Made by a program: the position numbers and the translations under genes. Positions 1 to 64,000 of a stretch of 64,000 nucleotides of DNA are shown here, piece by piece. A model generated the notes under the pieces. The model did no database searches. It worked only from the letters and a program-made list of their open reading frames with translations, and was not told the DNA's origin. Each line of letters starts with the position of its first letter. Positions within the stretch are counted from its first letter, which is position 1. The DNA is from a virus (Duplodnaviria > Caudoviricetes), in the IMG/VR virus record IMGVR_UViG_3300025267_002170, one strand, 5' to 3'.

Positions 1-49
1 GACAAACAGGGTTACATGGACGCATTTATTCTAACCGCAAGGAATAATA

Positions 50-247
50 ATGGCTGACTTTTGTCAAGAATGCCACGACCAGTTGCTTGGACATGATATC
101 GAGTGTGGATTAGCTGGATTAATTTCAGAAGAAAAAGTAAATCAGGGATATGTAGTAAATGTCCTGTGTGAAAGTTGTGGTTTTATTCAAGTAGACCACA
201 ACGGTAAGAAAGTTCCTTGGTTAGATGAGAATAAAAGTAGGAAATAA
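50..247 (+). CDS. small CxxC/CxxC zinc-ribbon-like hypothetical protein
   Basis: CQEC and CESC pairs; AAGGA upstream. Confidence 0.55.
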   Translation: MADFCQECHDQLLGHDIECGLAGLISEEKVNQGYVVNVLCESCGFIQVDHNGKKVPWLDENKSRK

Positions 248-497
248 ATATTGGAACCTAGTATTCATTGAGCTAGATGAGACTACTGGTGGAGAGTGTG
301 ACTCTCCAGACACTAAGGGAAAAGAGATAAGAATATCAACAGATTTGCAGCGTGAAGAAGAACTAGAGGTAGTCATTCATGAACTCCTACACGCATCAGA
401 TTGGTCTAAGGACGAAGAGTGGGTTGAAGAAATAGCCCAAGACATATCTAATGTACTAATGAGACTAGGATGGAAAAAGAATGGAACCAAAACCTAA
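225..497 (+). CDS. small HExxH metallopeptidase-like phage protein
   Basis: VIHELLHA motif with downstream Glu. Confidence 0.55.
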   Translation: MRIKVGNKYWNLVFIELDETTGGECDSPDTKGKEIRISTDLQREEELEVVIHELLHASDWSKDEEWVEEIAQDISNVLMRLGWKKNGTKT

Positions 498-900
498 AAT
501 CGGATTCACCTGCTCCTGTTTTGACTTGCTTCACGCAGGGCATGTCGCTATGCTGGAGGAGGCTAAGAACAATTGCGAACATTTGATAGTCGGGTTGCAA
601 ATAGACCCGAGCCTAGAAAGGGATGGGAAAAGTAAACCCATACAGTCTCTAGTAGAAAGGCAGATACAGCTACGAGCCTGTAAATATGTTGACGAGATTA
701 TAGTATACAAAACAGAAAAAGATTTAAAGACAATACTAAAAACGCTACCAATAAACATAAGATTCTTAGGAGAGGAATATACAATAGAGAACTTTACTGG
801 AAAGAAACTGTGTAAAGAAAAAAGGATACGAATCTACTACAACAAGAGAAGGCATAAGTTTTCGTCTTCTGAATTGAAGGAAAGGATTAAAGATGTCTAG
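481..900 (+). CDS. glycerol-3-phosphate cytidylyltransferase-like (TagD family)
   Basis: FDLLHAGH (HIGH-type motif), ER..L...KYVDEI, terminal SSSELKER. Confidence 0.85.
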   Translation: MEPKPKIGFTCSCFDLLHAGHVAMLEEAKNNCEHLIVGLQIDPSLERDGKSKPIQSLVERQIQLRACKYVDEIIVYKTEKDLKTILKTLPINIRFLGEEYTIENFTGKKLCKEKRIRIYYNKRRHKFSSSELKERIKDV

Positions 901-1486
901 ATTTGATGCTCCTGTTGAGGAAAGAACTCTCCATAATTACATTGACGAAGCTAGGTCAATGATTGGGAGGTGGGGTCAGATGTGGATGCTAACAGATGAT
1001 GACGTTATCGCAAACGTAGCAAATGCCATTATGAGAGCAGAACACGACTTCGACCCAACGAGAGGATGTAAGAGGGTGACGCTTAGGTGTACCTACGGAC
1101 GTAGGGCTATCATTAAAGAGTTTAGAACCCTTAACAGACTATCAAAAAGACCAACACATTTTTCTATAGATGTAGAACGGATTGGAAACGACGGTCGTGT
1201 ATATTCAAACGCAGCAAAAGAAATAGAAGACCACAGAGAATCGATAGAAGAGTACATCAACAAAAAGGAAGAGGCCACTAAACAGAAAAGAATAGCTCAA
1301 AAGGTTCTTAAGAACAAGTGTCTTACAGAAAAGCAGAGAAAATATCTAAAGATGCACTACCTTAAAGGAAAGAGCGTAAGAGAGATAGCTCAAATTAGGG
1401 GATGTAGCAAGCAGGCAGTTAGTCAGGTTCTTCAAGGGGGTCTATCTAGCCTGCAAAAAACATTCGTAGGAAAGGCGGTAGCATAA
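893..1486 (+). CDS. sigma-70 family sigma factor (phage, divergent) #1
   Basis: region-2-like RAEHDFDPTRG; region-4 HTH LTEKQRKYL..SVREIAQIRGCSKQAVSQ. Confidence 0.75.
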   Translation: MSRFDAPVEERTLHNYIDEARSMIGRWGQMWMLTDDDVIANVANAIMRAEHDFDPTRGCKRVTLRCTYGRRAIIKEFRTLNRLSKRPTHFSIDVERIGNDGRVYSNAAKEIEDHRESIEEYINKKEEATKQKRIAQKVLKNKCLTEKQRKYLKMHYLKGKSVREIAQIRGCSKQAVSQVLQGGLSSLQKTFVGKAVA

Positions 1487-1899
1487 TGAAAACCATAGCT
1501 TTGAGCGGTGGGTTCGACCCGGTACACATCGGACATTTGAGAATGATGCAGGAGGCGTCTACTTTTGGTAGAGTTATTATTATTCTCAATAGTGACGAGT
1601 GGTTAATTTCTAAGAAGGGGTATATGTTTATGACTTATGATGAGAGAAAGGAAATTCTTGAAGGACTTTCTTGCGTCTCGGAAGTAGTGTCAGTAGACGA
1701 CTCAGATAGCACAGTATGTGAAACAATTGAGAGACTAAGACCTGACTACTTCGGTAATGGTGGAGACAGAAAGAATGATAATGTTCCAGAAGTTGAGCTA
1801 TGTGAAAGGTTGGGAGTTAAATTAGTCTGGAACCTTGGTGGACCCAAGATTCAATCGTCTAGTGATTTAGTTGATTCACAACAAGAGCTAAAAAAGTGA
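1486..1899 (+). CDS. cytidylyltransferase-family nucleotidyltransferase
   Basis: SGGFDPVHIGH, NGGDR, KIQSSS motifs. Confidence 0.85.
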   Translation: MKTIALSGGFDPVHIGHLRMMQEASTFGRVIIILNSDEWLISKKGYMFMTYDERKEILEGLSCVSEVVSVDDSDSTVCETIERLRPDYFGNGGDRKNDNVPEVELCERLGVKLVWNLGGPKIQSSSDLVDSQQELKK

Positions 1900-1909
1900 A
1901 ATTTTGTTC

Positions 1910-1937
1910 TTGACACACGCCAACCCTCTGTTAAAAT
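1910..1937 (+). promoter_or_regulatory. host sigma70-type early promoter upstream of rIIA
   Basis: TTGACA-16 bp-TAAAAT with extended -10 TG. Confidence 0.65.
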
Positions 1938-1975
1938 TGGTGCAGGACCGGATAACTCTTTGAAAGGATGGTACT

Positions 1976-4120
1976 ATGAAGTTGCAAGGCAAGGTCAACG
2001 TAATCGAAAGGTCGTCGGATTTTGAGCAGTCTAACTATACAATAGAAGCGACTGCCAAAGCATTCTCAATTCTTTCCGACCAATTATACTCGAACAAGGT
2101 TCGGGCAGTAGTTAGGGAGCTAAGTACAAATGCGTATGATTCTCATGTTGATGCTGGAAATGGGGACAAGCAATTTGAAGTCCATCTTCCCTCGAACATG
2201 GAACCTACTTTTTCAGTTAGAGACTACGGAACAGGACTCTCACATAGCGACTGTATGCACCTCTATACAACATACTTTCGCAGCAATCGAACCGATAGTA
2301 ACGAAGCAGTTGGATGTATGGGTCTAGGGAGCAAGTCTCCTTTCGCATACAGCGATAGCTTCACTGTCGAGTCATTCTTTAACGGTGAGCATCGAACCTA
2401 TACCGCTTATAAGAATGAAGAAGACGAACCCGTCTTTGCCCTTCTAAACACTCAGGCTACCTCTGAGCCTAATGGGTTGAAGGTTAGCTTCCCCGTTAAG
2501 TGTGAAGGTTACAACAACGATGTTCAGGAGTTTATAGACGAGGCAGAAGACCTCTATAAGTGGTTTAAGGTCGCTCCGAAGATTGCTGGTCAGTCTATCG
2601 AGATTGTGCCGGAAAGCTATATCATCGAAGGTGATGGTTGGGCTGTTCGTAAAATTGATAGGCATGCTGATTACCATGCCGTTGCTATTATGGGACAGGT
2701 TGCCTATCCTATTGACCGAGATAACTTTGACGACGACAAAAAAACTCGTGAAATCCTAAACACTAATATTACTATTCAGTTTGATATTGGCGAACTGAAT
2801 ATTACTCCGTCTCGTGAGTCTCTCAGTTACAACAAGCACACTAAAGAATCTATCGTTAGAAAGTGTGCTGAGATTAAAGAAAAGGCTCAACGTGTAGCTG
2901 AAGAATCTATCTCAGAGGCAGCTACTCTCTGGGATGCTAGAGTTGCTCATGTTAATCTTACTAGGCATAATGGGTTGCTTGGTGGACTCTCTAGTGTAAT
3001 TGAGGCTACAGATATTAAGTGGAACAGCACTGACCTGTTTGACAACCAGTTTAGTCAGATTTATATTGGGGACATTGAAGGTCTCGTTGTTAGAGTTTAC
3101 TACAGGGATGGTTGGAAGAAAGCAGTTCAAACAGACTCTGTTACAAAGCTGCGGATAGACCCTAGTGCCGTCATCTTTGTTGACGACCTTAAGCGCGGCG
3201 GAATCAGTCGCATTAAGAACCATGTTAAAGAGAATACCACTAGCGGTAGGTATGAACATGGTGATAGTAAGTTTAAGGTTTACAAGGTAAATGGTACTGA
3301 CGAGGCTATTGCTGAGTTCCGAGAACTGGTGGGGTGTGATGAAAGTCACATCAGTAAGACCTCAGACCTTGATAAACCCATTAGCAACAGGTATTACGAT
3401 TCGTCAGAAAGACGTACCAGCGTTGTCAGATGGAACGGTGGGACTCGTAGCTGGAAGAAGGGTGGCAACTGGTCTGATGTTGATATTGACCTTAACGACG
3501 GTGGTTATTTCGTAAGGATTGACCGCTACGAACTTAGCCAAACGCATGGAATGTATCCTGACCTCGATACTCTTGGTCAAGTCGTAGACCATCTTATTGC
3601 TCTTGGTTACGACATTGATAAGGATAAGATTTACGGCATCAAGAATGTCGTTGCTAATAGAGCCAGCTTCGATAAGCTGAGTCGCCTCGAAGGTAAGTGG
3701 GTTGATATTACTCAACTTGCCCAAAAAGTGGCTAACAGTATTAGCGAAGAAGATAAGCAACTTATTGAAGACAGGATGTCTGTCAGGGATATGTTTGACA
3801 ATCTTGAGGTAGACATTAAAGAGCTTAAGAAAGTTTCTCGAAAGACTGCTACCGAAAATAATGGTCTTAAACAGATTGTTGCTCTTAAAGATTACTATGA
3901 TAAGCAACAGGAAGAGAAGAAGGCAGAAGATATTTATCAACTGTGCAGGATTTATAGAACCCTGCCTGACAAGGTTGAGAATAAGCACTCGTCCCACCTT
4001 GAAGCGTGCCTTGATAAGTACCCCCTGATTAAAATCATGACCAAAAGATATTACGGAATTGAAGAGGATATGGTTGAAGAACTGGCTCGTTATGTTGACC
4101 TTGTTGAGGCTTCATTGTAG
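1976..4120 (+). CDS. rIIA: rIIA-like protein (GHKL/Hsp90-type ATPase N-terminus)
   Basis: LYSNKVRAVVRELSTNAYDSH, DYGTGLS, GLGSKSPFAY, ITPSRESLSY; rIIB nearby. Confidence 0.9.
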   Translation: MKLQGKVNVIERSSDFEQSNYTIEATAKAFSILSDQLYSNKVRAVVRELSTNAYDSHVDAGNGDKQFEVHLPSNMEPTFSVRDYGTGLSHSDCMHLYTTYFRSNRTDSNEAVGCMGLGSKSPFAYSDSFTVESFFNGEHRTYTAYKNEEDEPVFALLNTQATSEPNGLKVSFPVKCEGYNNDVQEFIDEAEDLYKWFKVAPKIAGQSIEIVPESYIIEGDGWAVRKIDRHADYHAVAIMGQVAYPIDRDNFDDDKKTREILNTNITIQFDIGELNITPSRESLSYNKHTKESIVRKCAEIKEKAQRVAEESISEAATLWDARVAHVNLTRHNGLLGGLSSVIEATDIKWNSTDLFDNQFSQIYIGDIEGLVVRVYYRDGWKKAVQTDSVTKLRIDPSAVIFVDDLKRGGISRIKNHVKENTTSGRYEHGDSKFKVYKVNGTDEAIAEFRELVGCDESHISKTSDLDKPISNRYYDSSERRTSVVRWNGGTRSWKKGGNWSDVDIDLNDGGYFVRIDRYELSQTHGMYPDLDTLGQVVDHLIALGYDIDKDKIYGIKNVVANRASFDKLSRLEGKWVDITQLAQKVANSISEEDKQLIEDRMSVRDMFDNLEVDIKELKKVSRKTATENNGLKQIVALKDYYDKQQEEKKAEDIYQLCRIYRTLPDKVENKHSSHLEACLDKYPLIKIMTKRYYGIEEDMVEELARYVDLVEASL

Positions 4121-4176
4121 CTAAACCTGCTAAGTTGGTTGAAAAAAACACAGTGATATTTTGAAGGAGTGAACAA

Positions 4177-4443
4177 GTGGCTAGTTATGTTGCAGGGAAA
4201 GACCTTAAGAGTAACGAAGAACGAATGTTTAACACAAGCGATTCTGACCGCATGAGTAAAAAACGTGTAGTCGAAAAAGTAATAGAAAAAATTCATGGAG
4301 CAAACAGGAGAAGAAAATTAGAAAAGGCATTTAAAAAACTAAGTACAGAAGAACTTGTTACGCTAGGAATGCTTGTAGACCGAGCAATCAAAAAAGAACT
4401 GACGAAAACACTGGACTCTAATTGCAAGGATGTTATCGGATGA
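4177..4443 (+). CDS. hypothetical protein
   Basis: GTG start after AAGGAG; basic 88 aa. Confidence 0.55.
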   Translation: MASYVAGKDLKSNEERMFNTSDSDRMSKKRVVEKVIEKIHGANRRRKLEKAFKKLSTEELVTLGMLVDRAIKKELTKTLDSNCKDVIG

Positions 4444-4883
4444 CCGTTAATTACACTAAAACAACAATCGCACTGGCCGCTGTTATTGCAACTCTGGTAA
4501 ACTATAATATTTACCTACAGTCCAAGACATCAAGGCTTGAACATATGGTTCAGATGTCTGATGCCCGTAGTGGTATCAACCAAGAGTGGGCTGATGAGGT
4601 TACCCACATTATGCTTAATAAGTTGAGCCAAGAAAACGAAGAAGGGATGAGAAATCAAGGTAGGATGGAAGGTATTGTTGAATACCTCACCAATCCGAAG
4701 GACTATCATTCCGTTTGGCACGAGGGCTACCAGCGCGGTCTTAACCAGACTGAAGAAATGGCTAAGATGGAAAAGGGAGAACTGTTCCCTACCGACAAGC
4801 CAATGCCGGTTAAGCCCGATGTTATCAAAAAGCCTGACTTCGATAAGAAAATCGAAAAGGCTCAATCTACTGGTGGTGAATAG
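4440..4883 (+). CDS. membrane-anchored hypothetical protein
   Basis: N-terminal hydrophobic segment; ATGA overlap with upstream stop. Confidence 0.6.
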   Translation: MTVNYTKTTIALAAVIATLVNYNIYLQSKTSRLEHMVQMSDARSGINQEWADEVTHIMLNKLSQENEEGMRNQGRMEGIVEYLTNPKDYHSVWHEGYQRGLNQTEEMAKMEKGELFPTDKPMPVKPDVIKKPDFDKKIEKAQSTGGE

Positions 4884-4899
4884 TAAGTAGGGTGGGATT

Positions 4900-4938
4900 G
4901 GGAACCCTACTGGAATGTATCTGGTAGGGTTCCCTTTT
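4900..4938 (+). terminator. stem-loop with short U tract (terminator or RNA stabiliser) before rIIB
   Basis: GGGAACCCTAC / GTAGGGTTCCC then TTTT. Confidence 0.55.
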
Positions 4939-4960
4939 CTAAATCTAAGAAAGGTTTGAG

Positions 4961-5779
4961 ATGAATTACATTGTCAGCGGAAACGGAACGATTACTATTG
5001 TTATTGATAACCAGAGTTTTACGGTTGGTTATGACCATCCTAACTACATGGCTATCAAGGAATGTATCGTTAACAACGATGCAGAAAACATTGTCGAACT
5101 GATTGACATTCCCTCTGCTATCGAAGATTATGCAGAAGGCAAGGTTACTGTTACTAATGGTATTCTTCGCTATGATGACGAAGAAATCCACAACAGTCTT
5201 ACCGAGCGCATTATGGGAATGATGCGTAATGGTTTCCCCTTCGAGCCTATGGTTAAGTTCTTGGCTAACGTCTTGGAGAACCATAGTAATCGTGCTGTTC
5301 AAGAACTGTATACGTTCCTTGAGCATAAGAACCTTCCTATCACAGAAGATGGTTGCTTCCTTGCTTACAAGGCTGTGACTAGTGACTATAAGGATAAGTG
5401 GTCTAATCAGATTGACAATAGTGTTGGTCAAACTGTTAGTATGCAGCGCCGTAAGGTTAATGATGACTGTGGCATTGGATGTAGTGATGGTCTTCACTGT
5501 GGCGCTTTGGAGTACGTCGAAAGCTATCGGTCTGAGCATAACGAAGACCGTGTAGTCATCGTTAAAGTAAACCCCAAGGATGTTGTGTCAGTCCCAACTG
5601 ATTGCGAGTGTCAGAAGGTTCGCACTTGTGAGTATCAGGTTATTGCTGACTATGAAGGTCCGCTTAAGAGTCTTCTTCATAGAGGAGAAGATGGCGAGGC
5701 TTGGACCGAAGAAGAGTTTGCTGAGTTTATGAACACTCTTATGCATGAAGACGATGAAAGTGAGGCAGAAGGTAATTAG
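4961..5779 (+). CDS. rIIB: rIIB-like protein
   Basis: LPITEDGCFLAYKAV, CSDGLH, VKVNPKDVVSVPTD..KVRTCEY. Confidence 0.85.
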   Translation: MNYIVSGNGTITIVIDNQSFTVGYDHPNYMAIKECIVNNDAENIVELIDIPSAIEDYAEGKVTVTNGILRYDDEEIHNSLTERIMGMMRNGFPFEPMVKFLANVLENHSNRAVQELYTFLEHKNLPITEDGCFLAYKAVTSDYKDKWSNQIDNSVGQTVSMQRRKVNDDCGIGCSDGLHCGALEYVESYRSEHNEDRVVIVKVNPKDVVSVPTDCECQKVRTCEYQVIADYEGPLKSLLHRGEDGEAWTEEEFAEFMNTLMHEDDESEAEGN

Positions 5780-6303
5780 TGGAAAATACTGGCATGGACT
5801 TAGGTTTATGGCCTGAATTTCTAATATTTGCCTTAATTTTTGGTTTTATTACTAGAATAATGTATGGAACATTATGTTCAATTTTTGGATGGATTGCGAG
5901 ACCTATCACAGACGTAGTGTGCCAAGAAAATTTTAGCAAACCTACTAATTTAGAGCCAATAACAAAAATCGAAGGTACTATCGAAATAGGAGTTGAAGAA
6001 GATAAAGAGATGCTTTCCGAGAGTGATTGGGATACAATATGCGCTCAAGCAGTTGAACAAGCTAAACAGGGAAATGCCAGTGCGCGTAATTGGGTAACTA
6101 AGAACATTCTAGAAAAGGAATCTGAAAAGTTAGTTGCAGACGAATTGAAAACTGATGTAACTATAGTCTCCGAAACTGTTGAAGCCTTAGTATCTTTAGG
6201 ATGGAAAAAGGGAGATGCTACCAAAGAAGTTAAGGAGGCTGCCTGTGCAAAAGAATACAAATCAGTGGAAGACCTGTTAGTATTCATTCACAAGAAAAAA
6301 TAG
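5779..6303 (+). CDS. membrane protein with C-terminal RuvA-domain-III-like helical module
   Basis: N-terminal TM; ETVEALVSLGWKKGDA resembles RuvA EA..AL..LG(Y/F). Confidence 0.45.
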   Translation: MENTGMDLGLWPEFLIFALIFGFITRIMYGTLCSIFGWIARPITDVVCQENFSKPTNLEPITKIEGTIEIGVEEDKEMLSESDWDTICAQAVEQAKQGNASARNWVTKNILEKESEKLVADELKTDVTIVSETVEALVSLGWKKGDATKEVKEAACAKEYKSVEDLLVFIHKKK

Positions 6304-6311
6304 TTTTACTC

Positions 6312-6352
6312 GGGGCGCGAAGGTTATTATACTTTCGCGCCTCTTTTTTTTT
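6312..6352 (+). terminator. Rho-independent terminator
   Basis: GGGGCGCGAAGG / CTTTCGCGCCTC followed by T9. Confidence 0.85.
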
Positions 6353-6365
6353 AGAAAGTAAGAAA

Positions 6366-6926
6366 ATGAACAGACTAAAGGGGATGACCTGTTACCTATG
6401 CGGACCTATGGACAGGGTTAGCGATGGCGGGGTAAAGTGGAGACAGGACATAACCCCTCAACTAAAAGACATTGGGGTTGGCGTACTAGACCCATGCGAT
6501 AAACCAAGTAACTATGCAACAGAAGACCATAACACTAGACAAACAATTGACTCCTACAAGGAAGAAGGCGACTTTGATTCTATATCAAATATAATGAAAC
6601 CGATATGTGCAGTCGACCTTAGAATGGTTGACATAGCACACTTCCTAGTTGTTAATCTTGACATAGATGTTCATATGTGTGGGTCATATCATGAAATGTT
6701 TGTAGCTCTAGGACAGAAAAAACCAGTTCTAATAAGGTGTGTAGGAGGCAAAGAGATGTTGCCAAACTGGATGTTTGGGGTTCTTCCGCACGAAATGGTA
6801 TTTACTAACTGGTTTCAGTTAATGGATTACCTCTATCATGTAAATAATGACGAGGTAGTTGAGCATTACAACAGATGGAGGTTTTTCGACTTCGATAAGG
6901 TCTATGGAAAGAGGAGTATTACCTAA
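6366..6926 (+). CDS. nucleoside 2-deoxyribosyltransferase-like protein
   Basis: YLCGPM, DLRMVD, GSYHE..A...KKPV. Confidence 0.7.
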   Translation: MNRLKGMTCYLCGPMDRVSDGGVKWRQDITPQLKDIGVGVLDPCDKPSNYATEDHNTRQTIDSYKEEGDFDSISNIMKPICAVDLRMVDIAHFLVVNLDIDVHMCGSYHEMFVALGQKKPVLIRCVGGKEMLPNWMFGVLPHEMVFTNWFQLMDYLYHVNNDEVVEHYNRWRFFDFDKVYGKRSIT

Positions 6927-7019
6927 ATCGTCCAGCTTACACTTTCGAGTAGTCGGGAAAATGCTAAGACCGAGTGAAAAATAGCAAAAACAGATACTAC
7001 TATACAAAAGAGGATAGAA

Positions 7020-7169
7020 GTGGGTAATGAAACCAACATCGAGCCAGAAATGTGCAGAAACAAGAATCCAAGAAGGTACGACATCATTGACCTGATGTTA
7101 ATTTCTATATTTGAAATTCTTATTTTCTCTGCCGGTCTAGGCTTGGGGTGGCTACTGTGGGATAGGTAA
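7020..7169 (+). CDS. 49-aa single-TM micro-protein (not in ORF track)
   Basis: GAGGA then GTG; MGNETNIEPEMCRNKNPRRYDIIDLMLISIFEILIFSAGLGLGWLLWDR; stop abuts next ATG. Confidence 0.55.
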   Translation: MGNETNIEPEMCRNKNPRRYDIIDLMLISIFEILIFSAGLGLGWLLWDR

Positions 7170-7171
7170 TA

Positions 7172-7399
7172 ATGTTTATCTACGAATCCGAATCAACCGA
7201 TGGAAATATAGATGTTCAAACAAGGGCTTTCTATATTGAGGAAGACGGAATCGTATCAGTTAATCAGTATCTATTCAGAGGTCAAGAAGTTCTATCTTGT
7301 TCTCAAATAGATATTACTATAGAACATTTAGATAAAATAGTAGCGATAGCAAACCATGCAAGATTAAAAGATTTCTATAAGAAATACAATGTTGAGTAG
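7172..7399 (+). CDS. hypothetical protein
   Basis: ORF in tightly packed run. Confidence 0.5.
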   Translation: MFIYESESTDGNIDVQTRAFYIEEDGIVSVNQYLFRGQEVLSCSQIDITIEHLDKIVAIANHARLKDFYKKYNVE

Positions 7400-7703
7400 G
7401 CAAACGGTTATATATGGGTTACTATGGCTGTTTATAGGAATGGCCTCATCTTTTGATTTATACTTAGCTGTTGCTAACTGTCACGAACTAAAAGACATAG
7501 AGCAAAACCCTGTTGGGACGTGGCTCATAGACCTCGACGACGGCGGGATAGGGCTATTCATGGGCCTGAAAATGGCCGGTACGGTAACGGCGCTGGGAAT
7601 TCTCGTACTTCTCTACCACCTAAAAAGAAAATGGGCGTGGATTATACTGTACACATTGTCTCTGGGGCAGGTTTTGCTGATACTATACCTAGTCCTTGCA
7701 TAA
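7389..7703 (+). CDS. 3-TM membrane protein (DUF5658-like)
   Basis: hydrophobic helices with D..L and E.NP motifs. Confidence 0.5.
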   Translation: MLSRQTVIYGLLWLFIGMASSFDLYLAVANCHELKDIEQNPVGTWLIDLDDGGIGLFMGLKMAGTVTALGILVLLYHLKRKWAWIILYTLSLGQVLLILYLVLA

Positions 7704-7723
7704 AAAAAATTCCGAAATTTTGG

Positions 7724-7754
7724 TTGACATCGGCCCGAAAATATGCTATATAAT
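7724..7754 (+). promoter_or_regulatory. host sigma70-type promoter
   Basis: TTGACA at 7724; TGC-TATATA at 17 bp or TATAAT at 19 bp; A-tract upstream; GAGGAGG RBS downstream. Confidence 0.65.
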
Positions 7755-7789
7755 AGAGTATTACCACAGGTTCTCACGAGGAGGAACAA

Positions 7790-8110
7790 ATGATGACAGA
7801 AACTCTATTTCTAATGACGCTGGCTCAAACTAGAAAGGCTTATAACTGGTCTACGGAAGGAAAGACCATTGTTGGTGTAGCCAAGAACGGAAAGGCGAGG
7901 GGTGCAAAGTATGCTCCCATCACAGCCGTATGCAGGTATGCCGGGAAGGGAACAAACCCTTCGACCAAGCGCGGAGCAACTAAAGCTGGTAAGCAGTTGG
8001 GAATGACACCAACACTTACTAAGAATGTCTCAAATGCAACCGAAGCAACCTCGAACCGAGGCAACTCTCAAGTTTTGAGAGGTAAGATTAAGCAGGTTTT
8101 GGGTATATGA
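7790..8110 (+). CDS. basic hypothetical (probable early) protein
   Basis: strong RBS; K/R/T-rich 106 aa. Confidence 0.65.
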   Translation: MMTETLFLMTLAQTRKAYNWSTEGKTIVGVAKNGKARGAKYAPITAVCRYAGKGTNPSTKRGATKAGKQLGMTPTLTKNVSNATEATSNRGNSQVLRGKIKQVLGI

Positions 8111-8150
8111 TACGGAGGCCAGTGTTCTAATTTTGAGACGGAGAAAAAGG

Positions 8151-8240
8151 GTGGTCAAACAATTGTTACTGTTTGATTATGAAGAAGAAGACTCAGATGA
8201 GTCGAAAGAGGAAACTAACGAAAGCGAGGAAGAAGAATGA
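8151..8240 (+). CDS. 29-aa acidic micro-peptide with QLLLF clamp-binding-like motif (not in ORF track)
   Basis: GGAG then GTG; MVKQLLLFDYEEEDSDESKEETNESEEEE; TGA overlaps ssb ATG. Confidence 0.55.
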   Translation: MVKQLLLFDYEEEDSDESKEETNESEEEE

Positions 8241-8608
8241 ACATTAACAGTGTGGTCTTGGCTGGAAATCTTACTAAAGACCCAGACCTAAGAGAGACAA
8301 AGACAGGTACTAAGGTTTGTGGAATGAGAATGGCTACAAACCATAAGCGAGGGAAGAATGAGGAAACCTTGTTTATGGATGTGACTGTTTGGGGTCCACA
8401 AGCAGAAATCTGTGAGAGATATCTCAAGAAGGGTCGTAATATTGCAGTCAAGGGAAGATTGAAGATGGAAGAGTATACTGACAAAGACGATATTCGTCGT
8501 CAGTCAGTGTCAGTTGTTGCGGAGGATGTTCAATTCGGACCCAACACATCAGGCAGTAACTCTGAGACACCCGTAGAAGCAGCAACAGAAGAAGTGGCTC
8601 CTTTTTAA
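8237..8608 (+). CDS. ssb: single-stranded DNA-binding protein #1
   Basis: NSVVLAGNLTKDP, VWGPQAE, acidic tail ending APF. Confidence 0.93.
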   Translation: MNINSVVLAGNLTKDPDLRETKTGTKVCGMRMATNHKRGKNEETLFMDVTVWGPQAEICERYLKKGRNIAVKGRLKMEEYTDKDDIRRQSVSVVAEDVQFGPNTSGSNSETPVEAATEEVAPF

Positions 8609-8626
8609 TTGTTTAGGAGAAGGTTG

Positions 8627-8986
8627 ATGAATAAGTTTGTTGGTGTTTGTGTAGCTATTTTGTCACTCTCTGTTATTGGTGAGGCAACCGCCTGTGACGA
8701 ATGTTACGGAGAGTGGAGGGTAGTTTCTTCCCCACTTCTGGTGAGAAGCAATCATCGTGACTGCACTCTTACTTGGAGAAAGGGGAGAGTAAGTCTAGTA
8801 ACTATTGACGGATTCTGCCTCGTTAAGAAGGTGGGAAAAGGAGTCAATAGAGGGTTTAGAAAAGCAGGGAAAGCACTTCATGATAACTTCTGTCTGTGTC
8901 CACAGCATAGAAGGAAGGGACTGTTTAATCCCCCTGCTTTAAGGCGTGTTCCTATCATCGGTAGGATTCGTCTATTCCGCGACTAA
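8627..8986 (+). CDS. secreted Cys-rich basic protein
   Basis: AGGAG RBS; signal-peptide-like N-terminus ending ATA. Confidence 0.5.
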   Translation: MNKFVGVCVAILSLSVIGEATACDECYGEWRVVSSPLLVRSNHRDCTLTWRKGRVSLVTIDGFCLVKKVGKGVNRGFRKAGKALHDNFCLCPQHRRKGLFNPPALRRVPIIGRIRLFRD

Positions 8987-8992
8987 CCTCGT

Positions 8993-9056
8993 GGAGCGGT
9001 CTGGGCAATTGGGTCGCTGGTTTACCAGAGATGTTCGAGTCATCACAGAGCGCTTT
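8993..9056 (+). ncRNA. miniature tRNA-like cloverleaf lacking a normal anticodon arm
   Basis: closing stem GGAGCGGTCTG/CAGAGCGCTTT; GGC-AATTGG-GTC D-like arm; CTGG-TTTA-CCAG; GATG-TTCGAGT-CATC T arm. Confidence 0.55.
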
Positions 9057-9390
9057 AGTTAGATGGTTGCTGTAGTATCCGGCTAAAAAACGGGTTCAGG
9101 GATATACTTTGAGTCACTGTCTCAGGTTTGACCGTTCACCAGAGCAGAGCTACAGGAACAAGGTAGGTAACAATAGTTACCGAAGGACTTGGCCATTACT
9201 CCCTATTGGGGTGCGCACGCAGTCTTTACCACCAGACTGTGCCATAGGTTTATGCTTAAGAAGCGAGTGCGTTGGTTATATTTAGCCAAATTAGCTTCTT
9301 TACAGGCGTAAATCGGTTCTGAATCTCATCCAGCTTGTCTCCTTCCGGTCCTTCCCCTCTCTTTGGGAACGCACCTAAAAGGGTGGGTCC
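9057..9390 (+). ncRNA. candidate large structured ncRNA, family not recognised
   Basis: longest stretch with no recognisable gene; many nested helices with G-U pairs favouring + strand. Confidence 0.55.
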
Positions 9391-9393
9391 GCA

Positions 9394-9846
9394 ATGTCGA
9401 AAATCCTAGACCGTTCTATCGAGATTGCCTATCAATTGTTCCCAACAGCGTATGAAAAGAAAAAAGGCTACCGGGCTTTCCACTTTGCTTTCGGATGGAA
9501 GAAGCGCAGGCTTCTAGCTATAGGCCAGAACGACACTTATAACCAAAGCGCGAAAGCTCTGTGGTTTGCTAAGAGGTTCAACAACAAAAAGCAAATCACC
9601 TACCCATTTCTACACGCTGAAGTAGACCTAGTCAGCAAACTGTGGGGAAAGATTTATGTTGATAATTCTGTTAAAGTTGTAGTATTAAGAATAAACAGTA
9701 GGGGAGAGTTGCAAAATAGCAAGCCGTGTAAGTCGTGTATGAATATGATTTCCGTTCTTGGGATTGATAAGGTCTGGTGGTCAGTCTCGACTGGAGATAT
9801 AGTTTCTTTACATGAGCAGGGGATTTATAACAATGGGGATGAGTGA
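9394..9846 (+). CDS. Zn-dependent cytidine/nucleotide deaminase-superfamily protein (not the dCMP deaminase)
   Basis: LHAEV and SKPCKSC motifs. Confidence 0.75.
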   Translation: MSKILDRSIEIAYQLFPTAYEKKKGYRAFHFAFGWKKRRLLAIGQNDTYNQSAKALWFAKRFNNKKQITYPFLHAEVDLVSKLWGKIYVDNSVKVVVLRINSRGELQNSKPCKSCMNMISVLGIDKVWWSVSTGDIVSLHEQGIYNNGDE

Positions 9847-10801
9847 TATTATACTTAAGCTGGATGTTCTTGGAAAGGGAATATTGGCAGCGGACGAAAG
9901 CATTCCGACCATAAAGAGTCGGTTTGAATCAGTGAGTATAACCTCAACGCCAGAGACCAGACACGATTATCGTCATACAATCTTTTCAACTAAGGGACTG
10001 CAAGAGTTTATAAGCGGGGTAATTCTTTTTGATGAAACTATCAACAATGAAGCAACAATTAAACCCTTGATTGATTCCAAAATAGCGCTTGGAATCAAGG
10101 TTGACACCGGAGCGAAGCCATACAACTCTCACATGCAGGGGGAGAGGTTCACAGAGGGTCTTGACGGCCTCTCAGAGCGTCTCAGGGGCTACAAAAGGCT
10201 CGGAGCCGAGTTCGCCAAGTGGAGGACGGTTCTGGCCCCAAAGACAACTGTTAATTGCTTAAGAGCAAACGCTAACGCTCTTGCTATTTATGCAAAAAAG
10301 TGTCAGAAAGAGGGTATAGTTCCCATAATAGAACCAGAAATTCTAATGGATGGAAACCACGGCGCTCTTAAGTCCTTTAATATCACTGAACACTGTCTTC
10401 ACTGTGTTTTTCATGAACTATGGAAAGAGAGGGTAGAGCTTGAGAGTATTATACTCAAGCCGAACATGGTGGTTTCTGGTTACAAGAATGAAAAAAGAAT
10501 TCGACCGGAGGTTGTTGCGGAACTAACAATAGCTTGCTTTAAGAGAACGGTTCCGTCTGCTGTTCCTATTATTGCTTTTCTTAGTGGTGGACAACCAAAT
10601 GATGAGTCTGTACAAAACCTTAATGCTATGAATCAGGAGTCTCCTGATTTGTTTCATTCTTGGTATTTAACATTTTCGTTCGGTAGAGAGCTACAGAAAA
10701 GCGCTCTAAAACAATGGTCGCTTGGTCATAAAGACGAAGCACAAAAACAACTTTTAAAGAAGGCGAAAGATTGCAGTAACGCTACATGGGGTGAACTGTG
10801 A
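9839..10801 (+). CDS. class I fructose-bisphosphate aldolase
   Basis: GKGILAADES, IKVDTG, FAKWR, PIIEPE, LKPNMV (Schiff-base Lys), FLSGGQ, TFSFGR; start uncertain (9812/9833/9839). Confidence 0.92.
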   Translation: MSDIILKLDVLGKGILAADESIPTIKSRFESVSITSTPETRHDYRHTIFSTKGLQEFISGVILFDETINNEATIKPLIDSKIALGIKVDTGAKPYNSHMQGERFTEGLDGLSERLRGYKRLGAEFAKWRTVLAPKTTVNCLRANANALAIYAKKCQKEGIVPIIEPEILMDGNHGALKSFNITEHCLHCVFHELWKERVELESIILKPNMVVSGYKNEKRIRPEVVAELTIACFKRTVPSAVPIIAFLSGGQPNDESVQNLNAMNQESPDLFHSWYLTFSFGRELQKSALKQWSLGHKDEAQKQLLKKAKDCSNATWGEL

Positions 10802-10983
10802 GTCTTATTTATAAGTGTGACGAGAGTATGGGAGATTTCCATTGGGAAACTAAAGCCTATACATCTACGGGGAAAAAAGAAGTATCTATAATTCAAACTT
10901 GGTTTGATGGGACCGAGACTGTTTCTAAACAAACAGTAGTTCTTCTTTCTGATGAATTTATAGAAATAGCAAAGAAGCTATAG
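10798..10983 (+). CDS. hypothetical protein
   Basis: GTGA overlap with aldolase stop. Confidence 0.45.
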   Translation: MSLIYKCDESMGDFHWETKAYTSTGKKEVSIIQTWFDGTETVSKQTVVLLSDEFIEIAKKL

Positions 10984-10989
10984 ACAACT

Positions 10990-11061
10990 GCCCCCGTAGT
11001 TCAACGGTTAGAACGCCGTTCTTATAAAGCGGTAACGTGAGTTCGACTCTCACCGGGGGTA
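10990..11061 (+). tRNA. tRNA-Ile(UAU)
   Basis: acceptor GCCCCCG/CGGGGGT, anticodon arm CCGTT-CT TAT AA-AGCGG, T arm GTGAG-TTCGACT-CTCAC; CCA not encoded. Confidence 0.9.
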
Positions 11062-11067
11062 TTTAAA

Positions 11068-11214
11068 ATGATGAAGACCTGTTTACATTTTGCTTATTGT
11101 TTGTGTTGGATTACGGCTGTGGTTAGCTTTATTTTCAATGGAAACGTATCAGAATCGAATTACTTCATACTTTGGGGTATAGTAAACTATCTACTATGGA
11201 GAGACGCTAAATAA
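11068..11214 (+). CDS. 48-aa two-TM micro-protein between tRNA and tmRNA (not in ORF track)
   Basis: MMKTCLHFAYCLCWITAVVSFIFNGNVSESNYFILWGIVNYLLWRDAK fills the gap exactly. Confidence 0.4.
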   Translation: MMKTCLHFAYCLCWITAVVSFIFNGNVSESNYFILWGIVNYLLWRDAK

Positions 11215-11217
11215 AAT

Positions 11218-11552
<335 letters not shown>

Positions 11553-11600
11553 CTATGATTAATTTGTTGGACTGTTTGGAAATTTTGGAAGGACACCTAA

Positions 11601-11915
11601 ATGACTAACTACGTTTCACAGAACCAGAAAAATAGTGTCAAAAAGATTCACTTTAATTGCAAACTAGACGGGATATCTAGAACCAGTTTTAGGTTTACTG
11701 AGATTACACCCAGAACTCAAAGCAAAATTTTTGGCAAAGATGGCGGCACAGGTTGTGTGTTAGGAACAAACTTTACAACTATTGAAGATGTGATGCACGC
11801 AATTGGTTGCGATTTGTTTGGAGAAACAAGATACAAAGTAACAATTACAGCGGAAGAACTTCCAAATGCCAAAAAAAAGAGACCAAAAAAAGAAAGCCAG
11901 AGAGAAACGGGTTAG
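11601..11915 (+). CDS. hypothetical protein
   Basis: AAGGA RBS. Confidence 0.5.
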   Translation: MTNYVSQNQKNSVKKIHFNCKLDGISRTSFRFTEITPRTQSKIFGKDGGTGCVLGTNFTTIEDVMHAIGCDLFGETRYKVTITAEELPNAKKKRPKKESQRETG

Positions 11916-12048
11916 ACAGAAGCTCCTTAAAAGAAGAACTCTCAAGAGAGAGGAGAGGAAACTTCAAAAGGAGATAGAAAAAATCCAGTGGGACAATAGA
12001 GAGCGGATTACTCCCATAAGGAACCCCGATAAGGATAAAGATGGCTAA
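11866..12048 (+). CDS. highly basic 60-aa protein
   Basis: MPKKRDQKKKAREKRVRQKLLKRR; stop overlaps next start. Confidence 0.5.
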   Translation: MPKKRDQKKKAREKRVRQKLLKRRTLKREERKLQKEIEKIQWDNRERITPIRNPDKDKDG

Positions 12049-12295
12049 ATTTTACATCGAATCTGGCGACATTAAGATTATAACGGAATCAAAGACTCCT
12101 TTTGGCGCCTGTTTAAAAGTAATAAAAATTATATCGGCACAATTTGGTAATGACAGTATAAATAAGTCTGTTAATCTTAGCGATACTTTTATGGTTACTG
12201 AAACGGGATTTCCTTCTGAAAGAAGGCCGTATTCAGTTCATAGTGGGGAGCATATTTTTAAAACTGAGACCGTTTTGGGCAGAGGTAGCGCATAG
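12041..12295 (+). CDS. hypothetical protein
   Basis: AAGGA RBS; packed ORF. Confidence 0.55.
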   Translation: MAKFYIESGDIKIITESKTPFGACLKVIKIISAQFGNDSINKSVNLSDTFMVTETGFPSERRPYSVHSGEHIFKTETVLGRGSA

Positions 12296-12301
12296 AATTG
12301 C

Positions 12302-12375
12302 GCCCTCGTAGCTCAACAGGACAGAGCAACGGTCTTCTAAACCGTAGGTTGCAGGTTCGAGTCCTGCCGAGGGTA
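12302..12375 (+). tRNA. tRNA-Arg(UCU)
   Basis: acceptor GCCCTCG/CGAGGGT, anticodon arm ACGGT-CT TCT AA-ACCGT, T arm GCAGG-TTCGAGT-CCTGC. Confidence 0.95.
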
Positions 12376-12392
12376 CTGAGAGAGGTTTTGTA

Positions 12393-12842
12393 ATGACTAC
12401 CAAGAGACTCATAGTAGATTGTGATGGGGTTATTGCCGACAAAAACAATGGTGGCAATTACGCAAATGCTGGACCTTTAAAACACGGCATAGAGCAAGTA
12501 AATAAGCTATACGATATGGGATATGAAATTATCCTGTATACTGCAAGGTATGGGGATAGAGAAACCGGAAATATACATCGTCAGTATGAACGTGGATATA
12601 GAGAATGGACCGATTGGTTAGAGAAATATGGTGTAAAATACACCTGCGCTTGGATGGGAAAGCCAGCCGGTGCTCTTTATATTGACGACAAAGCGGCCAG
12701 AGTTAGAGGAGATGATGAATCTGGCTGGGATGAAGTATGGAAAGAGGTTGACGCATTGAAGGATAAAGATAAATACGGAAATTTAATAATAGAAGAATTA
12801 GATACTGATGGCAAGGGAATTGCTTACAATATCAAGGCATAA
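12393..12842 (+). CDS. HAD-superfamily phosphatase (capsule-biosynthesis BcbF/EcbF-like)
   Basis: DCDGV, YTAR, GKP..LYIDDKA. Confidence 0.8.
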   Translation: MTTKRLIVDCDGVIADKNNGGNYANAGPLKHGIEQVNKLYDMGYEIILYTARYGDRETGNIHRQYERGYREWTDWLEKYGVKYTCAWMGKPAGALYIDDKAARVRGDDESGWDEVWKEVDALKDKDKYGNLIIEELDTDGKGIAYNIKA

Positions 12843-12844
12843 AG

Positions 12845-13369
12845 ATGAGACTAGACCATATAGCATACAGAGTAAAATCTAGAGAAGAGGCTGCTAGCTT
12901 TTTGTCCGCTATATTGGGATATAAAGTTGGGACCGAGTTTGAGATTGTCTTCGATGATAATTCTACTGCTAAATGTATTGCTATGGTTCCCCCGGAGAAA
13001 ATGTTTAATGTTATTAACATAGAACCGGGAGGTCTTAGGCATGTTGCCCCAGAAATATTTATATCTGACGGTGATGAGGACTCGATAGTCGGACAGTGGG
13101 TTGAAGCGAGGGATGGGGTTGGTGGTGTTCATCATATGGCATATCAGGTTGTAGAAATTGACAGCAGGGTTAAAGAATGGAGAGAGGCAGGAGTAGAATT
13201 TCTTACCGATGATGTTATAGATTGTCCAGAAGACAACCTGAGACAAATTTTTACCAAACCACTTAAAAACCTAGGCGAAATTATTATCGAATTGATTGAA
13301 AGAGGTGATAAGGGATTCTGTCAAAATTCTGTTAAACATCTCATGGAATCAAGCAAGGATTGCAAATGA
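12845..13369 (+). CDS. VOC-fold metalloenzyme resembling the catalytic domain of 4-hydroxyphenylpyruvate dioxygenase
   Basis: LDHIA, VHHMAY, LRQIFT, IELIER..GF..NSVKHLMES (His/His/Glu triad). Confidence 0.7.
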   Translation: MRLDHIAYRVKSREEAASFLSAILGYKVGTEFEIVFDDNSTAKCIAMVPPEKMFNVINIEPGGLRHVAPEIFISDGDEDSIVGQWVEARDGVGGVHHMAYQVVEIDSRVKEWREAGVEFLTDDVIDCPEDNLRQIFTKPLKNLGEIIIELIERGDKGFCQNSVKHLMESSKDCK

Positions 13370-14871
13370 CTACATATCAAGGAATTATCAGACAAAATAT
13401 GGTTGGAAATCATTATATTAATGGTTCCTTTATTTGCAATAAGAATTCAGAGTCTTTTGATAGTATTAACCCTGCTACTGGTGAAGTAGTCGGGACTTTT
13501 CCCGAGGCCAGCATTCCAGAGGTGGAATCTGCATACCAGTTTGCAAGAGACTCCTTTCAGGGATGGAGGAAATACAGCAGAGTAAAAAGGGCTGAATACT
13601 TCCTGACTCTAGCCAATTTGGTTGAACAAAGGCGTGAAGAAATTGCCGAAGCAATAACCCTTGAGACTGGAAAAGTTTTCAACGAGTCTATTGCCGAGGT
13701 AAATGAAGCTCTACACATGGCCCAGTACGCTTTCAGCACCGGGAAAATGCCTTATGGAGAAGCACTCGCGTCTGAGTTACCTGAAAAAGACGCCTATATG
13801 CTTCGCAAGCCAAAGGGTGTGGTCGCGATTGTTGCTCCTTTTAACTTTCCTTTTGCTATTGGCGGCTTCTGGTGCGCTGCACCCGCTCTGGTAGAAGGCA
13901 ACACTGTAATTCTAAAGCCAAGTGAAGACACTCCCTTGGTTGGAGAAATCACCGCCGAACTGTTTAACGATGCGGGATTTCCTCCCGGCGTATTTAATCT
14001 TGTTCACGGAGACGGAAGAGTTGGCAACGGTCTTATTAGACAAGACGTTGACCACGTTTGTTTTACTGGAAGTGCTGAGGTGGGAATGCACATAAGAAAG
14101 GTCTGTGCCGAAAGCTGGCATAAAACCTGCTCTTGTGAGATGGGGAGCAAGTCAGCGGTAATTATTCATGAGGACGCTAACTATGAGATGGCAATGGCTG
14201 CATGCTTGGCCAGCGCTTACAAACTATCTGGCCAACGCTGTGTGTCTGCTAGCAGACTGATTGTTCACAGAAGCCTGTATGATAAGTTTGCAGACGAATT
14301 TGCTAACAGGAGCGGAGACCTCAAAACCGGCAACCCATTTTTAAAAGACACTTTTTACGGTCCTCTAATCAACAAGAAACAACTTGATAGAGTTGTTTGG
14401 TTCAATAAGATGGTTGCCGCAGACCCAGAAGCAAATGTTCTACTCATGGGAGAGCAGGTAGAAGACAGCCTGTTCTTAACACCTACTGTATATCAAACGG
14501 AGTGGCGAGATGTTCCATATCTCAAACAAGAAGTGTTTGGACCTCATGTATCAATCATTCCTTACGATACAATTGATGATGCTATTAGGATTTACAACGA
14601 TACTGATTATGGACTTGCTCTAGGTGTGGTTACGGAGAACTTTAAAGTTGCTAGAAGAATTCGTAACGAGTGCGACTTTGGCCTTGGCTATTGGAATGGC
14701 GGTAGCATTGCTGCTGAAAGTCATCTTGGCTTTGGAGGAGTAAAGAAGTCTGGAAACGGACAGCCTAGCGCAGCCAGAACCTTTAGGGCGGTTACACACG
14801 AAGTTTCGTGGACCGTCAATCATGGTGACTCATTGAACTTTCCACAGGGAATGAAAGCTGGGACCGAGTAA
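13360..14871 (+). CDS. NAD-dependent aldehyde dehydrogenase
   Basis: PFNFP, LKPSE, FTGS, EMGSK, SGQRC, EVFGP, FGGVKKSG; start could be 13366 or 13399. Confidence 0.95.
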   Translation: MQMTTYQGIIRQNMVGNHYINGSFICNKNSESFDSINPATGEVVGTFPEASIPEVESAYQFARDSFQGWRKYSRVKRAEYFLTLANLVEQRREEIAEAITLETGKVFNESIAEVNEALHMAQYAFSTGKMPYGEALASELPEKDAYMLRKPKGVVAIVAPFNFPFAIGGFWCAAPALVEGNTVILKPSEDTPLVGEITAELFNDAGFPPGVFNLVHGDGRVGNGLIRQDVDHVCFTGSAEVGMHIRKVCAESWHKTCSCEMGSKSAVIIHEDANYEMAMAACLASAYKLSGQRCVSASRLIVHRSLYDKFADEFANRSGDLKTGNPFLKDTFYGPLINKKQLDRVVWFNKMVAADPEANVLLMGEQVEDSLFLTPTVYQTEWRDVPYLKQEVFGPHVSIIPYDTIDDAIRIYNDTDYGLALGVVTENFKVARRIRNECDFGLGYWNGGSIAAESHLGFGGVKKSGNGQPSAARTFRAVTHEVSWTVNHGDSLNFPQGMKAGTE

Positions 14872-15236
14872 TGTTTTTCATGGAAGAAAAAGATTTTATT
14901 AACAGCGTTCTTCATGATAAAGTTACAATCAATAATAGCAAAATTCATGACAAGGGACTTTTTGCTGTATCAGATATTGAAAAAGACACCACTCTTCATG
15001 TGACACATGTGCATAAGGAATTAGTAGACTATGTAGGAGCCTTGTGCGGCTGGATTAATCTAACTCCAAACAATCAATACAATCACTCTAAGGAAAGAGA
15101 AAACTGTAAAATAGTTACGGATGGCCTTACCAAGGGCTTGGTAACTTTAAGGAATATAATTGCAGGAGAGGAGCTACTAGTAGACTATACAAAGGATTTA
15201 GAACTAGAGCAACCTGAACCCGGCTGGAAGCCATGA
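14871..15236 (+). CDS. SET-domain protein (putative lysine methyltransferase)
   Basis: KGLFA, YNHS, GEELLVDY. Confidence 0.8.
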   Translation: MFFMEEKDFINSVLHDKVTINNSKIHDKGLFAVSDIEKDTTLHVTHVHKELVDYVGALCGWINLTPNNQYNHSKERENCKIVTDGLTKGLVTLRNIIAGEELLVDYTKDLELEQPEPGWKP

Positions 15237-16036
15237 GTAAAATACTTTTATGCAATCCATCATGCTACTCGATAGAGTATGAAATAAACCCTTGGATGGA
15301 TACAAACAATAAACCAGACCAACGAATCTCTGAAAAGCAATGGAATTTACTTCACGATACGCTTTTAAGATGCGGAGCAGAGCTTGTATATATAAGCTCT
15401 GAACCAAAAGTTCCAGACATGGTGTTTGTTGCCAACGCTGGAATAGTCAAGGGCAATACTGTTGTATTATCCAATTTTAAACACCCAGAGAGACAAAAAG
15501 AAAAACAGTATTACAAAGACTGGTTTCTAAAAAATAATTATAGAGTCATTGAAATCCCCGAGCATCTTAATTTTGAAGGTGCTGGGGATGCTTTATTTTT
15601 TAACGACATACTATTTATGGGGTATGGTTTTAGAACTGACCTAGCTGCTCACAAATTGGTGGCTACCGCACTAAATGTTGACTATACATCCTGTGAATTA
15701 ATAGACCCTCGATTTTATCATTTGGACACCTGTTTTCTACCAATACAAAACAGAGTAGTGTATTACAGAAAAGCTTTTTCTAATAGTTCTGCAAACAAGA
15801 TGTTAAAGACTCTTTTAAATGAATCACAGAGAACCAATCAGTATCTTGATATAGTTAATGTATGCGAAGGTCTTGCAAAACAATTTGTTTGCAATAGCAT
15901 TTGCATAGGTGAAAATATAATAACTCCCTCTAAAGATTGTGCTTCAGTATTTTATGATAACGTAATAAACTACTGCGACATGTCGGAGTTTATAAAAGCA
16001 GGAGGAGCGGTAAAATGTCTAACACTTCAGTTATAG
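15233..16036 (+). CDS. amidinotransferase/DDAH/arginine-dihydrolase superfamily enzyme
   Basis: YEINPWM, PDMVFVANAG, FEGAGD, FYHLDTCF, KAGGAVKCLT. Confidence 0.88.
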   Translation: MSKILLCNPSCYSIEYEINPWMDTNNKPDQRISEKQWNLLHDTLLRCGAELVYISSEPKVPDMVFVANAGIVKGNTVVLSNFKHPERQKEKQYYKDWFLKNNYRVIEIPEHLNFEGAGDALFFNDILFMGYGFRTDLAAHKLVATALNVDYTSCELIDPRFYHLDTCFLPIQNRVVYYRKAFSNSSANKMLKTLLNESQRTNQYLDIVNVCEGLAKQFVCNSICIGENIITPSKDCASVFYDNVINYCDMSEFIKAGGAVKCLTLQL

Positions 16037-17217
16037 ATAGATTATCAAAGCATATACTAGTCGACGGGTTTCATCTCGCTGTTGACCAGAAGAAAAGCTC
16101 TGGTTCTTGGATAGTAGACCTAGATGGAAACAAGTATCTAGATTGTTATTCACAGTTCGCTAGTCAGCCTCTTGGCTGGAATCATAAAGCGTTGGTAAAT
16201 GCAAAGCAGGAGCTTGGAGAAGTCGCCATGCATAAAATTGCCAACAGCGACATGTATACTGAGCAGTATGCTACATTTGTAGAAAAGTTTTCTAGCATCA
16301 CTCCAGACTTTAGTCACTATTTTTTCATTGATGGGGGTGCTTTAGCTGTAGAAAACGCACTAAAGGCAGCGTTCGACTGGAAAGCAAAAAAGCTAGGGAT
16401 AACCAGTGACGAAGACATTAACACCCTAGATGTTTTTCATTTGGGTAATGCCTTTCATGGCAGAACCGGATACACCCTCTCACTGACAAACACTACGCCG
16501 GAAAAAACAGACTTGTTTCCGAAGTTTCAGTGGAATAGAATATGGAGCATTGAGGACGCAGAGGAATTGATGCACGACAGAGTGGCCGCAATGGTAGTTG
16601 AGCCTATTCAGGGCGAAGGTGGAGACAACCATTTTGTCCCAGAACTTTTCCCCCTAATGAGGAAGTGGGCAGACGATAACGACGTTATTCTAATATTTGA
16701 TGAGGTTCAGACTGGCGTTGGCCTTACAGGGAAAATGTGGTGCTATGAACATTTTGGAATAGTTCCCGACATGATGTGTTTTGGTAAAAAGACGCAAGTC
16801 TGTGGATTCTGCTCAACTGACAGGATAGACGAGGTGGAACACAATGTATTCAATGATAGTGGTAGGATTAATTCTACTTGGGGTGGGAATATTGTTGATA
16901 TGGTTAGATTCGGACACATAATAGATGCTATTGAAAAAGAAAACCTTGTCGATAACGTACACGAGGTCGGAAGCCATCTTGAAAATGCTCTAAATAATCT
17001 GGATATTATTTCTAATGTTAGAGGCATGGGTCTAATGATTGCTTTTGATTTAGATACTCCTGACCTAAGAGACCAAATGGTTTCTTTATTGCAAGAAGAC
17101 ATGATTGTTCTTAAGTCTGGAACCCACTCAATTAGGCTTAGACCACCATTGACCTTTTCAAAGCAAGACGCGGACTCGGCGGTAGTCTTTATAGACAGAG
17201 CGGCAAACAAGCTATGA
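16015..17217 (+). CDS. lat: L-lysine 6-transaminase (class III PLP aminotransferase)
   Basis: GGALAVENALKAAFDWK, AFHGRTGYTLSLTNT, FPKF, EPIQGEGGD, FDEVQTG, FGKKTQVCG, RINSTWGGN. Confidence 0.88.
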   Translation: MSNTSVIDRLSKHILVDGFHLAVDQKKSSGSWIVDLDGNKYLDCYSQFASQPLGWNHKALVNAKQELGEVAMHKIANSDMYTEQYATFVEKFSSITPDFSHYFFIDGGALAVENALKAAFDWKAKKLGITSDEDINTLDVFHLGNAFHGRTGYTLSLTNTTPEKTDLFPKFQWNRIWSIEDAEELMHDRVAAMVVEPIQGEGGDNHFVPELFPLMRKWADDNDVILIFDEVQTGVGLTGKMWCYEHFGIVPDMMCFGKKTQVCGFCSTDRIDEVEHNVFNDSGRINSTWGGNIVDMVRFGHIIDAIEKENLVDNVHEVGSHLENALNNLDIISNVRGMGLMIAFDLDTPDLRDQMVSLLQEDMIVLKSGTHSIRLRPPLTFSKQDADSAVVFIDRAANKL

Positions 17218-18074
17218 AAATACAAAATGTAGGAATAATAGGTCAGGGCTTTGTTGGAAGCGCTTTGCGTAATACGTTTGAAAATTATTATAATGTATAC
17301 ACTTACGATAAATTTCAAGTAGACAAGTCTACCCACACAAGCATTCAATCACTGTCTAGAGCCTGTGAAGTTATCTTTGTTTGTGTTCCTACGCCCATGA
17401 ATAAAGATGGCTCTTGTGACATATCAATAGTTACAGATGTTGTAAAAATAGCCTGTAGTACCGGAAGAAAAAATATAATAGCAATCAAGTCTACAGTACC
17501 CCCCAACACTACAAAATCTTTACAAGACCTATGCCAAGATTCTCACATAGTCTTCAATCCTGAATTCCTATTAGAGAGAAATGCAGAAGAAGACTTTAAG
17601 AATACCACTCGTGTTATCCTTGGTGGTCCGAGACCGGCAACAACATTACTAAAACAATTCTATTCAAGAATATTTCCTGACGCAGACATAGTAAAAACTG
17701 ATTCAACAATTGCTGAAATGATTAAATATTTAACCAATACATTTTTAGCAGTCAAAGTATCTTTTGCCAACGAAATTTATGCAATCTGTGAAAGTTTAGG
17801 TATAGATTACGATAAGGTACTGGAATACTCTCTCTACGACGATAGACTGGGACGTTCTCATTGGTCGGTTCCGGGTCCAGATGGACATTACGGATTCGGA
17901 GGAAGCTGTTTCCCCAAGGACTTAAATGCTTTAATGCATCTGACTCACTCTATGTGCATCCAAGCGAATACAATAAGTGGCGCATGGAATACCAACCTAA
18001 TGGTTAGGCCGGAGAAGGACTGGGAAAGCTTGAAGGGAAGGGCAGTAGTAGACAGTCCTGAAAATAACACCTAG
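17214..18074 (+). CDS. UDP-glucose/GDP-mannose dehydrogenase family, short form
   Basis: GQGFVG, CVPTP, IKSTVPP, NPEFL, GFGGSCFPKD; no C-terminal UDP-binding domain. Confidence 0.85.
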   Translation: MKIQNVGIIGQGFVGSALRNTFENYYNVYTYDKFQVDKSTHTSIQSLSRACEVIFVCVPTPMNKDGSCDISIVTDVVKIACSTGRKNIIAIKSTVPPNTTKSLQDLCQDSHIVFNPEFLLERNAEEDFKNTTRVILGGPRPATTLLKQFYSRIFPDADIVKTDSTIAEMIKYLTNTFLAVKVSFANEIYAICESLGIDYDKVLEYSLYDDRLGRSHWSVPGPDGHYGFGGSCFPKDLNALMHLTHSMCIQANTISGAWNTNLMVRPEKDWESLKGRAVVDSPENNT

Positions 18075-18091
18075 TAAATAGGGATACAATA

Positions 18092-18559
18092 ATGCCCACT
18101 AGCAATAATGAAGCTCTCAATATAGTTGAAATACTTGATGAATACCTAGACGAAGAACAAGCTAGGGAACTAACAGCGCGTCTAGAACAAGAGATAGGGC
18201 AAAAAACCGAAAACGACTCTCTGAAAGTAAGCCTAGAAATGCTGAAGGCTTTATACGAGAGAAAGCCAAAGAGAGAAAATCTTTGCAAGAAAGCGATACT
18301 ATACTCAATTGTATCATTTCATATGTTTATTATAGTAGTAAATATAATGGCCTTCTTTGTTCTTCCCTTTATGTATCCTCTCTGGATGTGGGTTCCAGTT
18401 AATAGTTTTATTCTTACTGTTACATTCACAAGAGAGGTTTGCCCTCTTACGAGACTTGAGAACTATCTCAGAACATCACTTGGGATGTCTCGTATTGGAG
18501 GATTTATCGGTCACTATTTCGTAAAACCAGTTAAGAGGGCGATTAAGAATGCCGCCTAG
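18092..18559 (+). CDS. membrane protein (DUF2784-like C-terminus)
   Basis: two TMs followed by CPLTRLENYLR..GFIGHY. Confidence 0.5.
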   Translation: MPTSNNEALNIVEILDEYLDEEQARELTARLEQEIGQKTENDSLKVSLEMLKALYERKPKRENLCKKAILYSIVSFHMFIIVVNIMAFFVLPFMYPLWMWVPVNSFILTVTFTREVCPLTRLENYLRTSLGMSRIGGFIGHYFVKPVKRAIKNAA

Positions 18560-18794
18560 ACAGATTAGACGAAGAGTAGTACCACAAAAATCAGAAAAGT
18601 ATCCCTATCCCTCAAGATACGGCAGTCATTCTTCAATGATTGACGAGGAAAAAACCGAGGAACTTTCTGATAAAAATCTAGTTGTCTTAGAGGACGAACA
18701 CGGGTACTATATTACTAGCAGAAAAAAATTAGACAGCGGGTTTGCTGACCCTAAAAGGTACGAATTTTCCCGCTTGTCTTTCTATAAAAATTAG
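18549..18794 (+). CDS. hypothetical protein
   Basis: packed ORF. Confidence 0.5.
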   Translation: MPPRQIRRRVVPQKSEKYPYPSRYGSHSSMIDEEKTEELSDKNLVVLEDEHGYYITSRKKLDSGFADPKRYEFSRLSFYKN

Positions 18795-18803
18795 GAGAAA
18801 ACA

Positions 18804-19280
18804 ATGGACAGAAGAAGCTTTTTAAAAACCGGCGTTTTGTCTGCTGCAATCGTTCCGTTTCTCTCGATTGAAGATACTCAAGCAGCAGATGTTCAGATTT
18901 TTATTAAAAATGTAGAAGAATCTATACAAACCAATCGCTTGCACACCTCTCAGCTTTACTTCAACCATTTCCACCAGCCAAACCAAATGTGCTGGGTTTG
19001 GACTCCGCATGGATGGACTATTCAGGCGTGTCCTGCTTACGTTCCTCACACCATGTCCTTTAGAAGTTCTCTTTATGGTTATCATCAGTTAACGCAAAGA
19101 AAAGAGAACGTAAAGCAAATAAATATTAATAACGCAGACTGTATCTATATTTTAGAAAACGGTAGTATTAAAATTTATGATGTAAGAGAGAAAGGAATAA
19201 CTTTCTCCTCTAATGTTCCAAGCTATGCCGCTGGTTTACGAATGGTTGATTCTCACTATAGAAACAGAACGGGAAAATGA
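18804..19280 (+). CDS. Tat-signal exported protein
   Basis: MDRRSFLK twin-arginine motif, hydrophobic core; AGGAG RBS. Confidence 0.65.
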   Translation: MDRRSFLKTGVLSAAIVPFLSIEDTQAADVQIFIKNVEESIQTNRLHTSQLYFNHFHQPNQMCWVWTPHGWTIQACPAYVPHTMSFRSSLYGYHQLTQRKENVKQININNADCIYILENGSIKIYDVREKGITFSSNVPSYAAGLRMVDSHYRNRTGK

Positions 19281-19489
19281 TACCTAACGATTTATTTCCA
19301 AACAGACAAACAAGCATTGCGTATAATTATTTCAAATATAATCTTATAAAAGGAAATACTAAAGAACTCAAACAGCATATAAAAATGCTGTCGATAGAGG
19401 CCGGTAAGCAACACCCTTTTATTGGAAGCTGTGTACTTGAAGTTGTAAATAATATTGATTGGGATTTTATAGAGCTTTACTGCTCTTAA
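19277..19489 (+). CDS. hypothetical protein
   Basis: ATGA overlap. Confidence 0.45.
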   Translation: MIPNDLFPNRQTSIAYNYFKYNLIKGNTKELKQHIKMLSIEAGKQHPFIGSCVLEVVNNIDWDFIELYCS

Positions 19490-19506
19490 TTCCCTTAAAC
19501 TATTTG

Positions 19507-19546
19507 ACTGGCCCGGAGCTATCTAGTGTAGTCTCGGGCTAGTTTT
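19507..19546 (+). terminator. probable terminator hairpin
   Basis: ACTGGCCCGG / TCGGGCTAGT then TTT. Confidence 0.45.
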
Positions 19547-19559
19547 ATATGGAGACGAA

Positions 19560-20645
19560 ATGGAACACTTTAATTTAATAACTCCTATAAACCAGCTTGG
19601 ATATGGTGTTACTGGCCTTAATGTTGCAAAAAGCCTTTCTAAATTGGGGAGAGTTGCCCTTTGGCCACTGGGAAATGTAGATTGTCCTCAAGAGGACACG
19701 CAAAGCATAATACAATTAATAAAAAACAATCAACTGCCAAACTTTAACGCTCCCTGCTTAAGAATATGGCATCAAAATGATATGAGCCAGTTTGTTGGCC
19801 GGGGATTAAGGGCGGGGTTTCCTATATTTGAGCTAGACACATTCACTGAGATAGAGAAATCACATCTTTCCCAGTTAGATAGCTTGATTGTTTGCTCTGA
19901 TTGGGCAAGAAAGGTGTGTATAGAAAATGGAGTAGTCGGGGACAACTCCCGGCCAGTGGTTAGCGTTGCTCCACTCGGTGTTGACGGGCAAGTATTCAAA
20001 CCCCACTTGTCAAACAGAAAAACAACTGTCTTTTTCAATTGCGGGAAGTGGGAGATAAGAAAGGGGCATGATTTAATCGTAGATGCTTTCAATCAGGCCT
20101 TCGTGCCGGAAGACGACGTAGAACTGTGGATGATGTGCAGAAACCCTTTCTTTAGCGACAGCGAGAATGACGAATGGGAGCAGTTATATTTGAAATCTCC
20201 CCTTGGTTCAAAGGTAAAAATAATTTCCAGACAACCCACGCAAAAAGATGTGTATAATATAATGAGAGAGACAGATTGTGGGGTTTTTCCTGCCCGCGCA
20301 GAGGGCTGGAACTTGGAGTTGCTTGAGATGCTCTCTTGTGGTAAACATGTAATAGCCACAGATTATTCTGGGCACACTGAGTTTTGCAGCCATAAAAACA
20401 CCCTTCTCCTCAACGTGAAAAACACAGAAGAAGCTTTTGACGGTAAGTGGTTTCATGGACAGGGCCAATGGGCCAAGCTCACAGATAAAGAAACTGGTTA
20501 CGTTGCATCATTGATGAAATCTGTGCATAGAACAAAACAATCTGGCAGCCTTCCCATGAACGAAGAGGGAATAAAAACGGCCAATCAATTTTCATGGGAA
20601 AATACAGCGGAGAAAATTAGAGATGCCCTCACCACAAAAGAATGA
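19560..20645 (+). CDS. glycosyltransferase, GT4 (GT-B)
   Basis: GKWEIRKGHD, PARAEGWNLELLEMLSCG. Confidence 0.88.
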   Translation: MEHFNLITPINQLGYGVTGLNVAKSLSKLGRVALWPLGNVDCPQEDTQSIIQLIKNNQLPNFNAPCLRIWHQNDMSQFVGRGLRAGFPIFELDTFTEIEKSHLSQLDSLIVCSDWARKVCIENGVVGDNSRPVVSVAPLGVDGQVFKPHLSNRKTTVFFNCGKWEIRKGHDLIVDAFNQAFVPEDDVELWMMCRNPFFSDSENDEWEQLYLKSPLGSKVKIISRQPTQKDVYNIMRETDCGVFPARAEGWNLELLEMLSCGKHVIATDYSGHTEFCSHKNTLLLNVKNTEEAFDGKWFHGQGQWAKLTDKETGYVASLMKSVHRTKQSGSLPMNEEGIKTANQFSWENTAEKIRDALTTKE

Positions 20646-21048
20646 AGAAAAAAGCGCCTTTGTTTCTAGGTGCATGTCCAGTGACGAATCTAAAAAAAGC
20701 TTTCCAGACCAAGACCAAAGGGTTGCATTTTGTCATAGTCAGTGGTCGAAAAGCAAAGGCCAATCTAAAATCACTGTGTATGTTTATAAAAATCCAAAAA
20801 CAAATGAGCTTCATTATTTTGATAGGCGGGGAGCTTACGAAAGAGACGGTGTTAACTTAGTATTTATTAGGAGAGATACAATGGGCAATGAACATATTTT
20901 AAACAAGGCTGCCAAACTCTACGCCGATGAAAAGGCTGGATATCCACCAAATTGTAACGAAGGATACGTTGAGAAGAATGGAAAATGTGTTCCTATGAAC
21001 GAAGCTGAATGGACTGAATATAAAAAGAACAAAAAGAAAAAACACTAA
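20623..21048 (+). CDS. phage hypothetical protein
   Basis: FVSRCM..FPDQDQRVAFCHSQW and C..GY....KCVP Cys motifs. Confidence 0.55.
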   Translation: MPSPQKNEEKSAFVSRCMSSDESKKSFPDQDQRVAFCHSQWSKSKGQSKITVYVYKNPKTNELHYFDRRGAYERDGVNLVFIRRDTMGNEHILNKAAKLYADEKAGYPPNCNEGYVEKNGKCVPMNEAEWTEYKKNKKKKH

Positions 21049-21059
21049 GGGAGTCAACA

Positions 21060-21272
21060 ATGTTAGACGTTATTAAGAATCACTGGATGTGTCTATTAGT
21101 AGGTATTGCGATGGGCTGGGGACTTCAGTTCTGTCCAATTTTTCATATGGGACATGCGTGTCCGGTTCTAAATGGCGAGAAGGTTTGTCAGTGCGAAACT
21201 TGCTGTGGCGCTTGTGATTGCGTCGAGGCTTGTACCGATGGTAACTGCCCCTGCTGCGCCGCTCACGATTAG
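21060..21272 (+). CDS. membrane-anchored metallothionein-like Cys-rich protein
   Basis: hydrophobic N-terminus; 10 Cys in last ~28 aa. Confidence 0.55.
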   Translation: MLDVIKNHWMCLLVGIAMGWGLQFCPIFHMGHACPVLNGEKVCQCETCCGACDCVEACTDGNCPCCAAHD

Positions 21273-21301
21273 TAGTCAGCAATAAATCGAGGAATACAAA
21301 G

Positions 21302-21598
21302 ATGGATAATCCAATTTTAGAAGCTATCAATCTACATTTTGCCGCAAAGAAAGCAGAGGCAATTGCTAGATTAAACATCTATGTAAGAAATCCTGTTGGT
21401 GTTGGGGAACATCCCAATATCGTAGAGGAGGCTATAAAAGCTGTTGAGGACTGTGAACATGCGGACAGTTGTATTTCAATGCTTGAAACCATAACTGCGC
21501 CAAATCAATCACAGTCTCCAGTTTCCCCAACTCCAGCAGGACCGCAGCCGTCACCACAGTACCCAAATAAGGGTGAGGCTGTAGAAGTTTCTTCTTAA
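21302..21598 (+). CDS. phage hypothetical protein
   Basis: NPVGVGEHPNIVEE; Pro-rich tail; GAGGA RBS. Confidence 0.6.
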   Translation: MDNPILEAINLHFAAKKAEAIARLNIYVRNPVGVGEHPNIVEEAIKAVEDCEHADSCISMLETITAPNQSQSPVSPTPAGPQPSPQYPNKGEAVEVSS

Positions 21599-21611
21599 GA
21601 TAGAATAAACA

Positions 21612-21986
21612 ATGAGCACATTTAAGGTCTGCGCGAGACTGGGAATAACCTCCTACTCTACTTCGGGAAAAGGACAGTTTAAACTTCTGGTTCCAGAAGA
21701 TAACGAAATTCCATCCATTAGAGTGTTTGGAAATTCTGACATAGACCATTCTTTGGAAAAAATTTCTAGACAATATCTAGGATATTCTTTTGATTGGTTA
21801 ACACTGGTTCTTTTGTCTGTAAATAAAACAGGGGAAGAGATTTATATAAATTATTGCTGCATGGTTCCACCAGAGTCTACGATTAAAAAAGGAAGGTGGG
21901 AGAACTATGTAACCATTTACCAGAATACTGAAGGAAAGTATCAAGGATATGAAGAAATCTTGGCAAACATTTCTAAAATTATTTAA
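21612..21986 (+). CDS. hypothetical protein
   Basis: packed ORF. Confidence 0.5.
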   Translation: MSTFKVCARLGITSYSTSGKGQFKLLVPEDNEIPSIRVFGNSDIDHSLEKISRQYLGYSFDWLTLVLLSVNKTGEEIYINYCCMVPPESTIKKGRWENYVTIYQNTEGKYQGYEEILANISKII

Positions 21987-22356
21987 AAAAGAGGAGAGTC
22001 CTGAACCACCTGAAGAAATAACCGACGAATCTCTTGAAGAAGGCGACGTGAGTGAAGACGAGATTGCTGCCTCCCTAGAGTTTCAAGTCTTAAGAGATGG
22101 ATATACATATGTTGCCTGTTCTTTTGGCGACGGAGCAGAAGACATAGCCGCGTTCACCGAACTTCTAAATCAGGTTAATACTGGCATTTTACTACAAGAC
22201 ACCCTAAAGATTATTTTAGAAACATGTGTAGAACAAGAGCGCCTTGGTGTTTATCTCCTGATAGTAGCTGCCCTAGAAGCAGGGGAAAATTCTGCTGTAG
22301 TTAAACCAACAGATGCTCTAAATCCTAACTCAGATATCTTCCCAAACTCCCTATAG
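21949..22356 (+). CDS. acidic hypothetical protein
   Basis: packed ORF. Confidence 0.55.
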   Translation: MKKSWQTFLKLFKKEESPEPPEEITDESLEEGDVSEDEIAASLEFQVLRDGYTYVACSFGDGAEDIAAFTELLNQVNTGILLQDTLKIILETCVEQERLGVYLLIVAALEAGENSAVVKPTDALNPNSDIFPNSL

Positions 22357-22366
22357 GAGTACGACC

Positions 22367-22978
22367 ATGTCAGAAAATTTAATAGCGTGGGAAAAATGGG
22401 ACGACGACATAATTGAACAGGAAGCAGCTTCCAACTACAACCTAGAAGGCTTAGATGAAGAAGAAATTATTGAAGCCATGGGTCTGGCTGAAAGAATTCC
22501 AAATCTTGTAGTTACACCCTTGGGTATGTACAAGCTTCACGATAAGCTAAGCCCGTCTAAGCAATTCGATTGTTGGGTTGGTCATACTAATTTTGACATA
22601 ACCCCGGCAATTATAAGCACCATAGAAGTAATAGACGGTGTTGAAGCCCTTAAGGCAATAACAAGGTATAAGTTTTTTCTAGGTATCGGAAATCTATTCG
22701 ATTTTAAAAAGATAAGGCTAGAAATAGAGAGGGAAATTTTAGGAAAGCACGAAAACGAAGAAGACGGTTTGGATTTAGATAACGATGTTCTTTTTGAGAT
22801 TAAAAGATTAAAGCTAGAACTATCAAAAAAGAACCACTGGGCAATATTTATTTTTCCAAATGGAGAAATTAGCTCAGTCTGCGCTGACACTCAGGACGAT
22901 GAAAACTACATGCAAAAGTTATCTATATATATCCACGCAAAGAGTTTGTCTGGAGGAATCTTACTAACAAATGACTGA
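22367..22978 (+). CDS. hypothetical protein
   Basis: AGGAG RBS; 203 aa. Confidence 0.65.
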   Translation: MSENLIAWEKWDDDIIEQEAASNYNLEGLDEEEIIEAMGLAERIPNLVVTPLGMYKLHDKLSPSKQFDCWVGHTNFDITPAIISTIEVIDGVEALKAITRYKFFLGIGNLFDFKKIRLEIEREILGKHENEEDGLDLDNDVLFEIKRLKLELSKKNHWAIFIFPNGEISSVCADTQDDENYMQKLSIYIHAKSLSGGILLTND

Positions 22979-22987
22979 GGATTTAAA

Positions 22988-23476
22988 GTGGACACGGAAG
23001 TATCATCAGAAGATTTTGAAGTATCTCTTAATAAAGAGGATACCAAGAGGGTTTTCGGATTTTTGGCAAAGAAATATTACAGAAGCATGCCTATCGACGA
23101 GATAGAATCATGCCAGCTGATAGGACTTTGGAAAGCCCTTAAAAAATACGACATCGCAAAAAAGAGAAAGTTCTCAAACTTCCTATACGTCAGTATAGAC
23201 TGGGAATGTAAGCTCTACCTAAGAAGAAATCGTAGAAGGTATCTCACCTGCGATACTTTTCTAGGAGATAGCGGGGATTACGAGCTTGTAGAACTTTTAG
23301 ATATAGTGGACTCTCTAAGTCCAAGGCTAAAAAGGGTAGTAAAACAGAGGTTTTTTTATAATCTCACTATGGAAGAGATTGGCGATGCCAATGATTACAG
23401 TAGGGAAACCGCAAGAAGATACCTTAAGGAAGCTATGGAACAATTGCAATCCCACAGAAATAGAATCATCGACTAG
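22988..23476 (+). CDS. sigma-70 family sigma factor #2
   Basis: IGLWKALKKYD..KFSNFL; LSPRLKRVVKQRF..TMEEIG....SRETARR. Confidence 0.8.
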   Translation: MDTEVSSEDFEVSLNKEDTKRVFGFLAKKYYRSMPIDEIESCQLIGLWKALKKYDIAKKRKFSNFLYVSIDWECKLYLRRNRRRYLTCDTFLGDSGDYELVELLDIVDSLSPRLKRVVKQRFFYNLTMEEIGDANDYSRETARRYLKEAMEQLQSHRNRIID

Positions 23477-23563
23477 TACAATTGGTGTATAATATACTAG
23501 GACTGGACTCTATATTATAGGAAAAAAAGGACCAATAAAGCGCCATATGAAAGGTGTTTTATC

Positions 23564-24235
23564 ATGTCAGTAGGTACAAAGTTTACGAGAGTTGTTTCCA
23601 CCACAGACAACACAGACACTGCTCCAGTACAAAAAGAAGGTGGAAGCGCAATTGGCGTCACAGATGCCAGCACGGTTACTACCGGTAACCCCATTACGAA
23701 GACCTTTAATCTTCGTGACAACGCCGACGACGGCGCGGTTAGACGCTCAAGAGTTTTAGCCATCAATGGCGGAACTCAGGCGACTCCGGTTGGCGTAACA
23801 GGCGTTCAGACTGCCAAGGGTAGCGGAACCATCGCATTTGAACCCGGCGTCGCTGGTCATTCCATCTCGAATGGCAACGGCTGGATTATTAGAGGCTGGT
23901 CTGACTATATCAACAATACCAGTAACACAGCCATCTACTTCCCGTCGTCCGACGATGGCACGCGCAAGGCTCTTAACACTACGTTTAGACAGCATGGCGC
24001 AGCAACCGCTACTGCTCATCGCGCTCGATACTGGAACCCAGTTGGCATTTCTGGGGAACGTGGCAACTGGTCAACCTATCCCTCTGCCGCCAACGAAGTT
24101 TACCGAGACTCGTCTGGTGGGTCAGCACTTACTGCCCTAGCAGAGTACCCGACCCTAGCGATTCCCGGCGAATTGACTTACCTCGAAACGGGCAAGACGC
24201 CTACTCAGGCAGACTACCCGGCAAAGAACGGCTAA
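23564..24235 (+). CDS. G/T/A/S-rich hypothetical protein, possibly virion structural
   Basis: own RBS and terminator; composition typical of structural proteins (inference). Confidence 0.5.
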   Translation: MSVGTKFTRVVSTTDNTDTAPVQKEGGSAIGVTDASTVTTGNPITKTFNLRDNADDGAVRRSRVLAINGGTQATPVGVTGVQTAKGSGTIAFEPGVAGHSISNGNGWIIRGWSDYINNTSNTAIYFPSSDDGTRKALNTTFRQHGAATATAHRARYWNPVGISGERGNWSTYPSAANEVYRDSSGGSALTALAEYPTLAIPGELTYLETGKTPTQADYPAKNG

Positions 24236-24262
24236 TTTTTTTAGCAGTCTAGCATGTCCAAG

Positions 24263-24298
24263 GAGGGGACTGGCCGCTTGACCGGTCCCCTCTTTTTT
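24263..24298 (+). terminator. Rho-independent terminator
   Basis: GAGGGGACTGG / CCGGTCCCCTC then T6. Confidence 0.85.
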
Positions 24299-24320
24299 CT
24301 TTGAAAAGAGAGAGTCTATC

Positions 24321-24641
24321 ATGGAATCCATTTTTTCCGTTCCAGTGTTGGCGACTATTGTTGTAGTGGTTGTAGGACTCGGAAAGATTATTGAAATTCT
24401 TGTCACTAAATCAATTCGAAAACAGTCAGTCCTAATGGACGAAGAAAGAGATTGGTTAAAAGATATGCATGAAGTCATGTCAAAATGTGATGTAGATGGA
24501 ACTCCATTAGTTTATGTTCCTAGAAGTTGGGCGGAAATTCAGAAGGATATGCAGCAGGTAATAACAAAATTGGTCGGTGACCAAAGAAGAATAGCGGATA
24601 TATTAGACAGGATTGACAAAAAATTAGAAGAGCCAAAGTAA
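24321..24641 (+). CDS. single-TM protein with C-terminal coiled coil (holin-like)
   Basis: N-terminal TM; directly precedes NlpC/P60 gene. Confidence 0.4.
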   Translation: MESIFSVPVLATIVVVVVGLGKIIEILVTKSIRKQSVLMDEERDWLKDMHEVMSKCDVDGTPLVYVPRSWAEIQKDMQQVITKLVGDQRRIADILDRIDKKLEEPK

Positions 24642-25297
24642 TGATTAATCTAGTTCCCTACCACGAAGCAATCAACTATGTTCAAGAAGCTGATGTTTTA
24701 CTGTTTCGTGGTAGGGGTCTGATAAGCTGGCTAATAAAAAGATATGGAAGCGGGGTGCATAGTCACGCGGCTATGGCCCACTGGGATGGGGATAACATTG
24801 AATGCGTGGAGTTTAGGGAATTTCGCGGAGGTAGGTCGGTGTCTCTTAAAACACAAGTAGACACTCATCCAGATAACATAGATGTTTTTAGACCATCAAA
24901 TCTCATATCCTATAATCAATTTTCATCTTGGCCTGAAAACAACGAGAATCGTTCCGTAAAAGTTGAGTACGAAAATAAGCAACTCGAATATAAATTTGAT
25001 GCGGGAGTTGCAAAAAACGTTACGGATACGATGTTAAAGCTTACTGGTCTTCCTTATGGCTGGAAGAACTTTGTCAAGCTTGGAAAACACTATCTTCCTT
25101 TTTGCAGGCTCGCACCACAAAATATCAAAGATGATGAACCCAACGAGGTTTTTGTGTGTAGCACAGCCGTAACCTATGCTTACCGAATTAATTACTTAGA
25201 CCCATGTCCCTTTTTGGCAGACGCGGCCACAACGCCAGCCGATTTGGCTCGCTCTCCTTTGTTTAAGTATCAGTTCACCCTCGAAAAAGATTGGTAA
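24641..25297 (+). CDS. permuted papain-like NlpC/P60 (YiiX/YebB-like) enzyme
   Basis: ADVLLF, SHAAM (His) before LPY and VCSTAV (Cys), TPADL. Confidence 0.8.
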   Translation: MINLVPYHEAINYVQEADVLLFRGRGLISWLIKRYGSGVHSHAAMAHWDGDNIECVEFREFRGGRSVSLKTQVDTHPDNIDVFRPSNLISYNQFSSWPENNENRSVKVEYENKQLEYKFDAGVAKNVTDTMLKLTGLPYGWKNFVKLGKHYLPFCRLAPQNIKDDEPNEVFVCSTAVTYAYRINYLDPCPFLADAATTPADLARSPLFKYQFTLEKDW

Positions 25298-25303
25298 GCT
25301 ATA

Positions 25304-27325
25304 ATGAATAAGCTAATATTCTCAATCGTTTTTGGATTGGGTGTGTTGCTTTCTAGCATCGCAGAAGCAAAACCCCTAACGATGGACCAAGCCCTAGAGG
25401 CTGTTTGTAGAGTCAGTACAAGTGGAGCTAGAGGAAGCGGTACAGTATTTGCAGAAGACGAAGATAAGTATTTTATTCTAACTAATGGACACGTTATAGA
25501 CCGCGCCAGAAGAGGGCATGTAGAATTTTTTCAGAGTGGCTACAAGTCTGCCATGCTACCGTTTAAGACTGAATATGTCGAATATAAAGATGGCACTGCT
25601 CTTGACCTAGCCGTAATTTCTGTAAAAAAGAAATACTTTGGTAGATATCCACCAAGAATTATCCCTCTTGCCCCAAAGGGTACAGAAATCAAGCCAAACG
25701 ATTATATTATGGCTGGCGGTTGTCCAAGCGGACAGTGGGCCATGGCTTGGTACGGTAGAGTTATAAGAAATACCGGTGCTGTCGTAAGCTTTAACGCTGC
25801 TCCAATAGGTGGTCAATCTGGTAGTGGCGTTCTCGTCCTAATCAAAGATGAAAAGGATGAACTTCAAACTCGCATAGGTGTTTTACTTGCTTGGCGAGTC
25901 GGAGATGGCGCTTGGACAGACGATGGACCAGATGACTACGGCGCTGGTCTATCTCTTAAACAAATCTATGAAATTATTGAAGGTAACGGTCATGGACATC
26001 CAATCGAAACTTCTTACAGAGTTGTCCGCGATGGCCACGACCACCCAAAAGAAAAAACTTCTAAGCCCCAACCGGAACGAATGAAAAAGGTTTGCCCTCA
26101 ATGCAAGCAAGGGATGGGTGAACATATCATAATTCCAGAAAAGGGTGGCCTAAGAAGAACCAAAAACGGCGAATTCATGTACTGCCCCATTGTAACTCTT
26201 GAAGATGGCAGCATGCGCAAGAGTCTAGATTTCTTTAAGGGCATAAAGATTAAAGAGCTATATAACGGAGAAGGTCTTTTCCCTTGGTGTCCATTCAACA
26301 ACCCGTGCCCACCACCAAACCCAAACCCACAGCCACCCGGAGGTGGTCCCCCAGATGGTGGAGGCGGGTTCAATGGTTGGCCGGGAAGACCAGACCCCGG
26401 TGGTCCTGTAGAACCGGGTCCAGACTTCGACAAAGAACGTCAAGAATATCTTGATATGATTGTAGAGCTTAAAGAGAAGCTAACAAATTTAGAAGCCCTG
26501 CATGAAAGTCTAAAGGCTGAATTGTCTGGGGTATCTGGGAACCTATCAAGTTCTCAAAACGAAATCAATGGACTGAAAGACCTTCTCGGAAGAGTTGAAG
26601 GCGAAAAGGGTTCGCTTTCTTCTAGGATAGAAAACCTGCTTGTTTTAATTGGCAAAAAGGATAAGTTAATCGAAGGCTCAGAACATTACCTTGATGATAT
26701 GACTGGCGGAAACGGTAACACTGTAGAAAACGTTAGTCTAACCCTAGGTGGCATGAGCCTTGGGGCGTTGGCTCTAAAATATGGAGTGCCTTTGGTACTA
26801 GGAAGAATTGGAAGAAGGCGTCGAAGGAAAGATGAAGAAGAAGAAGAAGAAGAAAATGAAGAAAATTGTGACAATGAGACAGAGGGATTGGGGTATAATA
26901 GTGATGATGGCTGTGATTGTGAATCTAAGAAACATGAGCATATTCATGAACATTTTCACAAATATGAACATCCCAATGGCGGGTTTGTCATGACGCCAGA
27001 TGAGCTTCCAAACCCTCAAACTACTTACGAGATAGATGAAAACTTGAAGAATCAAGTAGAGGGGAGCAGCGGACTCAATCCGGGCTTTGTTCCCTACGGT
27101 CTTCCAGTTTCTTCGCCATACTATCAACAACCAGTAGCTGCTCATGGCCTCCCGCCTCAGTTTATTAACATTCCTTTCGCTACAAGAAAGAAAGTTACCG
27201 CTGAGCAAATCATGACTATAATTGGAGAACTAGTCAACGAATATACTGATGACCAAACCATGACTGTTAATCAAATTAACACGCTACTTAGACAAAGATT
27301 GAAAGAAAAATTTAACGTCGACTAA
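25304..27325 (+). CDS. membrane-anchored trypsin-like serine protease
   Basis: signal peptide; TNGHV/DLAVI/GQSGSG triad; Pro-Gly linker, coiled coil, TM then RRRRRK. Confidence 0.8.
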   Translation: MNKLIFSIVFGLGVLLSSIAEAKPLTMDQALEAVCRVSTSGARGSGTVFAEDEDKYFILTNGHVIDRARRGHVEFFQSGYKSAMLPFKTEYVEYKDGTALDLAVISVKKKYFGRYPPRIIPLAPKGTEIKPNDYIMAGGCPSGQWAMAWYGRVIRNTGAVVSFNAAPIGGQSGSGVLVLIKDEKDELQTRIGVLLAWRVGDGAWTDDGPDDYGAGLSLKQIYEIIEGNGHGHPIETSYRVVRDGHDHPKEKTSKPQPERMKKVCPQCKQGMGEHIIIPEKGGLRRTKNGEFMYCPIVTLEDGSMRKSLDFFKGIKIKELYNGEGLFPWCPFNNPCPPPNPNPQPPGGGPPDGGGGFNGWPGRPDPGGPVEPGPDFDKERQEYLDMIVELKEKLTNLEALHESLKAELSGVSGNLSSSQNEINGLKDLLGRVEGEKGSLSSRIENLLVLIGKKDKLIEGSEHYLDDMTGGNGNTVENVSLTLGGMSLGALALKYGVPLVLGRIGRRRRRKDEEEEEEENEENCDNETEGLGYNSDDGCDCESKKHEHIHEHFHKYEHPNGGFVMTPDELPNPQTTYEIDENLKNQVEGSSGLNPGFVPYGLPVSSPYYQQPVAAHGLPPQFINIPFATRKKVTAEQIMTIIGELVNEYTDDQTMTVNQINTLLRQRLKEKFNVD

Positions 27326-27347
27326 TCCCATAAGGAGGGTATTAAAC

Positions 27348-28136
27348 ATGTCCGATAATTTAGTAATTCCAGTTCACGACGCCATTCTTCCCTATATGTT
27401 TCAGGGCGTGAAGTGGGCGATTCCCAATGTTGGCGACAACAAGGAAACCCACAACCTAGCTATGGCCAGACTTTTTGAAAAAGTTGGTGAGCATGTTCAG
27501 GCTTTCAGTGTTCGCACTGATTGCTTCGTTCCCGGTCCCCCGACGCTAGGCGCTGTAAAGCATCATCACAATATGTTTGTTCGTTTGTGCAACCTAATTG
27601 ATACAAACACCAAACGTGATAACATGGAGAGACTTGAAGCTCATCACATTACGCACGAGCGTAGAGCTTTCAAGATTTATCCCGTTCGATACTTTGATGT
27701 GAAGAACGACTACTGTCGTAGGTGGATTGAGCTTTGCCTACAGGCTATGAGCAACATTTCCCAGTTGACTGAAAACACTTGGGCAAATGACTGGTCAGAA
27801 GCCACTGGCAAGGAAATGAAAAAGCTTTTCCGAGAAGGCTATCGCCTAATGTGCGTAGAGCTATTCAACGTGCCAGTTATTGAAGCCGAAAAAGTTTTTG
27901 ATGAAAGCACCCCATTCTTCTTGACAAAGAACCATTTTGAAACTTATGATGTTGGACATATTCCAACAATCGAATGGATTAAGCATCCTGCTCTAGGTGG
28001 CGAATTTACTGAAGACGAACTTCGCCCAATCTCAACGACTAACGTTCCGGTTGCTCCCGGCGTTGCTGAGAATGATGGCAATACTCCACAGAGAGAGTTG
28101 GAAAGACGTATGCAGGGTGGTGAGGTTGTTGAATAA
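27348..28136 (+). CDS. hypothetical protein
   Basis: strong AAGGAGG RBS; 262 aa; no family recognised. Confidence 0.7.
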   Translation: MSDNLVIPVHDAILPYMFQGVKWAIPNVGDNKETHNLAMARLFEKVGEHVQAFSVRTDCFVPGPPTLGAVKHHHNMFVRLCNLIDTNTKRDNMERLEAHHITHERRAFKIYPVRYFDVKNDYCRRWIELCLQAMSNISQLTENTWANDWSEATGKEMKKLFREGYRLMCVELFNVPVIEAEKVFDESTPFFLTKNHFETYDVGHIPTIEWIKHPALGGEFTEDELRPISTTNVPVAPGVAENDGNTPQRELERRMQGGEVVE

Positions 28137-28182
28137 GTAACTTCAACCCGTTATTAATTAAAGACACAGAGGAAGGATTCCG

Positions 28183-29163
28183 ATGAAGAAGATTTTTTGG
28201 ACAGGATTGCTATCTGTTTTTATCTTTGCCACGAGCGTCTTCGCTCAGGACAATCGACTGTATCAACATCTACAGGATGTTTCAGTTACGGTTAAGTCTG
28301 GGTTCGGTGAAGGCTCTGGCGTTATTATTACGCGAGATGTTGAAGTGGTCCCCAATGTTAAGCAGAAGGTCAACTTTGTATGGACCGCTGCGCACGTAGT
28401 AGACGGACTAAGGTCTGTCAGGGTAGAAATCAAGAATGGCAAACCTCAGACAGTTGTTGAGTTTAAAGATGCTCAGATTGTCAAGGAGTTAGTTGAAGAC
28501 GGTCGCCGTGTTGGCGAAATCAAGATGGAAGCCAAGGTCATTAAGTACTCGGATGCTGAAAACGGAGAAGACTTGGCTCTCTTGATGGTTAGAAAGAAAG
28601 GCTTTATCGATAAGACTGTTACTTTCTATAAGAATGAAGGCAAGCCAGTGGCTATTGGTACTGAGCTATATCATGTCGGCTCTTTACTAGGCCAAGTAGG
28701 CAGTAACTCGATGACGCGAGGAATTTGTTCTCAAGTTGGTAGAGTTCTTGATTTGGGCAATGGTGACGGAGTTGTGTTTGACCAAACAACAGTTACCGCA
28801 TTTCCGGGTTCTAGTGGCGGTGGAGTATTTCTAAGCGAAAGGTCTGGAGAAAAGGCTGGCCAGTATGTGGGGATGCTTGTTAGAGGAGCCGGTGAAACTT
28901 TCAACCTAATTGTACCGGTTAGAAGAATGAGAAAGTACGCCGAGGAAGAAGGGGTTCTGTGGGCTATTGACACAGATGCAAAGGTTCCCTCCCTGAAAGG
29001 AGTCCTCTCTCTAAGCCCAGAAGGAAGCTCATCAGTTTCCAATTCAAAAAACGAGAAGAACAACGCTCCCACAAAAGATGGTTTGAGATTCCCAGTTCTT
29101 CCAGTAACCAGAGATTCAAGTAACAATACTAGACTTCCAGACACAAAGAAGCCACTACGATGA
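28183..29163 (+). CDS. secreted trypsin-like serine protease
   Basis: signal peptide; TAAHV/DLALL/GSSGGG. Confidence 0.85.
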   Translation: MKKIFWTGLLSVFIFATSVFAQDNRLYQHLQDVSVTVKSGFGEGSGVIITRDVEVVPNVKQKVNFVWTAAHVVDGLRSVRVEIKNGKPQTVVEFKDAQIVKELVEDGRRVGEIKMEAKVIKYSDAENGEDLALLMVRKKGFIDKTVTFYKNEGKPVAIGTELYHVGSLLGQVGSNSMTRGICSQVGRVLDLGNGDGVVFDQTTVTAFPGSSGGGVFLSERSGEKAGQYVGMLVRGAGETFNLIVPVRRMRKYAEEEGVLWAIDTDAKVPSLKGVLSLSPEGSSSVSNSKNEKNNAPTKDGLRFPVLPVTRDSSNNTRLPDTKKPLR

Positions 29164-29486
29164 AAACCACAACCAATCTCTTGCTGCTTTTTCTTTCTTG
29201 CACAGCGGCCAATATTGGGCTGTCTTTATATTATTTTGAATCAAAAAATAAAGAAGAAAACCCACCCCAAAAATCGGTCTCTGTTGCTGGACATGAAGCC
29301 GCAGCAATAACCTCTGCTTTAGCAAATGTACATAATCAAGCTATCTATAGAGATAGCGTTACGGTGCAAGAGGTTCTTAAACTTCAGCACCATCTCAATA
29401 TGCACGGGAAAAGAGTTCCGATGTGCCCCGATTGCAGAGTGGGGAATAGAACTACAGAATATAAATATACCATGGATGATTTTTAA
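29160..29486 (+). CDS. membrane-anchored protein with His and CxxC motif
   Basis: N-terminal TM; HHLNMH..CPDC. Confidence 0.5.
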   Translation: MKTTTNLLLLFLSCTAANIGLSLYYFESKNKEENPPQKSVSVAGHEAAAITSALANVHNQAIYRDSVTVQEVLKLQHHLNMHGKRVPMCPDCRVGNRTTEYKYTMDDF

Positions 29487-29526
29487 ATGAAACGGATTTT
29501 GTATTACCTTTTACTGAGGAGAAACA

Positions 29527-29700
29527 ATGTCTGAGAAGTTCGCACTACTACTAAAGTCTAGAAGATTCTGGGTCGCTGTTGGTGGCATTGTTGTCACTAC
29601 CACAAACATCTTCGGCCTAGACCTTAATCCAGAGCAAGTTAATAACATCGTTCTTATTGGCGGTGCTTGGATTGTTGGTGACAGTCTAAGAAGCTCTTAA
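29527..29700 (+). CDS. 57-aa two-TM holin-like protein (not in ORF track)
   Basis: GAGGAG RBS; MSEKFALLLKSRRFWVAVGGIVVTTTNIFGLDLNPEQVNNIVLIGGAWIVGDSLRSS. Confidence 0.6.
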   Translation: MSEKFALLLKSRRFWVAVGGIVVTTTNIFGLDLNPEQVNNIVLIGGAWIVGDSLRSS

Positions 29701-29709
29701 AGGAAAAAA

Positions 29710-30051
29710 ATGTCTTTAGGAAATTGGGGAGAACCCCTAACAAGGATAGTTAATTATCTAGTCCCACCGGAAAGCCGAAAAAAGACACTGTCTTGCGCAG
29801 AGCTATTTAAAAGCCTGCACGATGAGTCAGGGGTCACCGTTTCAAACCTTGACAACATCGCAGAGGTGTGCAAAGATGGGGGAGATTCCCATTTTGCGGC
29901 GGCTGCAAAGTGTCTTGGCTTTCGGGGGGACTATGATATAGTCTCCGAAGCATCACAGCTTAAACAGGAATACGACCTCTGTCTTATTCCTAAAAACCTT
30001 AAGCCAAAACAGAAAGGCAGTATTGTAGCTAAGCACATACTAAAGAAGTAA
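29710..30051 (+). CDS. hypothetical protein
   Basis: AAGGA RBS. Confidence 0.55.
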   Translation: MSLGNWGEPLTRIVNYLVPPESRKKTLSCAELFKSLHDESGVTVSNLDNIAEVCKDGGDSHFAAAAKCLGFRGDYDIVSEASQLKQEYDLCLIPKNLKPKQKGSIVAKHILKK

Positions 30052-30052
30052 A

Positions 30053-30163
30053 ATGGGAAAAACAGTACGAAAGAAGAGCAAGCGCGATAAAAAGCGATTA
30101 AAAAGAGAAAACCGCAGCCGAAAGAATAAGCGAAGCAATGACAGAGAGACCGTCATGGAATGA
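30053..30163 (+). CDS. 36-aa highly basic micro-peptide (not in ORF track)
   Basis: MGKTVRKKSKRDKKRLKRENRSRKNKRSNDRETVME fills the intergenic gap. Confidence 0.45.
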   Translation: MGKTVRKKSKRDKKRLKRENRSRKNKRSNDRETVME

Positions 30164-30602
30164 ATACTTCATGGGCATGGCTCGCTACGCCTCCGTAAGA
30201 AGTCATGACTCTCAAACTAAAGTTGGTTGCGTTATAGTCGGTAGTCCTAACGTGGTTGTTGGAGTCGGGTACAACGGCTTCTGTTCTAATGTTAAAGAAG
30301 AAGGACTTCCCACAACCAGACCTGACAAATATCCATTTATTGTACACGCAGAAGCTAATGCTATAAGTAATCTAGTTGTGAAACAGATTGATTACTACAA
30401 GGCTTACATTACACATCTACCCTGTGCTAATTGTGCAAAGCTGTTGTGGCAAAGCGGTGTTCAAGAATGGTATGTTCCGAAAGGGTCTAAGGCTCATGGA
30501 GAAACAGAGGAAGACAAAATTGTCTATGAACATCTTACAGATAACGGATTAGAAATTACATATTTAGATATGTCAGGTCGCTGGAACGGTCTGTTCTTTT
30601 AA
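30138..30602 (+). CDS. dCMP deaminase
   Basis: RPSWNEYFM, KVGCVIV, GYNG, HAEANAI, PCANC. Confidence 0.92.
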   Translation: MTERPSWNEYFMGMARYASVRSHDSQTKVGCVIVGSPNVVVGVGYNGFCSNVKEEGLPTTRPDKYPFIVHAEANAISNLVVKQIDYYKAYITHLPCANCAKLLWQSGVQEWYVPKGSKAHGETEEDKIVYEHLTDNGLEITYLDMSGRWNGLFF

Positions 30603-30607
30603 GAGTA

Positions 30608-31051
30608 ATGGCAACTAGAATATTCCATAATGGACCACCCAAGCATTTAAGAAAAATGAAACAACCTCCAAATGGCTGGACCACAGAAGTAGAAATAAAA
30701 AGAGTGTATGACGGAGACACTCTTATAGTAGACGTACATAGAACCCTGACAGTTAGACTGAAAGATTGCTGGTGTTCAGAAATTAGAACTAGAGATAAAG
30801 AGGAAAAGAAAAAAGGAATCGCGGCTAGAAATCATTTAAGAGAAATTTTGTTAGAAGAGAAAAACGAAGACACCGGAAAACTGGAATACATAAAAGCTGT
30901 CCTCCACATACCTGCTAGTGAAGATTCCGAGCTTAAGGATGTGTTTACTTTCGGAAGGGTTTTGGGACATATCTTCATAGATGGTAAAGACGTATCAGAA
31001 ATCATGATAGAGTCTGGACATGCTACAAAAGAAAAAGACAGGAAAAACTGA
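30608..31051 (+). CDS. thermonuclease (SNase) family nuclease
   Basis: RVYDGDT, VRL, FGRVLG, IMIESGHA. Confidence 0.8.
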   Translation: MATRIFHNGPPKHLRKMKQPPNGWTTEVEIKRVYDGDTLIVDVHRTLTVRLKDCWCSEIRTRDKEEKKKGIAARNHLREILLEEKNEDTGKLEYIKAVLHIPASEDSELKDVFTFGRVLGHIFIDGKDVSEIMIESGHATKEKDRKN

Positions 31052-33234
31052 TGTCAGTAGCGGAGCTACAGAACTATACTTTTGTTGGTAAATACGCCAG
31101 ATGGATTCCCGAAAAGAAAAGAAGAGAAACGTGGAAGGAAAGTGTAGAACGTGTTGAAGGGATGATGCTTGAGTCCTACCCCTCTGTCCCAGAGGAAATT
31201 GAATGGGCTTATGACATGATGAATAGAAAGCGCGTTCTGGGTTCTCAACGTGCCCTCCAGTTTGGAGGCTCCCCCGTGCTAAAACACAACGCGAGAATTT
31301 ACAATTGTATAGCCTCCTATGTAGATAGGCCGAGGTTTTTTCAGGAATGCATGTATCTTCTTTTGTGTGGTTGCGGTACTGGATTCTCCGTCCAAAGACA
31401 TCATGTAGAAAAGTTACCCAAACTAGTTCAGAAGAAGGATGGTACTAAAAAATTTACCATTCCAGACACAATAGAAGGGTGGTCTGACGCCGTTGGCGTT
31501 TTAGTCAACAGCTATTTCCAGCAGGATGATTTTTTTCTAGACTACGTGGGCAAAACAGTATCATTTGACTACTCTGAAATCAGGCCCGCTGGTTCATATC
31601 TAAGCTCAAGCTCTGGCAAGGCGCCCGGTCCTGAACCATTGAAAAAAGCTCTGACAAATATTAAGAAAGTTTTAGATAAAGTATTGAAGGATGCGCTATT
31701 TTCAACTAGAAAACTGAGACCTATAGATGTTTATGACGTGGTCATGCATGCTGCCGATGCTGTTATTTCTGGCGGTGTACGTAGGAGTGCTACGATTTGT
31801 CTTTTTTCACCAGACGACAAAGAGATGGCACTGGCAAAAACTGGCAATTGGTTTCATGATAATCCTCAACGTGGTCGTTCTAATAACTCTGCTCTTTTAC
31901 TGCGTGGTGAGACCAGTCCTGAACAATTTACATCATTGATGGAGTCGGTTAAGGAGTTCGGAGAACCGGGATTTGTATGGGCAGATTCCACTGAGCTTAT
32001 TGTAAACCCATGTGTTGAGATTGGACTCTATCCTGTAGACGAAGAGACGGGAGAGACAGGCTGGCAAGCGTGCAATCTTAGTACCATCAACTGTGCCAGA
32101 ATAAAGACCAAGAAGGATTTCTTTGAATCTTGCAAGGCGGCGTCCATCATTGGAACCCTACAAGCTGGATTCTCAAAGATGTCCTACTTGGGAGAAGTTA
32201 CCGAGAGAATCCTGAGAAGAGAGGCTCTTCTCGGTGTTTCTATGACAGGAATCATGGAGCGTCACGATATCTGTTTGGACCCCGAGATTCAAAAGCAAGG
32301 CGCTAGGGTTGTTAGGAAAACGAATAGAGAGCTTGCTAAGAAAATCGGGATTAATGCAGCAGCTAGAACTACTTGTGTCAAGCCTGAAGGGACTGCTAGC
32401 TGTATTCTTGGTACTAGTTCTGGTATCCATCCTCATCATGCCAAGCGTTATATTAGACGTGTACAGGCTAATAAGATGGAGGATATATATCAACACTTTA
32501 AGAAAACAAATCCGAGAGCATGCGAAGAGTCGGTCTGGTCTGCAAACGACAGCGACGACGTAATCTGCTTTTGCATAGAGGTTCCTTCCGGTTCTAAATT
32601 GAAGAATCAGATTGGTGCTATCGGTCTCTTGGAATATGTAAAAAGCACACAGCAGAACTGGGTCATGACCGGAAGAAATGACTCTCTTTGTGTTAAGCCG
32701 TTTCTGCAACACAACGTGTCTAACACAATCAATGTAAAGCCAGAAGAATGGGAAGACGTAGAGAAATTTATCTACAAAAACAGAAAGTATTTTTGTGGCG
32801 TCTCTCTGCTTCCATTGAGTGGAGATAAGGACTATCCGCAAGCACCGTTCACGACGGTGTATCTTCCCAGCGAAATGGTATCGCACTACGGCGACGGCGC
32901 GATGTTTGTTAGCGGGTTAATTGAAGTTGCACTTAACCTCTGGGAAGATAACCTATGGTCAGCTTGTGACGGACTGTTAGGAGTAGGAACTAGAATTAAA
33001 GGCAACGGAAAAAGTGAATGGGTTGAGCGCTGCAAAAAGTTTGCCAAAAAGTATATGGATGGAGACATCAAAAGACTTACATATTGCATGAAAGATGTCT
33101 ACAATTGGAAAGAGTGGGTAGACATGAAGAGAGAGTATACCGCAGTAGAGTATACTAATTGCATAGAGGAACATGACAACACTACGCCAGAGCAAGAGAT
33201 TGCCTGTGCTGGTGGAGCCTGTGAAATTATCTAG
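31051..33234 (+). CDS. nrdJ: class II (B12-dependent) ribonucleotide reductase
   Basis: GGVRRSA, NPCVEI, CNLS, TTCVKPEGT, C-terminal CAGGAC; no beta subunit nearby. Confidence 0.9.
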   Translation: MSVAELQNYTFVGKYARWIPEKKRRETWKESVERVEGMMLESYPSVPEEIEWAYDMMNRKRVLGSQRALQFGGSPVLKHNARIYNCIASYVDRPRFFQECMYLLLCGCGTGFSVQRHHVEKLPKLVQKKDGTKKFTIPDTIEGWSDAVGVLVNSYFQQDDFFLDYVGKTVSFDYSEIRPAGSYLSSSSGKAPGPEPLKKALTNIKKVLDKVLKDALFSTRKLRPIDVYDVVMHAADAVISGGVRRSATICLFSPDDKEMALAKTGNWFHDNPQRGRSNNSALLLRGETSPEQFTSLMESVKEFGEPGFVWADSTELIVNPCVEIGLYPVDEETGETGWQACNLSTINCARIKTKKDFFESCKAASIIGTLQAGFSKMSYLGEVTERILRREALLGVSMTGIMERHDICLDPEIQKQGARVVRKTNRELAKKIGINAAARTTCVKPEGTASCILGTSSGIHPHHAKRYIRRVQANKMEDIYQHFKKTNPRACEESVWSANDSDDVICFCIEVPSGSKLKNQIGAIGLLEYVKSTQQNWVMTGRNDSLCVKPFLQHNVSNTINVKPEEWEDVEKFIYKNRKYFCGVSLLPLSGDKDYPQAPFTTVYLPSEMVSHYGDGAMFVSGLIEVALNLWEDNLWSACDGLLGVGTRIKGNGKSEWVERCKKFAKKYMDGDIKRLTYCMKDVYNWKEWVDMKREYTAVEYTNCIEEHDNTTPEQEIACAGGACEII

Positions 33235-33242
33235 GAAGCCCA

Positions 33243-33548
33243 ATGTCAAGCACCAAAAATATAAAAACGCCACCCTTCATGCAGAGAACACCAGAGGGTG
33301 ACAAAGTCCTACAGGCCACCGTATTGCGTCTTAATGAGGCTATAGACGTTGGGAAAGGATTCATGGTCCACATATCATATGCACATGAGGGGAAAGTTTT
33401 CCATTTTAATGGACGATACAACTTCCCCTCTCCCGATATGCCCATGTGTGCTTCAAGTTTTGGACAGTTTGTTACAGAGGAGAAGGAAAAAGACAACGAG
33501 GAGATGTCTAATGACAAATCAGCCACTAAGGGCAAGAAGGCTGACTGA
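33243..33548 (+). CDS. hypothetical protein
   Basis: packed ORF. Confidence 0.5.
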   Translation: MSSTKNIKTPPFMQRTPEGDKVLQATVLRLNEAIDVGKGFMVHISYAHEGKVFHFNGRYNFPSPDMPMCASSFGQFVTEEKEKDNEEMSNDKSATKGKKAD

Positions 33549-33966
33549 GACAGCCAAACTACCCACAAAAGCTCATGACACAGACGCCGGAATAGACTTG
33601 TATTCTGACGAGGACTTGGAGATTAGGTCGGGAAGGACCGTATTAGTCTCTACGGGAATCTCTATGGCAATTCCTGATGGTTATGCTGGATTAATATGGG
33701 ACCGTTCTTCTATGGGTGTAAAGGGGCTGCACCGATTCGCTGGAGTGGTTGACAGTGGATATAGGGGAGAAGTAAAGGTCTGTATTTCTAATATGGGCTA
33801 CGGAACAACAGAGTGGCCATTTGGTAGTAAGTCTTATTTTATTAGTCGCGGTGACAAAATAGCTCAAATTTTAATACAAGAAGTACCAAACTTTCGGATA
33901 GAGGAAGTTAACGATTTGGATAGCACTGACAGAGGAGAAGGGGGTTTCGGTAGTTCTGGCAAATAA
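33511..33966 (+). CDS. dut: dUTPase (trimeric)
   Basis: AGIDL, RSS, GVVDSGYRGE, IAQ, RGEGGFGSSG; start set by GAGGAG RBS. Confidence 0.95.
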   Translation: MTNQPLRARRLTETAKLPTKAHDTDAGIDLYSDEDLEIRSGRTVLVSTGISMAIPDGYAGLIWDRSSMGVKGLHRFAGVVDSGYRGEVKVCISNMGYGTTEWPFGSKSYFISRGDKIAQILIQEVPNFRIEEVNDLDSTDRGEGGFGSSGK

Positions 33967-33975
33967 AGAGGTAAA

Positions 33976-34659
33976 ATGAAAAAACCAAAGTCAGAACTTA
34001 ATAAACATGTTCATAGTAGGCACAGTCTATCTCCTAAAACTTCTAACCAAGCTGAATACATAAGGGCAATAGTAGAGAACGACGTTACAATATGTTCCGG
34101 GCCAGCAGGTAGCGGAAAAACAACTATATGTGTTGGCCTAGCCTGTGAGCATTTATTATCTGGAAAGATAGAAAAGATAATAATTACGCGACCAATAGTT
34201 GAGTCTGGTGGCGGGTTAGGTTATCTCCCCGGTTCTTTTCATGATAAGATACATCCATACCTAGTTCCTGTTATGGATGAAATGTCTAAATATATATCTA
34301 ATAGTGGCATAGACTACATAAAGAAAAATAATGTCCTTGAAGTTTGTCCTCTAGAATATATGAGGGGAAGAAACTTTCATAACTCATTTATTATATTAGA
34401 CGAGGCCCAGAATGCCACGATAGAACAGATAAAAATGTTCGTTACTCGTCTGGGAAGAAAGTCAAAAGCGGTGGTGAATGGAGATGTGAACCAAACCGAC
34501 CTTCCAAGCCGTGTGCGAGGAGGGCTGTCTACGTGCATATCATGTTTACGTGGCTTGCACGGGGTTGGTATAGTGGAGCTTGGCGACGACGATGTTATTA
34601 GGCATGGAATTATATCCGCAATCCTTTATAGACTAGAAGATGCGCAAAATTCAGGCTAA
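33976..34659 (+). CDS. phoH: PhoH-like ATPase
   Basis: GPAGSGKT, LGYLPG, YMRGR, DEAQN, GDVNQTD, RH. Confidence 0.93.
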   Translation: MKKPKSELNKHVHSRHSLSPKTSNQAEYIRAIVENDVTICSGPAGSGKTTICVGLACEHLLSGKIEKIIITRPIVESGGGLGYLPGSFHDKIHPYLVPVMDEMSKYISNSGIDYIKKNNVLEVCPLEYMRGRNFHNSFIILDEAQNATIEQIKMFVTRLGRKSKAVVNGDVNQTDLPSRVRGGLSTCISCLRGLHGVGIVELGDDDVIRHGIISAILYRLEDAQNSG

Positions 34660-34837
34660 AGAAAATTTAGAGAATATTATAGACCTTACAGAAAAGCACT
34701 CTGTCTTTACTGGAAATGTTGTTAAGACGCTTTCAGAAGACTTGCTCTTCTTAAGAAATAAATGTGAAGAGCTTCTAGATAACCCTGAAGAAAGCGAATC
34801 TGTAATAGAGGACATAAAGAAGGCTGTCGGGAGGTAA
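34640..34837 (+). CDS. hypothetical protein
   Basis: packed ORF. Confidence 0.45.
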   Translation: MRKIQAKENLENIIDLTEKHSVFTGNVVKTLSEDLLFLRNKCEELLDNPEESESVIEDIKKAVGR

Positions 34838-34838
34838 G

Positions 34839-35174
34839 ATGCCTTTATATGAATATCTATGCTCTGAGTGTGAACACAGATTTACAATCGTACAGAGTAT
34901 GAAAGATTCGAAGAAAAAGAAATGCCCGGAATGCGGAAGACATAAACTAGAAAGAGTTCTTGGAAGTCCTCATATCTTTGTAAGAGGAGAGCCTCAAACT
35001 CTTGGGCACTGGGCTGAAAGAAATACCAAGAAGCTTGGAAGATATGAACTGGACGACAGGAAAGAAAGAGACAAGGTAGATGAAAAGAAACCGGGAAAAA
35101 AGAAGCTACAAAGAGAGCTTAGAAGTATGACCGAAGAACAAAGACAAAGATATATACAGAAGGGAAAAAAATAA
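34839..35174 (+). CDS. FmdB-family zinc-ribbon protein
   Basis: MPLYEYLCSECEHRF..CPECG. Confidence 0.85.
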   Translation: MPLYEYLCSECEHRFTIVQSMKDSKKKKCPECGRHKLERVLGSPHIFVRGEPQTLGHWAERNTKKLGRYELDDRKERDKVDEKKPGKKKLQRELRSMTEEQRQRYIQKGKK

Positions 35175-35398
35175 TGGGGAACTCTGCTCCACACAGGGCT
35201 ATACTTTACTGCCAGCTTGGCGTGCATGAGGTTATGAAAACGGGAGAATGCAGTGGCGACACGATAGACCCAGAGGATTTAAAGAAGTCTGGGCTGGATG
35301 AAACCTTCGTTCTCTGGGTTGATGGGGTCGACAAGTATGATTGCATTAAGAATACTGTCAACCAGATAAGAAATTTCATGGGGAAAGAAGATGGATGA
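35174..35398 (+). CDS. hypothetical protein
   Basis: TAATG coupling. Confidence 0.5.
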   Translation: MGNSAPHRAILYCQLGVHEVMKTGECSGDTIDPEDLKKSGLDETFVLWVDGVDKYDCIKNTVNQIRNFMGKEDG

Positions 35399-35726
35399 AG
35401 ATACACTAAAGTCTTTTGAAAAAGACCTTCCAAAAATTACAACAACCACATGCTATACCACCAAGGGAGATATAGTCTCAGAGAAAAGCAAGCTTGCTTA
35501 TGCAAAACAAGTAGTGAATGGAAAAACCGGAATCTCTACATTCTTTGTTAAGACTGGAAGAGGCCGACTATTCGACCCTTGGGGAACATATGCAAGCAAG
35601 GCAAACTCCATAGAATTTCCCCTGAAAAAAGTTTCAGAAAACGTATATAGAAACTATATGACTTATCTGAAAACAAGAAATGGAAGATTTTTAACCACAG
35701 CAGAAAGGTATATGTTTGATGTCTAA
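35391..35726 (+). CDS. phage hypothetical protein
   Basis: packed ORF. Confidence 0.55.
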   Translation: MDEDTLKSFEKDLPKITTTTCYTTKGDIVSEKSKLAYAKQVVNGKTGISTFFVKTGRGRLFDPWGTYASKANSIEFPLKKVSENVYRNYMTYLKTRNGRFLTTAERYMFDV

Positions 35727-36060
35727 GAGAAAAGGACCACTGACCAAGGCAGAAAAATTTTATATAGACAATCATCTAGATACACCAGTAAAGGAACTCG
35801 CAGAAGAGCTAAACAGAAGCGAAAAGATTGTCAAAAACCGTATTGGAACTCAGCCCGAAGATTCTTCCGAACAAACAGAAGAAGACAGCAGTATGAAGGT
35901 TGGAAATCTGATGGCAAGAAAGGAGGACAGGGGTGTTACTACTATGACCCCCCAAGCCTCGATGCTTGCTGATGAAAAGAGACCTGAATATCTCAAGAAC
36001 AGACAGCATAACAGACATAGCCAATCGATTCATAAAATTAAGCCAGACAATGACAGCTAG
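35719..36060 (+). CDS. HTH-containing protein
   Basis: LTKAEKFYI..VKELAEELNRSEKIVKN. Confidence 0.55.
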   Translation: MSKRKGPLTKAEKFYIDNHLDTPVKELAEELNRSEKIVKNRIGTQPEDSSEQTEEDSSMKVGNLMARKEDRGVTTMTPQASMLADEKRPEYLKNRQHNRHSQSIHKIKPDNDS

Positions 36061-36490
36061 CATATGTACAGAGCCTGACGTATATCTAGGACAGTGTTGC
36101 GATAAGAGTGTCATATGGTCTGTTGTTCTTTCTGACGGTACGACAGTATTTCAGGATGACTATAGGCCGGGTGTTTATCCAGAAAGCGCTTGGATAAGGC
36201 TTAAGCAGCACTGTCAAGACGCGGGTCTTTTTATAAAGAGTATGAAAGTTGCTTTTCGTTCTCATGAAATTGATATCGGAGAAGATGCGGATGGGTTTTA
36301 TTTCTGCAAGGGCGCGTCTGCATTTATGACATCAAATATAACAAATGAATTATATATAGTTGGAACCTTGAATGATGGAATGCTTCGTGTTGAAAAATGG
36401 AAAGTTCCCGAACTTATAAAAGAGGGAGCCGAACTTAGAAACGCAACTACCGCAGGTGATTGTTTAATATCAAGACATGACAAAGAATAG
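36050..36490 (+). CDS. hypothetical protein
   Basis: start reassigned to MTASIC. Confidence 0.55.
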   Translation: MTASICTEPDVYLGQCCDKSVIWSVVLSDGTTVFQDDYRPGVYPESAWIRLKQHCQDAGLFIKSMKVAFRSHEIDIGEDADGFYFCKGASAFMTSNITNELYIVGTLNDGMLRVEKWKVPELIKEGAELRNATTAGDCLISRHDKE

Positions 36491-36908
36491 AAGCGAAAGC
36501 AGTCGGTACAAATCTCCCTCCACGGGGGACTATTGTACGTCTGCTCAATATGTGGCAGAGCTTATGTGCCAAAGGATGGCTGAGAAATCTAATGAAGGTT
36601 CTTTGGCGTATAAGTTCTGGAATACTCCCAAGTGGAAAAAAACTTACCAGCTTCAGGTCATAGAAGCAAATCGTCTTACAAATAAGCACGACGACAGAGC
36701 CGTGGTCGCTGCTCTCAATACGGCTCGTGGAAAAAAAATATATTCACTGAGATTCCCCGGACTAGAAGACCTTATTAGGGCAGAAGAAGCCCGGCTACAA
36801 AAAGAGTCTTCGTCTGCTAAAGAGTACAAAGACTCTACTGAATCTCAACCAAGGAAACCTTACGGAAAACAAACGAAGATAGGAAAACTGAGGGAACTAG
36901 ATGGCTAA
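36477..36908 (+). CDS. hypothetical protein
   Basis: packed ORF before recA. Confidence 0.6.
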   Translation: MTKNRSESSRYKSPSTGDYCTSAQYVAELMCQRMAEKSNEGSLAYKFWNTPKWKKTYQLQVIEANRLTNKHDDRAVVAALNTARGKKIYSLRFPGLEDLIRAEEARLQKESSSAKEYKDSTESQPRKPYGKQTKIGKLRELDG

Positions 36909-37995
36909 GGCATCAGATTTTAACGACGATACTACCCGAGAGGTAATGAAGAAATACGGCAAGGTAGTTAGGAGTGGAACTACCGTATTTGATGAAAGCG
37001 AAAATCTAGAGGTTATTCCTTTTACACCGGCGCTTGATTTGGCTCTGGGTGGTGGCATAAAGGAAGGTAGCTGGGTAATACTCACTGGAGACCCAAAGAG
37101 TGGCAAGACAACGACTGCCTTGCAGTTTGCTGCAACTTGTCAAAGCAAAGAACATGGTGAGAGGCCAATAGTATATATTAATGCCGAGGGAAGACTTAAA
37201 TCTATGAACCTTGGTGGTATCAAGGGCCTTGAAAAAGAAAAAATAAAAATCGTTGAGTCTGAAGATGAACCAATTAGTGCTGAAGACTACCTTGACATAG
37301 TCGAGAAGTATGTCAGAGCCGAGCCTAACTGCGTTGTGATTATAGACTCCGTGTCTTCTTTAATTCCGTCCAGAGAACTAATGGACGAAGTGAGTGGCCA
37401 GTTTAGAGCAGGGCTACCTAAGATATTAAGTAACTTTACCAAGCGTCTTGGCAATGTTGTCCCTAGGCAAAAAAGTATCATTATAATGATAACCCACTTT
37501 ATTGCCAATACAACTGGATATGGAAAAACTAAGATAGCTGACAGCGGCGTAAAGATTAGGTATCAAGTCGACACCCACTTAGAGATAAAGAATACAAGAC
37601 CTTGGGAAGCCGGGGGAAAACAGATTGGTCAGATGGTCAACTGGAGAGTCCTCTGCTCCTCTGCCGGTGGGTTCCCCGGAGGCGAGGCTCAAAGCTGGAT
37701 TAAATACGGAATTGGAATAGATAGGACTCAAGAAATCATAAACATGGCTCTTGAGTTTGGCTTGGTTTCAAAAGCTGGCTCTTGGTATAAGTGTGATTTC
37801 GTTCTAGAAGAAGAGAAGAATCTTATCAACCCGTCTGTTTCCAAGCTTCTTTCTGATAATGAAGTTGACTCATCAAACATAGAATCAGTGACCAAGTTCT
37901 TTAAATTTCAAGGACAGGAGCGTCTGTACAACTTCTTAGAAGGGAACAGCTTCCTTATGGAAATTCTTGAGAATGATATCAGGGAGATGCTGTGA
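36901..37995 (+). CDS. recA: RecA/UvsX-like recombinase
   Basis: LDLALGGG, GDPKSGKTT, IIDSVSSL, KAGSWY. Confidence 0.9.
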   Translation: MAKASDFNDDTTREVMKKYGKVVRSGTTVFDESENLEVIPFTPALDLALGGGIKEGSWVILTGDPKSGKTTTALQFAATCQSKEHGERPIVYINAEGRLKSMNLGGIKGLEKEKIKIVESEDEPISAEDYLDIVEKYVRAEPNCVVIIDSVSSLIPSRELMDEVSGQFRAGLPKILSNFTKRLGNVVPRQKSIIIMITHFIANTTGYGKTKIADSGVKIRYQVDTHLEIKNTRPWEAGGKQIGQMVNWRVLCSSAGGFPGGEAQSWIKYGIGIDRTQEIINMALEFGLVSKAGSWYKCDFVLEEEKNLINPSVSKLLSDNEVDSSNIESVTKFFKFQGQERLYNFLEGNSFLMEILENDIREML

Positions 37996-38426
37996 GGGTA
38001 GTCGGGTTGGACGGGAGGGAACGCGGATGGAACTTCTCCAAGGACTCCAAACGACGCCGTTCTCGCAAGGCTTCCGCTCCCCACAAACTGGCCAGATTGA
38101 CCTTGCGTGACCTGTTCCCACGGTCTATAATACTTGAGGAAGTTTCCCTTCCCGGTACAAGGACTGCGACTAGAAATTCTATATTATATGCAGATTTCTT
38201 TATCCCAGATAGACCACTAGTAGTAGAAGTTCACGGAGAGCAGCACTATTCATATAATGAATTTTACCATAAGAGCAAGAGAGACTTTTATCAATCAAAG
38301 GCTAGGGACAGAGACAAACAAGAATGGTGCAGTATTAATAATATTTACATGGCGGTACTAGATTACAGAGAAGGTCCAGATGAGTGGAGAAAATCAATCC
38401 TTAACGCCATCGGAACGTCTGGCTAA
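37992..38426 (+). CDS. PD-(D/E)XK/Vsr-like endonuclease
   Basis: ADFFIP..VVEVHGEQHY..RDRDKQEWC. Confidence 0.75.
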   Translation: MRVVGLDGRERGWNFSKDSKRRRSRKASAPHKLARLTLRDLFPRSIILEEVSLPGTRTATRNSILYADFFIPDRPLVVEVHGEQHYSYNEFYHKSKRDFYQSKARDRDKQEWCSINNIYMAVLDYREGPDEWRKSILNAIGTSG

Positions 38427-38868
38427 ATTCGAACAAGCTGTAGACAACTACATAAACTCAAAGTCTCTGAACGTCGTAGGTTTTAACCTAGAGGCGGCAG
38501 AGGCTTTAAATCTTACTACAGAGGCTCTTTCTAGGTTAACGTCTGAAGAGTGCTTGCATAAATCATATGTTCTTCATGGCTATGCTAACTACCTGCAAGA
38601 CGAGCATAACCAGAACATAGTAAAGCTAAACTTTGCTTTAGACAATATAAGAAGAATAGTTTCTGTAGAGATTGACCAGTATGGCAAGTACACTAAGCAT
38701 GATATAAAACAGCAGCAAATTATTAATCAAAATCCGTTTGCAGAAAAACTAGAAACAATTAGAAAGCACGCACAAGCAAGGGTAGATAGACTTCAGGAAA
38801 AAATAAGAGATGTCAGAAAGATGGCAGATGTTTTAACAGAACTAAGTAAGAGGAAGGCATACTCATGA
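38380..38868 (+). CDS. helical coiled-coil hypothetical protein
   Basis: position in recombination cluster; possibly a recombination mediator (unconfirmed). Confidence 0.5.
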   Translation: MSGENQSLTPSERLAKFEQAVDNYINSKSLNVVGFNLEAAEALNLTTEALSRLTSEECLHKSYVLHGYANYLQDEHNQNIVKLNFALDNIRRIVSVEIDQYGKYTKHDIKQQQIINQNPFAEKLETIRKHAQARVDRLQEKIRDVRKMADVLTELSKRKAYS

Positions 38869-39329
38869 GCAGTCCCATTGACTTAATAAGGGAAGGCATT
38901 CAGAAAAACGACATGAGTGTCGTAGCGGATGGGTTCAAAAGTTTAACAGGGGAGAGTGTAGAACATAACTCTGATGAAGTCGAGCCTGACGGCTGGAGCG
39001 GTCCCCTCGCGGATGAAGTTGTTTCATCTCACAAAGAAGATTTCATAGCCCCGGCCCGAAGCGAAGAGACGGTCCAGTCTTCCACAGGAGGAAGAACTAG
39101 GTCTGAACCGATTTATAGAGGAGAGAGAGAAAACGAATGGACTGATGATGGGTCTATTGTATCAGAAGATAAAAAAAATCTTATAGATGATTCTGCCAAT
39201 CCGCCGGTTCCTAGAACCAGAAGGAAGTCAATCAAAGCAGATGTAACGTGTAGTAAGTGTCAAAAAAGTTATAAAGTTAGCCCATCCCTTAAGAGGGATT
39301 TTTACGTATGTGAAAGGTGTGTCGGTTAA
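38865..39329 (+). CDS. protein with C-terminal zinc ribbon
   Basis: CSKC..CERC. Confidence 0.6.
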   Translation: MSSPIDLIREGIQKNDMSVVADGFKSLTGESVEHNSDEVEPDGWSGPLADEVVSSHKEDFIAPARSEETVQSSTGGRTRSEPIYRGERENEWTDDGSIVSEDKKNLIDDSANPPVPRTRRKSIKADVTCSKCQKSYKVSPSLKRDFYVCERCVG

Positions 39330-40843
39330 TGTCGCAAAGCATGTTGCATAATCCGGCGGCAGAAAGGGCGGTTCTGTCTGGAATATGTTCCCATGGTATA
39401 GATGCCTTTGTAGATGTAGACGGTATAGTAGAGTCAGACAGTTTTGTTATCGAAGAAAATCAGATAATCTACAAATGCCTGAAGAAGGTATTTGAAGAAT
39501 CTTCAGTAATAGATATATCATCTGTACTTGCCGCAGCAAACGACTTAGGATTTGGTGAAAACTTTAAAGACAAAGAGGCAGTAGAACATCTTCGTGGAGT
39601 GTATAATTTTCCAATCGAATTGGAGAATGTAAGAAACCACGCAGTCAAGATAAGAAAACTTCAACTAGCTAGAGACATACAAAGACAAGTAAAAATTGTC
39701 CACGCCAACATCTCTGATATCACCGGAGACGAAAGTGTAAACGAAATAATTAGCATTGCGGAAGCTCCAATCATGGAGTTGTCCCACGCTTTTAATAGGT
39801 CTGATGATGACAAACCTAACAAGATTGGTTCAGAGATAGAAGAGTATATTGCACACTTGGAAGAAAATCCAACCGAGATGGTTGGAATCTCTAGTGGGTA
39901 TGCAAGGTATGATGAAGCCATAGGTGGCGGGTTTAGAAGAAAGTGTGTTGACTTAGTTGCGGCAAGGCCCAAAGTAGGAAAGAGCGTATTTGCAGAAAAT
40001 GTAGCCCTTCATGTGTCAGGGAAGCTCAAGATACCCGTCCTTATGCTGGACACCGAAATGTCAAAGGAGGACCACCTAAACAGGATTCTTGCCAACCTTA
40101 GTGATACCAGCATCAATGATATTTCTACTGGAAGCTTTGCAGAAAATGACTGTGTTAGGTCTAAAGTAAAAGAAGCCGCAAGCGAAGTTCAGGACATCCC
40201 GTATGACTATATCAGTATAGCTGGAAGGTCTTTTGAAGAAACCCTTTCTATTATGAGAAGGTGGATTTTCCAGAAGGTTGGCTTTGATGAAAATGGGCGA
40301 GTAAACGATTGTCTGATTGTATACGACTATCTGAAACTAATGTCTTCTGGACAAATTAGCGATAGTCTCAGGGAGTTTCAAGTCCTTGGTTTCCAGATGA
40401 CATCTCTCCACAACTTCTGTGTTCAATACGACTGTCCGTGTTTGTCCTTTGTCCAGTTAAATAGAGATGGCATAACCAGAGAGACTACCGATGTTGTTAG
40501 TGGGTCCGACAGGCTCATCTGGCTCTGTACAAGTTTTTCCATCTTTAAAAATAAGAGCATAGAAGAAGTAGCAGAAGACGGTGATGATAATGGAAACAAG
40601 AAATTGGTTCCAATCATATGTCGCCATGGGCCAGCGCTTAGTGATACTGACTATATAAACATGACGATGTACGGAGAGCAAGCTAAGCTTATTGAGGGAA
40701 AAACTAGAAACGAAGTTAAATTGAAAACCAAAGAGAAGGATGAAGGGTTTATAGTCAATGACGATATTGAGTCACAGGCGGAAGAAGATACAGACCAAAG
40801 CTTGGAGAGGCTATCGGAAATCATCGATGAAGGAAAAAAATAG
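39329..40843 (+). CDS. dnaB: replicative DNA helicase
   Basis: AERAVL, AARPKVGKS, DTEM, YDYLKLM, QLNR. Confidence 0.92.
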   Translation: MSQSMLHNPAAERAVLSGICSHGIDAFVDVDGIVESDSFVIEENQIIYKCLKKVFEESSVIDISSVLAAANDLGFGENFKDKEAVEHLRGVYNFPIELENVRNHAVKIRKLQLARDIQRQVKIVHANISDITGDESVNEIISIAEAPIMELSHAFNRSDDDKPNKIGSEIEEYIAHLEENPTEMVGISSGYARYDEAIGGGFRRKCVDLVAARPKVGKSVFAENVALHVSGKLKIPVLMLDTEMSKEDHLNRILANLSDTSINDISTGSFAENDCVRSKVKEAASEVQDIPYDYISIAGRSFEETLSIMRRWIFQKVGFDENGRVNDCLIVYDYLKLMSSGQISDSLREFQVLGFQMTSLHNFCVQYDCPCLSFVQLNRDGITRETTDVVSGSDRLIWLCTSFSIFKNKSIEEVAEDGDDNGNKKLVPIICRHGPALSDTDYINMTMYGEQAKLIEGKTRNEVKLKTKEKDEGFIVNDDIESQAEEDTDQSLERLSEIIDEGKK

Positions 40844-41876
40844 CAACCCTAAGATAGAACATCTTCAAGGCCATATGAAGTCAAGAATTAGAGATATACT
40901 TGACTATTTTAATATCGAATACAGAGAATACGACGAGTGGATTTCTTGCCCATGTCCTATACATGGCGGCGATAACCCTACCGGCTTTACTATAACTATT
41001 GATGGCGACGAAGAATATCTAGGCTTCTGGAGATGCTGGACAAGGGCATGTGAAAAAGAATATTACAATGATATCTTGGGTCTTATCCGAGGACTTCTGA
41101 GCATAGAGAAAGGCGACGACGCCTCTTTCTCAGAAGTGGTCAGCTTCTGTGAAAAATTTATTGGGGAGGACATACTAGAACCACCCCCTCCACCAAAGAC
41201 GAGCAGAGAATTTCTTTCTTCCGTAAATGTTTTAAATCAGGGTACAGAGCAGAACAAAACAAATATAACCAGAGAGAGAGTAAGAGAAAGAATATCTATC
41301 CCATCTGAGTACTATCTTAATAGAGGGTTTCTGCCGGAAACTCTAGATAAATATGATGTGGGATACTGTAACGATAGAAGCAAGCCAATGTACAGCAGGG
41401 TGGTTGTTCCTGTATATGATGACAATCATGAATATATGATTGGATGTGTAGGAAGAAGAACCAATAGCAATACAATGGGAAAGTGGATAAATAGCAAGGG
41501 ATTCAAAAAAAGCACCTGCTTATATAACTACTGGTATGCAAAAGAACATGTCCTGAAAAGCAAGACGGCCATACTTGTGGAGGGTCAGGGAGATGTCTGG
41601 AGACTGGGTGAGGCAGGAATTTTCAACGCTGTTGGAATGTTTGGTTGTTCTTTGAGCGAGCAACAGCGTATAATATTAGAAAGGTCTGGAGCCTTGAATC
41701 TTGTTGTTCTCACAGATTCTGACGAGGCCGGTCAGGTTGGCAAAGAAAAAATCAAACAAAAGTGTGACAAACTATTTAACTTGTACTTCCCATCCTCCAA
41801 CAGTAAAGATGTGGGAGATATGAAGGTAGAAGATATAAAGTCTAACCTTTTGCCTCAGCTTGAGGGTTTGGTATGA
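40827..41876 (+). CDS. dnaG: DNA primase (CHC2 Zn finger + TOPRIM)
   Basis: CPIHGGDN..CWTRAC; VEGQGD; DSDEAG; KDVGD. Confidence 0.9.
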   Translation: MKEKNSNPKIEHLQGHMKSRIRDILDYFNIEYREYDEWISCPCPIHGGDNPTGFTITIDGDEEYLGFWRCWTRACEKEYYNDILGLIRGLLSIEKGDDASFSEVVSFCEKFIGEDILEPPPPPKTSREFLSSVNVLNQGTEQNKTNITRERVRERISIPSEYYLNRGFLPETLDKYDVGYCNDRSKPMYSRVVVPVYDDNHEYMIGCVGRRTNSNTMGKWINSKGFKKSTCLYNYWYAKEHVLKSKTAILVEGQGDVWRLGEAGIFNAVGMFGCSLSEQQRIILERSGALNLVVLTDSDEAGQVGKEKIKQKCDKLFNLYFPSSNSKDVGDMKVEDIKSNLLPQLEGLV

Positions 41877-42619
41877 ACCATAGAATACTCGGACTTTCTG
41901 GAGTAAAGCGCAGCGGAAAGACTACGTGCGTTAACTTCATGCATGGATACGAGATGAAACGTAACGATGTCATCAAACACTTTGAGCTTAACGACAGAGG
42001 GGGGCTTTTAGTCAACACCATATTTACTGACGAGAAAGGCGAAGAAACAGAGGGAATGGGTGTTTTTGATGTCCACAGAACAGATGACGATTTCGCTAAT
42101 TACGCAGCACAAAGAGTCTGGCCTTATGTAAAAGCATACAACTTTGCCGACTCACTGAAATCTGTAGCCATGACACTTTTTGGATTGACCAGAGAACAGT
42201 GCTACGGAACTGGCTCTCAGAAAAATGAAGAGATAGATATTAAAAAACCGGGTACTGATGAGAACTTTACCGCAAGGGGATTCTTACAGCATTTCGGAAC
42301 AGACATGTGCCGAAGTCTTAAGCCAGACATCTGGACATCCTATCTAATAAGACAAATGTCTGCTGAGCAGGTGGGTCTTGCTTTAGTTGGAGACTGTAGA
42401 TTCCCCAACGAGGTGAATGCCATCCACAAAGCTGGCGGCAGGGTTATAAGGCTAACGAGAAGAGTTAACGAAGACGAACACGAAAGCGAAACTGCATTAG
42501 ACGATTTTAAAGAATTTGATGGTGTTATTGACAACTCAGAATTAACTGTGGACGAACAATGTAAAAAACTAATAGCTATTTTAGGGGGATGGGGATGGCT
42601 AAGCTCGGAGCTAAAATAG
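41873..42619 (+). CDS. deoxynucleoside monophosphate kinase
   Basis: GVKRSGKT, FADSLK, LQHFGTD, DCRFPNE, HESE. Confidence 0.88.
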   Translation: MNHRILGLSGVKRSGKTTCVNFMHGYEMKRNDVIKHFELNDRGGLLVNTIFTDEKGEETEGMGVFDVHRTDDDFANYAAQRVWPYVKAYNFADSLKSVAMTLFGLTREQCYGTGSQKNEEIDIKKPGTDENFTARGFLQHFGTDMCRSLKPDIWTSYLIRQMSAEQVGLALVGDCRFPNEVNAIHKAGGRVIRLTRRVNEDEHESETALDDFKEFDGVIDNSELTVDEQCKKLIAILGGWGWLSSELK

Positions 42620-42942
42620 AAAAGCCTTGGGGCTTTTATGAAGATATATACAGAGAAGATGTGGTAGTCTTCAAAAAGATTACCGTTAACGTTGATGGAG
42701 AACTATCTTTACAAAGACACCAGAAGCGTGGTGAGTTTTGGTATTGCGTGTCTGGTAATGGTACTATGGTTTATAATCAAACAGTGTGGAAAATTTCTCC
42801 GGGTTACAACGTACACATCCCAATGAACGTGGTCCACAACGTTGTAAATACTGGCAATGAGCCTTTGGTCATATATGAAATGCAACATGGAACATGTTGT
42901 GAAGACGACATAGAAAGGCTTAAGGATAAATATGGCCGCTAG
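42595..42942 (+). CDS. cupin, mannose-6-phosphate isomerase type II C-terminal-like
   Basis: KPWG, LSLQRHQKRGEFW, EMQHG..EDDIER..DKYGR. Confidence 0.85.
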   Translation: MAKLGAKIEKPWGFYEDIYREDVVVFKKITVNVDGELSLQRHQKRGEFWYCVSGNGTMVYNQTVWKISPGYNVHIPMNVVHNVVNTGNEPLVIYEMQHGTCCEDDIERLKDKYGR

Positions 42943-43555
42943 GCTTGTCTCTGTTACCCCGAACCCTGAAATTATTATTGGATATTGCGCCAGAGTGAGC
43001 AATCCAAAAAATCAGGAAAATCTTAATGTTGAAAACCTTCTTGGCTTTTGCATAAAGCATGGTCATTGGTCAATATTTGAAATGGCAAACATGGTGATAG
43101 AAATCAATACCACCAGAGGAGTAGCTGCCCAAATTCTTAGACACAGAAGCTTTTCTTTCCAAGAGTTTAGCCAGCGATATGCAGAGGTCGAAGGCTTTGA
43201 AGATATTAAACCCAGAAGACAAGACAATAAGAATCGTCAGAACTCACTAGACGATTTGTCAAAACATGATAAAGAGTGGTATAAGATAGCCCTAAAGGAA
43301 GAGAACAGAAGGTCTTATTCCAAGTACAAGGAGGCGCTTAAGAGAGGGATAGCAAAAGAAAGCGCTAGATTTTTTCTACCACTCAATACAAAAACTCGAA
43401 TGTACATGAATGGTACTGTAAGAAGTTGGGTTCATTATATCCAGCTAAGAACCCACGAGTCAACTCAGAAAGAGCATCAGGACATAGCAAGTGAAATCAA
43501 GGGCATTTTTGTTGAGCAGTTCCCCATTACCGCCTCCGCATTGGGATGGAAATAG
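42932..43555 (+). CDS. thyX: flavin-dependent thymidylate synthase
   Basis: HWSIFE, QILRHRSFSFQEFSQRY, TQKEH. Confidence 0.95.
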   Translation: MAARLVSVTPNPEIIIGYCARVSNPKNQENLNVENLLGFCIKHGHWSIFEMANMVIEINTTRGVAAQILRHRSFSFQEFSQRYAEVEGFEDIKPRRQDNKNRQNSLDDLSKHDKEWYKIALKEENRRSYSKYKEALKRGIAKESARFFLPLNTKTRMYMNGTVRSWVHYIQLRTHESTQKEHQDIASEIKGIFVEQFPITASALGWK

Positions 43556-44565
43556 TGTACGTTACTTACATAAGAAGCTCTTCTTATAATAATTATGACT
43601 TCTGTCAACAACAGTACTTTATAAACTATGTTCTTGGTTACCCCTCTGGTTCTAGTAAAAAGGCCGAGATGGGAACCATTGTTCATAAGGTTATGGAATG
43701 CTTGGCCCGTTCAAAGAAGGCCGTTCAAGATAATAAAAAGAGTTACAAAGATGACTCCTTGGGAAGAATTAGAATTACCAAGGACAAGATGCTGTCTTCT
43801 AAGTATGTTGACTCTTTAATAGACAAGAGCTACGAGCACTACGTTTCTGAGTCGGTGCATAAATACGCCCCTAGGGATTACAAGGACTGCGTGAAGTGGT
43901 CCCACGCAGCCTTGGAATTTAATCAAGGCCAGTTTGACCCCAGAAACAGAAACGTCGTTGCCCCAGAGCCTCATTTCGATATCGAGATTAAAGAGCCTTG
44001 GGCTAAATACGACTACACTATGCCTGATGGGTCCGAGGTCAGTGGACACCTCGCAATCAAGGGGACTATAGATTTGGTCACAGAGGTCTCCGATGGGGTT
44101 ATGGAGGCCGTAGACTGGAAAACCGGCAGAAGAATAGATTGGGCAACGGGTCAAGAGAAGGACTACGACAAGCTCTCTAAAGACCCACAGCTTCTGCTTT
44201 ATCATTATGCGCTGTCTCATCTTTTCCCAAACTATGAGCAGACCATAATGACCATCTTTTATATCCGAGACGGAGGTCCGTTCTCGCTTTGTTTTGACGA
44301 ATCTGATAAGAAGCTATTTTTAGACATGCTAAAGAATAGATTTGAAGAGATAAAAAATAACCAGTCTCCCAAGCTTCTTTCAGAGGACCACAACCATTGG
44401 AAATGTACTAAGCTTTGCCACTATTATAAAAACAACTGGCAAGGTACAAACCAGCGGATGTGTTCTCACATAAAAGATAAGATAAACAAAGACGGAATAA
44501 ATCAGACTGTTGATGAGTGTACTAAAGAAGGTTTCACTCTTGGATATTACTCAGCACCGGGGTAA
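43546..44565 (+). CDS. Cas4/RecB-like PD-(D/E)XK exonuclease with probable Fe-S cysteines
   Basis: N-terminal Cys, GTIVH, GTIDL..DWKTG, QLLLY, C-terminal C..C..C. Confidence 0.8.
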   Translation: MEIVYVTYIRSSSYNNYDFCQQQYFINYVLGYPSGSSKKAEMGTIVHKVMECLARSKKAVQDNKKSYKDDSLGRIRITKDKMLSSKYVDSLIDKSYEHYVSESVHKYAPRDYKDCVKWSHAALEFNQGQFDPRNRNVVAPEPHFDIEIKEPWAKYDYTMPDGSEVSGHLAIKGTIDLVTEVSDGVMEAVDWKTGRRIDWATGQEKDYDKLSKDPQLLLYHYALSHLFPNYEQTIMTIFYIRDGGPFSLCFDESDKKLFLDMLKNRFEEIKNNQSPKLLSEDHNHWKCTKLCHYYKNNWQGTNQRMCSHIKDKINKDGINQTVDECTKEGFTLGYYSAPG

Positions 44566-44568
44566 GCC

Positions 44569-46491
44569 ATGACTTGGGTTCCTCTACATTTGCACAGCCA
44601 CTATAGCTTGCTGGATGGTCTGTCTAAGCCCGGCCAGATATCTGACAGATGCGAGACTCTCGGATACGATGTTTGTGCCCTTACAGACCATGGAACAATA
44701 TCTGGAGCCGTCTCTTTTGTCAAAGCGATGAAAGAGAAGGGAATCAAACCCATCTTGGGATGTGAACTGTATCTTTCTCAAGACTCGGCAACAATTCAAG
44801 ATAAAGAAAACAGAACACTTAGCCATCTTGTGGTTCTCGCAAAAAATAAAGATGGTTGGTTAGACTTAATTTCGATAGTTTCAAGAAGCAATGATGAAGA
44901 TGTGTTCTATTTTAGACCTAGAATTGATTTAAGTATTCTAGAAGAGCTTAACAAGAATCAAAACTTAATAGCTTTTAGCGGACATCCCGGCAGCGACCTC
45001 GCCAATGTTCTTTTTGTTAATTGGAAAAAGGCTTATAATTCTAAGTCATATGAAGAAGCGGCCAAGCACCTTAAAAGAAATTGGTTTGAAGAGGCCAGTA
45101 TTCTTCTGTCTAAGTATATAAATATATTTGGCAAGGAAAACTTCTATATTGAAATTCAGCTTATAGATAAAGAGAACTTCCCCGCCTCCGAGTTAATAGC
45201 AGAATGCCTAAGAAGCCTTAGCTCCAAGAGTGGAACTCCTCCTGTTGCCACGGCTGACTCCCACTATCCCACCAAGGAAGATGCCCCAGACCAACGCATG
45301 CTTCTTTGCTCAGCGATGAAAACTACATTGCAAAAGGTCGAGCAAAAGCTAAATGAAGGAAGCGATATAGGTCTTTCCGGTTTCTTTAGGTCTGATAATT
45401 ACCACATACCAACACCGGAAGAGATTGAACCCCTTCATACAAAAGAGGAGATATTAAACACACGTGTGATATCTGGCTTGTGTGAAGAATATAATATATT
45501 AGGGCATCCTATTCTTCCAAAGTTTTCATGTCCAGACAGCCTTAGTGAAGACGCATATCTTCGCTCTTTGTGTAGAGACGGGTGGAAGAGATTGCTCATA
45601 AAATCGGGCAAGATATCAGATGAACATTCTACACAGACATATTTGGAAACAATCAAAAAAGAATTAGAAGTAATCAAGGACGCTAATCTAGCTGGATATT
45701 TCCTAATCGTTAGAGACATAGTTAATTATGTCAGGCAAGAAGGATGGCTTCCGGGTCCGGGGAGAGGGTCGGCTGCCGGAAGCTTAATCTCATACTTAAT
45801 AGGCATCACTCAGGTGGACCCCGTAGAATTCGGCTTAATTTTTGAGAGATTCTATAACGCCGGAAGAAATACAGACGGACATATTTCTTTACCTGATATT
45901 GATATAGATGTTCCCGCCACAAAAAGAGACGAAGTTATAAAATATATTCGCTCAAAATATGGCCATTACAATGTCGGACAGATGATTACCTTCTTAAAGC
46001 TTCAGGGAAGAAGCGCATTAAAAGAAGTTCTTAGAGCGCACGACGCCTGTTCATACGACGAAATGAATGCCATAACTAAAACGCTTCCACAAGAGCACGA
46101 AATTTCTGACCAACTTCAGGACATGGAAGAGCCTTCAATAATTATGTGGGCTTTAATTAACACACCTGAAGAGCTTAAAGACTATTGTAGGCTAGACAAA
46201 GAAAATAATTTAGTCGGCACATACGCAAAACTTTTTCAACAAGCAATGAGAATTGAAGGAACTTATAAATCCCAAGGCAAGCATGCCGCTGGCGTGGTCA
46301 TTTCCTCGCACAATCTAGATAAAGTCTGTCCGATGATTAGAGAATCAAAGGGGTCTGACAAGATAGCTGGATTAGAAATGGTTGACTTGGAAGCCATGGG
46401 GCATGTCAAGTTTGATATTTTGGGTGTAAACCTTTTGGATAAAATTATGGGTATTAGTAGTCAATTATCATGTGGAGTAATCGAGGTTTAA
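44569..46491 (+). CDS. dnaE: DNA polymerase III alpha, N-terminal half (PHP + palm/thumb)
   Basis: HLHSHYSLLDG, TDHG, GRGSAAGS, PDIDID, HAAGVVI, KFDILG. Confidence 0.93.
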   Translation: MTWVPLHLHSHYSLLDGLSKPGQISDRCETLGYDVCALTDHGTISGAVSFVKAMKEKGIKPILGCELYLSQDSATIQDKENRTLSHLVVLAKNKDGWLDLISIVSRSNDEDVFYFRPRIDLSILEELNKNQNLIAFSGHPGSDLANVLFVNWKKAYNSKSYEEAAKHLKRNWFEEASILLSKYINIFGKENFYIEIQLIDKENFPASELIAECLRSLSSKSGTPPVATADSHYPTKEDAPDQRMLLCSAMKTTLQKVEQKLNEGSDIGLSGFFRSDNYHIPTPEEIEPLHTKEEILNTRVISGLCEEYNILGHPILPKFSCPDSLSEDAYLRSLCRDGWKRLLIKSGKISDEHSTQTYLETIKKELEVIKDANLAGYFLIVRDIVNYVRQEGWLPGPGRGSAAGSLISYLIGITQVDPVEFGLIFERFYNAGRNTDGHISLPDIDIDVPATKRDEVIKYIRSKYGHYNVGQMITFLKLQGRSALKEVLRAHDACSYDEMNAITKTLPQEHEISDQLQDMEEPSIIMWALINTPEELKDYCRLDKENNLVGTYAKLFQQAMRIEGTYKSQGKHAAGVVISSHNLDKVCPMIRESKGSDKIAGLEMVDLEAMGHVKFDILGVNLLDKIMGISSQLSCGVIEV

Positions 46492-46494
46492 TTA

Positions 46495-46716
46495 ATGGTT
46501 TCCAATAAGCAACTATACAAAAAGATTATCCAAGACGGATGCGCTGTCGAGTATAAGCAACTGAGCATATGCATTCTCAGTGATTATTATAAAGGATATT
46601 TTGACGGTAAAATTTATCAAGTTGATTGTGAACATCCAAAGGTTAAGCATAGCGAGTTGTATAAGAGCTTAGACAAAGCTGTGACTAAGTTCTTAGAACT
46701 CAAGAGGAAAATATAA
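46495..46716 (+). CDS. hypothetical protein
   Basis: packed ORF between dnaE halves. Confidence 0.5.
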   Translation: MVSNKQLYKKIIQDGCAVEYKQLSICILSDYYKGYFDGKIYQVDCEHPKVKHSELYKSLDKAVTKFLELKRKI

Positions 46717-47201
46717 TGAGTTTTAGCAAAGGTAGAATTGGAGAAGACTTTGCTAAAAGCGTATTAGAAAGTTGTGGAATAAAGTGTTCCAAAAATGACG
46801 ACTACGAAAAGAGATACGACTACGACTTAGAGTGCAAAGTTGGAAGAAGGGGCTTTACTATAGAAGTAAAGTACGACTATAAGGCGGAAGAAACTGGCAA
46901 TATAGCTATAGAACACCACAACACAAAAGTGGACCGCCCAAGCGGGATAACCGCCACGAAAGCCGACTTATGGGTTTACGTTCTTGGGGCTGGCAATAAT
47001 CTAAATTCGTGGGTAGTAAAATCAGAATCCCTAAAGGACTTCTTGGAAGAAGTTCCTCCGTTTAAAGAGGTTGTATACGGTGGAGACAACAACGCCGCTT
47101 TGTACATATACAAAAAGGAAGACATACTGGGACCATTATTTATTAGAATGGATGATTTAGAAGAAGACGGATTGAAAGCCCTAATAAAAGGACTGCTATG
47201 A
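46716..47201 (+). CDS. PD-(D/E)XK endonuclease
   Basis: GRIGE, YD...IEVKYD...TGNIAIE..SGITATKAD. Confidence 0.75.
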   Translation: MSFSKGRIGEDFAKSVLESCGIKCSKNDDYEKRYDYDLECKVGRRGFTIEVKYDYKAEETGNIAIEHHNTKVDRPSGITATKADLWVYVLGAGNNLNSWVVKSESLKDFLEEVPPFKEVVYGGDNNAALYIYKKEDILGPLFIRMDDLEEDGLKALIKGLL

Positions 47202-47881
47202 ATTACAGAGACATAATTGTTTTTGATTTTGAAACAGGAAGCAGAAACCCACACAAGACACAGCCTACACAAATAGCTGCGGTAGCTATTCATGGAAGAA
47301 AGCTAACCGTACAACCGGGTGGATATTTCAATAGTGAAATCAGACCCATAATTGACGATGACGAAGCTATTGAATCTGGTCTTGACCCCCTAGAGGAAGA
47401 GGCTCTGGCAATCACACACAAGGACAGGGAGTCTTTGGCCAAAGCCCCCCATCCCAAACAGGTGTGGGGGAAGTTCTCAGATTTTGTTAATAAGTACAAC
47501 TTTAAAAAAACTTCTTTCTATGCGCCAATACCTGCTGGGTATAACATAAACGGCTTTGATATGCCAATAGTTAATAGAATGTGTCAGCAATATGGTCCTA
47601 GAGATGATAAAACTGGCGGGCAAAAACTCTTTAATAAAGCATACAAACTAGACGTAATGGACCTAGTTTGGGTTTGGATGGAAAATAATCCAGACGTAAA
47701 GTCTATAAGCATGGATTCAATGAGAGACTATATGGGGATAGATAAAGAGGGTTCCCATGATGCTCTAAAGGATGTTAAAGATACTGCAAATATAATGATA
47801 AGATTTTTGAAGTTTCACAGGGCGTTAGCACCTAAAACACAATTTGAAAAGGCTTTTGCAGATGGAAAATCTTACATTTAA
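47198..47881 (+). CDS. DEDDh 3'-5' exonuclease (Pol III epsilon-like)
   Basis: FDFETG, GYNINGFD, HDALKD. Confidence 0.88.
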   Translation: MNYRDIIVFDFETGSRNPHKTQPTQIAAVAIHGRKLTVQPGGYFNSEIRPIIDDDEAIESGLDPLEEEALAITHKDRESLAKAPHPKQVWGKFSDFVNKYNFKKTSFYAPIPAGYNINGFDMPIVNRMCQQYGPRDDKTGGQKLFNKAYKLDVMDLVWVWMENNPDVKSISMDSMRDYMGIDKEGSHDALKDVKDTANIMIRFLKFHRALAPKTQFEKAFADGKSYI

Positions 47882-49514
47882 ATGTGGATGCAAGTTTAAA
47901 TTAAAGGACCGCTCTCCCTCTGGAAATAATAGTACTCCAAGTATAGATATTGATATATCTAAAATTGACTACTCGTGTTCCAAAACTTGGGACATAATCT
48001 GTGAAGGCAAAACAAAAGGTGTTTTTCAGCTTGAAAGTAATTTAGGTCAGTCTTGGGCAAAAAGAGTAAAGCCAAAGAGCATAGAAGAACTGGCCGCTTT
48101 GTCTGCTCTTCTGAGACCGGGATGCTTAAAGGCAATCGTGGACGGCAAGTCCATGACGCAGCATTATGTTGACCGTAAACACGGCGAAGAGGAAATAAGC
48201 TATCTACACGACTCCTTAGAGCCGATACTGAAGTCAACCCAAGGGGTTCTGGTATATCAAGAGCAATCAATGAAGATTGTGGAAGTCATAGCGGGCTTTA
48301 ATCTCCAAGAGGCAGACAATCTGCGCAAAGCAATCGGCAAGAAAAAAGCCGACCTCATGGCAGACATTAAGAAAAAGTTTTTAAAGGGGGCGAAAAAAAA
48401 GGGTGTTGTATCTACAGAAATTGCGGAGGAGATATTCAGTTGGATTGAAAAATCGAATCGGTATGCTTTTAATAAGTCCCATGCTGTTAGTTATGCTGTT
48501 TGTGGTTATTGGTCTGCTTACGCTAAGGCACATTTTCCCCTCAATTTTTACTGCAATTACCTATACTACGCTAGAGGAAAGCCAGATTCCCAAGAGGAAA
48601 TTAGAGAGCTAATTTCTGATGCAAAACTAAACGAAATAACAGTCACCACCCCCTCTATAAAACATATGTCTGAGAGCTTTGAAATTAGAGATGGGTTAAT
48701 AACCTTTGGATTTAAAGATATAAAATATATAGGCGAAAGCCAAGCCAAAAAGCTGTTCAACTCTATCAGAGAACAAGAGCAGGTATTTGGCAAAGAGATG
48801 TCCGACTGGACTTGGTATGAATTTTTGATTAATGTTTCGGGATTGAACACAACCAAAGTAATTTCTTCCTTAATATTGGTTGGTGCTTTATCGTTTTTTC
48901 CAGACCACAAGTCAAGAAGCAGAACTCTATATGAATTTGAAACTTGGCAAAAACTTACGACCAAAGAAAAAGACTGGGTTAAAGAAAGATACAAAAACTG
49001 GGACAATGTTCTTGACGCACTAAAGGCATTGACTCCCACCAAAAAAGATGGCGGCGGAACATCTAATAAAAACAGATGTGAAATAGTCAAAGACCTCGTC
49101 TACCAACTGAAAAACCCCCCGTATGAACTAAAAGATTTTCCAAACGACATCGCCAATGAGGAAGACAGGCTTCTGGGTGTCTCTATTACGTATTCCAAGA
49201 TAGACTCATGTGATACGAGCATGTCAAATGGCACTTGCAAGGAGTTCATCGATGGAAAGCCGGGAAAGATGTCTCTAGCTGTCGAAGTAAAATCTTGTAG
49301 AGAGTGGGCTATAAAAAATGGCAAGATGAAAAATAAAAAGATGGCTTTCATAACCGTTGAGGACAACTCCTGCGAGCTTTCTTCAGTGATAGCCTTCCCA
49401 GAAACTTGGGAAGAAAACAAAGAGTTGCTTGTTAAAGGAAATACTGTTCTTATCATAGGAGAGCGGTCAAAAAAGAAGGATAGCTTTATTGTTCAAAGGG
49501 TTTCTCAAATTTGA
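47862..49514 (+). CDS. dnaE: DNA polymerase III alpha, C-terminal half (fingers, HhH, OB)
   Basis: GVFQLES, ALLRPG, LVYQEQ, ADNLRKAIGKK, YAFNKSHA, IKYIG, MAFITVED. Confidence 0.93.
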   Translation: MENLTFKCGCKFKLKDRSPSGNNSTPSIDIDISKIDYSCSKTWDIICEGKTKGVFQLESNLGQSWAKRVKPKSIEELAALSALLRPGCLKAIVDGKSMTQHYVDRKHGEEEISYLHDSLEPILKSTQGVLVYQEQSMKIVEVIAGFNLQEADNLRKAIGKKKADLMADIKKKFLKGAKKKGVVSTEIAEEIFSWIEKSNRYAFNKSHAVSYAVCGYWSAYAKAHFPLNFYCNYLYYARGKPDSQEEIRELISDAKLNEITVTTPSIKHMSESFEIRDGLITFGFKDIKYIGESQAKKLFNSIREQEQVFGKEMSDWTWYEFLINVSGLNTTKVISSLILVGALSFFPDHKSRSRTLYEFETWQKLTTKEKDWVKERYKNWDNVLDALKALTPTKKDGGGTSNKNRCEIVKDLVYQLKNPPYELKDFPNDIANEEDRLLGVSITYSKIDSCDTSMSNGTCKEFIDGKPGKMSLAVEVKSCREWAIKNGKMKNKKMAFITVEDNSCELSSVIAFPETWEENKELLVKGNTVLIIGERSKKKDSFIVQRVSQI

Positions 49515-49538
49515 ATACATGATACTTTATAACATAAA

Positions 49539-50102
49539 ATGTGTTCTGAATCAATATACGACTTCTTCAAAAGTCACAAATATTTTGTATCGGTCTATCC
49601 TGATATAGACGCAAATGCATGTCTAGTAGAATATCCACAAAGAACCTGCGTAAAGCCCGTCTTTGATGGACTAACTAGTGTGTATTGTTTTGAAGAATTA
49701 AATGAGGCTTATGATACATCTGGAATAAGTTATGTTGCCACAAGCTTCCCTTCTCACGCCCCAGAGGAAGAAAGCCAAACTCTTGAAACTAACGTTTTTA
49801 TTCCGTGTCCTAGATATGCCGCAAGGACTCTAGCATATTATGACATATACTATAAAACTAAAAGTATAAAACTTTCACCAGAGATTATATTTCTGCTAAA
49901 CGAAAAGGGACTGGGGGAAACCACGTTCTCGCTGTATAATATATTTAAACCCAGCCTATCGAAGGAGGATGGGCGGAAGGAATCAAAACTTGCTGGCTTT
50001 ATGTTTCTAAAAATAGAAGATGAGGAGACAGATTTGGCGTCTGGGGCAATAGAAGAAGATGTCCTCGAAGGATATCGGTTACTGGACACGATTCCGCTCT
50101 AA
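49539..50102 (+). CDS. hypothetical protein
   Basis: 187-aa ORF. Confidence 0.55.
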   Translation: MCSESIYDFFKSHKYFVSVYPDIDANACLVEYPQRTCVKPVFDGLTSVYCFEELNEAYDTSGISYVATSFPSHAPEEESQTLETNVFIPCPRYAARTLAYYDIYYKTKSIKLSPEIIFLLNEKGLGETTFSLYNIFKPSLSKEDGRKESKLAGFMFLKIEDEETDLASGAIEEDVLEGYRLLDTIPL

Positions 50103-50114
50103 GGAGATTTTGGA

Positions 50115-50504
50115 ATGAACTCTTGCAGTTTTGTAGGACGCTTTGTGAAAGACCCGGAGGTCCGCAAGGCAAATGGCGTAGACGTTTTAGATTTTACCTT
50201 GGCTATCCCAGAGTATAGAAAGACCAAGGAAGGCAAAGTTAAAACTGTGGACTTTCTAGATTTTGTAGCTTGGGATAGCGGCGCTTCAACTATTGCAAAG
50301 TATTGCCTTAAAGGAGACAAGATTGCTGTAACCTGCTCCGCAAGGCAGGAAAGATGGAACGACGACAGTGGCAACAAAAGGCACACCATTAAATTTCGTG
50401 TTAACAAGTTCGATTTAATTAACAGCTTTCGAAATTCTGACGAAGATTACGAAGAGGATTCTTCAGTACGCGCAGAATCGGAGACTGAAGAAGCTACAGT
50501 GTAA
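50115..50504 (+). CDS. ssb: single-stranded DNA-binding protein #2
   Basis: NSCSFVGRFVKDPE, DFLDFVAWD, acidic tail without terminal PF. Confidence 0.88.
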   Translation: MNSCSFVGRFVKDPEVRKANGVDVLDFTLAIPEYRKTKEGKVKTVDFLDFVAWDSGASTIAKYCLKGDKIAVTCSARQERWNDDSGNKRHTIKFRVNKFDLINSFRNSDEDYEEDSSVRAESETEEATV

Positions 50505-50505
50505 T

Positions 50506-50979
50506 ATGGAAGAGAACAATGTTGGGCTAAAGTCTGAACAGCAACAGGTCATGGATAACTATGGCCTTGTTGTTTCTCAGGCTTTAGCCTTTTGTTCTTC
50601 AAGGTCTTCAGATTTAGAGGACTATATACAATCTGGACTTATTGGCCTTCTCAAAGCAATAAGAAAGCACGACCCTAAAAGAAGCAAGCTTTCAACTTAT
50701 GCCACAACATGCATAAGAAATGAAATAATTAAGTATATAAACAAGAACAAGAAGCATAACGTAAAGAAAGTTCCCCTTGAAGATATAGAGGTTCCAGAGA
50801 AGAGCATAGACTGGGATACTCTAACCGACTCTTTGTCAGAAGAAGAAAAATCTATACTTAAGCTTAGACTTGGTAACAACTCTTATAGAGAGATTTCAGA
50901 CAATATGGAACTCTCTAGAAATTATATAAAATCTTCAATGAAAACAATCCTAATTAAACTCAGGAAAGATTTGGGATAG
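50506..50979 (+). CDS. sigma-70 family sigma factor #3
   Basis: DLEDYIQSGLIGLLKAIRKHDP..KLSTYATTCIRNEI; LSEEEKSIL..SYREIS. Confidence 0.88.
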   Translation: MEENNVGLKSEQQQVMDNYGLVVSQALAFCSSRSSDLEDYIQSGLIGLLKAIRKHDPKRSKLSTYATTCIRNEIIKYINKNKKHNVKKVPLEDIEVPEKSIDWDTLTDSLSEEEKSILKLRLGNNSYREISDNMELSRNYIKSSMKTILIKLRKDLG

Positions 50980-52638
50980 ATGGTTGGTTCACAGAACTTA
51001 ACAAGAAAGAGAAGAATCCTTTTCTGTGGGGAGGCTTCCTATCTAAGCACTGGCTACGCTACGTATACCAGAGAGGTTTTGCGTAGGCTTCATGCAACTG
51101 GCAAGTATGATATAGCAGAACTTGGAACCTATGGTAAGCCAGAGGAGCCTGAAATTAAAGATGTTCCTTGGAAATTCTATCCAAATATACCGGACATAAA
51201 TAATACAAAAGCTGTTGAAGAATACAACTCAAACAATATAAACCAGTTTGGTGCTTGGAAATTTGAATCGATATGTCTGGATTTTAAACCAGATATAGTA
51301 TGTGACATACGTGACTTTTGGATGATGGAGTTTCAGGAAAGGTCTCCGTTTAGAAAGTTCTATAACTGGACCATAATGCCAACGGTTGATGCCGCTCCTC
51401 AACACAAGCAGTGGATTCATACTTATGCTAATGCCGATGGTGTGTTTACCTATTCTGATTGGGCACTGTCTTCTCTCAAAGAACAAAGCGGAGCAGCTAT
51501 AAACTGCCTTGGAAGCGCTCCACCCTCCGCAGATTCATCTTACTCTCCAGTGCAAGATAAAGAGGCTCACAAAAGAAGTCTTGGATTTGAAGACGGTGTA
51601 AAAATAATTGGAACAGTTATGCGAAACCAAAGACGCAAACTGTATCCAGACCTTTTTGAAGCATTCAGAATGTTCTTAGACAAGAGTGGAAGAACCGATG
51701 TCTATTTGTATTGCCACACCAGCTACCCCGACCTCGGCTGGGACTTGCCAGAAATAATGATGAAGTGTGGGGTGGCAAGTAAATGCCTGTTTACATATAT
51801 TTGTAGCGAATGCGGCTATGTGTTCCCAGACTTCTTTAAAGATGCAATCTCTCAGTGCAAAAAATGCAATAAATTCTCTGCAAAGCTTTCCAATGTTAGA
51901 AACGGCGTACCAGTAGAGATACTTTCTTCAATAGTTAATTGCTTTGACCTGTATGTACAATATGCAAACAGTGAGGGGTTTGGATTGCCGCAAGTAGAAG
52001 CCGCCGCCTGTGGAGTTCCAGTCATGAGTGTCGACTACTCTGCTATGAGCAGCGTCATAAGAAAACTCGGAGGAACTCCTCTCAAGCCGAAAACTCTCTA
52101 CAAAGAGTTAGAAACTGGATGCATGAGAGCGGTTCCTGATAATGAACACACTGCTCAAAAGTTCGTAGAGTTTTTTGATTTGCCACAGGCAATGCGTATG
52201 AAAAAGGGATTTGAGTCAAGGAAGCTTTTTGAAGAACATTATCAATGGAACCAAACAGCTGATAAATGGGAACAAAGATTTGATTCTGTAGAAATTCTGC
52301 CCGAATCTGAGACTTGGAAATCACCGCCAAGAATTCACTTACCCAGCGACAGATACCCAGAGGGTATGGACAACAAAAATTTAGTGGACTGGCTTATAAT
52401 AAATGTCTTGGGGGAACCAGAAAAGCTAAACTCCTATATGTCTTCTAGGCTTGTCAGAGACCTGAACTATGGACAGACTACAGAAGGAATGGGAGGAATA
52501 TACTATAATGAAAACTCCCTTTTAGATTCGGCTCCCAAGACTATGGTATTTAATCCACACGACGCTTACAAGCACATGCTAGAGTTGTGCAATAGAAGAA
52601 ACTATTGGGAGAAAATGAGGCATAAGGTTCTGTTATGA
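50980..52638 (+). CDS. glycosyltransferase, GT4, with inserted CxxC/CxxC
   Basis: RNQRRK, SEGFGLPQVEAAACG, CSEC..CKKC. Confidence 0.85.
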   Translation: MVGSQNLTRKRRILFCGEASYLSTGYATYTREVLRRLHATGKYDIAELGTYGKPEEPEIKDVPWKFYPNIPDINNTKAVEEYNSNNINQFGAWKFESICLDFKPDIVCDIRDFWMMEFQERSPFRKFYNWTIMPTVDAAPQHKQWIHTYANADGVFTYSDWALSSLKEQSGAAINCLGSAPPSADSSYSPVQDKEAHKRSLGFEDGVKIIGTVMRNQRRKLYPDLFEAFRMFLDKSGRTDVYLYCHTSYPDLGWDLPEIMMKCGVASKCLFTYICSECGYVFPDFFKDAISQCKKCNKFSAKLSNVRNGVPVEILSSIVNCFDLYVQYANSEGFGLPQVEAAACGVPVMSVDYSAMSSVIRKLGGTPLKPKTLYKELETGCMRAVPDNEHTAQKFVEFFDLPQAMRMKKGFESRKLFEEHYQWNQTADKWEQRFDSVEILPESETWKSPPRIHLPSDRYPEGMDNKNLVDWLIINVLGEPEKLNSYMSSRLVRDLNYGQTTEGMGGIYYNENSLLDSAPKTMVFNPHDAYKHMLELCNRRNYWEKMRHKVLL

Positions 52639-53765
52639 AGGTATTATTCGTAGGACACTATAGAGAAGGAACTGGCTGGGGAAATGCAGCTATAGACTAT
52701 ATTCTGTCAATGGATTCTGCCGGAATAGATGTTGTTTGTAGACCAATAAAGCTTAACTCTAGAAACGTAGACCTTCCAGAAAGAATACTTGAACTTGAAA
52801 ACAAAAGTTCTTCTGGGTCCGACGTATGCATACAGAATGTTTTACCACACCACATGGATTACAATGGAAGGTTTAAGAAAAATATAGCGCTTTATTTTAT
52901 AGAGACCTCTTCTTGCGCTCATTCCATTTGGCCCAATAGAATAAATCAGCTTGATGAAGCTTGGGTGTGTTGTAATCATAATATAACAGCTTCTAAAAAC
53001 AGCGGCATAAATATACCGTTATCAGTAATCCCTATCCCTTGCGATGTTTCTAGATATGAAAGTAGTTATGATAGGCTTAATGTAGAAACAACCGAAAATA
53101 CATTTTGCTTCTACTTTATTGGAGAAGTGACTAGAAGAAAAAATCTTGCAGCATTAGTTAAAGCATTTCATTTGGAATTTTCTCCTAATGAACCAGTATC
53201 TTTAGTTATAAAAGCAAACAAGTTTGGAGAAACTCCAGAGTCTCTATTCTTGCACATACAAGAAATTTGCGAACAGGTAAAAAGAAATCTAAAGCTGTAT
53301 AAGGACACTAAGGACTATAAGAAAGAAGTTGTTTTAACACAATACCTAACAGATGAAGAGATGCTTAAGCTTCATTCTTCAATGGACTGTTTTGTAATGC
53401 CAAGTTTTGGAGAGGCTTGGTGCATACCGGCATTTGACGCGATGGGATTTGGCAATACTCCTATTTGTACAAACGTTGGCGGTATGGCAGACTTTGTTCA
53501 AGATGGTGGAATTCTTGTTGACGGAAGTCCAGAGCCAGTGTTCGGAATGGTGGATACTTTTCAAGACATATGTACTGGACAAGAAGACTGGGTCAATGTT
53601 AACATAAGACTTCTGCAAACTTCAATGAGACATGTGTACACTCTAAAAAATACAAACAAGAATGTATATGAACACAAAAGAAACATTTGTAGAAAAGATT
53701 CATATAACTATTCTTATGAAAACATCGGAAGCCTAATTAAAGAAAGGTTGGAGAATGCCAGCTAG
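52635..53765 (+). CDS. glycosyltransferase, GT4
   Basis: RRKNL, PSFGEAWCIPAFDAM. Confidence 0.85.
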   Translation: MKVLFVGHYREGTGWGNAAIDYILSMDSAGIDVVCRPIKLNSRNVDLPERILELENKSSSGSDVCIQNVLPHHMDYNGRFKKNIALYFIETSSCAHSIWPNRINQLDEAWVCCNHNITASKNSGINIPLSVIPIPCDVSRYESSYDRLNVETTENTFCFYFIGEVTRRKNLAALVKAFHLEFSPNEPVSLVIKANKFGETPESLFLHIQEICEQVKRNLKLYKDTKDYKKEVVLTQYLTDEEMLKLHSSMDCFVMPSFGEAWCIPAFDAMGFGNTPICTNVGGMADFVQDGGILVDGSPEPVFGMVDTFQDICTGQEDWVNVNIRLLQTSMRHVYTLKNTNKNVYEHKRNICRKDSYNYSYENIGSLIKERLENAS

Positions 53766-54795
53766 CCCTATGTCTGCTATATCTAGGGCGGCTACCCGAG
53801 AATCGGGCGAGCCTCTTAATATACTAACCTTTCCTACGCATGAAAGGTATGAAACCACCCTGTCAAAAACGGGACATAACTTTTATGCGCTGACTAACGA
53901 CACAATGAAAGACTGGAATGTTGACCACGGAGATATTCCAGACAATTATCATATTTATAAAGCTGCTGGAAACTCCATAAGCGTTCCTCTTCATTTAGAC
54001 TTCGATTTAATATTCTCTCAGAGCAAGTTTGGACAGTTCGAACTATCTAAGAACATGGCAAAGTCTCTACATCTTCCAATAGTAACCCTAGAACATACCC
54101 TTCCACTCCACAAGATTCCTGACGGGTGGCCACAGGAACAGTTCTTGTCCTTCAGCCAGATGACCGGGTGCAGAAACGTCTTTATATCTGATTACAGCAT
54201 GAAGGAATGGGAGTGGGACAAAAGAGAGGACAGCAGGGCTATTTACCACGGGATAGATTCAGAGATATTTTCTCCAGACGAAAGCTGCCAGAAGATAGAC
54301 CATGTGCTATCTGTGGCGAACCAGTACAAGCAGAGAGACTACTGTCTAGGATACAGCCTATGGGAACAGGTTACCAATGGACTGCCGATAAAGCTGGTTG
54401 GTGACAACCCCGGAATGTCCGAGCCGTCGAGTTCTATCGAAGACTTAGTTTCTTCTTACAGAACCGCTAAGGTTTTTCTCAACACCTCAACGGTTTCGCC
54501 AATTCCAATGTCACTCCTTGAGGCGATGTCATGTGGATGCGCCGTTGTTTCTACCGCAACCTGTGTTGTTCCAGAAATAATAGAGAATGGGGTGAATGGT
54601 TTTATTACAAACTCCTCAGAGGAGATGAAATACTACCTAGAACTTCTTCTTTCAGATGAAGGAGATTCCATACGTTCTTCAATGGGACAAGAAGCCAGAA
54701 ATACAATTCTTTCAAAGTTCTCTGTAGATAGGTTTATTTCTGAGTGGAATGAAGTTTTTGAAGAGGCTTCTCAAACAGTATATACAGGTGCATAA
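53755..54795 (+). CDS. glycosyltransferase, GT4
   Basis: HGID, PMSLLEAMSCG, ENGVNGF. Confidence 0.85.
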   Translation: MPASPMSAISRAATRESGEPLNILTFPTHERYETTLSKTGHNFYALTNDTMKDWNVDHGDIPDNYHIYKAAGNSISVPLHLDFDLIFSQSKFGQFELSKNMAKSLHLPIVTLEHTLPLHKIPDGWPQEQFLSFSQMTGCRNVFISDYSMKEWEWDKREDSRAIYHGIDSEIFSPDESCQKIDHVLSVANQYKQRDYCLGYSLWEQVTNGLPIKLVGDNPGMSEPSSSIEDLVSSYRTAKVFLNTSTVSPIPMSLLEAMSCGCAVVSTATCVVPEIIENGVNGFITNSSEEMKYYLELLLSDEGDSIRSSMGQEARNTILSKFSVDRFISEWNEVFEEASQTVYTGA

Positions 54796-55220
54796 TGAAG
54801 GTAAATCTTACTATAAAACCTAGTAATGTCTCAGGATATCTAAACATCAACGCTGCTGAAGGAGGAGATATCGCTGCATTCGGCAACATGGTCAGCGATT
54901 CTGAAGCCGTTGAAATATTAGCAACAGATATAATTAACTTTGTTCCTATGGAAAAAATAGAAGAGCTAATAGATGGCTGGATTAAAAAACTGAGACATGG
55001 TGGAAAGTTAGTAATAGGTGGAGTAGATGCTTTCGAAGTTTGCAGAGCAGTGTCTCACACCTCTCTTTCTATAAAAGAGTTTAATCAAATTATTCACGAG
55101 GGCAGGTCCAGCCAGATTTCAATATCTGACCTTTCAGAAATTTTATCAAAAAAGGGCTTGACTATTTTAAAGAAAAGGCTAAGCGGATTTAATATGATTG
55201 TGGAGGCTCAAAGGCCATGA
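54795..55220 (+). CDS. degenerate SAM methyltransferase-like protein
   Basis: GYLNIN, W..KLRHGGKLVI. Confidence 0.5.
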   Translation: MKVNLTIKPSNVSGYLNINAAEGGDIAAFGNMVSDSEAVEILATDIINFVPMEKIEELIDGWIKKLRHGGKLVIGGVDAFEVCRAVSHTSLSIKEFNQIIHEGRSSQISISDLSEILSKKGLTILKKRLSGFNMIVEAQRP

Positions 55221-56083
55221 GTAAAGATACTACAAATAGCGGCACTAAAGAGGGTGAATCTTTTGAAATAACAACTGCGTGCGTTGATTGCGTTTTTGCT
55301 AAGTTTGTTGGTAACACCCAGTCCGATTGCGAGCTTGGAAGGATAGAAAAATTTAAACAGAACGGCACTAAGGTTGAAGAAGCTTACAATGATGAAAAAG
55401 AATTCTTTATAGTTAAGGGATTCTGCAATGGTCATCGAAACGATTTTTGGAAAGAAACCGGAACCTACCATAGGCCTTTCTACAAGAATCCCACAGAAAG
55501 AGTAAGGCAAGAGAACCTAATACGATGTGGATTCAATGTTCTTATGACAAAAGGTCACAGTATAGAAGACCTGAAAAAAACTATAGACTCTATAGTCAAT
55601 CAAGAAGAGATAAATCCATACTATATCATAGTGTCTTGCAGCGCTGATGTAGAGAGATATGAGATTGTCAATTATCTACAAAACCTCTTGCAGCCAAAAG
55701 AAATAAAGTTCTTTTTTGTTAGCATAGCGGATGGAGAAGCCACCGCAGACAGATGTCTGGACGTTTCTTTTGCCAGAGCAAAGAATGGATACTATGCAAT
55801 CTTTTCTTCTGGAGATATTGTTCCTTCAAACTTTTTGTTCAAAATAAATCATGCCTTAAATGAAGAAATGTTGAGAATTGTGGCGCTAGGGCCAGAAGAA
55901 AATAGTATCAGTGGTTTATTTATGAACGCAACAACCTATAAACTTTTGCGTGGAAATATTGTTAAGCCAATTATGGAAAAAATACACATGCTTGCAGACG
56001 CAAGGGGCGAGCACTATCTAATCAAAAAGTGGGACGAACTACCCGATGAATCGAAAGCCGATAGTTACTCTTCTAATAGCTAA
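55217..56083 (+). CDS. GT-A-like protein
   Basis: LKKTIDSIVNQ; cluster context. Confidence 0.45.
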   Translation: MSKDTTNSGTKEGESFEITTACVDCVFAKFVGNTQSDCELGRIEKFKQNGTKVEEAYNDEKEFFIVKGFCNGHRNDFWKETGTYHRPFYKNPTERVRQENLIRCGFNVLMTKGHSIEDLKKTIDSIVNQEEINPYYIIVSCSADVERYEIVNYLQNLLQPKEIKFFFVSIADGEATADRCLDVSFARAKNGYYAIFSSGDIVPSNFLFKINHALNEEMLRIVALGPEENSISGLFMNATTYKLLRGNIVKPIMEKIHMLADARGEHYLIKKWDELPDESKADSYSSNS

Positions 56084-56840
56084 CTATAATTATGCCCACT
56101 ATATTGAGAGCGCAGTACAAAGCGCTATCAATCAAGACTACGATGGGCCAATTCAAGTTTGCGTCATAAATGATGGGTCAACTGATGACTCGTGGTCTGT
56201 TATTAGGTCAATGTGTAGAGCAGATGACACTCCCATCATTACTCAAAATATATCTGAGAATAGAACTCTCATAGCAATAAACAGAGAAAATGGTGGAGCA
56301 AGTGTAGCAAGAAATACCGGGATAGATTACACTTGGGATTTTACTGACATTTATGGGATACTTGACGCTGACGATTATTATTACGAATCAAAAGTAAGAA
56401 AATGTGTGGACAAGCTGATAGAAAATCAGCCTCATGTTGGCGTTGTGTATGCAGATTACGATATAACTTACACTGAATCTAACACCGTTGTAAGAGAATA
56501 TAAACCTCCATATAACAGAGCGGCACTAATGAACCAATGCATGATTCACAGCGGCGCTTTGATAACAAAACAAGCTCTAGACTTTGCAAGAGATGACAAG
56601 GGTCAAATTTTTGACCCAGACTTACATGGTCCGGGTAGCCAAAGTTTTATTGGATGCTCTGAAGACTACGATTTGTGGATAAGAATAAGTGAAAAATTTA
56701 TGATGTTTCATATCCCAGAATCTCTAGCCATGATGAGAGAAACCGGAAGCAATCAAACCACAAATGTCACACTTGAGAGTCATCAGAGAACGCAATCAAT
56801 CATTATGGAAAAAATGAAACGTCGTGCGGCTGATGTATGA
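56046..56840 (+). CDS. glycosyltransferase, GT2
   Basis: NYN, NDGSTD, NGGASVARN, LDADD, EDYDLW. Confidence 0.9.
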   Translation: MNRKPIVTLLIANYNYAHYIESAVQSAINQDYDGPIQVCVINDGSTDDSWSVIRSMCRADDTPIITQNISENRTLIAINRENGGASVARNTGIDYTWDFTDIYGILDADDYYYESKVRKCVDKLIENQPHVGVVYADYDITYTESNTVVREYKPPYNRAALMNQCMIHSGALITKQALDFARDDKGQIFDPDLHGPGSQSFIGCSEDYDLWIRISEKFMMFHIPESLAMMRETGSNQTTNVTLESHQRTQSIIMEKMKRRAADV

Positions 56841-57523
56841 ATAGATTTATATCTGAAATTAAAAAAAGCTACGATGATAATATTTCAGTGGCTATACTTG
56901 GTAACGAGACCGATTACAGGGTCAGGTCTTACGGACCAAAGTGTCTACTAAAGCACGGCAGTTCTACTATAATACAAAATCAAATTAAGCTTATAGGAGA
57001 AACATCCTGCATATCTGACTTGGTTGTTGTGCTTGGTTTTGAATGTGAAAAGATTATTAATTACATACCAGAACATGTTAGAATAGTAGAAAATCAACTT
57101 TACTCTGAAACAAACTCTTCGGAAAGCTTAAGGCTCGTAATAAATAATATATGCGGAGACAGGCTGTTAATTATAGATGGCAACATACTGATAAGCAGGA
57201 ATGCTTTCAAAAAACTTGACTTCTCCCGTTCGTTTGCTCTATGTCATAAAAACGGCAAGCCAAAAAACGAGATAAGCGCATCTAAAATTGGGGACCACAT
57301 AGGAAACTTTTCTTTTGGTCTTGAAAACTGCTGGGACGGAGTTGTTTTCTTGCAAGGAAAAGAATTCGGACTTCTCAGAAAGGCTTGTACAGACAAGGGA
57401 AAGGGTAGATTTTTTGTTTTTGAATTGTTAAACCTAGTAATAGATAATGGTGGAAAAATTGAAATACAGGAATGCAAGGCTGGAGACATAAAAGTTATTA
57501 ATTCCATCAAGGACATAGCATGA
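56837..57523 (+). CDS. NTP transferase (LicC/sugar nucleotidyltransferase-like)
   Basis: PKCLL, VVLG, N..Y..TNS..SL. Confidence 0.7.
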   Translation: MNRFISEIKKSYDDNISVAILGNETDYRVRSYGPKCLLKHGSSTIIQNQIKLIGETSCISDLVVVLGFECEKIINYIPEHVRIVENQLYSETNSSESLRLVINNICGDRLLIIDGNILISRNAFKKLDFSRSFALCHKNGKPKNEISASKIGDHIGNFSFGLENCWDGVVFLQGKEFGLLRKACTDKGKGRFFVFELLNLVIDNGGKIEIQECKAGDIKVINSIKDIA

Positions 57524-58572
57524 GAGTAATGATATCTAGCGATGGTTCTACCGCGCACTTCTTTATCAGGAAGGGCTGGGCGAGCGCCTTCAGTTACGCC
57601 GGTCACGAAACCATCCTGTGGGACATCAAGACTAAAAATGCTTTCGATGCCTTTGATGAATTTGAACCAGACTTATTTATAGGTCAAACTTATAATATAG
57701 ATGAGTCTTTAATTAAGTGCATCAGCGCTCGTCCAGAAATGAAAGTGATTATGAAAGCCCCGGACTGGGGTGATATACAAAAAGATATAGACCCAGAAAA
57801 GTACAATGTTTTATTTGTATCTGATAAAGATAAGCATTACGTAGAAGCCTTAAAAAGACAAACGGGAAAGCCCGACTTTGTCTTTGCTCACTACACACAG
57901 AAATGTATTGAAAGAACCCACAACGGATGGGAAAATCTTGGGGTCAGGTCTGTGGGCCTTTTGAACGCCGCAGACATTTTTGATTACACCAATGGTAGAG
58001 AAGTCCCCCATCTAAGAAGCGACATGTCTTTTGTTGGGGGATACTGGGGATATAAAAGCAAAAGCTTTAATAGATACTTTATGCCCTTTCTCTATCCAGT
58101 AGATAAGTATAACGTAAAGATATTCGGTAACCAGCCTTGGCCAAGTACGCAATACTTGGGATTTGTTTCGGACGGTGTTGTAAAGGACGTAATGGCATCA
58201 GCTACTATTTGTCCTAACATAAGCGAGCCACACGCTCAGGACTTTGGAATAGACATAAATGAAAGAACTTTTAAAATTCTATCGAATAGGTGTTTTTGTA
58301 TTTCTGATTATGTGTCCTCTTTAGCGGAGGAAGTTTATACAAATAACGAGGTTCCCTTTGCAAAAACTCCAGAAGAGTTCTTTGACTTGGTTAATCACTT
58401 TCTAAATAACCCGAGAGAAAGGCTGGAATACATTGAAAGAGGATACGAAACCGTAATAAACAAGCATACTTATTTCCATAGAGTAATGCAGATATGTGGC
58501 GAACTGTCCTTGGAGAAAGAAAAAACTGATTGCAAACAAGCCCTCGTGAAATTTATGGAGACAAGAGTATGA
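57520..58572 (+). CDS. glycosyltransferase (CgeB-like GT-B)
   Basis: SFVG, NERTF, HTYFHR. Confidence 0.75.
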   Translation: MRVMISSDGSTAHFFIRKGWASAFSYAGHETILWDIKTKNAFDAFDEFEPDLFIGQTYNIDESLIKCISARPEMKVIMKAPDWGDIQKDIDPEKYNVLFVSDKDKHYVEALKRQTGKPDFVFAHYTQKCIERTHNGWENLGVRSVGLLNAADIFDYTNGREVPHLRSDMSFVGGYWGYKSKSFNRYFMPFLYPVDKYNVKIFGNQPWPSTQYLGFVSDGVVKDVMASATICPNISEPHAQDFGIDINERTFKILSNRCFCISDYVSSLAEEVYTNNEVPFAKTPEEFFDLVNHFLNNPRERLEYIERGYETVINKHTYFHRVMQICGELSLEKEKTDCKQALVKFMETRV

Positions 58573-59543
58573 GAATATTAGTTACGGGAGCTTATGGATT
58601 TCTTGGAAGACACGTCTCCTCAGAGCTAAAGAAACAGTCTTTTACAGACGACGGACCAGAGGAGCATAACGAGATAATTGAACTAGGCGGCTCTAGTGAA
58701 AGCTTTTCTCTCAATCTGGCAAAAGAAGTAGACTGTATACATGTTCTTAAAACCTACAAGCCAGATACGATAATACATCTAGCTGCTAGAGTCGGAGGAA
58801 TAGGAGCAAACCAAAGGTATCCCGGCTTGTTTTTCTACGAGAACATGGCAATGGGCCTGAACCTGATTGAACAGTCTAGAAAAATGGGATGTAAAAAATT
58901 TCTTTTGGTCAGCACGGTTTGCGCATACCCCAAGCACACCCCAGTTCCTTTTAAAGAGGAAGATATGTGGGACGGGTATCCCGAAGAGACCAATGCTCCC
59001 TATGGGATAGCCAAGAAAGCTCTCATGGAAATGCTACAGGCTTATAGGAAACAGTATGATTTTAATGGCATTACTTTGGTCCCTGTAAACATGTATGGGC
59101 CTCACGATAATTTTAATCCAGAATACAGTCATGTTATTCCTGCGCTGATATTAAAATTTCAAGAGGCTATAGATAACGAAAGCAGCGTCGTTAGCGTCTG
59201 GGGAAATGGAGAGGCGTCACGGGAGTTTCTTTACGTGGAAGATTGCGCAAAAGCCATCGTTGATGCTATTCGTTATTACAACAAGCCAGACCCCGTAAAC
59301 ATTGGAACGGGAAGAGAAATCACAATTAAGGATTTAGTCGGCCTGATTGCAAAGCTTATGGGGTTTGATGGAACGATAGTTTTTGACACCTCTAAACCTA
59401 ATGGTCAGCCGAGAAGATGTCTGGATGTGAGTAAGGCCAAAGAGGAATTTTCTTTTATGGCAAGAACAAGCCTCGAAGAGGGGATGAAAAAAACTATAAA
59501 ATGGTTTAGGGAAAATAAGAATGCTGTCATCCATAATTTTTAG
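58569..59543 (+). CDS. fcl: GDP-L-fucose synthase
   Basis: GAYGFLG, HLAARVGGIGAN, CAYPK, YGIAK, SHVIPALI, REFLYV, GQPRR. Confidence 0.9.
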   Translation: MRILVTGAYGFLGRHVSSELKKQSFTDDGPEEHNEIIELGGSSESFSLNLAKEVDCIHVLKTYKPDTIIHLAARVGGIGANQRYPGLFFYENMAMGLNLIEQSRKMGCKKFLLVSTVCAYPKHTPVPFKEEDMWDGYPEETNAPYGIAKKALMEMLQAYRKQYDFNGITLVPVNMYGPHDNFNPEYSHVIPALILKFQEAIDNESSVVSVWGNGEASREFLYVEDCAKAIVDAIRYYNKPDPVNIGTGREITIKDLVGLIAKLMGFDGTIVFDTSKPNGQPRRCLDVSKAKEEFSFMARTSLEEGMKKTIKWFRENKNAVIHNF

Positions 59544-60351
59544 TAGAGACCGAGCATCTCAGCTTCATCTTCTTCTGCATAGCTTATCTAAAAATTTCCT
59601 TCTGTCTGGAACAAATGTAATATATAAGTACACAGATGAGGAACATAAGATAGGCTACCAAATGGCCCAGAGAAGCTTCCCCGGATACGACGGGGTAAAC
59701 TGGATTCAAGAAGAAGACTTTCAAAAAGATACTCTGGACACTGTTGACAAATCAGAAAATCTGGTCTGCTTCTTTACAGATGACGACATATTTTATAGGC
59801 CGTCACATGTAGGCAGGGATGATATAAAAGAATTGTTTGACTCAGTTGAAAACATTGGGTGCTTATCATTCAGGCTTGGCGAGAACACTACTATTCAAGA
59901 CCAATATACCGGACAGGTTTGCGTAACACCGAAGAAGGTTGCTATATATAAAGACAACTTCTTTGTTTGGGATTGGAAGAACTACACTGGCATGCTGAGC
60001 AATTTTTACTATCCCTTTTCCGTAGACGGCCATGTGTACAGAAAGACTGAAATACAACAGCTTCTGTCAAAATATCAATTTTCTAATCCAAACAATCTTG
60101 AGGGCGATGGAACCAATCATACGAAGGTTCTGCCGCCATATATTTGCTGCCTCCAGCATAGCTGTGTGGTGAACATCCCAATCAATATAGCGGGCGATTC
60201 TAAAAATCGGGCCGGTGAAAAATTTGGAATCTCTTTGAAAGACATGAATCGTAGATACATAGATGGAGAAACCATATCTTTGGAATCCATAGATTTTTCC
60301 AACGTTGTGGGATGCCATCAGGAACTGGAGATATTTCCAAATGCTAATTGA
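59521..60351 (+). CDS. glycosyltransferase-like (GT-A)
   Basis: IIFSRDR, FFTDDD. Confidence 0.6.
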   Translation: MLSSIIFSRDRASQLHLLLHSLSKNFLLSGTNVIYKYTDEEHKIGYQMAQRSFPGYDGVNWIQEEDFQKDTLDTVDKSENLVCFFTDDDIFYRPSHVGRDDIKELFDSVENIGCLSFRLGENTTIQDQYTGQVCVTPKKVAIYKDNFFVWDWKNYTGMLSNFYYPFSVDGHVYRKTEIQQLLSKYQFSNPNNLEGDGTNHTKVLPPYICCLQHSCVVNIPINIAGDSKNRAGEKFGISLKDMNRRYIDGETISLESIDFSNVVGCHQELEIFPNAN

Positions 60352-60982
60352 TTTTGAATATATACATTACAAACATGATTTAAACATAAGAGGACTTATT
60401 CATATAGGCTCTTTTATAGGGGAAGAATATCCAACCTATTTTAGATTTGGGGTGAACAACCTTATATTTTTTGAACCGCAACCGAATATATTTTCAATCC
60501 TCAAAGATAACGTTGGTTTCTCAACAGTTGTAAATAAGGCAGTTGGAAATCAAAATAAGAAGGTTGAGCTTAATGTTTCTCACACACCCGGAGGGGTAGG
60601 AAATGGTTCTGGAGCTTCCAGTTCTGTCCTAAAGCCAAAGAAACATCTTGAACAATATCCACACATTACCTTCAACGAGACAATTGAAGTTGATATGATT
60701 AGGCTAGATGATTACTGGAAAGATTCCGGCCTTCCGCAACAGGGGTTCAACTTTTTAAACATAGATGTTCAGGGGTTTGAGCTTGAGGTCTTGAAGGGTG
60801 CTGCCGAAACTCTAAATTACGTTGACTATATACTCACCGAAGTCAATCGCGAGGAGTTATACGAGGACTGTGTTCTGGTTGAGAAGTTGGACGAATTTCT
60901 TGGTGCGTATGGGTTCGTCAGAGAAGAAACTTCGTGGGGAGGCGGAAGCTGGGGTGACGCCTTTTATGTAAAAAATGATTAA
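60341..60982 (+). CDS. FkbM-family methyltransferase
   Basis: HIGSFIGEE, FEP, IDVQGFELEVLKG. Confidence 0.88.
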   Translation: MLIDFEYIHYKHDLNIRGLIHIGSFIGEEYPTYFRFGVNNLIFFEPQPNIFSILKDNVGFSTVVNKAVGNQNKKVELNVSHTPGGVGNGSGASSSVLKPKKHLEQYPHITFNETIEVDMIRLDDYWKDSGLPQQGFNFLNIDVQGFELEVLKGAAETLNYVDYILTEVNREELYEDCVLVEKLDEFLGAYGFVREETSWGGGSWGDAFYVKND

Positions 60983-61913
60983 CGTACTAACCCTTAGCGA
61001 TAGAAACTATATAATAAACGGACTATGTCTGTATGACTCTCTTGTCAAGTACACAGGTGACAATTTCACACTGTATTATCTTGCAATGGATTCATTTACT
61101 GAAGACAAACTCAGAGAGCTTGAGCTTCCAAACCTAGTTGTCTATACTCTTGAAGATATAGAAAAAGACCCCAACTTCGAAATCCTCAAGAAGAATAATG
61201 AGTCCAGACCAATCGATACAAGCGATGGGCAAAGCCCGTTCCACTGGATGCTGGCGTCTTTCTTCTGTCACTTTTTGATGCTAAGGCTTAGCCTTGAGCA
61301 CGTTTTGTATGCAGACTCTGATATTTTCTTTTACGACTCTGCTGAGAGAATTACAGAGGCCGTCGAGGGGAAAAGCATAGGGGTAATAACTCACAAACAT
61401 ATCGAACTCAATAAGACAGCCAGAAATCCGGGCTATTTTAATGTTGGGATTGTTTATTTTAGAAATGATTCCATAGGAAAGTCCTGTCTTAGATTTTGGA
61501 GAGACTGTTGCATACACCCAAACAACCAGTTCTCTGATATATTTGGTTCTTGCGGAGACCAAAAGTATCTTGAGCTATTTGAAGAGTTCTTTGACCCAGA
61601 TAGCATACAAATTCTTTGCCACAAGGTAGGAAATGGCGCCCCTTGGAACTTCACAATGTTTGATTTCTCCAGTCTAACTAGAGTAGTCTGGCGAGACCCT
61701 CTACACTATGTTCTCAAAGATTCTGATACTCTGGAGCAGGACATTGTGTTCAACCACTTTAGTCACTTCTCTCCTAACTATAATGAAAACTCTTTTTCGA
61801 TGGATAGAGGAGGGGAGTGGGGTCCGGGTATTCGTAGCCATCCGGGTGTTGAAGATATTTATGTAGACTATATGCACCACATGACAGAAACTAAAAAGAA
61901 GTATGTATTATGA
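60975..61913 (+). CDS. glycosyltransferase (GT-A)
   Basis: YADSDI, GYFNVG, GDQKYLE, APWN. Confidence 0.7.
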   Translation: MINVLTLSDRNYIINGLCLYDSLVKYTGDNFTLYYLAMDSFTEDKLRELELPNLVVYTLEDIEKDPNFEILKKNNESRPIDTSDGQSPFHWMLASFFCHFLMLRLSLEHVLYADSDIFFYDSAERITEAVEGKSIGVITHKHIELNKTARNPGYFNVGIVYFRNDSIGKSCLRFWRDCCIHPNNQFSDIFGSCGDQKYLELFEEFFDPDSIQILCHKVGNGAPWNFTMFDFSSLTRVVWRDPLHYVLKDSDTLEQDIVFNHFSHFSPNYNENSFSMDRGGEWGPGIRSHPGVEDIYVDYMHHMTETKKKYVL

Positions 61914-62791
61914 AAATAGCCTTCGGGATGATTGTGTTTAATGGCGGCTTTGTTCTAGAAGAGTGCCTAAAGTCCGTGTATCCGTTTGCCCACCAGATTC
62001 TCATAGCAGAGGGTCCGGTTGGGTATTGGCAGTCGCAGGGGTTTACAACCTCAACGGATGAAACAAATGAGATTTTACAATCTTTCCCAGACCCAGAAGG
62101 AAAGATTACAATTGTTCGTGGACAATACTCTGAGAAGGACGAACAATGCTCTGCATACATGAAGCATCTAGACCCGTCGTGTGATTATGTCTGGAACCTT
62201 GACTCGGATGAGATATTTAAACCGGAGGATATCGAAACCATAATCAAGCTGCTAACTGACCACAGGTTTACAACCGCCGGATTTCAAAGCTGTAGCTTTT
62301 ATGGAGGGTTTGACAGAATCCTTGGCGGGTTTGAGGAAAACGCCGAGTTTCGCCGCATCTGTAAGGTTTACCCCGGCTCTCGCTGGAAGACCCACAGACC
62401 GCCCACGATGGCCCACACAAGCCCCCACGCTTGGCCCGAGAGCCACATGGACTTCAAATGGCTTTGGGAGAATCATGGCATAAGAATGTATCACTACTCT
62501 TATGTTTTTCCAGACCAAGTATATAACAAGGTCCAATACTATAAAGCTGCTGTTAGTATGGATAACTGTATAGACGATTACTTTTCCAACGTTTATTTAC
62601 CGTGGGTAACCTCTGAAGACAACGGAAAAGAATCAATAGAAAATCATTACAACGGAGTTCACGAATTCAAACCTCAGTTCAGGGGAGAATGCAGAACCAA
62701 GATGTTTGATGCAGAACATCCCCAGATTGTACAAGAAAATATGGAATTTCTAAAACAAAGGTTTGACTCTCAGCTTAGGAAGTATGTATGA
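61910..62791 (+). CDS. glycosyltransferase, GT2-like
   Basis: STDET, LDSDE, HYSYV. Confidence 0.7.
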   Translation: MKIAFGMIVFNGGFVLEECLKSVYPFAHQILIAEGPVGYWQSQGFTTSTDETNEILQSFPDPEGKITIVRGQYSEKDEQCSAYMKHLDPSCDYVWNLDSDEIFKPEDIETIIKLLTDHRFTTAGFQSCSFYGGFDRILGGFEENAEFRRICKVYPGSRWKTHRPPTMAHTSPHAWPESHMDFKWLWENHGIRMYHYSYVFPDQVYNKVQYYKAAVSMDNCIDDYFSNVYLPWVTSEDNGKESIENHYNGVHEFKPQFRGECRTKMFDAEHPQIVQENMEFLKQRFDSQLRKYV

Positions 62792-63408
62792 TTGTCCAGC
62801 ACATAGAACCAGAGCTTAATGTAAGTGAAAACGTTGCCATTGTCGCCTCAAGCCCAAGGCTTTTAACAACGGAGTACGGCGAACTTATCGACAGCTTTGA
62901 TGACGTTGTTAGATTCAACAGGGCGCCAACTGATGGATATGAAAAACATGTTGGAACGAAGACAACCATAAGGGTTGCAAACAATCATGTTTTTGGAAAC
63001 ATTCCACACACAGGATGGGAAACAGATGGCCAGCCAACCTTCTTTATAAAAGAGCAAGAAAATATTAATGTTGTTTGGTTGGGTCCGGGCGCTTCTGGGG
63101 GAGAACCGGGATGGGTAAACAGAGAACAAAATATACACGAAACTTCTAAACCGTTTTTGTCTAACTATGACACAATTTATTCCAACCTAACCCCCATGAC
63201 AAACGGAACCAGACCAAGCGCTGGCTTTGGGTTTCTGTGGCTTCTTATAAAGAGCGGGCTTAGGCCCACCATTTTTGGATTTGGGGTCGGTGAAGAGGGC
63301 TGTGTGCATTACTGGGAGCTAAATTCTGTTAGCAGTCATCTTTTTACAGAGGAGAGACAAGTAATCTCTAAATGGGTAAATGAAGGGTTGGTTATATTTT
63401 ACAAATGA
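62788..63408 (+). CDS. GT29-type sialyltransferase-like protein
   Basis: sialylmotif L (VAIVASS..GELIDSFDDVVRFNRAP..YEKHVGTKTT), S (PSAGF..IFGFG), III (HYWE), VS (HLFTEE). Confidence 0.8.
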   Translation: MIVQHIEPELNVSENVAIVASSPRLLTTEYGELIDSFDDVVRFNRAPTDGYEKHVGTKTTIRVANNHVFGNIPHTGWETDGQPTFFIKEQENINVVWLGPGASGGEPGWVNREQNIHETSKPFLSNYDTIYSNLTPMTNGTRPSAGFGFLWLLIKSGLRPTIFGFGVGEEGCVHYWELNSVSSHLFTEERQVISKWVNEGLVIFYK

Positions 63409-64000
63409 AAAGTAACATAACAATAATATCTGAAATAGGAATTAATCACAATGGAGACTTAGATGTCGCCAAGAGATTAATTGACATTTCTAAGATTGCT
63501 GGATGTGATGTAGTAAAATTTCAGAAAAGAAATCCCGACGTATGCGTGCCAGAACATCAAAAGGGAACAATTAAGAACACCCCTTGGGGTGACATGACCT
63601 ATATTGAATATAAACACAGGATGGAATTTGGCGAGACCGAGTATAAAGAAATACAGTCTCACTGTAAAAATATTGGCATCGACTGGTCTGTATCGGTTTG
63701 GGATTTGGACAGTTTAGATTTTATACGAGACTATGATATTTCCCTAGTAAAGATTCCCTCGGCTTTACTGACGGACCATGAACTAATAGAGGCATGTAAG
63801 TCTCTAGATAAAAAAATAGTTTTGTCTACCGGAATGAGTACAGTAGAAGAGATTGACTTAGCTGTAGATTGCTTGGATGGTCATGATTTTTCTTTGTTGC
63901 ACTGCAACTCTACATATCCGGCTCCAATTGAAGACATAAACCTTAGATGTATATCTAGACTTAAGGAAAGATATGAGTGCGAGGTTGGATATAGCGGCCA
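63405..64000 (+). CDS. neuB: N-acetylneuraminate/nonulosonate synthase (truncated by window end; not in ORF track)
   Basis: EIGINHNGD, VKFQKR, KIPSA, LSTGMS, LHCNSTYP, VGYSG. Confidence 0.92.
   Translation, partial: MKSNITIISEIGINHNGDLDVAKRLIDISKIAGCDVVKFQKRNPDVCVPEHQKGTIKNTPWGDMTYIEYKHRMEFGETEYKEIQSHCKNIGIDWSVSVWDLDSLDFIRDYDISLVKIPSALLTDHELIEACKSLDKKIVLSTGMSTVEEIDLAVDCLDGHDFSLLHCNSTYPAPIEDINLRCISRLKERYECEVGYSG

Follow-up and report, generated by a model that had tools for sequence, protein, structure and literature searches.

The tRNA cluster of phage T4 contains two small stable RNAs, species 1 and species 2 (rnaC and rnaD), whose function is unknown and which are released by tRNA-processing enzymes. 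They are much smaller than the RNA described here and are not known to be related to it in sequence. GOLLD and ROOL are large RNAs that often belong to phages or prophages and lie there beside tRNA genes, with which they may be co-transcribed; the mean length of ROOL is 581 nt (PMC5737381). The t-elements of plant mitochondria resemble tRNAs without having the canonical structure and possess a conserved T arm; they were discovered with the T-arm motif that was also employed here. They sit in long transcripts in which cutting by RNase P and RNase Z generates the ends of the neighbouring RNAs (PMC1920247). In YrlA a tRNA-like domain is placed within a larger protein-binding RNA, and this family also occurs in phages (PMC4201824).

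We have analysed a 64,000-nt stretch of phage DNA (the window), which is part of a 119-kb IMG/VR virus record estimated to be 79% complete. A sequence-only reading of the window had proposed that the segment 9057–9390 carries no recognisable gene and encodes a highly structured RNA belonging to a new class. The gap in which this segment lies does hold a structured non-coding RNA on the + strand. Directly ahead of it is a tRNA-derived module, and the two together resemble several of the systems mentioned above without matching any of them.

The locus and the families with which it was compared

The phage encodes a split Pol III alpha, DnaB, RecA, a class II-type ribonucleotide reductase and a class I aldolase, together with two tRNAs and a one-piece tmRNA. 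No close cultured phage was found, the best Pol III match being 34% identical. The genes for tRNA-Ile, tmRNA and tRNA-Arg, identified with ARAGORN and Rfam, lie within 3 kb of the RNA and on the same strand, with the tmRNA (RF00023; 11218–11555) 1.9 kb downstream. This tmRNA is 80% identical, with 22 gapped positions, to a copy in the strain L019 (5403–5744), where the adjoining tRNA genes are 99–100% identical. ARAGORN calls the L019 copy a permuted tmRNA with an odd tag, and its Rfam score is 130 bits.

Upstream of the RNA, an SSB gene (8237–8608) is followed by ORF125 (8609–8986, + strand), for which no Pfam or NCBIfam match was obtained. Homologues of ORF125 occur only in the same phage lineage, apart from one at 67% identity in a more distant lineage represented by contigs L053 and L054; there, the tRNA-like module and the RNA again come directly after it. 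The downstream neighbour (9394–9846, + strand) encodes a 150-residue protein with a cytidine-deaminase-type fold. Its match to Pfam PF00383 (E = 5.5e-4) falls below the cut-off. The AlphaFold model has a pLDDT of 89.6, and a Foldseek comparison places it at a TM score of about 0.5 from dCMP, cytidine, blasticidin-S and tRNA deaminases alike, with none standing out. On the basis of this model the neighbour is predicted to have a generic cytidine-deaminase fold without a closer subfamily.

The gap between these two genes (8987–9393; 407 nt) has a G+C content of 49%, compared with 42% for the genome, and contains no ORF of at least 60 residues. When the gap is aligned with a homologue that is 87% identical (L002), identity by phase is 87.4, 85.9 and 89.6%, that is without codon periodicity; in the flanking genes the corresponding values are 92–98% at codon positions 1 and 2 and 67–87% at position 3. 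Two ORFs of 58 and 40 residues within the gap are disrupted in L002 by two 1-nt deletions. The absence of periodicity and the frame-shifting indels rule out a protein-coding gene, in agreement with the sequence-only reading.

Comparison of the window with the 4227 families of Rfam at gathering score gave no match in the gap, and there was none at E ≤ 10 in the segment 8850–9500. The families so covered include tmRNA, tRNA, intron and mobile-element RNAs, and none of the cis-regulatory models (riboswitches and leaders) match. An RNase P RNA was considered and rejected: the model does not match, and the only P4-like candidate (9182/9348) is unconserved and lies outside the closing helix. We conclude that the proposal of a new structured RNA class holds in part. 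The RNA is structured, covaries and falls outside Rfam; 'class', however, is too strong a word for something found in one narrow lineage. We would place it as a new family among the structured phage RNAs linked to tRNA genes, which are a known kind. Newness is set here against the families of Rfam.

With GOLLD (RF01998) and ROOL (RF03087) our RNA shares its nature, a multi-helix non-coding RNA in a phage, and its context, with tRNA genes within 3 kb. It differs in matching neither covariance model at gathering score or at E ≤ 10, in being about half their size or less (280–345 nt), in having no conserved pseudoknot that we could find and in being known from one phage lineage only, whereas GOLLD and ROOL span several phyla. 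The tRNA-derived module (8993–9056) has the same build as a t-element and occupies the same position between a message and the next RNA: where two RNAs meet, it forms a tRNA-like but non-canonical fold whose T arm is conserved. Unlike the t-elements, however, it has an 11-bp closing stem, occurs in a phage and neighbours a structured RNA rather than an mRNA, and its cleavage is only inferred. YrlA likewise combines a tRNA-like part, with a T arm, with a larger non-coding RNA, but no Y RNA family matches at E ≤ 10 and the core is far larger than, and distinct from, a single Ro-binding stem. The 119-kb record (79% complete) gave no match to a Ro60/TROVE gene in a search to which control genomes respond, nor any match to an RtcB gene. 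Finally, the tmRNA of the same phage also joins a tRNA-like part to a long structured part. In tmRNA the tRNA-like part is split between the two ends; in our RNA it is contiguous at the 5′ end, and it lacks both a tag reading frame and a CCA and does not match the tmRNA model.

Architecture of the RNA and of the tRNA-derived module

The core (9057–9335, + strand) comprises about 280 nt arranged in two domains with 13 helices and is closed by the long-range helix P1 (9057–9065/9327–9335). The segment 9057–9183 carries the 5′ strand of P1 and the 5′ domain, which is a long irregular hairpin followed by a short one. The long hairpin is built from H2 (9066–9084/9143–9159), H3 (9089–9093/9132–9136), H4 (9096–9104/9118–9126) and H5 (9106–9108/9112–9114), and the short one is H6 (9166–9171/9176–9181). 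All of these belong to the consensus fold. The 3′ domain, with the 3′ strand of P1 (9184–9335), is a three-way junction closed by H7 (9184–9189/9315–9320). Its arms are H8/H9 (9192–9193/9215–9216 and 9197–9203/9208–9213), H10 (9218–9225/9234–9241) and a stack of H11 (9247–9256/9305–9314), H12 (9261–9269/9292–9300) and H13 (9273–9278/9283–9288).

The five nested sets of helices noted in the sequence-only reading are all found where that reading had placed them and all form part of the consensus fold. Its remark that G-U pairs fit the + strand is likewise borne out, with 13 of the 91 consensus pairs being G-U. Folding energies compared with those of dinucleotide shuffles point to the same strand. 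For the whole 407 nt the z score is -2.2 on the + strand and +0.68 on the - strand; for 9183–9325 the values are -3.75, with none of 200 shuffles as good, and +0.18. The difference is smaller for 9057–9185 (-2.1 and -1.8) and for the module region 8990–9060 (-2.3 and -1.3).

One proposed element did not survive. The long-range pairing GAAGGAC/GTCCTTC (9182/9348), suggested to be a pseudoknot or alternative fold, loses two of its seven pairs in L002 and reaches into the variable spacer beyond the core; it also competes with H7, which is kept by way of a G-U to G-C change.

This spacer (9336–9393) is C/U-rich and variable, and ends in a conserved CACCTAA..GGGTGG segment in which the deaminase-like gene probably has its ribosome-binding site, the GGGTGG stretch lying 8–9 nt ahead of the ATG at 9394. 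The spacer folds on a par with shuffled sequence (z = -0.54) and is the fastest-changing stretch of the locus. Over 9341–9393 it is 81% identical to L002 and 79% identical to L032, from which it differs at 11 of 53 positions even though the flanking genes of L032 are 99–100% identical to those of the window. For this reason we place the 3′ limit of the constrained RNA ahead of the spacer. The module (3 of 69 positions) and the core (7 of 284) also differ from L032 by more than the flanks do, and the excess over spacer, module and core may reflect a patch of local recombination or fast evolution.

The module (8993–9056, + strand) begins 7 nt past the stop codon of ORF125. Its 11-bp closing stem (8993–9003/9046–9056), with one G-G mismatch, encloses a D-like hairpin (9004–9015), a mini hairpin of 4 bp with a 4-nt loop (9017–9028) and a T arm with the loop TTCGAGT (9030–9044). 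We scanned both strands of the whole 119-kb genome for a T-arm pattern consisting of G-TTCRANY-C on a stem of at least 4 bp. There were four matches: tRNA-Ile, tmRNA, tRNA-Arg and the module at 9030–9044. In the loci of relatives the same scan matches only tRNA or tmRNA genes or tmRNA-type T arms. Since tRNA-type T arms are otherwise restricted to tRNA and tmRNA genes, we regard the module as tRNA-derived. Judged against the features of tRNA (RF00005), the T arm has the TTCRANY loop closed by G-C, but the cloverleaf is lacking, with a stem of 11 bp rather than 7 and an 'anticodon' arm of 4 bp with a 4-nt loop. The module also has no CCA and no 2-nt linker. Neither ARAGORN nor the Rfam tRNA model calls it, the latter giving no tRNA match in 8850–9500 at E ≤ 10. 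The module is a tRNA derivative that is unable to decode.

An intron-interrupted or permuted tRNA was also considered and rejected: the closing stem, with both its strands, and the T arm all lie 5′ of the core, and 3′ of it there is no complementary acceptor strand.

The sequence-only reading had placed a tRNA-like element directly ahead of the RNA, and comparison with the distant lineage upholds this. In L053, the module of which was misaligned by MAFFT and had to be aligned by hand, the T arm is identical, and the closing stem covaries (TCTG/CAGA to TCTCA/TGAGA) with loss of the mismatch. The D-like and mini hairpins are replaced there by a single hairpin; in L002 the mini hairpin shows a U-A to G-C change. 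By these alignments, it is the closing stem and the T arm of the module that stay constant across lineages.

Distribution of the RNA and selection on its base pairing

All homologues come from marine metagenomes, and the RNA is carried by only three sublineages of one phage group. Close haplotypes are 87–98% identical and comprise the L002 type (87% over the gap), the L032 type (95%), further types and recombinants. L037 resembles a recombinant of two haplotypes. In the distant lineage (L053/L054) the RNA is about 79% identical and only the module and the first 126 nt of the core are present. These two contigs are independent assemblies that end at one and the same position, where the GGCAAC-AATA-GTTGCC hairpin (H6) finishes, which suggests either an assembly break at a palindrome or a strain junction. 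The 3′ half was sought by way of homologues of the deaminase-like gene and of ORF125 (P0040, P0003 and P0063), and these led to other contexts or to contigs that were too short.

Wider searches returned the same group of phages. A blastn search of 50,697 phage records gave no match to the RNA, and the genome contains no second copy of it and no repeats. A covariance model of 9057–9340 (R1) detected the RNA only in the record of L002 and in none of 14 other related IMG/VR records, including a complete 161-kb genome; with the filters switched off it gave no match in the syntenic loci of relatives. Exact-word scans of IMG/VR with four sequence blocks recovered only the contig of L002 or chance matches, a scan of JGI metagenomes gave the same lineages and three chance matches in coding DNA, and two scans of 185,579 GTDB genomes gave a single chance match, in a gene of a Methylophagaceae MAG. 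Homologues of the RNA thus exist, and in these searches all of them came from one phage lineage. That lineage is common in the ocean, since 178 blocks of the contig collection index one haplotype of a neighbouring gene, on contigs as long as about 140 kb.

The block of small peptide, SSB, ORF125, module and RNA is missing from more distant relatives, in which the aldolase gene directly adjoins the homologue of the ORF at 7790–8110; their SSB is a different gene located elsewhere and is 22–25% identical. Because the two genes are adjacent in these relatives, we take the block (8133–9393) to be an insertion in the present lineage. In L020, a relative with neither a detectable tmRNA nor tRNA-Ile near its aldolase gene, there are ORF-free gaps of 437 nt (6186–6622) and 550 nt (7205–7754), and neither has a match to Rfam or to R1.

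The pairing itself appears to be under selection. Among eight haplotypes 99.6% of 674 pair cells are paired, compared with 31–43% when the partners are slid, and four pairs have changed on both sides, compared with none or one. In a cleaned set of 14 haplotypes 18 of 1153 pair cells are unpaired; this count leaves out a spurious row of alignment A9, an inverted duplicate from the start of L075. That contig bears an inverted partial copy of the RNA (1–223, - strand) besides the one at 387–670 (+ strand), and the inverted copy is most likely a hairpin-type assembly artefact. Pair 9070–9155 is seen as CG, UA, UG and AU, pair 9072–9153 as GC and AU, pair 9103–9119 as UG, UA and CG, pair 9168–9179 as UA and CG, and pair 9171–9176 as CG and UA.

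The 5′ domain was tested independently, with a structure derived only from the window and L002 and then scored with 26 substitutions of L053. Nine pairs are changed, of which three are double compensations, and two are broken, against 8.6 broken in the null (P = 0.0006). Folded alone, L053 adopts the same 5′-domain architecture. For the 3′ domain, the minimum-energy fold of the window was scored with 14 substitutions of L002: seven pairs are changed and one is broken, compared with 4.5 in the null (P = 0.012). Seven haplotypes folded separately display the same three-armed 3′ layout, with the H8/H9 arm pairing differently in L002. Changes in this domain are mostly one-sided (G-U to G-C or A-U), with no double compensation, and pairs at helix ends are broken in some haplotypes (9249–9312, 9256–9305 and 9273–9288). 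A two-sequence covariation test in which the structure comes from one of the two sequences is weak (P = 0.07–0.10); adding the third lineage is what made the result convincing. These comparisons suggest that the fold is well supported in the 5′ domain and moderately supported in the 3′ domain, the latter being weaker because only one-sided changes and a few broken helix-end pairs are found there. The sample behind these tests is three sublineages of one phage group, too narrow for statistics of the R-scape type.

The level of conservation is also informative. The RNA is 79.4% identical to that of L053, against 68–70% for the flanking 1.4–2.4 kb. The core is 89.7% identical to L002; in the same comparison third codon positions reach 67–87%, and a neutral gap 70%.

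Proposed release of the RNA, its possible action and alternative explanations

Our preferred explanation, which we hold tentatively and with slightly more doubt than belief, is that a stable + strand RNA is cut from a polycistronic transcript by tRNA-processing enzymes, which would act at the tRNA-like handle, and that it then functions in trans. The signal scan detected no sigma-70-like site on the + strand in 7500–9800 and no terminator-like site in 7500–10545. As the locus lacks a promoter or terminator of its own, the RNA is probably co-transcribed with the small peptide, SSB and ORF125 upstream, and the same transcript would carry the deaminase-like gene, aldolase, tRNA-Ile, tmRNA and tRNA-Arg downstream. 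The tRNAs and the tmRNA on such a transcript would have to be excised by host tRNA-processing enzymes. We infer that the module may serve the same enzymes as a cutting handle that frees the core, because a stem with a T arm, 7 nt past a stop codon and abutting the next RNA, is the layout of a t-element (PMC1920247). RNase P would cut on the 5′ side of the module and RNase Z or RNase E on the 3′ side. [quoted passage not shown] Recognition by RNase P and RNase Z is uncertain owing to the 11-bp stem, the absence of a CCA and of a 2-nt linker, and the loss of the D-like arm in L053. That the released RNA would act in trans is speculative. Its position among tRNA and tmRNA genes would make a host factor concerned with tRNAs or ribosomes the most plausible target. 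Computed duplex energies of the core with the phage tmRNA, the tRNAs and the tRNA-like module are on a par with those of shuffled sequence.

Module and core might instead stay joined as one RNA of about 345 nt, with the T-arm module docking a tRNA-binding partner rather than marking a site of cutting. The partner could be the ribosome, a tRNA-modifying or CCA-adding enzyme or a tRNA-targeting defence nuclease, and the RNA would be tmRNA-like or Y-RNA-like. The closing stems of module and core are separated by 0–1 nt (9056/9057) and could stack, none of the three lineages has one part without the other, within a changing module the T arm stays invariant, and YrlA offers a precedent for a tRNA-like domain within a larger protein-binding RNA (PMC4201824). 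We nevertheless consider this unlikely given that no Rfam family matches, tmRNA and Y RNA included, that the 119-kb, 79% complete record has no Ro60/TROVE or RtcB gene, that a D-like arm to form the tRNA elbow is lost in L053 and that no tag reading frame is present. A bolder form, in which T-arm module and core make up a new phage RNA effector, rather than a by-product of the tRNA operon, that docks on a host machine able to read the tRNA shape, is more doubtful still. That machine would be the ribosome, RNase P, the CCA-adding enzyme or a defence nuclease, and it is with similarly small expectation that we picture the 280-nt body blocking, redirecting or catalysing once docked. The RNA could also be a cis-acting leader of the deaminase-like gene, and of the aldolase gene behind it, that controls their translation or stability. 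No terminator intervenes between the RNA and the ATG at 9394, a conserved CACC ahead of the GGGTGG stretch is complementary to it, and the stretch could pair as well with the ACCACC loop of H10, which is likewise conserved. Complementarities of 5–6 bp are, however, within chance, the spacer that would couple the RNA to the gene changes fastest and folds no better than chance, homologues of the deaminase-like gene in related phages do without the RNA, and some 350 nt with 13 helices is far above the size of known leaders; we judge a leader to be improbable, to the same degree as a joined RNA.

Decay and DNA-level function are the remaining explanations to be weighed. The narrow distribution, the absence of the whole block in more distant relatives and the instability of the module interior between lineages would suit a functionless remnant, left for instance by a tRNA gene, a tmRNA gene or a mobile element brought in with the insertion of SSB and ORF125. 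A decaying sequence would hardly be better conserved than the adjoining coding DNA in the distant lineage (79% against 68–70%), nor would its substitutions keep pairing far above chance, and no tmRNA, tRNA, intron or mobile-element RNA family is matched; we find such a remnant very unlikely. An element acting as DNA, such as a replication origin, a single-strand initiation site or a packaging site, might be suspected from the adjoining SSB gene and the many hairpins. Against it stand the G-U pairs, which account for 13 of 91 on the + strand only, the many G-U to G-C or A-U changes, a - strand that folds no better than shuffles, the lack of repeats, iterons or AT-richness and the presence of a tRNA-type T arm. 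We give this possibility hardly any credence.

It had been proposed as a possibility that the RNA and the deaminase-like gene form one functional unit, and this our comparison does not sustain. In related phages, homologues of the deaminase-like gene (47–62% identical) are immediately preceded by an ORF or by other sequence, with no R1 match beside them. As the more distant relatives have the gene without the RNA, the two are no obligate unit; the spacer between them is, moreover, the fastest to change, and a functional pairing is unlikely. The deaminase-like gene lies within the RNA-gene block in every relative examined (L022–L026), downstream of the tmRNA in relatives and upstream of the aldolase gene here. 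In L060 (1–280), what lies ahead of a homologue at 64% identity is a terminator-like hairpin and a TTGACA-type promoter, not the RNA.

Big folded RNAs of no known job are rare, and several have opened new biochemistry. The RNA described here is common in ocean metagenomes, is joined to a tRNA-derived handle and is encoded by a phage with its own tmRNA and tRNAs. Its narrow distribution bounds the generality of any result. Cutting of the handle by RNase P or RNase Z would show that phages use tRNA look-alikes as punctuation that releases other RNAs, a use documented so far mainly in organelles. If the RNA acts on the translation or tRNA machinery of the host, the known repertoire of phages would gain an RNA effector.

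What the first reader, a model, noticed from the sequence alone, without database searches (positions are those of the whole stretch)
12845..17217. Phage-encoded Lys/Arg catabolic operon: HPPD-like VOC + ALDH + SET + amidinotransferase-fold enzyme + lysine 6-transaminase
Seen: five overlapping or abutting ORFs with intact catalytic motifs. Known: Lat plus a semialdehyde dehydrogenase convert L-Lys to 2-aminoadipate. HglS, a VOC-fold His/His/Glu enzyme with HPPD-like chemistry, converts 2-oxoadipate to 2-hydroxyglutarate. The INPWM/HLDT/GG.KC signature fits ArgZ-type arginine dihydrolases and DDAH. Inference, model A: Lys (or homoarginine to Lys) to aminoadipate to 2-HG, with the single-domain VOC as an HglS analogue. 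Model B: Arg to Orn + 2 NH3, then Glu-semialdehyde, then Glu, mobilising nitrogen for nucleotide synthesis. The embedded SET gene suggests a further option, turnover of methylated Lys/Arg. I know of no description of such a multi-step pathway in a phage.
Basis: partly seen in the sequence, partly recalled or inferred. Interest (0 to 1): 0.75.

Follow-up and report, generated by a model that had tools for sequence, protein, structure and literature searches.

The report
Phage arginine and lysine breakdown operon
An uncultured marine T4-like phage carries a tightly packed enzyme gene cluster, conserved in many related ocean viruses, that most likely breaks down the nitrogen-rich amino acids arginine and lysine during infection; I found no paper that describes such a viral module.

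Summary
The five ORFs are real, intact and phage-borne. They belong to a seven-gene, translationally coupled block (12393-18074): HAD phosphatase, VOC, ALDH, SET, ArgZ-like hydrolase, LAT-family transaminase, two-domain UGDH-like dehydrogenase.

Comparison with about 250 viral loci shows the block is modular.
- The invariant core is ALDH, ArgZ-like, LAT, in that order in 20 of 21 LAT-bearing viral loci.
- VOC-ALDH is an older pair found in 49 of 73 VOC-anchored loci. It usually sits with a lysine-6-dehydrogenase-like gene instead of LAT.
- SET is an optional insert in 3 of 21 loci.
- The UGDH-like gene elsewhere sits in sugar clusters.

A pLDDT-92 VOC model is closest to the hydroxymandelate synthase catalytic domain (Z 18.4). 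Plant hydroxyglutarate synthase scores Z 13.6.

The same phage encodes a proline dehydrogenase, and relatives encode ornithine cyclodeaminase-family genes.

Best reading (0.55): an auxiliary operon that degrades arginine (via ornithine) and lysine to glutamate or 2-aminoadipate and releases ammonia. The VOC may handle a 2-oxo acid.

The SET/methyl-turnover idea is not supported. The scan found the same kind of cluster before on other DNA (e1-5661184). No activity has been tested.

The parts
12393..12842 (+). Small cap-less HAD-IIIA-type phosphatase (149 aa), first gene of the coupled block. It is a conserved associate of the VOC-ALDH pair. Its role is unknown.
   Evidence: TIGR01689 EcbF-BcbF matches at E 1.8e-14, below the cut-off. 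The DCDGV nucleophile motif is present. There is a 2-nt gap to the VOC gene. A HAD-like gene accompanies VOC-ALDH in 29 of 49 loci, in two different positions.
12845..13369 (+). Single-domain VOC protein (174 aa) resembling the catalytic C-terminal domain of hydroxymandelate synthase/HPPD. It is a candidate Fe(II) 2-oxo-acid decarboxylating oxygenase.
   Evidence: Pfam Glyoxalase_4 matches. D4, H5, H96, H97, Q134, F136 and R153 are near-invariant and E149 is invariant over 62 diverse members. The AF2 model has pLDDT 92.3. VIA-align gives HMS 2r5v Z 18.4, HglS homologue 6w1k Z 13.6 and MMCE 13.4. Foldseek query-normalised TM is 0.73-0.76 for HMS/HPPD and 0.63 for MMCE.
13360..14871 (+). NAD(P)-dependent hydrolytic aldehyde dehydrogenase (503 aa from the TTG; the real start is probably the ATG at 13366, which overlaps the VOC stop as ATGA). 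Proposed to oxidise glutamate-5-semialdehyde/P5C and 2-aminoadipate-6-semialdehyde/P6C.
   Evidence: PF00171 matches at E 1e-128. No NCBIfam equivalog cut-off is reached. Cys294, Glu260 and EVFGP are present. The gene lies directly upstream of the ArgZ-like gene in 20 of 21 LAT-bearing viral loci. It forms a VOC-ALDH pair in 49 of 73 VOC-anchored loci.
14871..15236 (+). Minimal SET-domain methyltransferase (121 aa). It is an optional insert between ALDH and the ArgZ-like gene and is not part of the conserved core.
   Evidence: PF00856 scores 28 bits, gathering score 22.4. NHS and ELLVDY motifs are present. The weak best PDB match is PBCV-1 vSET, 119 aa, E 0.069. SET sits at this position in only 3 of 21 LAT-bearing loci.
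15233..16036 (+). Stand-alone ArgZ-like guanidino-group hydrolase (267 aa). Proposed arginine dihydrolase: L-Arg to L-Orn + 2 NH3 + CO2.
   Evidence: Best PDB matches are ArgZ Sll1336 and AgrE Alr4995 at E 1e-57 to 1e-52, against 1e-7 for DDAH1. NF052232 scores 237.6 bits (cut-off 450) and NF045659 scores 215 bits (cut-off 300). N19, W21, D62, N68, R87, E90, E115, D119, R134, H163, D165 and C262 are conserved in 63 unique phage homologues.
16015..17217 (+). LAT-family class III aminotransferase (400 aa). Proposed omega-transaminase for L-lysine (to 2-aminoadipate semialdehyde) and probably L-ornithine (to glutamate semialdehyde).
   Evidence: TIGR03251 scores 478.4 bits (cut-off 520.8) and the next family scores 213. 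Mtb LAT 2cin matches at E 3e-103. 105 positions are conserved with 76 cellular LATs. There is one systematic switch (F to L375), and 31 alignment columns are deleted. The start overlaps the ArgZ-like gene by 22 nt behind an AGGAGGAG motif.
17214..18074 (+). Two-domain UGDH/GMD-family dehydrogenase (286 aa: NAD-binding and central domains, no nucleotide-sugar-binding C-terminal domain). It is the last gene of the coupled block and its role is unresolved.
   Evidence: PF03721 and PF00984 match. TIGR03026 scores 199 bits (cut-off 189.8). It keeps the NPEFL and GFGGSCFPKD catalytic motifs. It belongs to a mainly viral family, one Atlas cluster of 3565 members being 92% viral. Elsewhere the gene lies among GDP-mannose dehydratase, DegT and GT2 genes. 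It is present in 15 of 21 LAT-bearing loci.

Best explanation
The block is a composite auxiliary metabolic operon of a marine T4-like phage. It degrades the two nitrogen-rich basic amino acids.

Proposed steps (all inferred from family membership and gene linkage):
1. The ArgZ-like hydrolase converts L-arginine to L-ornithine, two ammonia and CO2.
2. The LAT-family transaminase moves the terminal amino group of L-lysine, and probably of the ornithine just made, to 2-oxoglutarate. This gives glutamate plus 2-aminoadipate semialdehyde or glutamate semialdehyde.
3. The aldehyde dehydrogenase oxidises these semialdehydes to 2-aminoadipate or glutamate.
4. The VOC protein is a half-size hydroxymandelate-synthase/HPPD-type iron enzyme. 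It probably decarboxylates and hydroxylates a 2-oxo acid further down the route. 2-Oxoadipate to 2-hydroxyglutarate, as HglS does, is the leading guess.

The net effect would be ammonia, glutamate and carbon skeletons for phage nucleotide and protein synthesis.

What is shown: the gene content, the intact active sites, the tight coupling and the conservation patterns. The roles of the HAD phosphatase and the UGDH-like dehydrogenase are unknown. SET is a passenger.
For: 1. Seven genes are translationally coupled.
2. The order ALDH, ArgZ-like, LAT is invariant in 20 of 21 LAT-bearing viral loci. Flanking genes vary and one clade is rearranged.
3. The hydrolase is closest to ArgZ/AgrE (E 1e-57). 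It keeps the catalytic Cys/His, the acidic residues and two Arg residues in 63 unique phage homologues.
4. The transaminase has the active-site pattern of 76 cellular LATs. In cells, LAT sits directly after an ALDH in 29 of 80 loci, including true lat-pcd pairs.
5. In 35 of the 49 VOC-ALDH loci the pair is joined by a protein whose best solved relative is L-lysine 6-dehydrogenase (3ABI, E 1.6e-18; identity of 3ABI from PMC10413350). The next relative is the saccharopine dehydrogenase domain of human AASS. This enzyme also makes 2-aminoadipate semialdehyde.
6. The VOC model (pLDDT 92) matches the HMS catalytic domain at Z 18.4 and 2-oxoadipate-bound hydroxyglutarate synthase at Z 13.6. HglS, HMS and HPPD share one mechanism (PMC7286885).
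7. The same phage record has a proline dehydrogenase (39.5 bits, cut-off 27). Two related cassette-bearing phage records have OCD/mu-crystallin genes (232-260 bits).
8. In another phage lineage the ArgZ-like gene lies next to pyrB (12 of 80 loci). That fits nitrogen supply for nucleotides.
Against: - No enzyme reaches an NCBIfam equivalog cut-off. The scores are ArgZ domain 237/450, LAT 478/520.8, Pcd 269/730 and GSA dehydrogenase 305/648.
- The Mtb-type DDAH model scores almost as well as the ArgZ model (215 against 238 bits).
- The LAT active site shows no retuning towards ornithine, so ornithine use is an inference from gene linkage only.
- LAT and the LysDH-like gene coexist in 10 of 21 loci, which looks redundant.
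- The block is a mosaic of modules that also occur apart: ArgZ-like alone in 52 of 80 loci, VOC alone in 21 of 73, UGDH-like alone in 34 of 41. LAT stands alone in L306 and in LR756511.
- No gene for the 2-aminoadipate to 2-oxoadipate step was identified.
- By Foldseek E-value, MMCE ranks above HMS for the VOC.
- The host is unknown.
Confidence: 0.55

Rival explanations
1. Arginine-only route. The LAT-family enzyme has been recruited as an ornithine delta-aminotransferase. The core does only Arg to Orn to glutamate semialdehyde to Glu, a dihydrolase version of the RocF-RocD-RocA pathway. Lysine is handled, if at all, by the separate LysDH-like gene of relatives.
For: In viral contigs LAT is almost always directly behind, and overlapping, the ArgZ-like gene (20 of 21 loci). 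Relatives that keep a LysDH-like gene would then not be redundant. ProDH and OCD-family genes in this phage group also converge on P5C and glutamate.
Against: The phage enzyme keeps the full residue pattern of 76 cellular LATs with a single systematic change. It scores 478 bits on LAT_fam against 163 on ornithine aminotransferase. The window itself lacks a LysDH-like gene.
Confidence: 0.12
2. Lysine-only route. Lys goes to 2-aminoadipate semialdehyde, 2-aminoadipate, 2-oxoadipate, 2-hydroxyglutarate. The ArgZ-like enzyme either makes lysine from homoarginine or is an unrelated nitrogen scavenger that happens to sit inside the operon.
For: The LAT active site is genuine. ALDH-LAT pairing matches cellular lat-pcd operons. 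VOC-ALDH is linked to a LysDH-like gene in other phages. The VOC resembles HMS and HglS.
Against: The ArgZ-like gene is the most constant partner of LAT and is translationally coupled to it. Its closest relatives act on arginine. Homoarginine is a rare metabolite (general knowledge). The ALDH is not Pcd-type. No 2-aminoadipate transaminase is encoded nearby.
Confidence: 0.1
3. No common pathway. The block is a hypervariable island where independently useful host-derived genes pile up. Each works on its own with host enzymes, for example the ArgZ-like enzyme for ammonia and the UGDH-like and HAD enzymes for sugars.
For: Each module also occurs alone or in other company: ArgZ-like next to pyrB, UGDH-like in nucleotide-sugar clusters, VOC alone. 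SET comes and goes. In the 595-kb phage LR756511 the LAT, ALDH and VOC homologues lie more than 100 kb apart.
Against: The order and overlaps of ALDH, ArgZ-like and LAT are kept at 46-57% protein identity of the hydrolase, while the surroundings change. All partner genes found in relatives belong to Lys/Orn/Pro chemistry, which is not expected of a random pile.
Confidence: 0.13
4. A biosynthetic rather than catabolic purpose. The enzymes would make a special product, such as pipecolate, proline or 2-aminoadipate as an osmolyte or building block. Alternatively, together with the HAD phosphatase, UGDH-like dehydrogenase, class I aldolase and glycosyltransferase nearby, they would make an amino-acid-like or sugar-linked compound for a modified cell surface or DNA.
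For: The HAD phosphatase and UGDH-like genes are inside the coupled block. A class I FBA gene (9812-10801) and a glycosyltransferase (19560-20645) are near it here and in relatives. UGDH-like genes elsewhere are in sugar clusters. OCD-family enzymes can make proline or pipecolate (general knowledge).
Against: The core persists without UGDH-like, HAD or GT genes in several loci (L301, L303, L304, L310). Class III LAT-type transaminases are not the sugar aminotransferase type (DegT). No ligase or transferase that would attach an amino acid was seen next to the core.
Confidence: 0.07
5. Turnover of methylated lysine or arginine. SET methylates proteins and the DDAH-like enzyme and partners recycle methylated residues.
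For: A SET gene lies directly before the hydrolase in this window. The Pfam match of the hydrolase is to the DDAH family, and the Mtb-type DDAH model gives 215 bits.
Against: SET is absent from 18 of 21 loci with the core. SET enzymes methylate lysine, not arginine (general knowledge). The hydrolase is far closer to ArgZ than to solved DDAHs. The DDAH product citrulline cannot be used by an omega-transaminase.
Confidence: 0.02

Closest known systems
ArgZ (Sll1336) / AgrE (Alr4995) arginine dihydrolase pathway of cyanobacteria (PDB 6juy, 6lrf)
   Same: It is the closest solved relative of the 267-aa hydrolase (E 1e-57, aligned end to end). All motif blocks are shared, including the Asn of ANAG that is mutated in entry 6juz. 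The phage group also has separate OCD-family and proline dehydrogenase genes, so the logic Arg to Orn to Pro/P5C to Glu is mirrored.
   Different: The phage protein is a stand-alone domain, whereas ArgZ/AgrE are about 700-aa fusions. It scores below the NCBIfam cut-off (237.6/450). It is joined to a LAT-type transaminase and an ALDH, a combination not seen around 80 cellular LATs or two cellular hydrolase homologues.
Bacterial lat-pcd operon (L-lysine 6-transaminase + piperideine-6-carboxylate dehydrogenase), e.g. Sphingobacterium; Mtb LAT Rv3290c (PDB 2cin)
   Same: The transaminase is of the LAT family and shares its conserved residues. An ALDH gene lies upstream in the same orientation.
   Different: The phage ALDH is not the Pcd/ALDH7 type (269 bits, cut-off 730; 26-30% identity to Pcd-type neighbours). 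A hydrolase gene is wedged between ALDH and LAT. The phage LAT lacks 31 alignment columns and is only 44-50% identical to cellular LATs, except for L133 at 65%, which looks like a mis-binned phage fragment.
Arginase pathway RocF-RocD-RocA of Bacillus (Arg to Orn to glutamate semialdehyde to Glu)
   Same: It has the same three-step logic: a guanidino-removing enzyme, a class III omega-transaminase and an ALDH (general knowledge).
   Different: Arginase is replaced by an amidinotransferase-fold dihydrolase, which needs no urease. RocD is replaced by a LAT-family enzyme. RocA is replaced by an unassigned ALDH subfamily.
Hydroxymandelate synthase / HPPD / hydroxyglutarate synthase HglS (intramolecular 2-oxo-acid oxygenases of the VOC superfamily)
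   Same: The VOC model superposes best on the HMS catalytic domain (Z 18.4, rmsd 2.6 A, 157 residues). It also superposes on rice HglS homologue FLO7 bound to 2-oxoadipate (Z 13.6, 160 residues). It has the His/His/Glu triad and an HPPD-like QIFTKP...ELIER...GF tail.
   Different: It has only one VOC domain (174 aa against about 350 for HMS/HPPD and about 450 for HglS). It is below all sequence cut-offs (4HPPD 44.6/277; no PF07063 hit). Its substrate is unknown, and MMCE-type epimerases are nearly as similar.
L-lysine 6-dehydrogenase of Pyrococcus horikoshii (PDB 3ABI) and the saccharopine dehydrogenase family
   Same: It is the best solved relative (E 1.6e-18) of the 350-370-aa protein that accompanies VOC-ALDH in most other phage loci, and in sister lineages of this phage.
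   Different: It is absent from this window and from the held record. Its activity is untested, and the family also holds saccharopine reductase, homospermidine synthase and carboxyspermidine dehydrogenase (PMC10413350).

Membership tests
ArgZ-type arginine dihydrolase (NCBIfam NF052232 / NF052231) | Score at or above the curated cut-off | tested here: not met
   237.6 bits against 450 (domain model). 230.7 bits against 1025 (bifunctional model).
ArgZ-type arginine dihydrolase (NCBIfam NF052232 / NF052231) | Closest solved relatives are ArgZ/AgrE, with an end-to-end alignment and the catalytic Cys/His/acidic and substrate-binding residues | tested here: met
   E 1e-57 to 1e-52 over residues 3-266. 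C262, H163, D165, D62, E115, D119, R87, R134 and N68 are conserved in at least 95% of 63 unique phage homologues. The roles of these residues are from general knowledge of the superfamily.
ArgZ-type arginine dihydrolase (NCBIfam NF052232 / NF052231) | Fusion to a C-terminal ornithine cyclodeaminase domain | tested here: not met
   The protein is a 267-aa stand-alone. Separate OCD/mu-crystallin genes exist in two related phage records but none in the held record of this phage.
ArgZ-type arginine dihydrolase (NCBIfam NF052232 / NF052231) | Converts L-arginine to ornithine + 2 NH3 + CO2 | not testable with these tools
   An enzyme assay is needed.
Dimethylarginine dimethylaminohydrolase (DDAH) | Score above the curated cut-off of an equivalog model | tested here: not met
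   NF045659 (Mtb type) 215.4/300, NF045660 47.7/340, NF045658 33.5/450. Only the broad Pfam family PF19420 is passed (55.9 bits, gathering score 23). Solved DDAH1 structures match at only E 1e-7.
L-lysine 6-transaminase family (TIGR03251) | Score at or above the curated cut-off | tested here: not met
   478.4 bits against 520.8. The match is split in two by a deletion. The next family scores 213 bits.
L-lysine 6-transaminase family (TIGR03251) | Family-wide conserved residues, including the PLP lysine and the substrate-binding Arg/Glu/Asn/Thr | tested here: met
   105 positions are conserved in both 76 cellular and 20 phage sequences. They include R150, E201, D229, K258/K259, N286, T288, R374 and R376. 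There is one systematic switch, F to L375. Mtb LAT matches at E 3e-103.
L-lysine 6-transaminase family (TIGR03251) | Preference for L-lysine over L-ornithine | not testable with these tools
   Kinetics are needed.
Piperideine-6-carboxylate dehydrogenase (Pcd/ALDH7; NF050084) | Score at or above the curated cut-off | tested here: not met
   269.5 bits against 730. The Sphingobacterium ALDH beside LAT scores 813.7.
Glutamate-5-semialdehyde dehydrogenase (RocA/PutA type; NF002852, TIGR01237) | Score at or above the curated cut-off | tested here: not met
   305.2/648 and 283.8/659.65.
Aldehyde dehydrogenase superfamily (PF00171) | Full-length domain with the catalytic Cys and general-base Glu | tested here: met
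   429.9 bits over residues 28-479. Cys294 in GQRC, Glu260 in CEMGSKS, and EVFGP are present.
4-hydroxyphenylpyruvate dioxygenase / hydroxymandelate synthase | Sequence score above the cut-off and a two-domain architecture | tested here: not met
   TIGR01263 scores 44.6 bits against 277. The protein has a single 174-aa domain.
4-hydroxyphenylpyruvate dioxygenase / hydroxymandelate synthase | Catalytic-domain fold with a 2-His-1-Glu triad and a C-terminal helix | tested here: met
   HMS 2r5v: Z 18.4, rmsd 2.6 A, 157 residues, model 1-174 on chain 157-346, 4 Z units above the next row. H5 and H96/H97 are near-invariant and E149 is invariant. The position of the ligands in the model was not measured.
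Hydroxyglutarate synthase HglS (DUF1338, PF07063) | Match to the family profile | tested here: not met
   There is no match at E <= 1 anywhere in the phage record and none in the Pfam scan of the protein.
Hydroxyglutarate synthase HglS (DUF1338, PF07063) | Structural likeness to a solved HglS with substrate | tested here: inconclusive
   6w1k Z 13.6, DUF1338 entries 3lho 12.1 and 3iuz 10.7, YdcJ 2rjb 8.3. These tie with MMCE at 13.4.
Methylmalonyl-CoA epimerase (TIGR03081) | Score at or above the curated cut-off | tested here: not met
   46 bits against 114.95. MMCE structures have the best Foldseek E-values (1.5e-11) but cover only the core, with TMq 0.63.
SET-domain lysine methyltransferase (PF00856) | Pfam gathering score and the NHS and ELxxDY motifs | tested here: met
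   28 bits against 22.4. YNHS and ELLVDY are present.
UDP-glucose/GDP-mannose dehydrogenase family (TIGR03026) | Three-domain architecture with a nucleotide-sugar-binding C-terminal domain | tested here: not met
   Only PF03721 and PF00984 match. The protein has 286 aa against about 400-450 in solved members. The subfamily score of 199 bits does pass the cut-off of 189.8.
UDP-glucose/GDP-mannose dehydrogenase family (TIGR03026) | Catalytic Cys motif | tested here: met
   GFGGSCFPKD and NPEFL align with the same motifs of four solved enzymes.

The most novel reading that the evidence does not exclude
Marine phages encode a complete, self-sufficient route from lysine and arginine to central metabolism, built from unusual minimal enzymes. 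A half-size (174-aa, single-domain) hydroxymandelate-synthase-type iron oxygenase does the HglS reaction (2-oxoadipate to 2-hydroxyglutarate). A stand-alone ArgZ domain feeds ornithine into a LAT-type transaminase. A UGDH-family dehydrogenase that has lost its nucleotide-binding domain has been re-purposed for a small-molecule step of the same route.
Probability: 0.2. Interest if true: 0.78.

Novelty: new variant of a known kind. Interest (0 to 1): 0.6.

Why it matters
Phage auxiliary metabolic genes are known for photosynthesis, carbon, phosphate, sulfur and nucleotide metabolism. A conserved multi-enzyme operon for amino-acid catabolism would add a new way for viruses to redirect host nitrogen. 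Arginine and lysine are the most nitrogen-rich abundant amino acids, and the open ocean is often nitrogen-limited.

The lineage is common. Single 90%-identity LAT clusters were seen on 59 and 107 contigs, and several homologues come from Tara Oceans data.

The cluster also offers compact enzymes of practical and mechanistic interest:
- a 267-aa stand-alone arginine dihydrolase candidate;
- a 174-aa minimal HMS/HPPD-type oxygenase candidate, from a family with only about 540 relatives among 1.84 billion representative proteins;
- a large, almost purely viral family of two-domain UGDH-like dehydrogenases whose substrate is unknown.

Tried and rejected
- Isolated phages. Only distant ArgZ-like genes turned up (Xanthomonas phiXF1, Ralstonia RsoM2USA, Bacteroides phages), with no cassette around them. 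ALDH, VOC and LAT relatives above 40% identity occur only in uncultured huge-phage assemblies LR756511 and LR756504, where they are dispersed.
- Cellular donor. The scan of 185,579 species genomes gave LATs of 44-50% identity from many phyla and no ArgZ-like, VOC or UGDH-like neighbour. The 65% hit (L133, a 'Dehalococcoidia' MAG) looks like a mis-binned phage fragment.
- Cellular contexts of ArgZ-like and VOC relatives were uninformative.
- The ArgZ structure papers could not be read. Residue roles in ArgZ therefore rest on alignment and general knowledge.
- The first VOC model, from 11 sequences, was poor (pLDDT 67) and gave blurred matches. It was replaced by a 62-sequence model.
- Promoter and terminator scans were at chance level.
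- A polyamine reading of the Sacchrp_dh-like partner (carboxyspermidine dehydrogenase) was set aside. The solved CASDH entries named in PMC10413350 did not appear among its matches at E <= 0.001, and no decarboxylase is linked.
- A CoA-acylating (methylmalonate-semialdehyde type) ALDH with an MMCE-type VOC was considered. The ALDH has the general-base Glu of hydrolytic ALDHs, and the VOC is closer to HMS by Z. This reading is not excluded.
- The host was not determined.

Full report
**Observation**

They are part of a longer run of seven co-directional genes with almost no intergenic DNA:
- HAD phosphatase 12393-12842, then a 2-nt gap.
- VOC 12845-13369, whose stop overlaps an ATG at 13366 (ATGA). 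This is the likely true start of the ALDH.
- ALDH to 14871, joined to the next gene by TAATG.
- SET 14871-15236, joined by ATGA.
- ArgZ-like hydrolase 15233-16036, with a 22-nt overlap behind an AGGAGGAG motif.
- LAT-family transaminase 16015-17217, joined by ATGA.
- Two-domain UGDH-like dehydrogenase 17214-18074.

A tRNA-Arg gene ends 16 nt before the HAD gene, and a tmRNA and a tRNA-Ile lie just upstream.

**Phage context and chimera check**

The window is part of a 119-kb IMG/VR virus record that CheckV rates 79% complete. It carries rIIA, ribonucleotide reductase, UvsX, DnaB and a split family-B DNA polymerase. GC content is even across the block. The same gene order is found in more than 20 viral contigs from different samples. 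A misassembled host fragment is therefore very unlikely.

**The enzymes one by one**

- *Hydroxylase candidate (ArgZ-like hydrolase).* It aligns end to end with the N-terminal arginine dihydrolase domain of cyanobacterial ArgZ/AgrE (E 1e-57). Solved DDAH1 enzymes reach only 1e-7. By NCBIfam it lies between the ArgZ domain model (237.6 bits, cut-off 450) and the Mtb-type DDAH model (215 bits, cut-off 300). Among 63 unique phage homologues the catalytic Cys262 and His163 are at least 95% conserved. So are the acidic residues D62, E115, D119 and D165, two arginines (R87, R134) and the Asn of ANAG.
- *Transaminase.* It scores 478 bits on LAT_fam (cut-off 520.8) against 163 bits on ornithine aminotransferase, and 3e-103 against M. 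tuberculosis LAT. I aligned 20 phage and 76 cellular LAT-family proteins. 105 positions are conserved in both groups, and only one position switches systematically (F to L375). The phage proteins lack 31 alignment columns. It is therefore a genuine LAT-type active site.
- *ALDH.* It has Cys294 and Glu260 but reaches no equivalog cut-off. It is neither Pcd (269/730) nor RocA/PutA type (305/648).
- *SET.* The protein has the NHS and ELLVDY motifs and the size of chlorovirus vSET.
- *UGDH-like protein.* It keeps the GGSCFPKD cysteine motif but lacks the nucleotide-sugar-binding domain.

**The VOC protein**

By sequence it ties between methylmalonyl-CoA epimerase and HPPD (46 and 44.6 bits).
- Its family is small: 539 hits among 1.84 billion representatives.
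- Over 62 diverse members E149 is invariant. D4, H5, H96, H97, Q134, F136, R153 and F158 are at least 90% conserved. That gives a His/His/Glu triad with an HPPD-like QIFTKP...ELIER...GF tail.
- A model built on that alignment has pLDDT 92.3.
- An exhaustive structural comparison puts the catalytic domain of hydroxymandelate synthase first: Z 18.4, rmsd 2.6 A, 157 residues, the whole model aligned. This is four Z units above the rest.
- The rice hydroxyglutarate synthase homologue bound to 2-oxoadipate follows at Z 13.6. MMCE follows at 13.4, and other DUF1338 structures at 12.1, 10.7 and 8.3.
- Foldseek gives the highest query-normalised TM-scores to HMS/HPPD (0.73-0.76), while MMCE has the best E-values.
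- HglS, HMS and HPPD form one mechanistic group of intramolecular 2-oxo-acid oxygenases (PMC7286885).

The HglS-like reaction remains a hypothesis. There is no PF07063 match.

**Comparative genomics: the block is modular**

1. *Anchored on LAT.* 21 viral loci carry a LAT-family gene. 20 of them have the order ALDH, ArgZ-like, LAT with abutting or overlapping ORFs. VOC lies upstream in 16, the UGDH-like gene downstream in 15, and SET is present in 3. A more distant clade has the order VOC, UGDH-like, ALDH, ArgZ-like, LAT.
2. *Anchored on VOC.* Of 73 loci, 49 have the ALDH directly after the VOC. 29 of those have no LAT or ArgZ-like gene. They have instead a 350-370-aa saccharopine-dehydrogenase-family gene, often with a small HAD-like gene and sometimes ClpP in between. 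The best solved relative of that protein is the L-lysine 6-dehydrogenase of Pyrococcus horikoshii (3ABI, E 1.6e-18). The SDH domain of human aminoadipate-semialdehyde synthase comes next. The carboxyspermidine dehydrogenase entries named in PMC10413350 were not among its matches. In sister lineages of this phage the LysDH-like gene sits in the same cassette, after the UGDH-like gene. The window has lost it or never had it.
3. *Anchored on the ArgZ-like gene.* Of 80 loci, 52 have it without any other cassette gene. In 12 it lies beside an aspartate carbamoyltransferase gene (TIGR00670, 260 bits, above cut-off).
4. *Anchored on the UGDH-like gene.* It usually sits among GDP-mannose dehydratase, DegT aminotransferase and glycosyltransferase genes. 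It belongs to a largely viral family.

**Cellular genomes**

LAT homologues in cells (44-50% identity, many phyla) often follow an ALDH gene (29 of 80 loci). In Sphingobacterium this is a true piperideine-6-carboxylate dehydrogenase, and in some other phyla it is another ALDH type. None has an ArgZ-like, VOC or UGDH-like neighbour. Two cellular ArgZ-like homologues stand among unrelated genes. The combination is therefore a viral invention, not a captured host operon.

**Other genes of the same theme**

- The held record of this phage has a proline dehydrogenase gene about 14 kb upstream of the block (Pro_dh 39.5 bits, cut-off 27). It lies beside a 2OG-Fe dioxygenase and an enoyl-CoA hydratase.
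- No OCD gene is in the held record, which is shorter than the genome the scan is reading.
- Two related cassette-bearing phage records, one rated 100% complete, each have an OCD/mu-crystallin gene (232-260 bits).
- Arginine dihydrolase, OCD, proline dehydrogenase and an ALDH are together the steps of the cyanobacterial ArgZ-PutA route.

**Interpretation**

The most economical reading is a phage operon for basic amino-acid catabolism.
- The ArgZ-like enzyme releases two ammonia and CO2 from arginine.
- The LAT-type transaminase and the ALDH take lysine, and probably the ornithine just formed, to 2-aminoadipate and glutamate.
- The VOC-ALDH pair is the older lysine-linked module, into which the ArgZ-like/LAT pair was inserted.
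- The VOC may deal with 2-oxoadipate.

Use of ornithine by the LAT-type enzyme rests only on gene linkage. Its active site looks like that of lysine enzymes. The roles of the HAD phosphatase and the UGDH-like dehydrogenase are open. SET is a passenger.

I put 0.55 on this reading. The remainder is spread over an arginine-only route, a lysine-only route, an island of unrelated genes, a biosynthetic purpose and the SET-linked idea.

**Novelty**

Full-text searches found no paper that links auxiliary metabolic genes with DDAH or arginine dihydrolase, with lysine transaminase, with saccharopine dehydrogenase or with aminoadipate and lysine catabolism. Another agent of this scan reached a similar conclusion for a related cluster on other DNA (e1-5661184), and first-stage notes flagged the half-size HPPD-like VOC in other genomes.

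The new points here are:
- the modular history of the block;
- the LysDH-like partner;
- the structural placement of the VOC;
- the pyrB linkage of the hydrolase;
- the OCD and ProDH genes.

All enzymes belong to known superfamilies, so I class this as a new variant of a known kind (phage auxiliary metabolism).

Noticed in passing
window 14871-15236: A minimal 121-aa SET-domain protein in a bacteriophage, the same size as chlorovirus vSET (119 aa). Homologues at 39-55% identity turn up in other marine phage loci (L008, L237, L254). Its target in a prokaryotic host is unknown.
   Followed up: partly
window 17214-18074; loci L093-L131: A two-domain UGDH/GMD-like dehydrogenase without the nucleotide-sugar-binding domain but with the catalytic Cys motif. 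The family is very large and almost purely viral (one Atlas cluster has 3565 members, 92% viral). It usually sits among GDP-mannose dehydratase, DegT and glycosyltransferase genes.
   Followed up: partly
L018:6723-8777 and 11 further viral loci: In another phage lineage the ArgZ-like gene lies directly downstream of an aspartate carbamoyltransferase gene (pyrB, above the TIGR00670 cut-off) and upstream of a histidine-phosphatase-family gene. This suggests a link between arginine nitrogen and pyrimidine synthesis.
   Followed up: partly
G000:C1:100989-104642 (about window -3000 to -1; locus L286): A cluster of a proline dehydrogenase-like gene, a PF10014 2OG-Fe dioxygenase and an enoyl-CoA hydratase lies just upstream of the window.
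   Followed up: partly
window 9812-10801: A class I fructose-bisphosphate aldolase gene (326 bits). It stays within a few kb of the cassette in both phage clades, upstream or downstream.
   Followed up: no
window 10989-12376: tRNA-Ile(UAU), a tmRNA with tag AEKQFALAA and tRNA-Arg(UCU) lie directly upstream of the operon. The tRNA-Arg gene ends 16 nt before the HAD start codon.
   Followed up: no
L133 (CAYUCO010000084.1, 'Dehalococcoidia' MAG, 3.7-kb contig): This contig carries LAT (65%), DUF2784 (78%) and UGDH-like (78%) genes in phage-like arrangement. It is probably a phage fragment binned into a bacterial MAG.
   Followed up: no
L306:1314-10417: This is the one IMG/VR locus where LAT stands without ALDH and the ArgZ-like gene. 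There it is surrounded by a trypsin-like protease, a CAP-domain protein, a LAGLIDADG endonuclease and an M14 carboxypeptidase.
   Followed up: partly
LR756511.1 (595-kb uncultured huge phage): It has homologues of LAT (58%), ALDH (54%) and VOC (46%) more than 100 kb apart, and no ArgZ-like hit. The genes can therefore persist unlinked in a very large phage genome.
   Followed up: partly
window 44569-46491 and 47844-49514: The family-B DNA polymerase is split into two ORFs separated by about 1.3 kb that holds two further ORFs.
   Followed up: no
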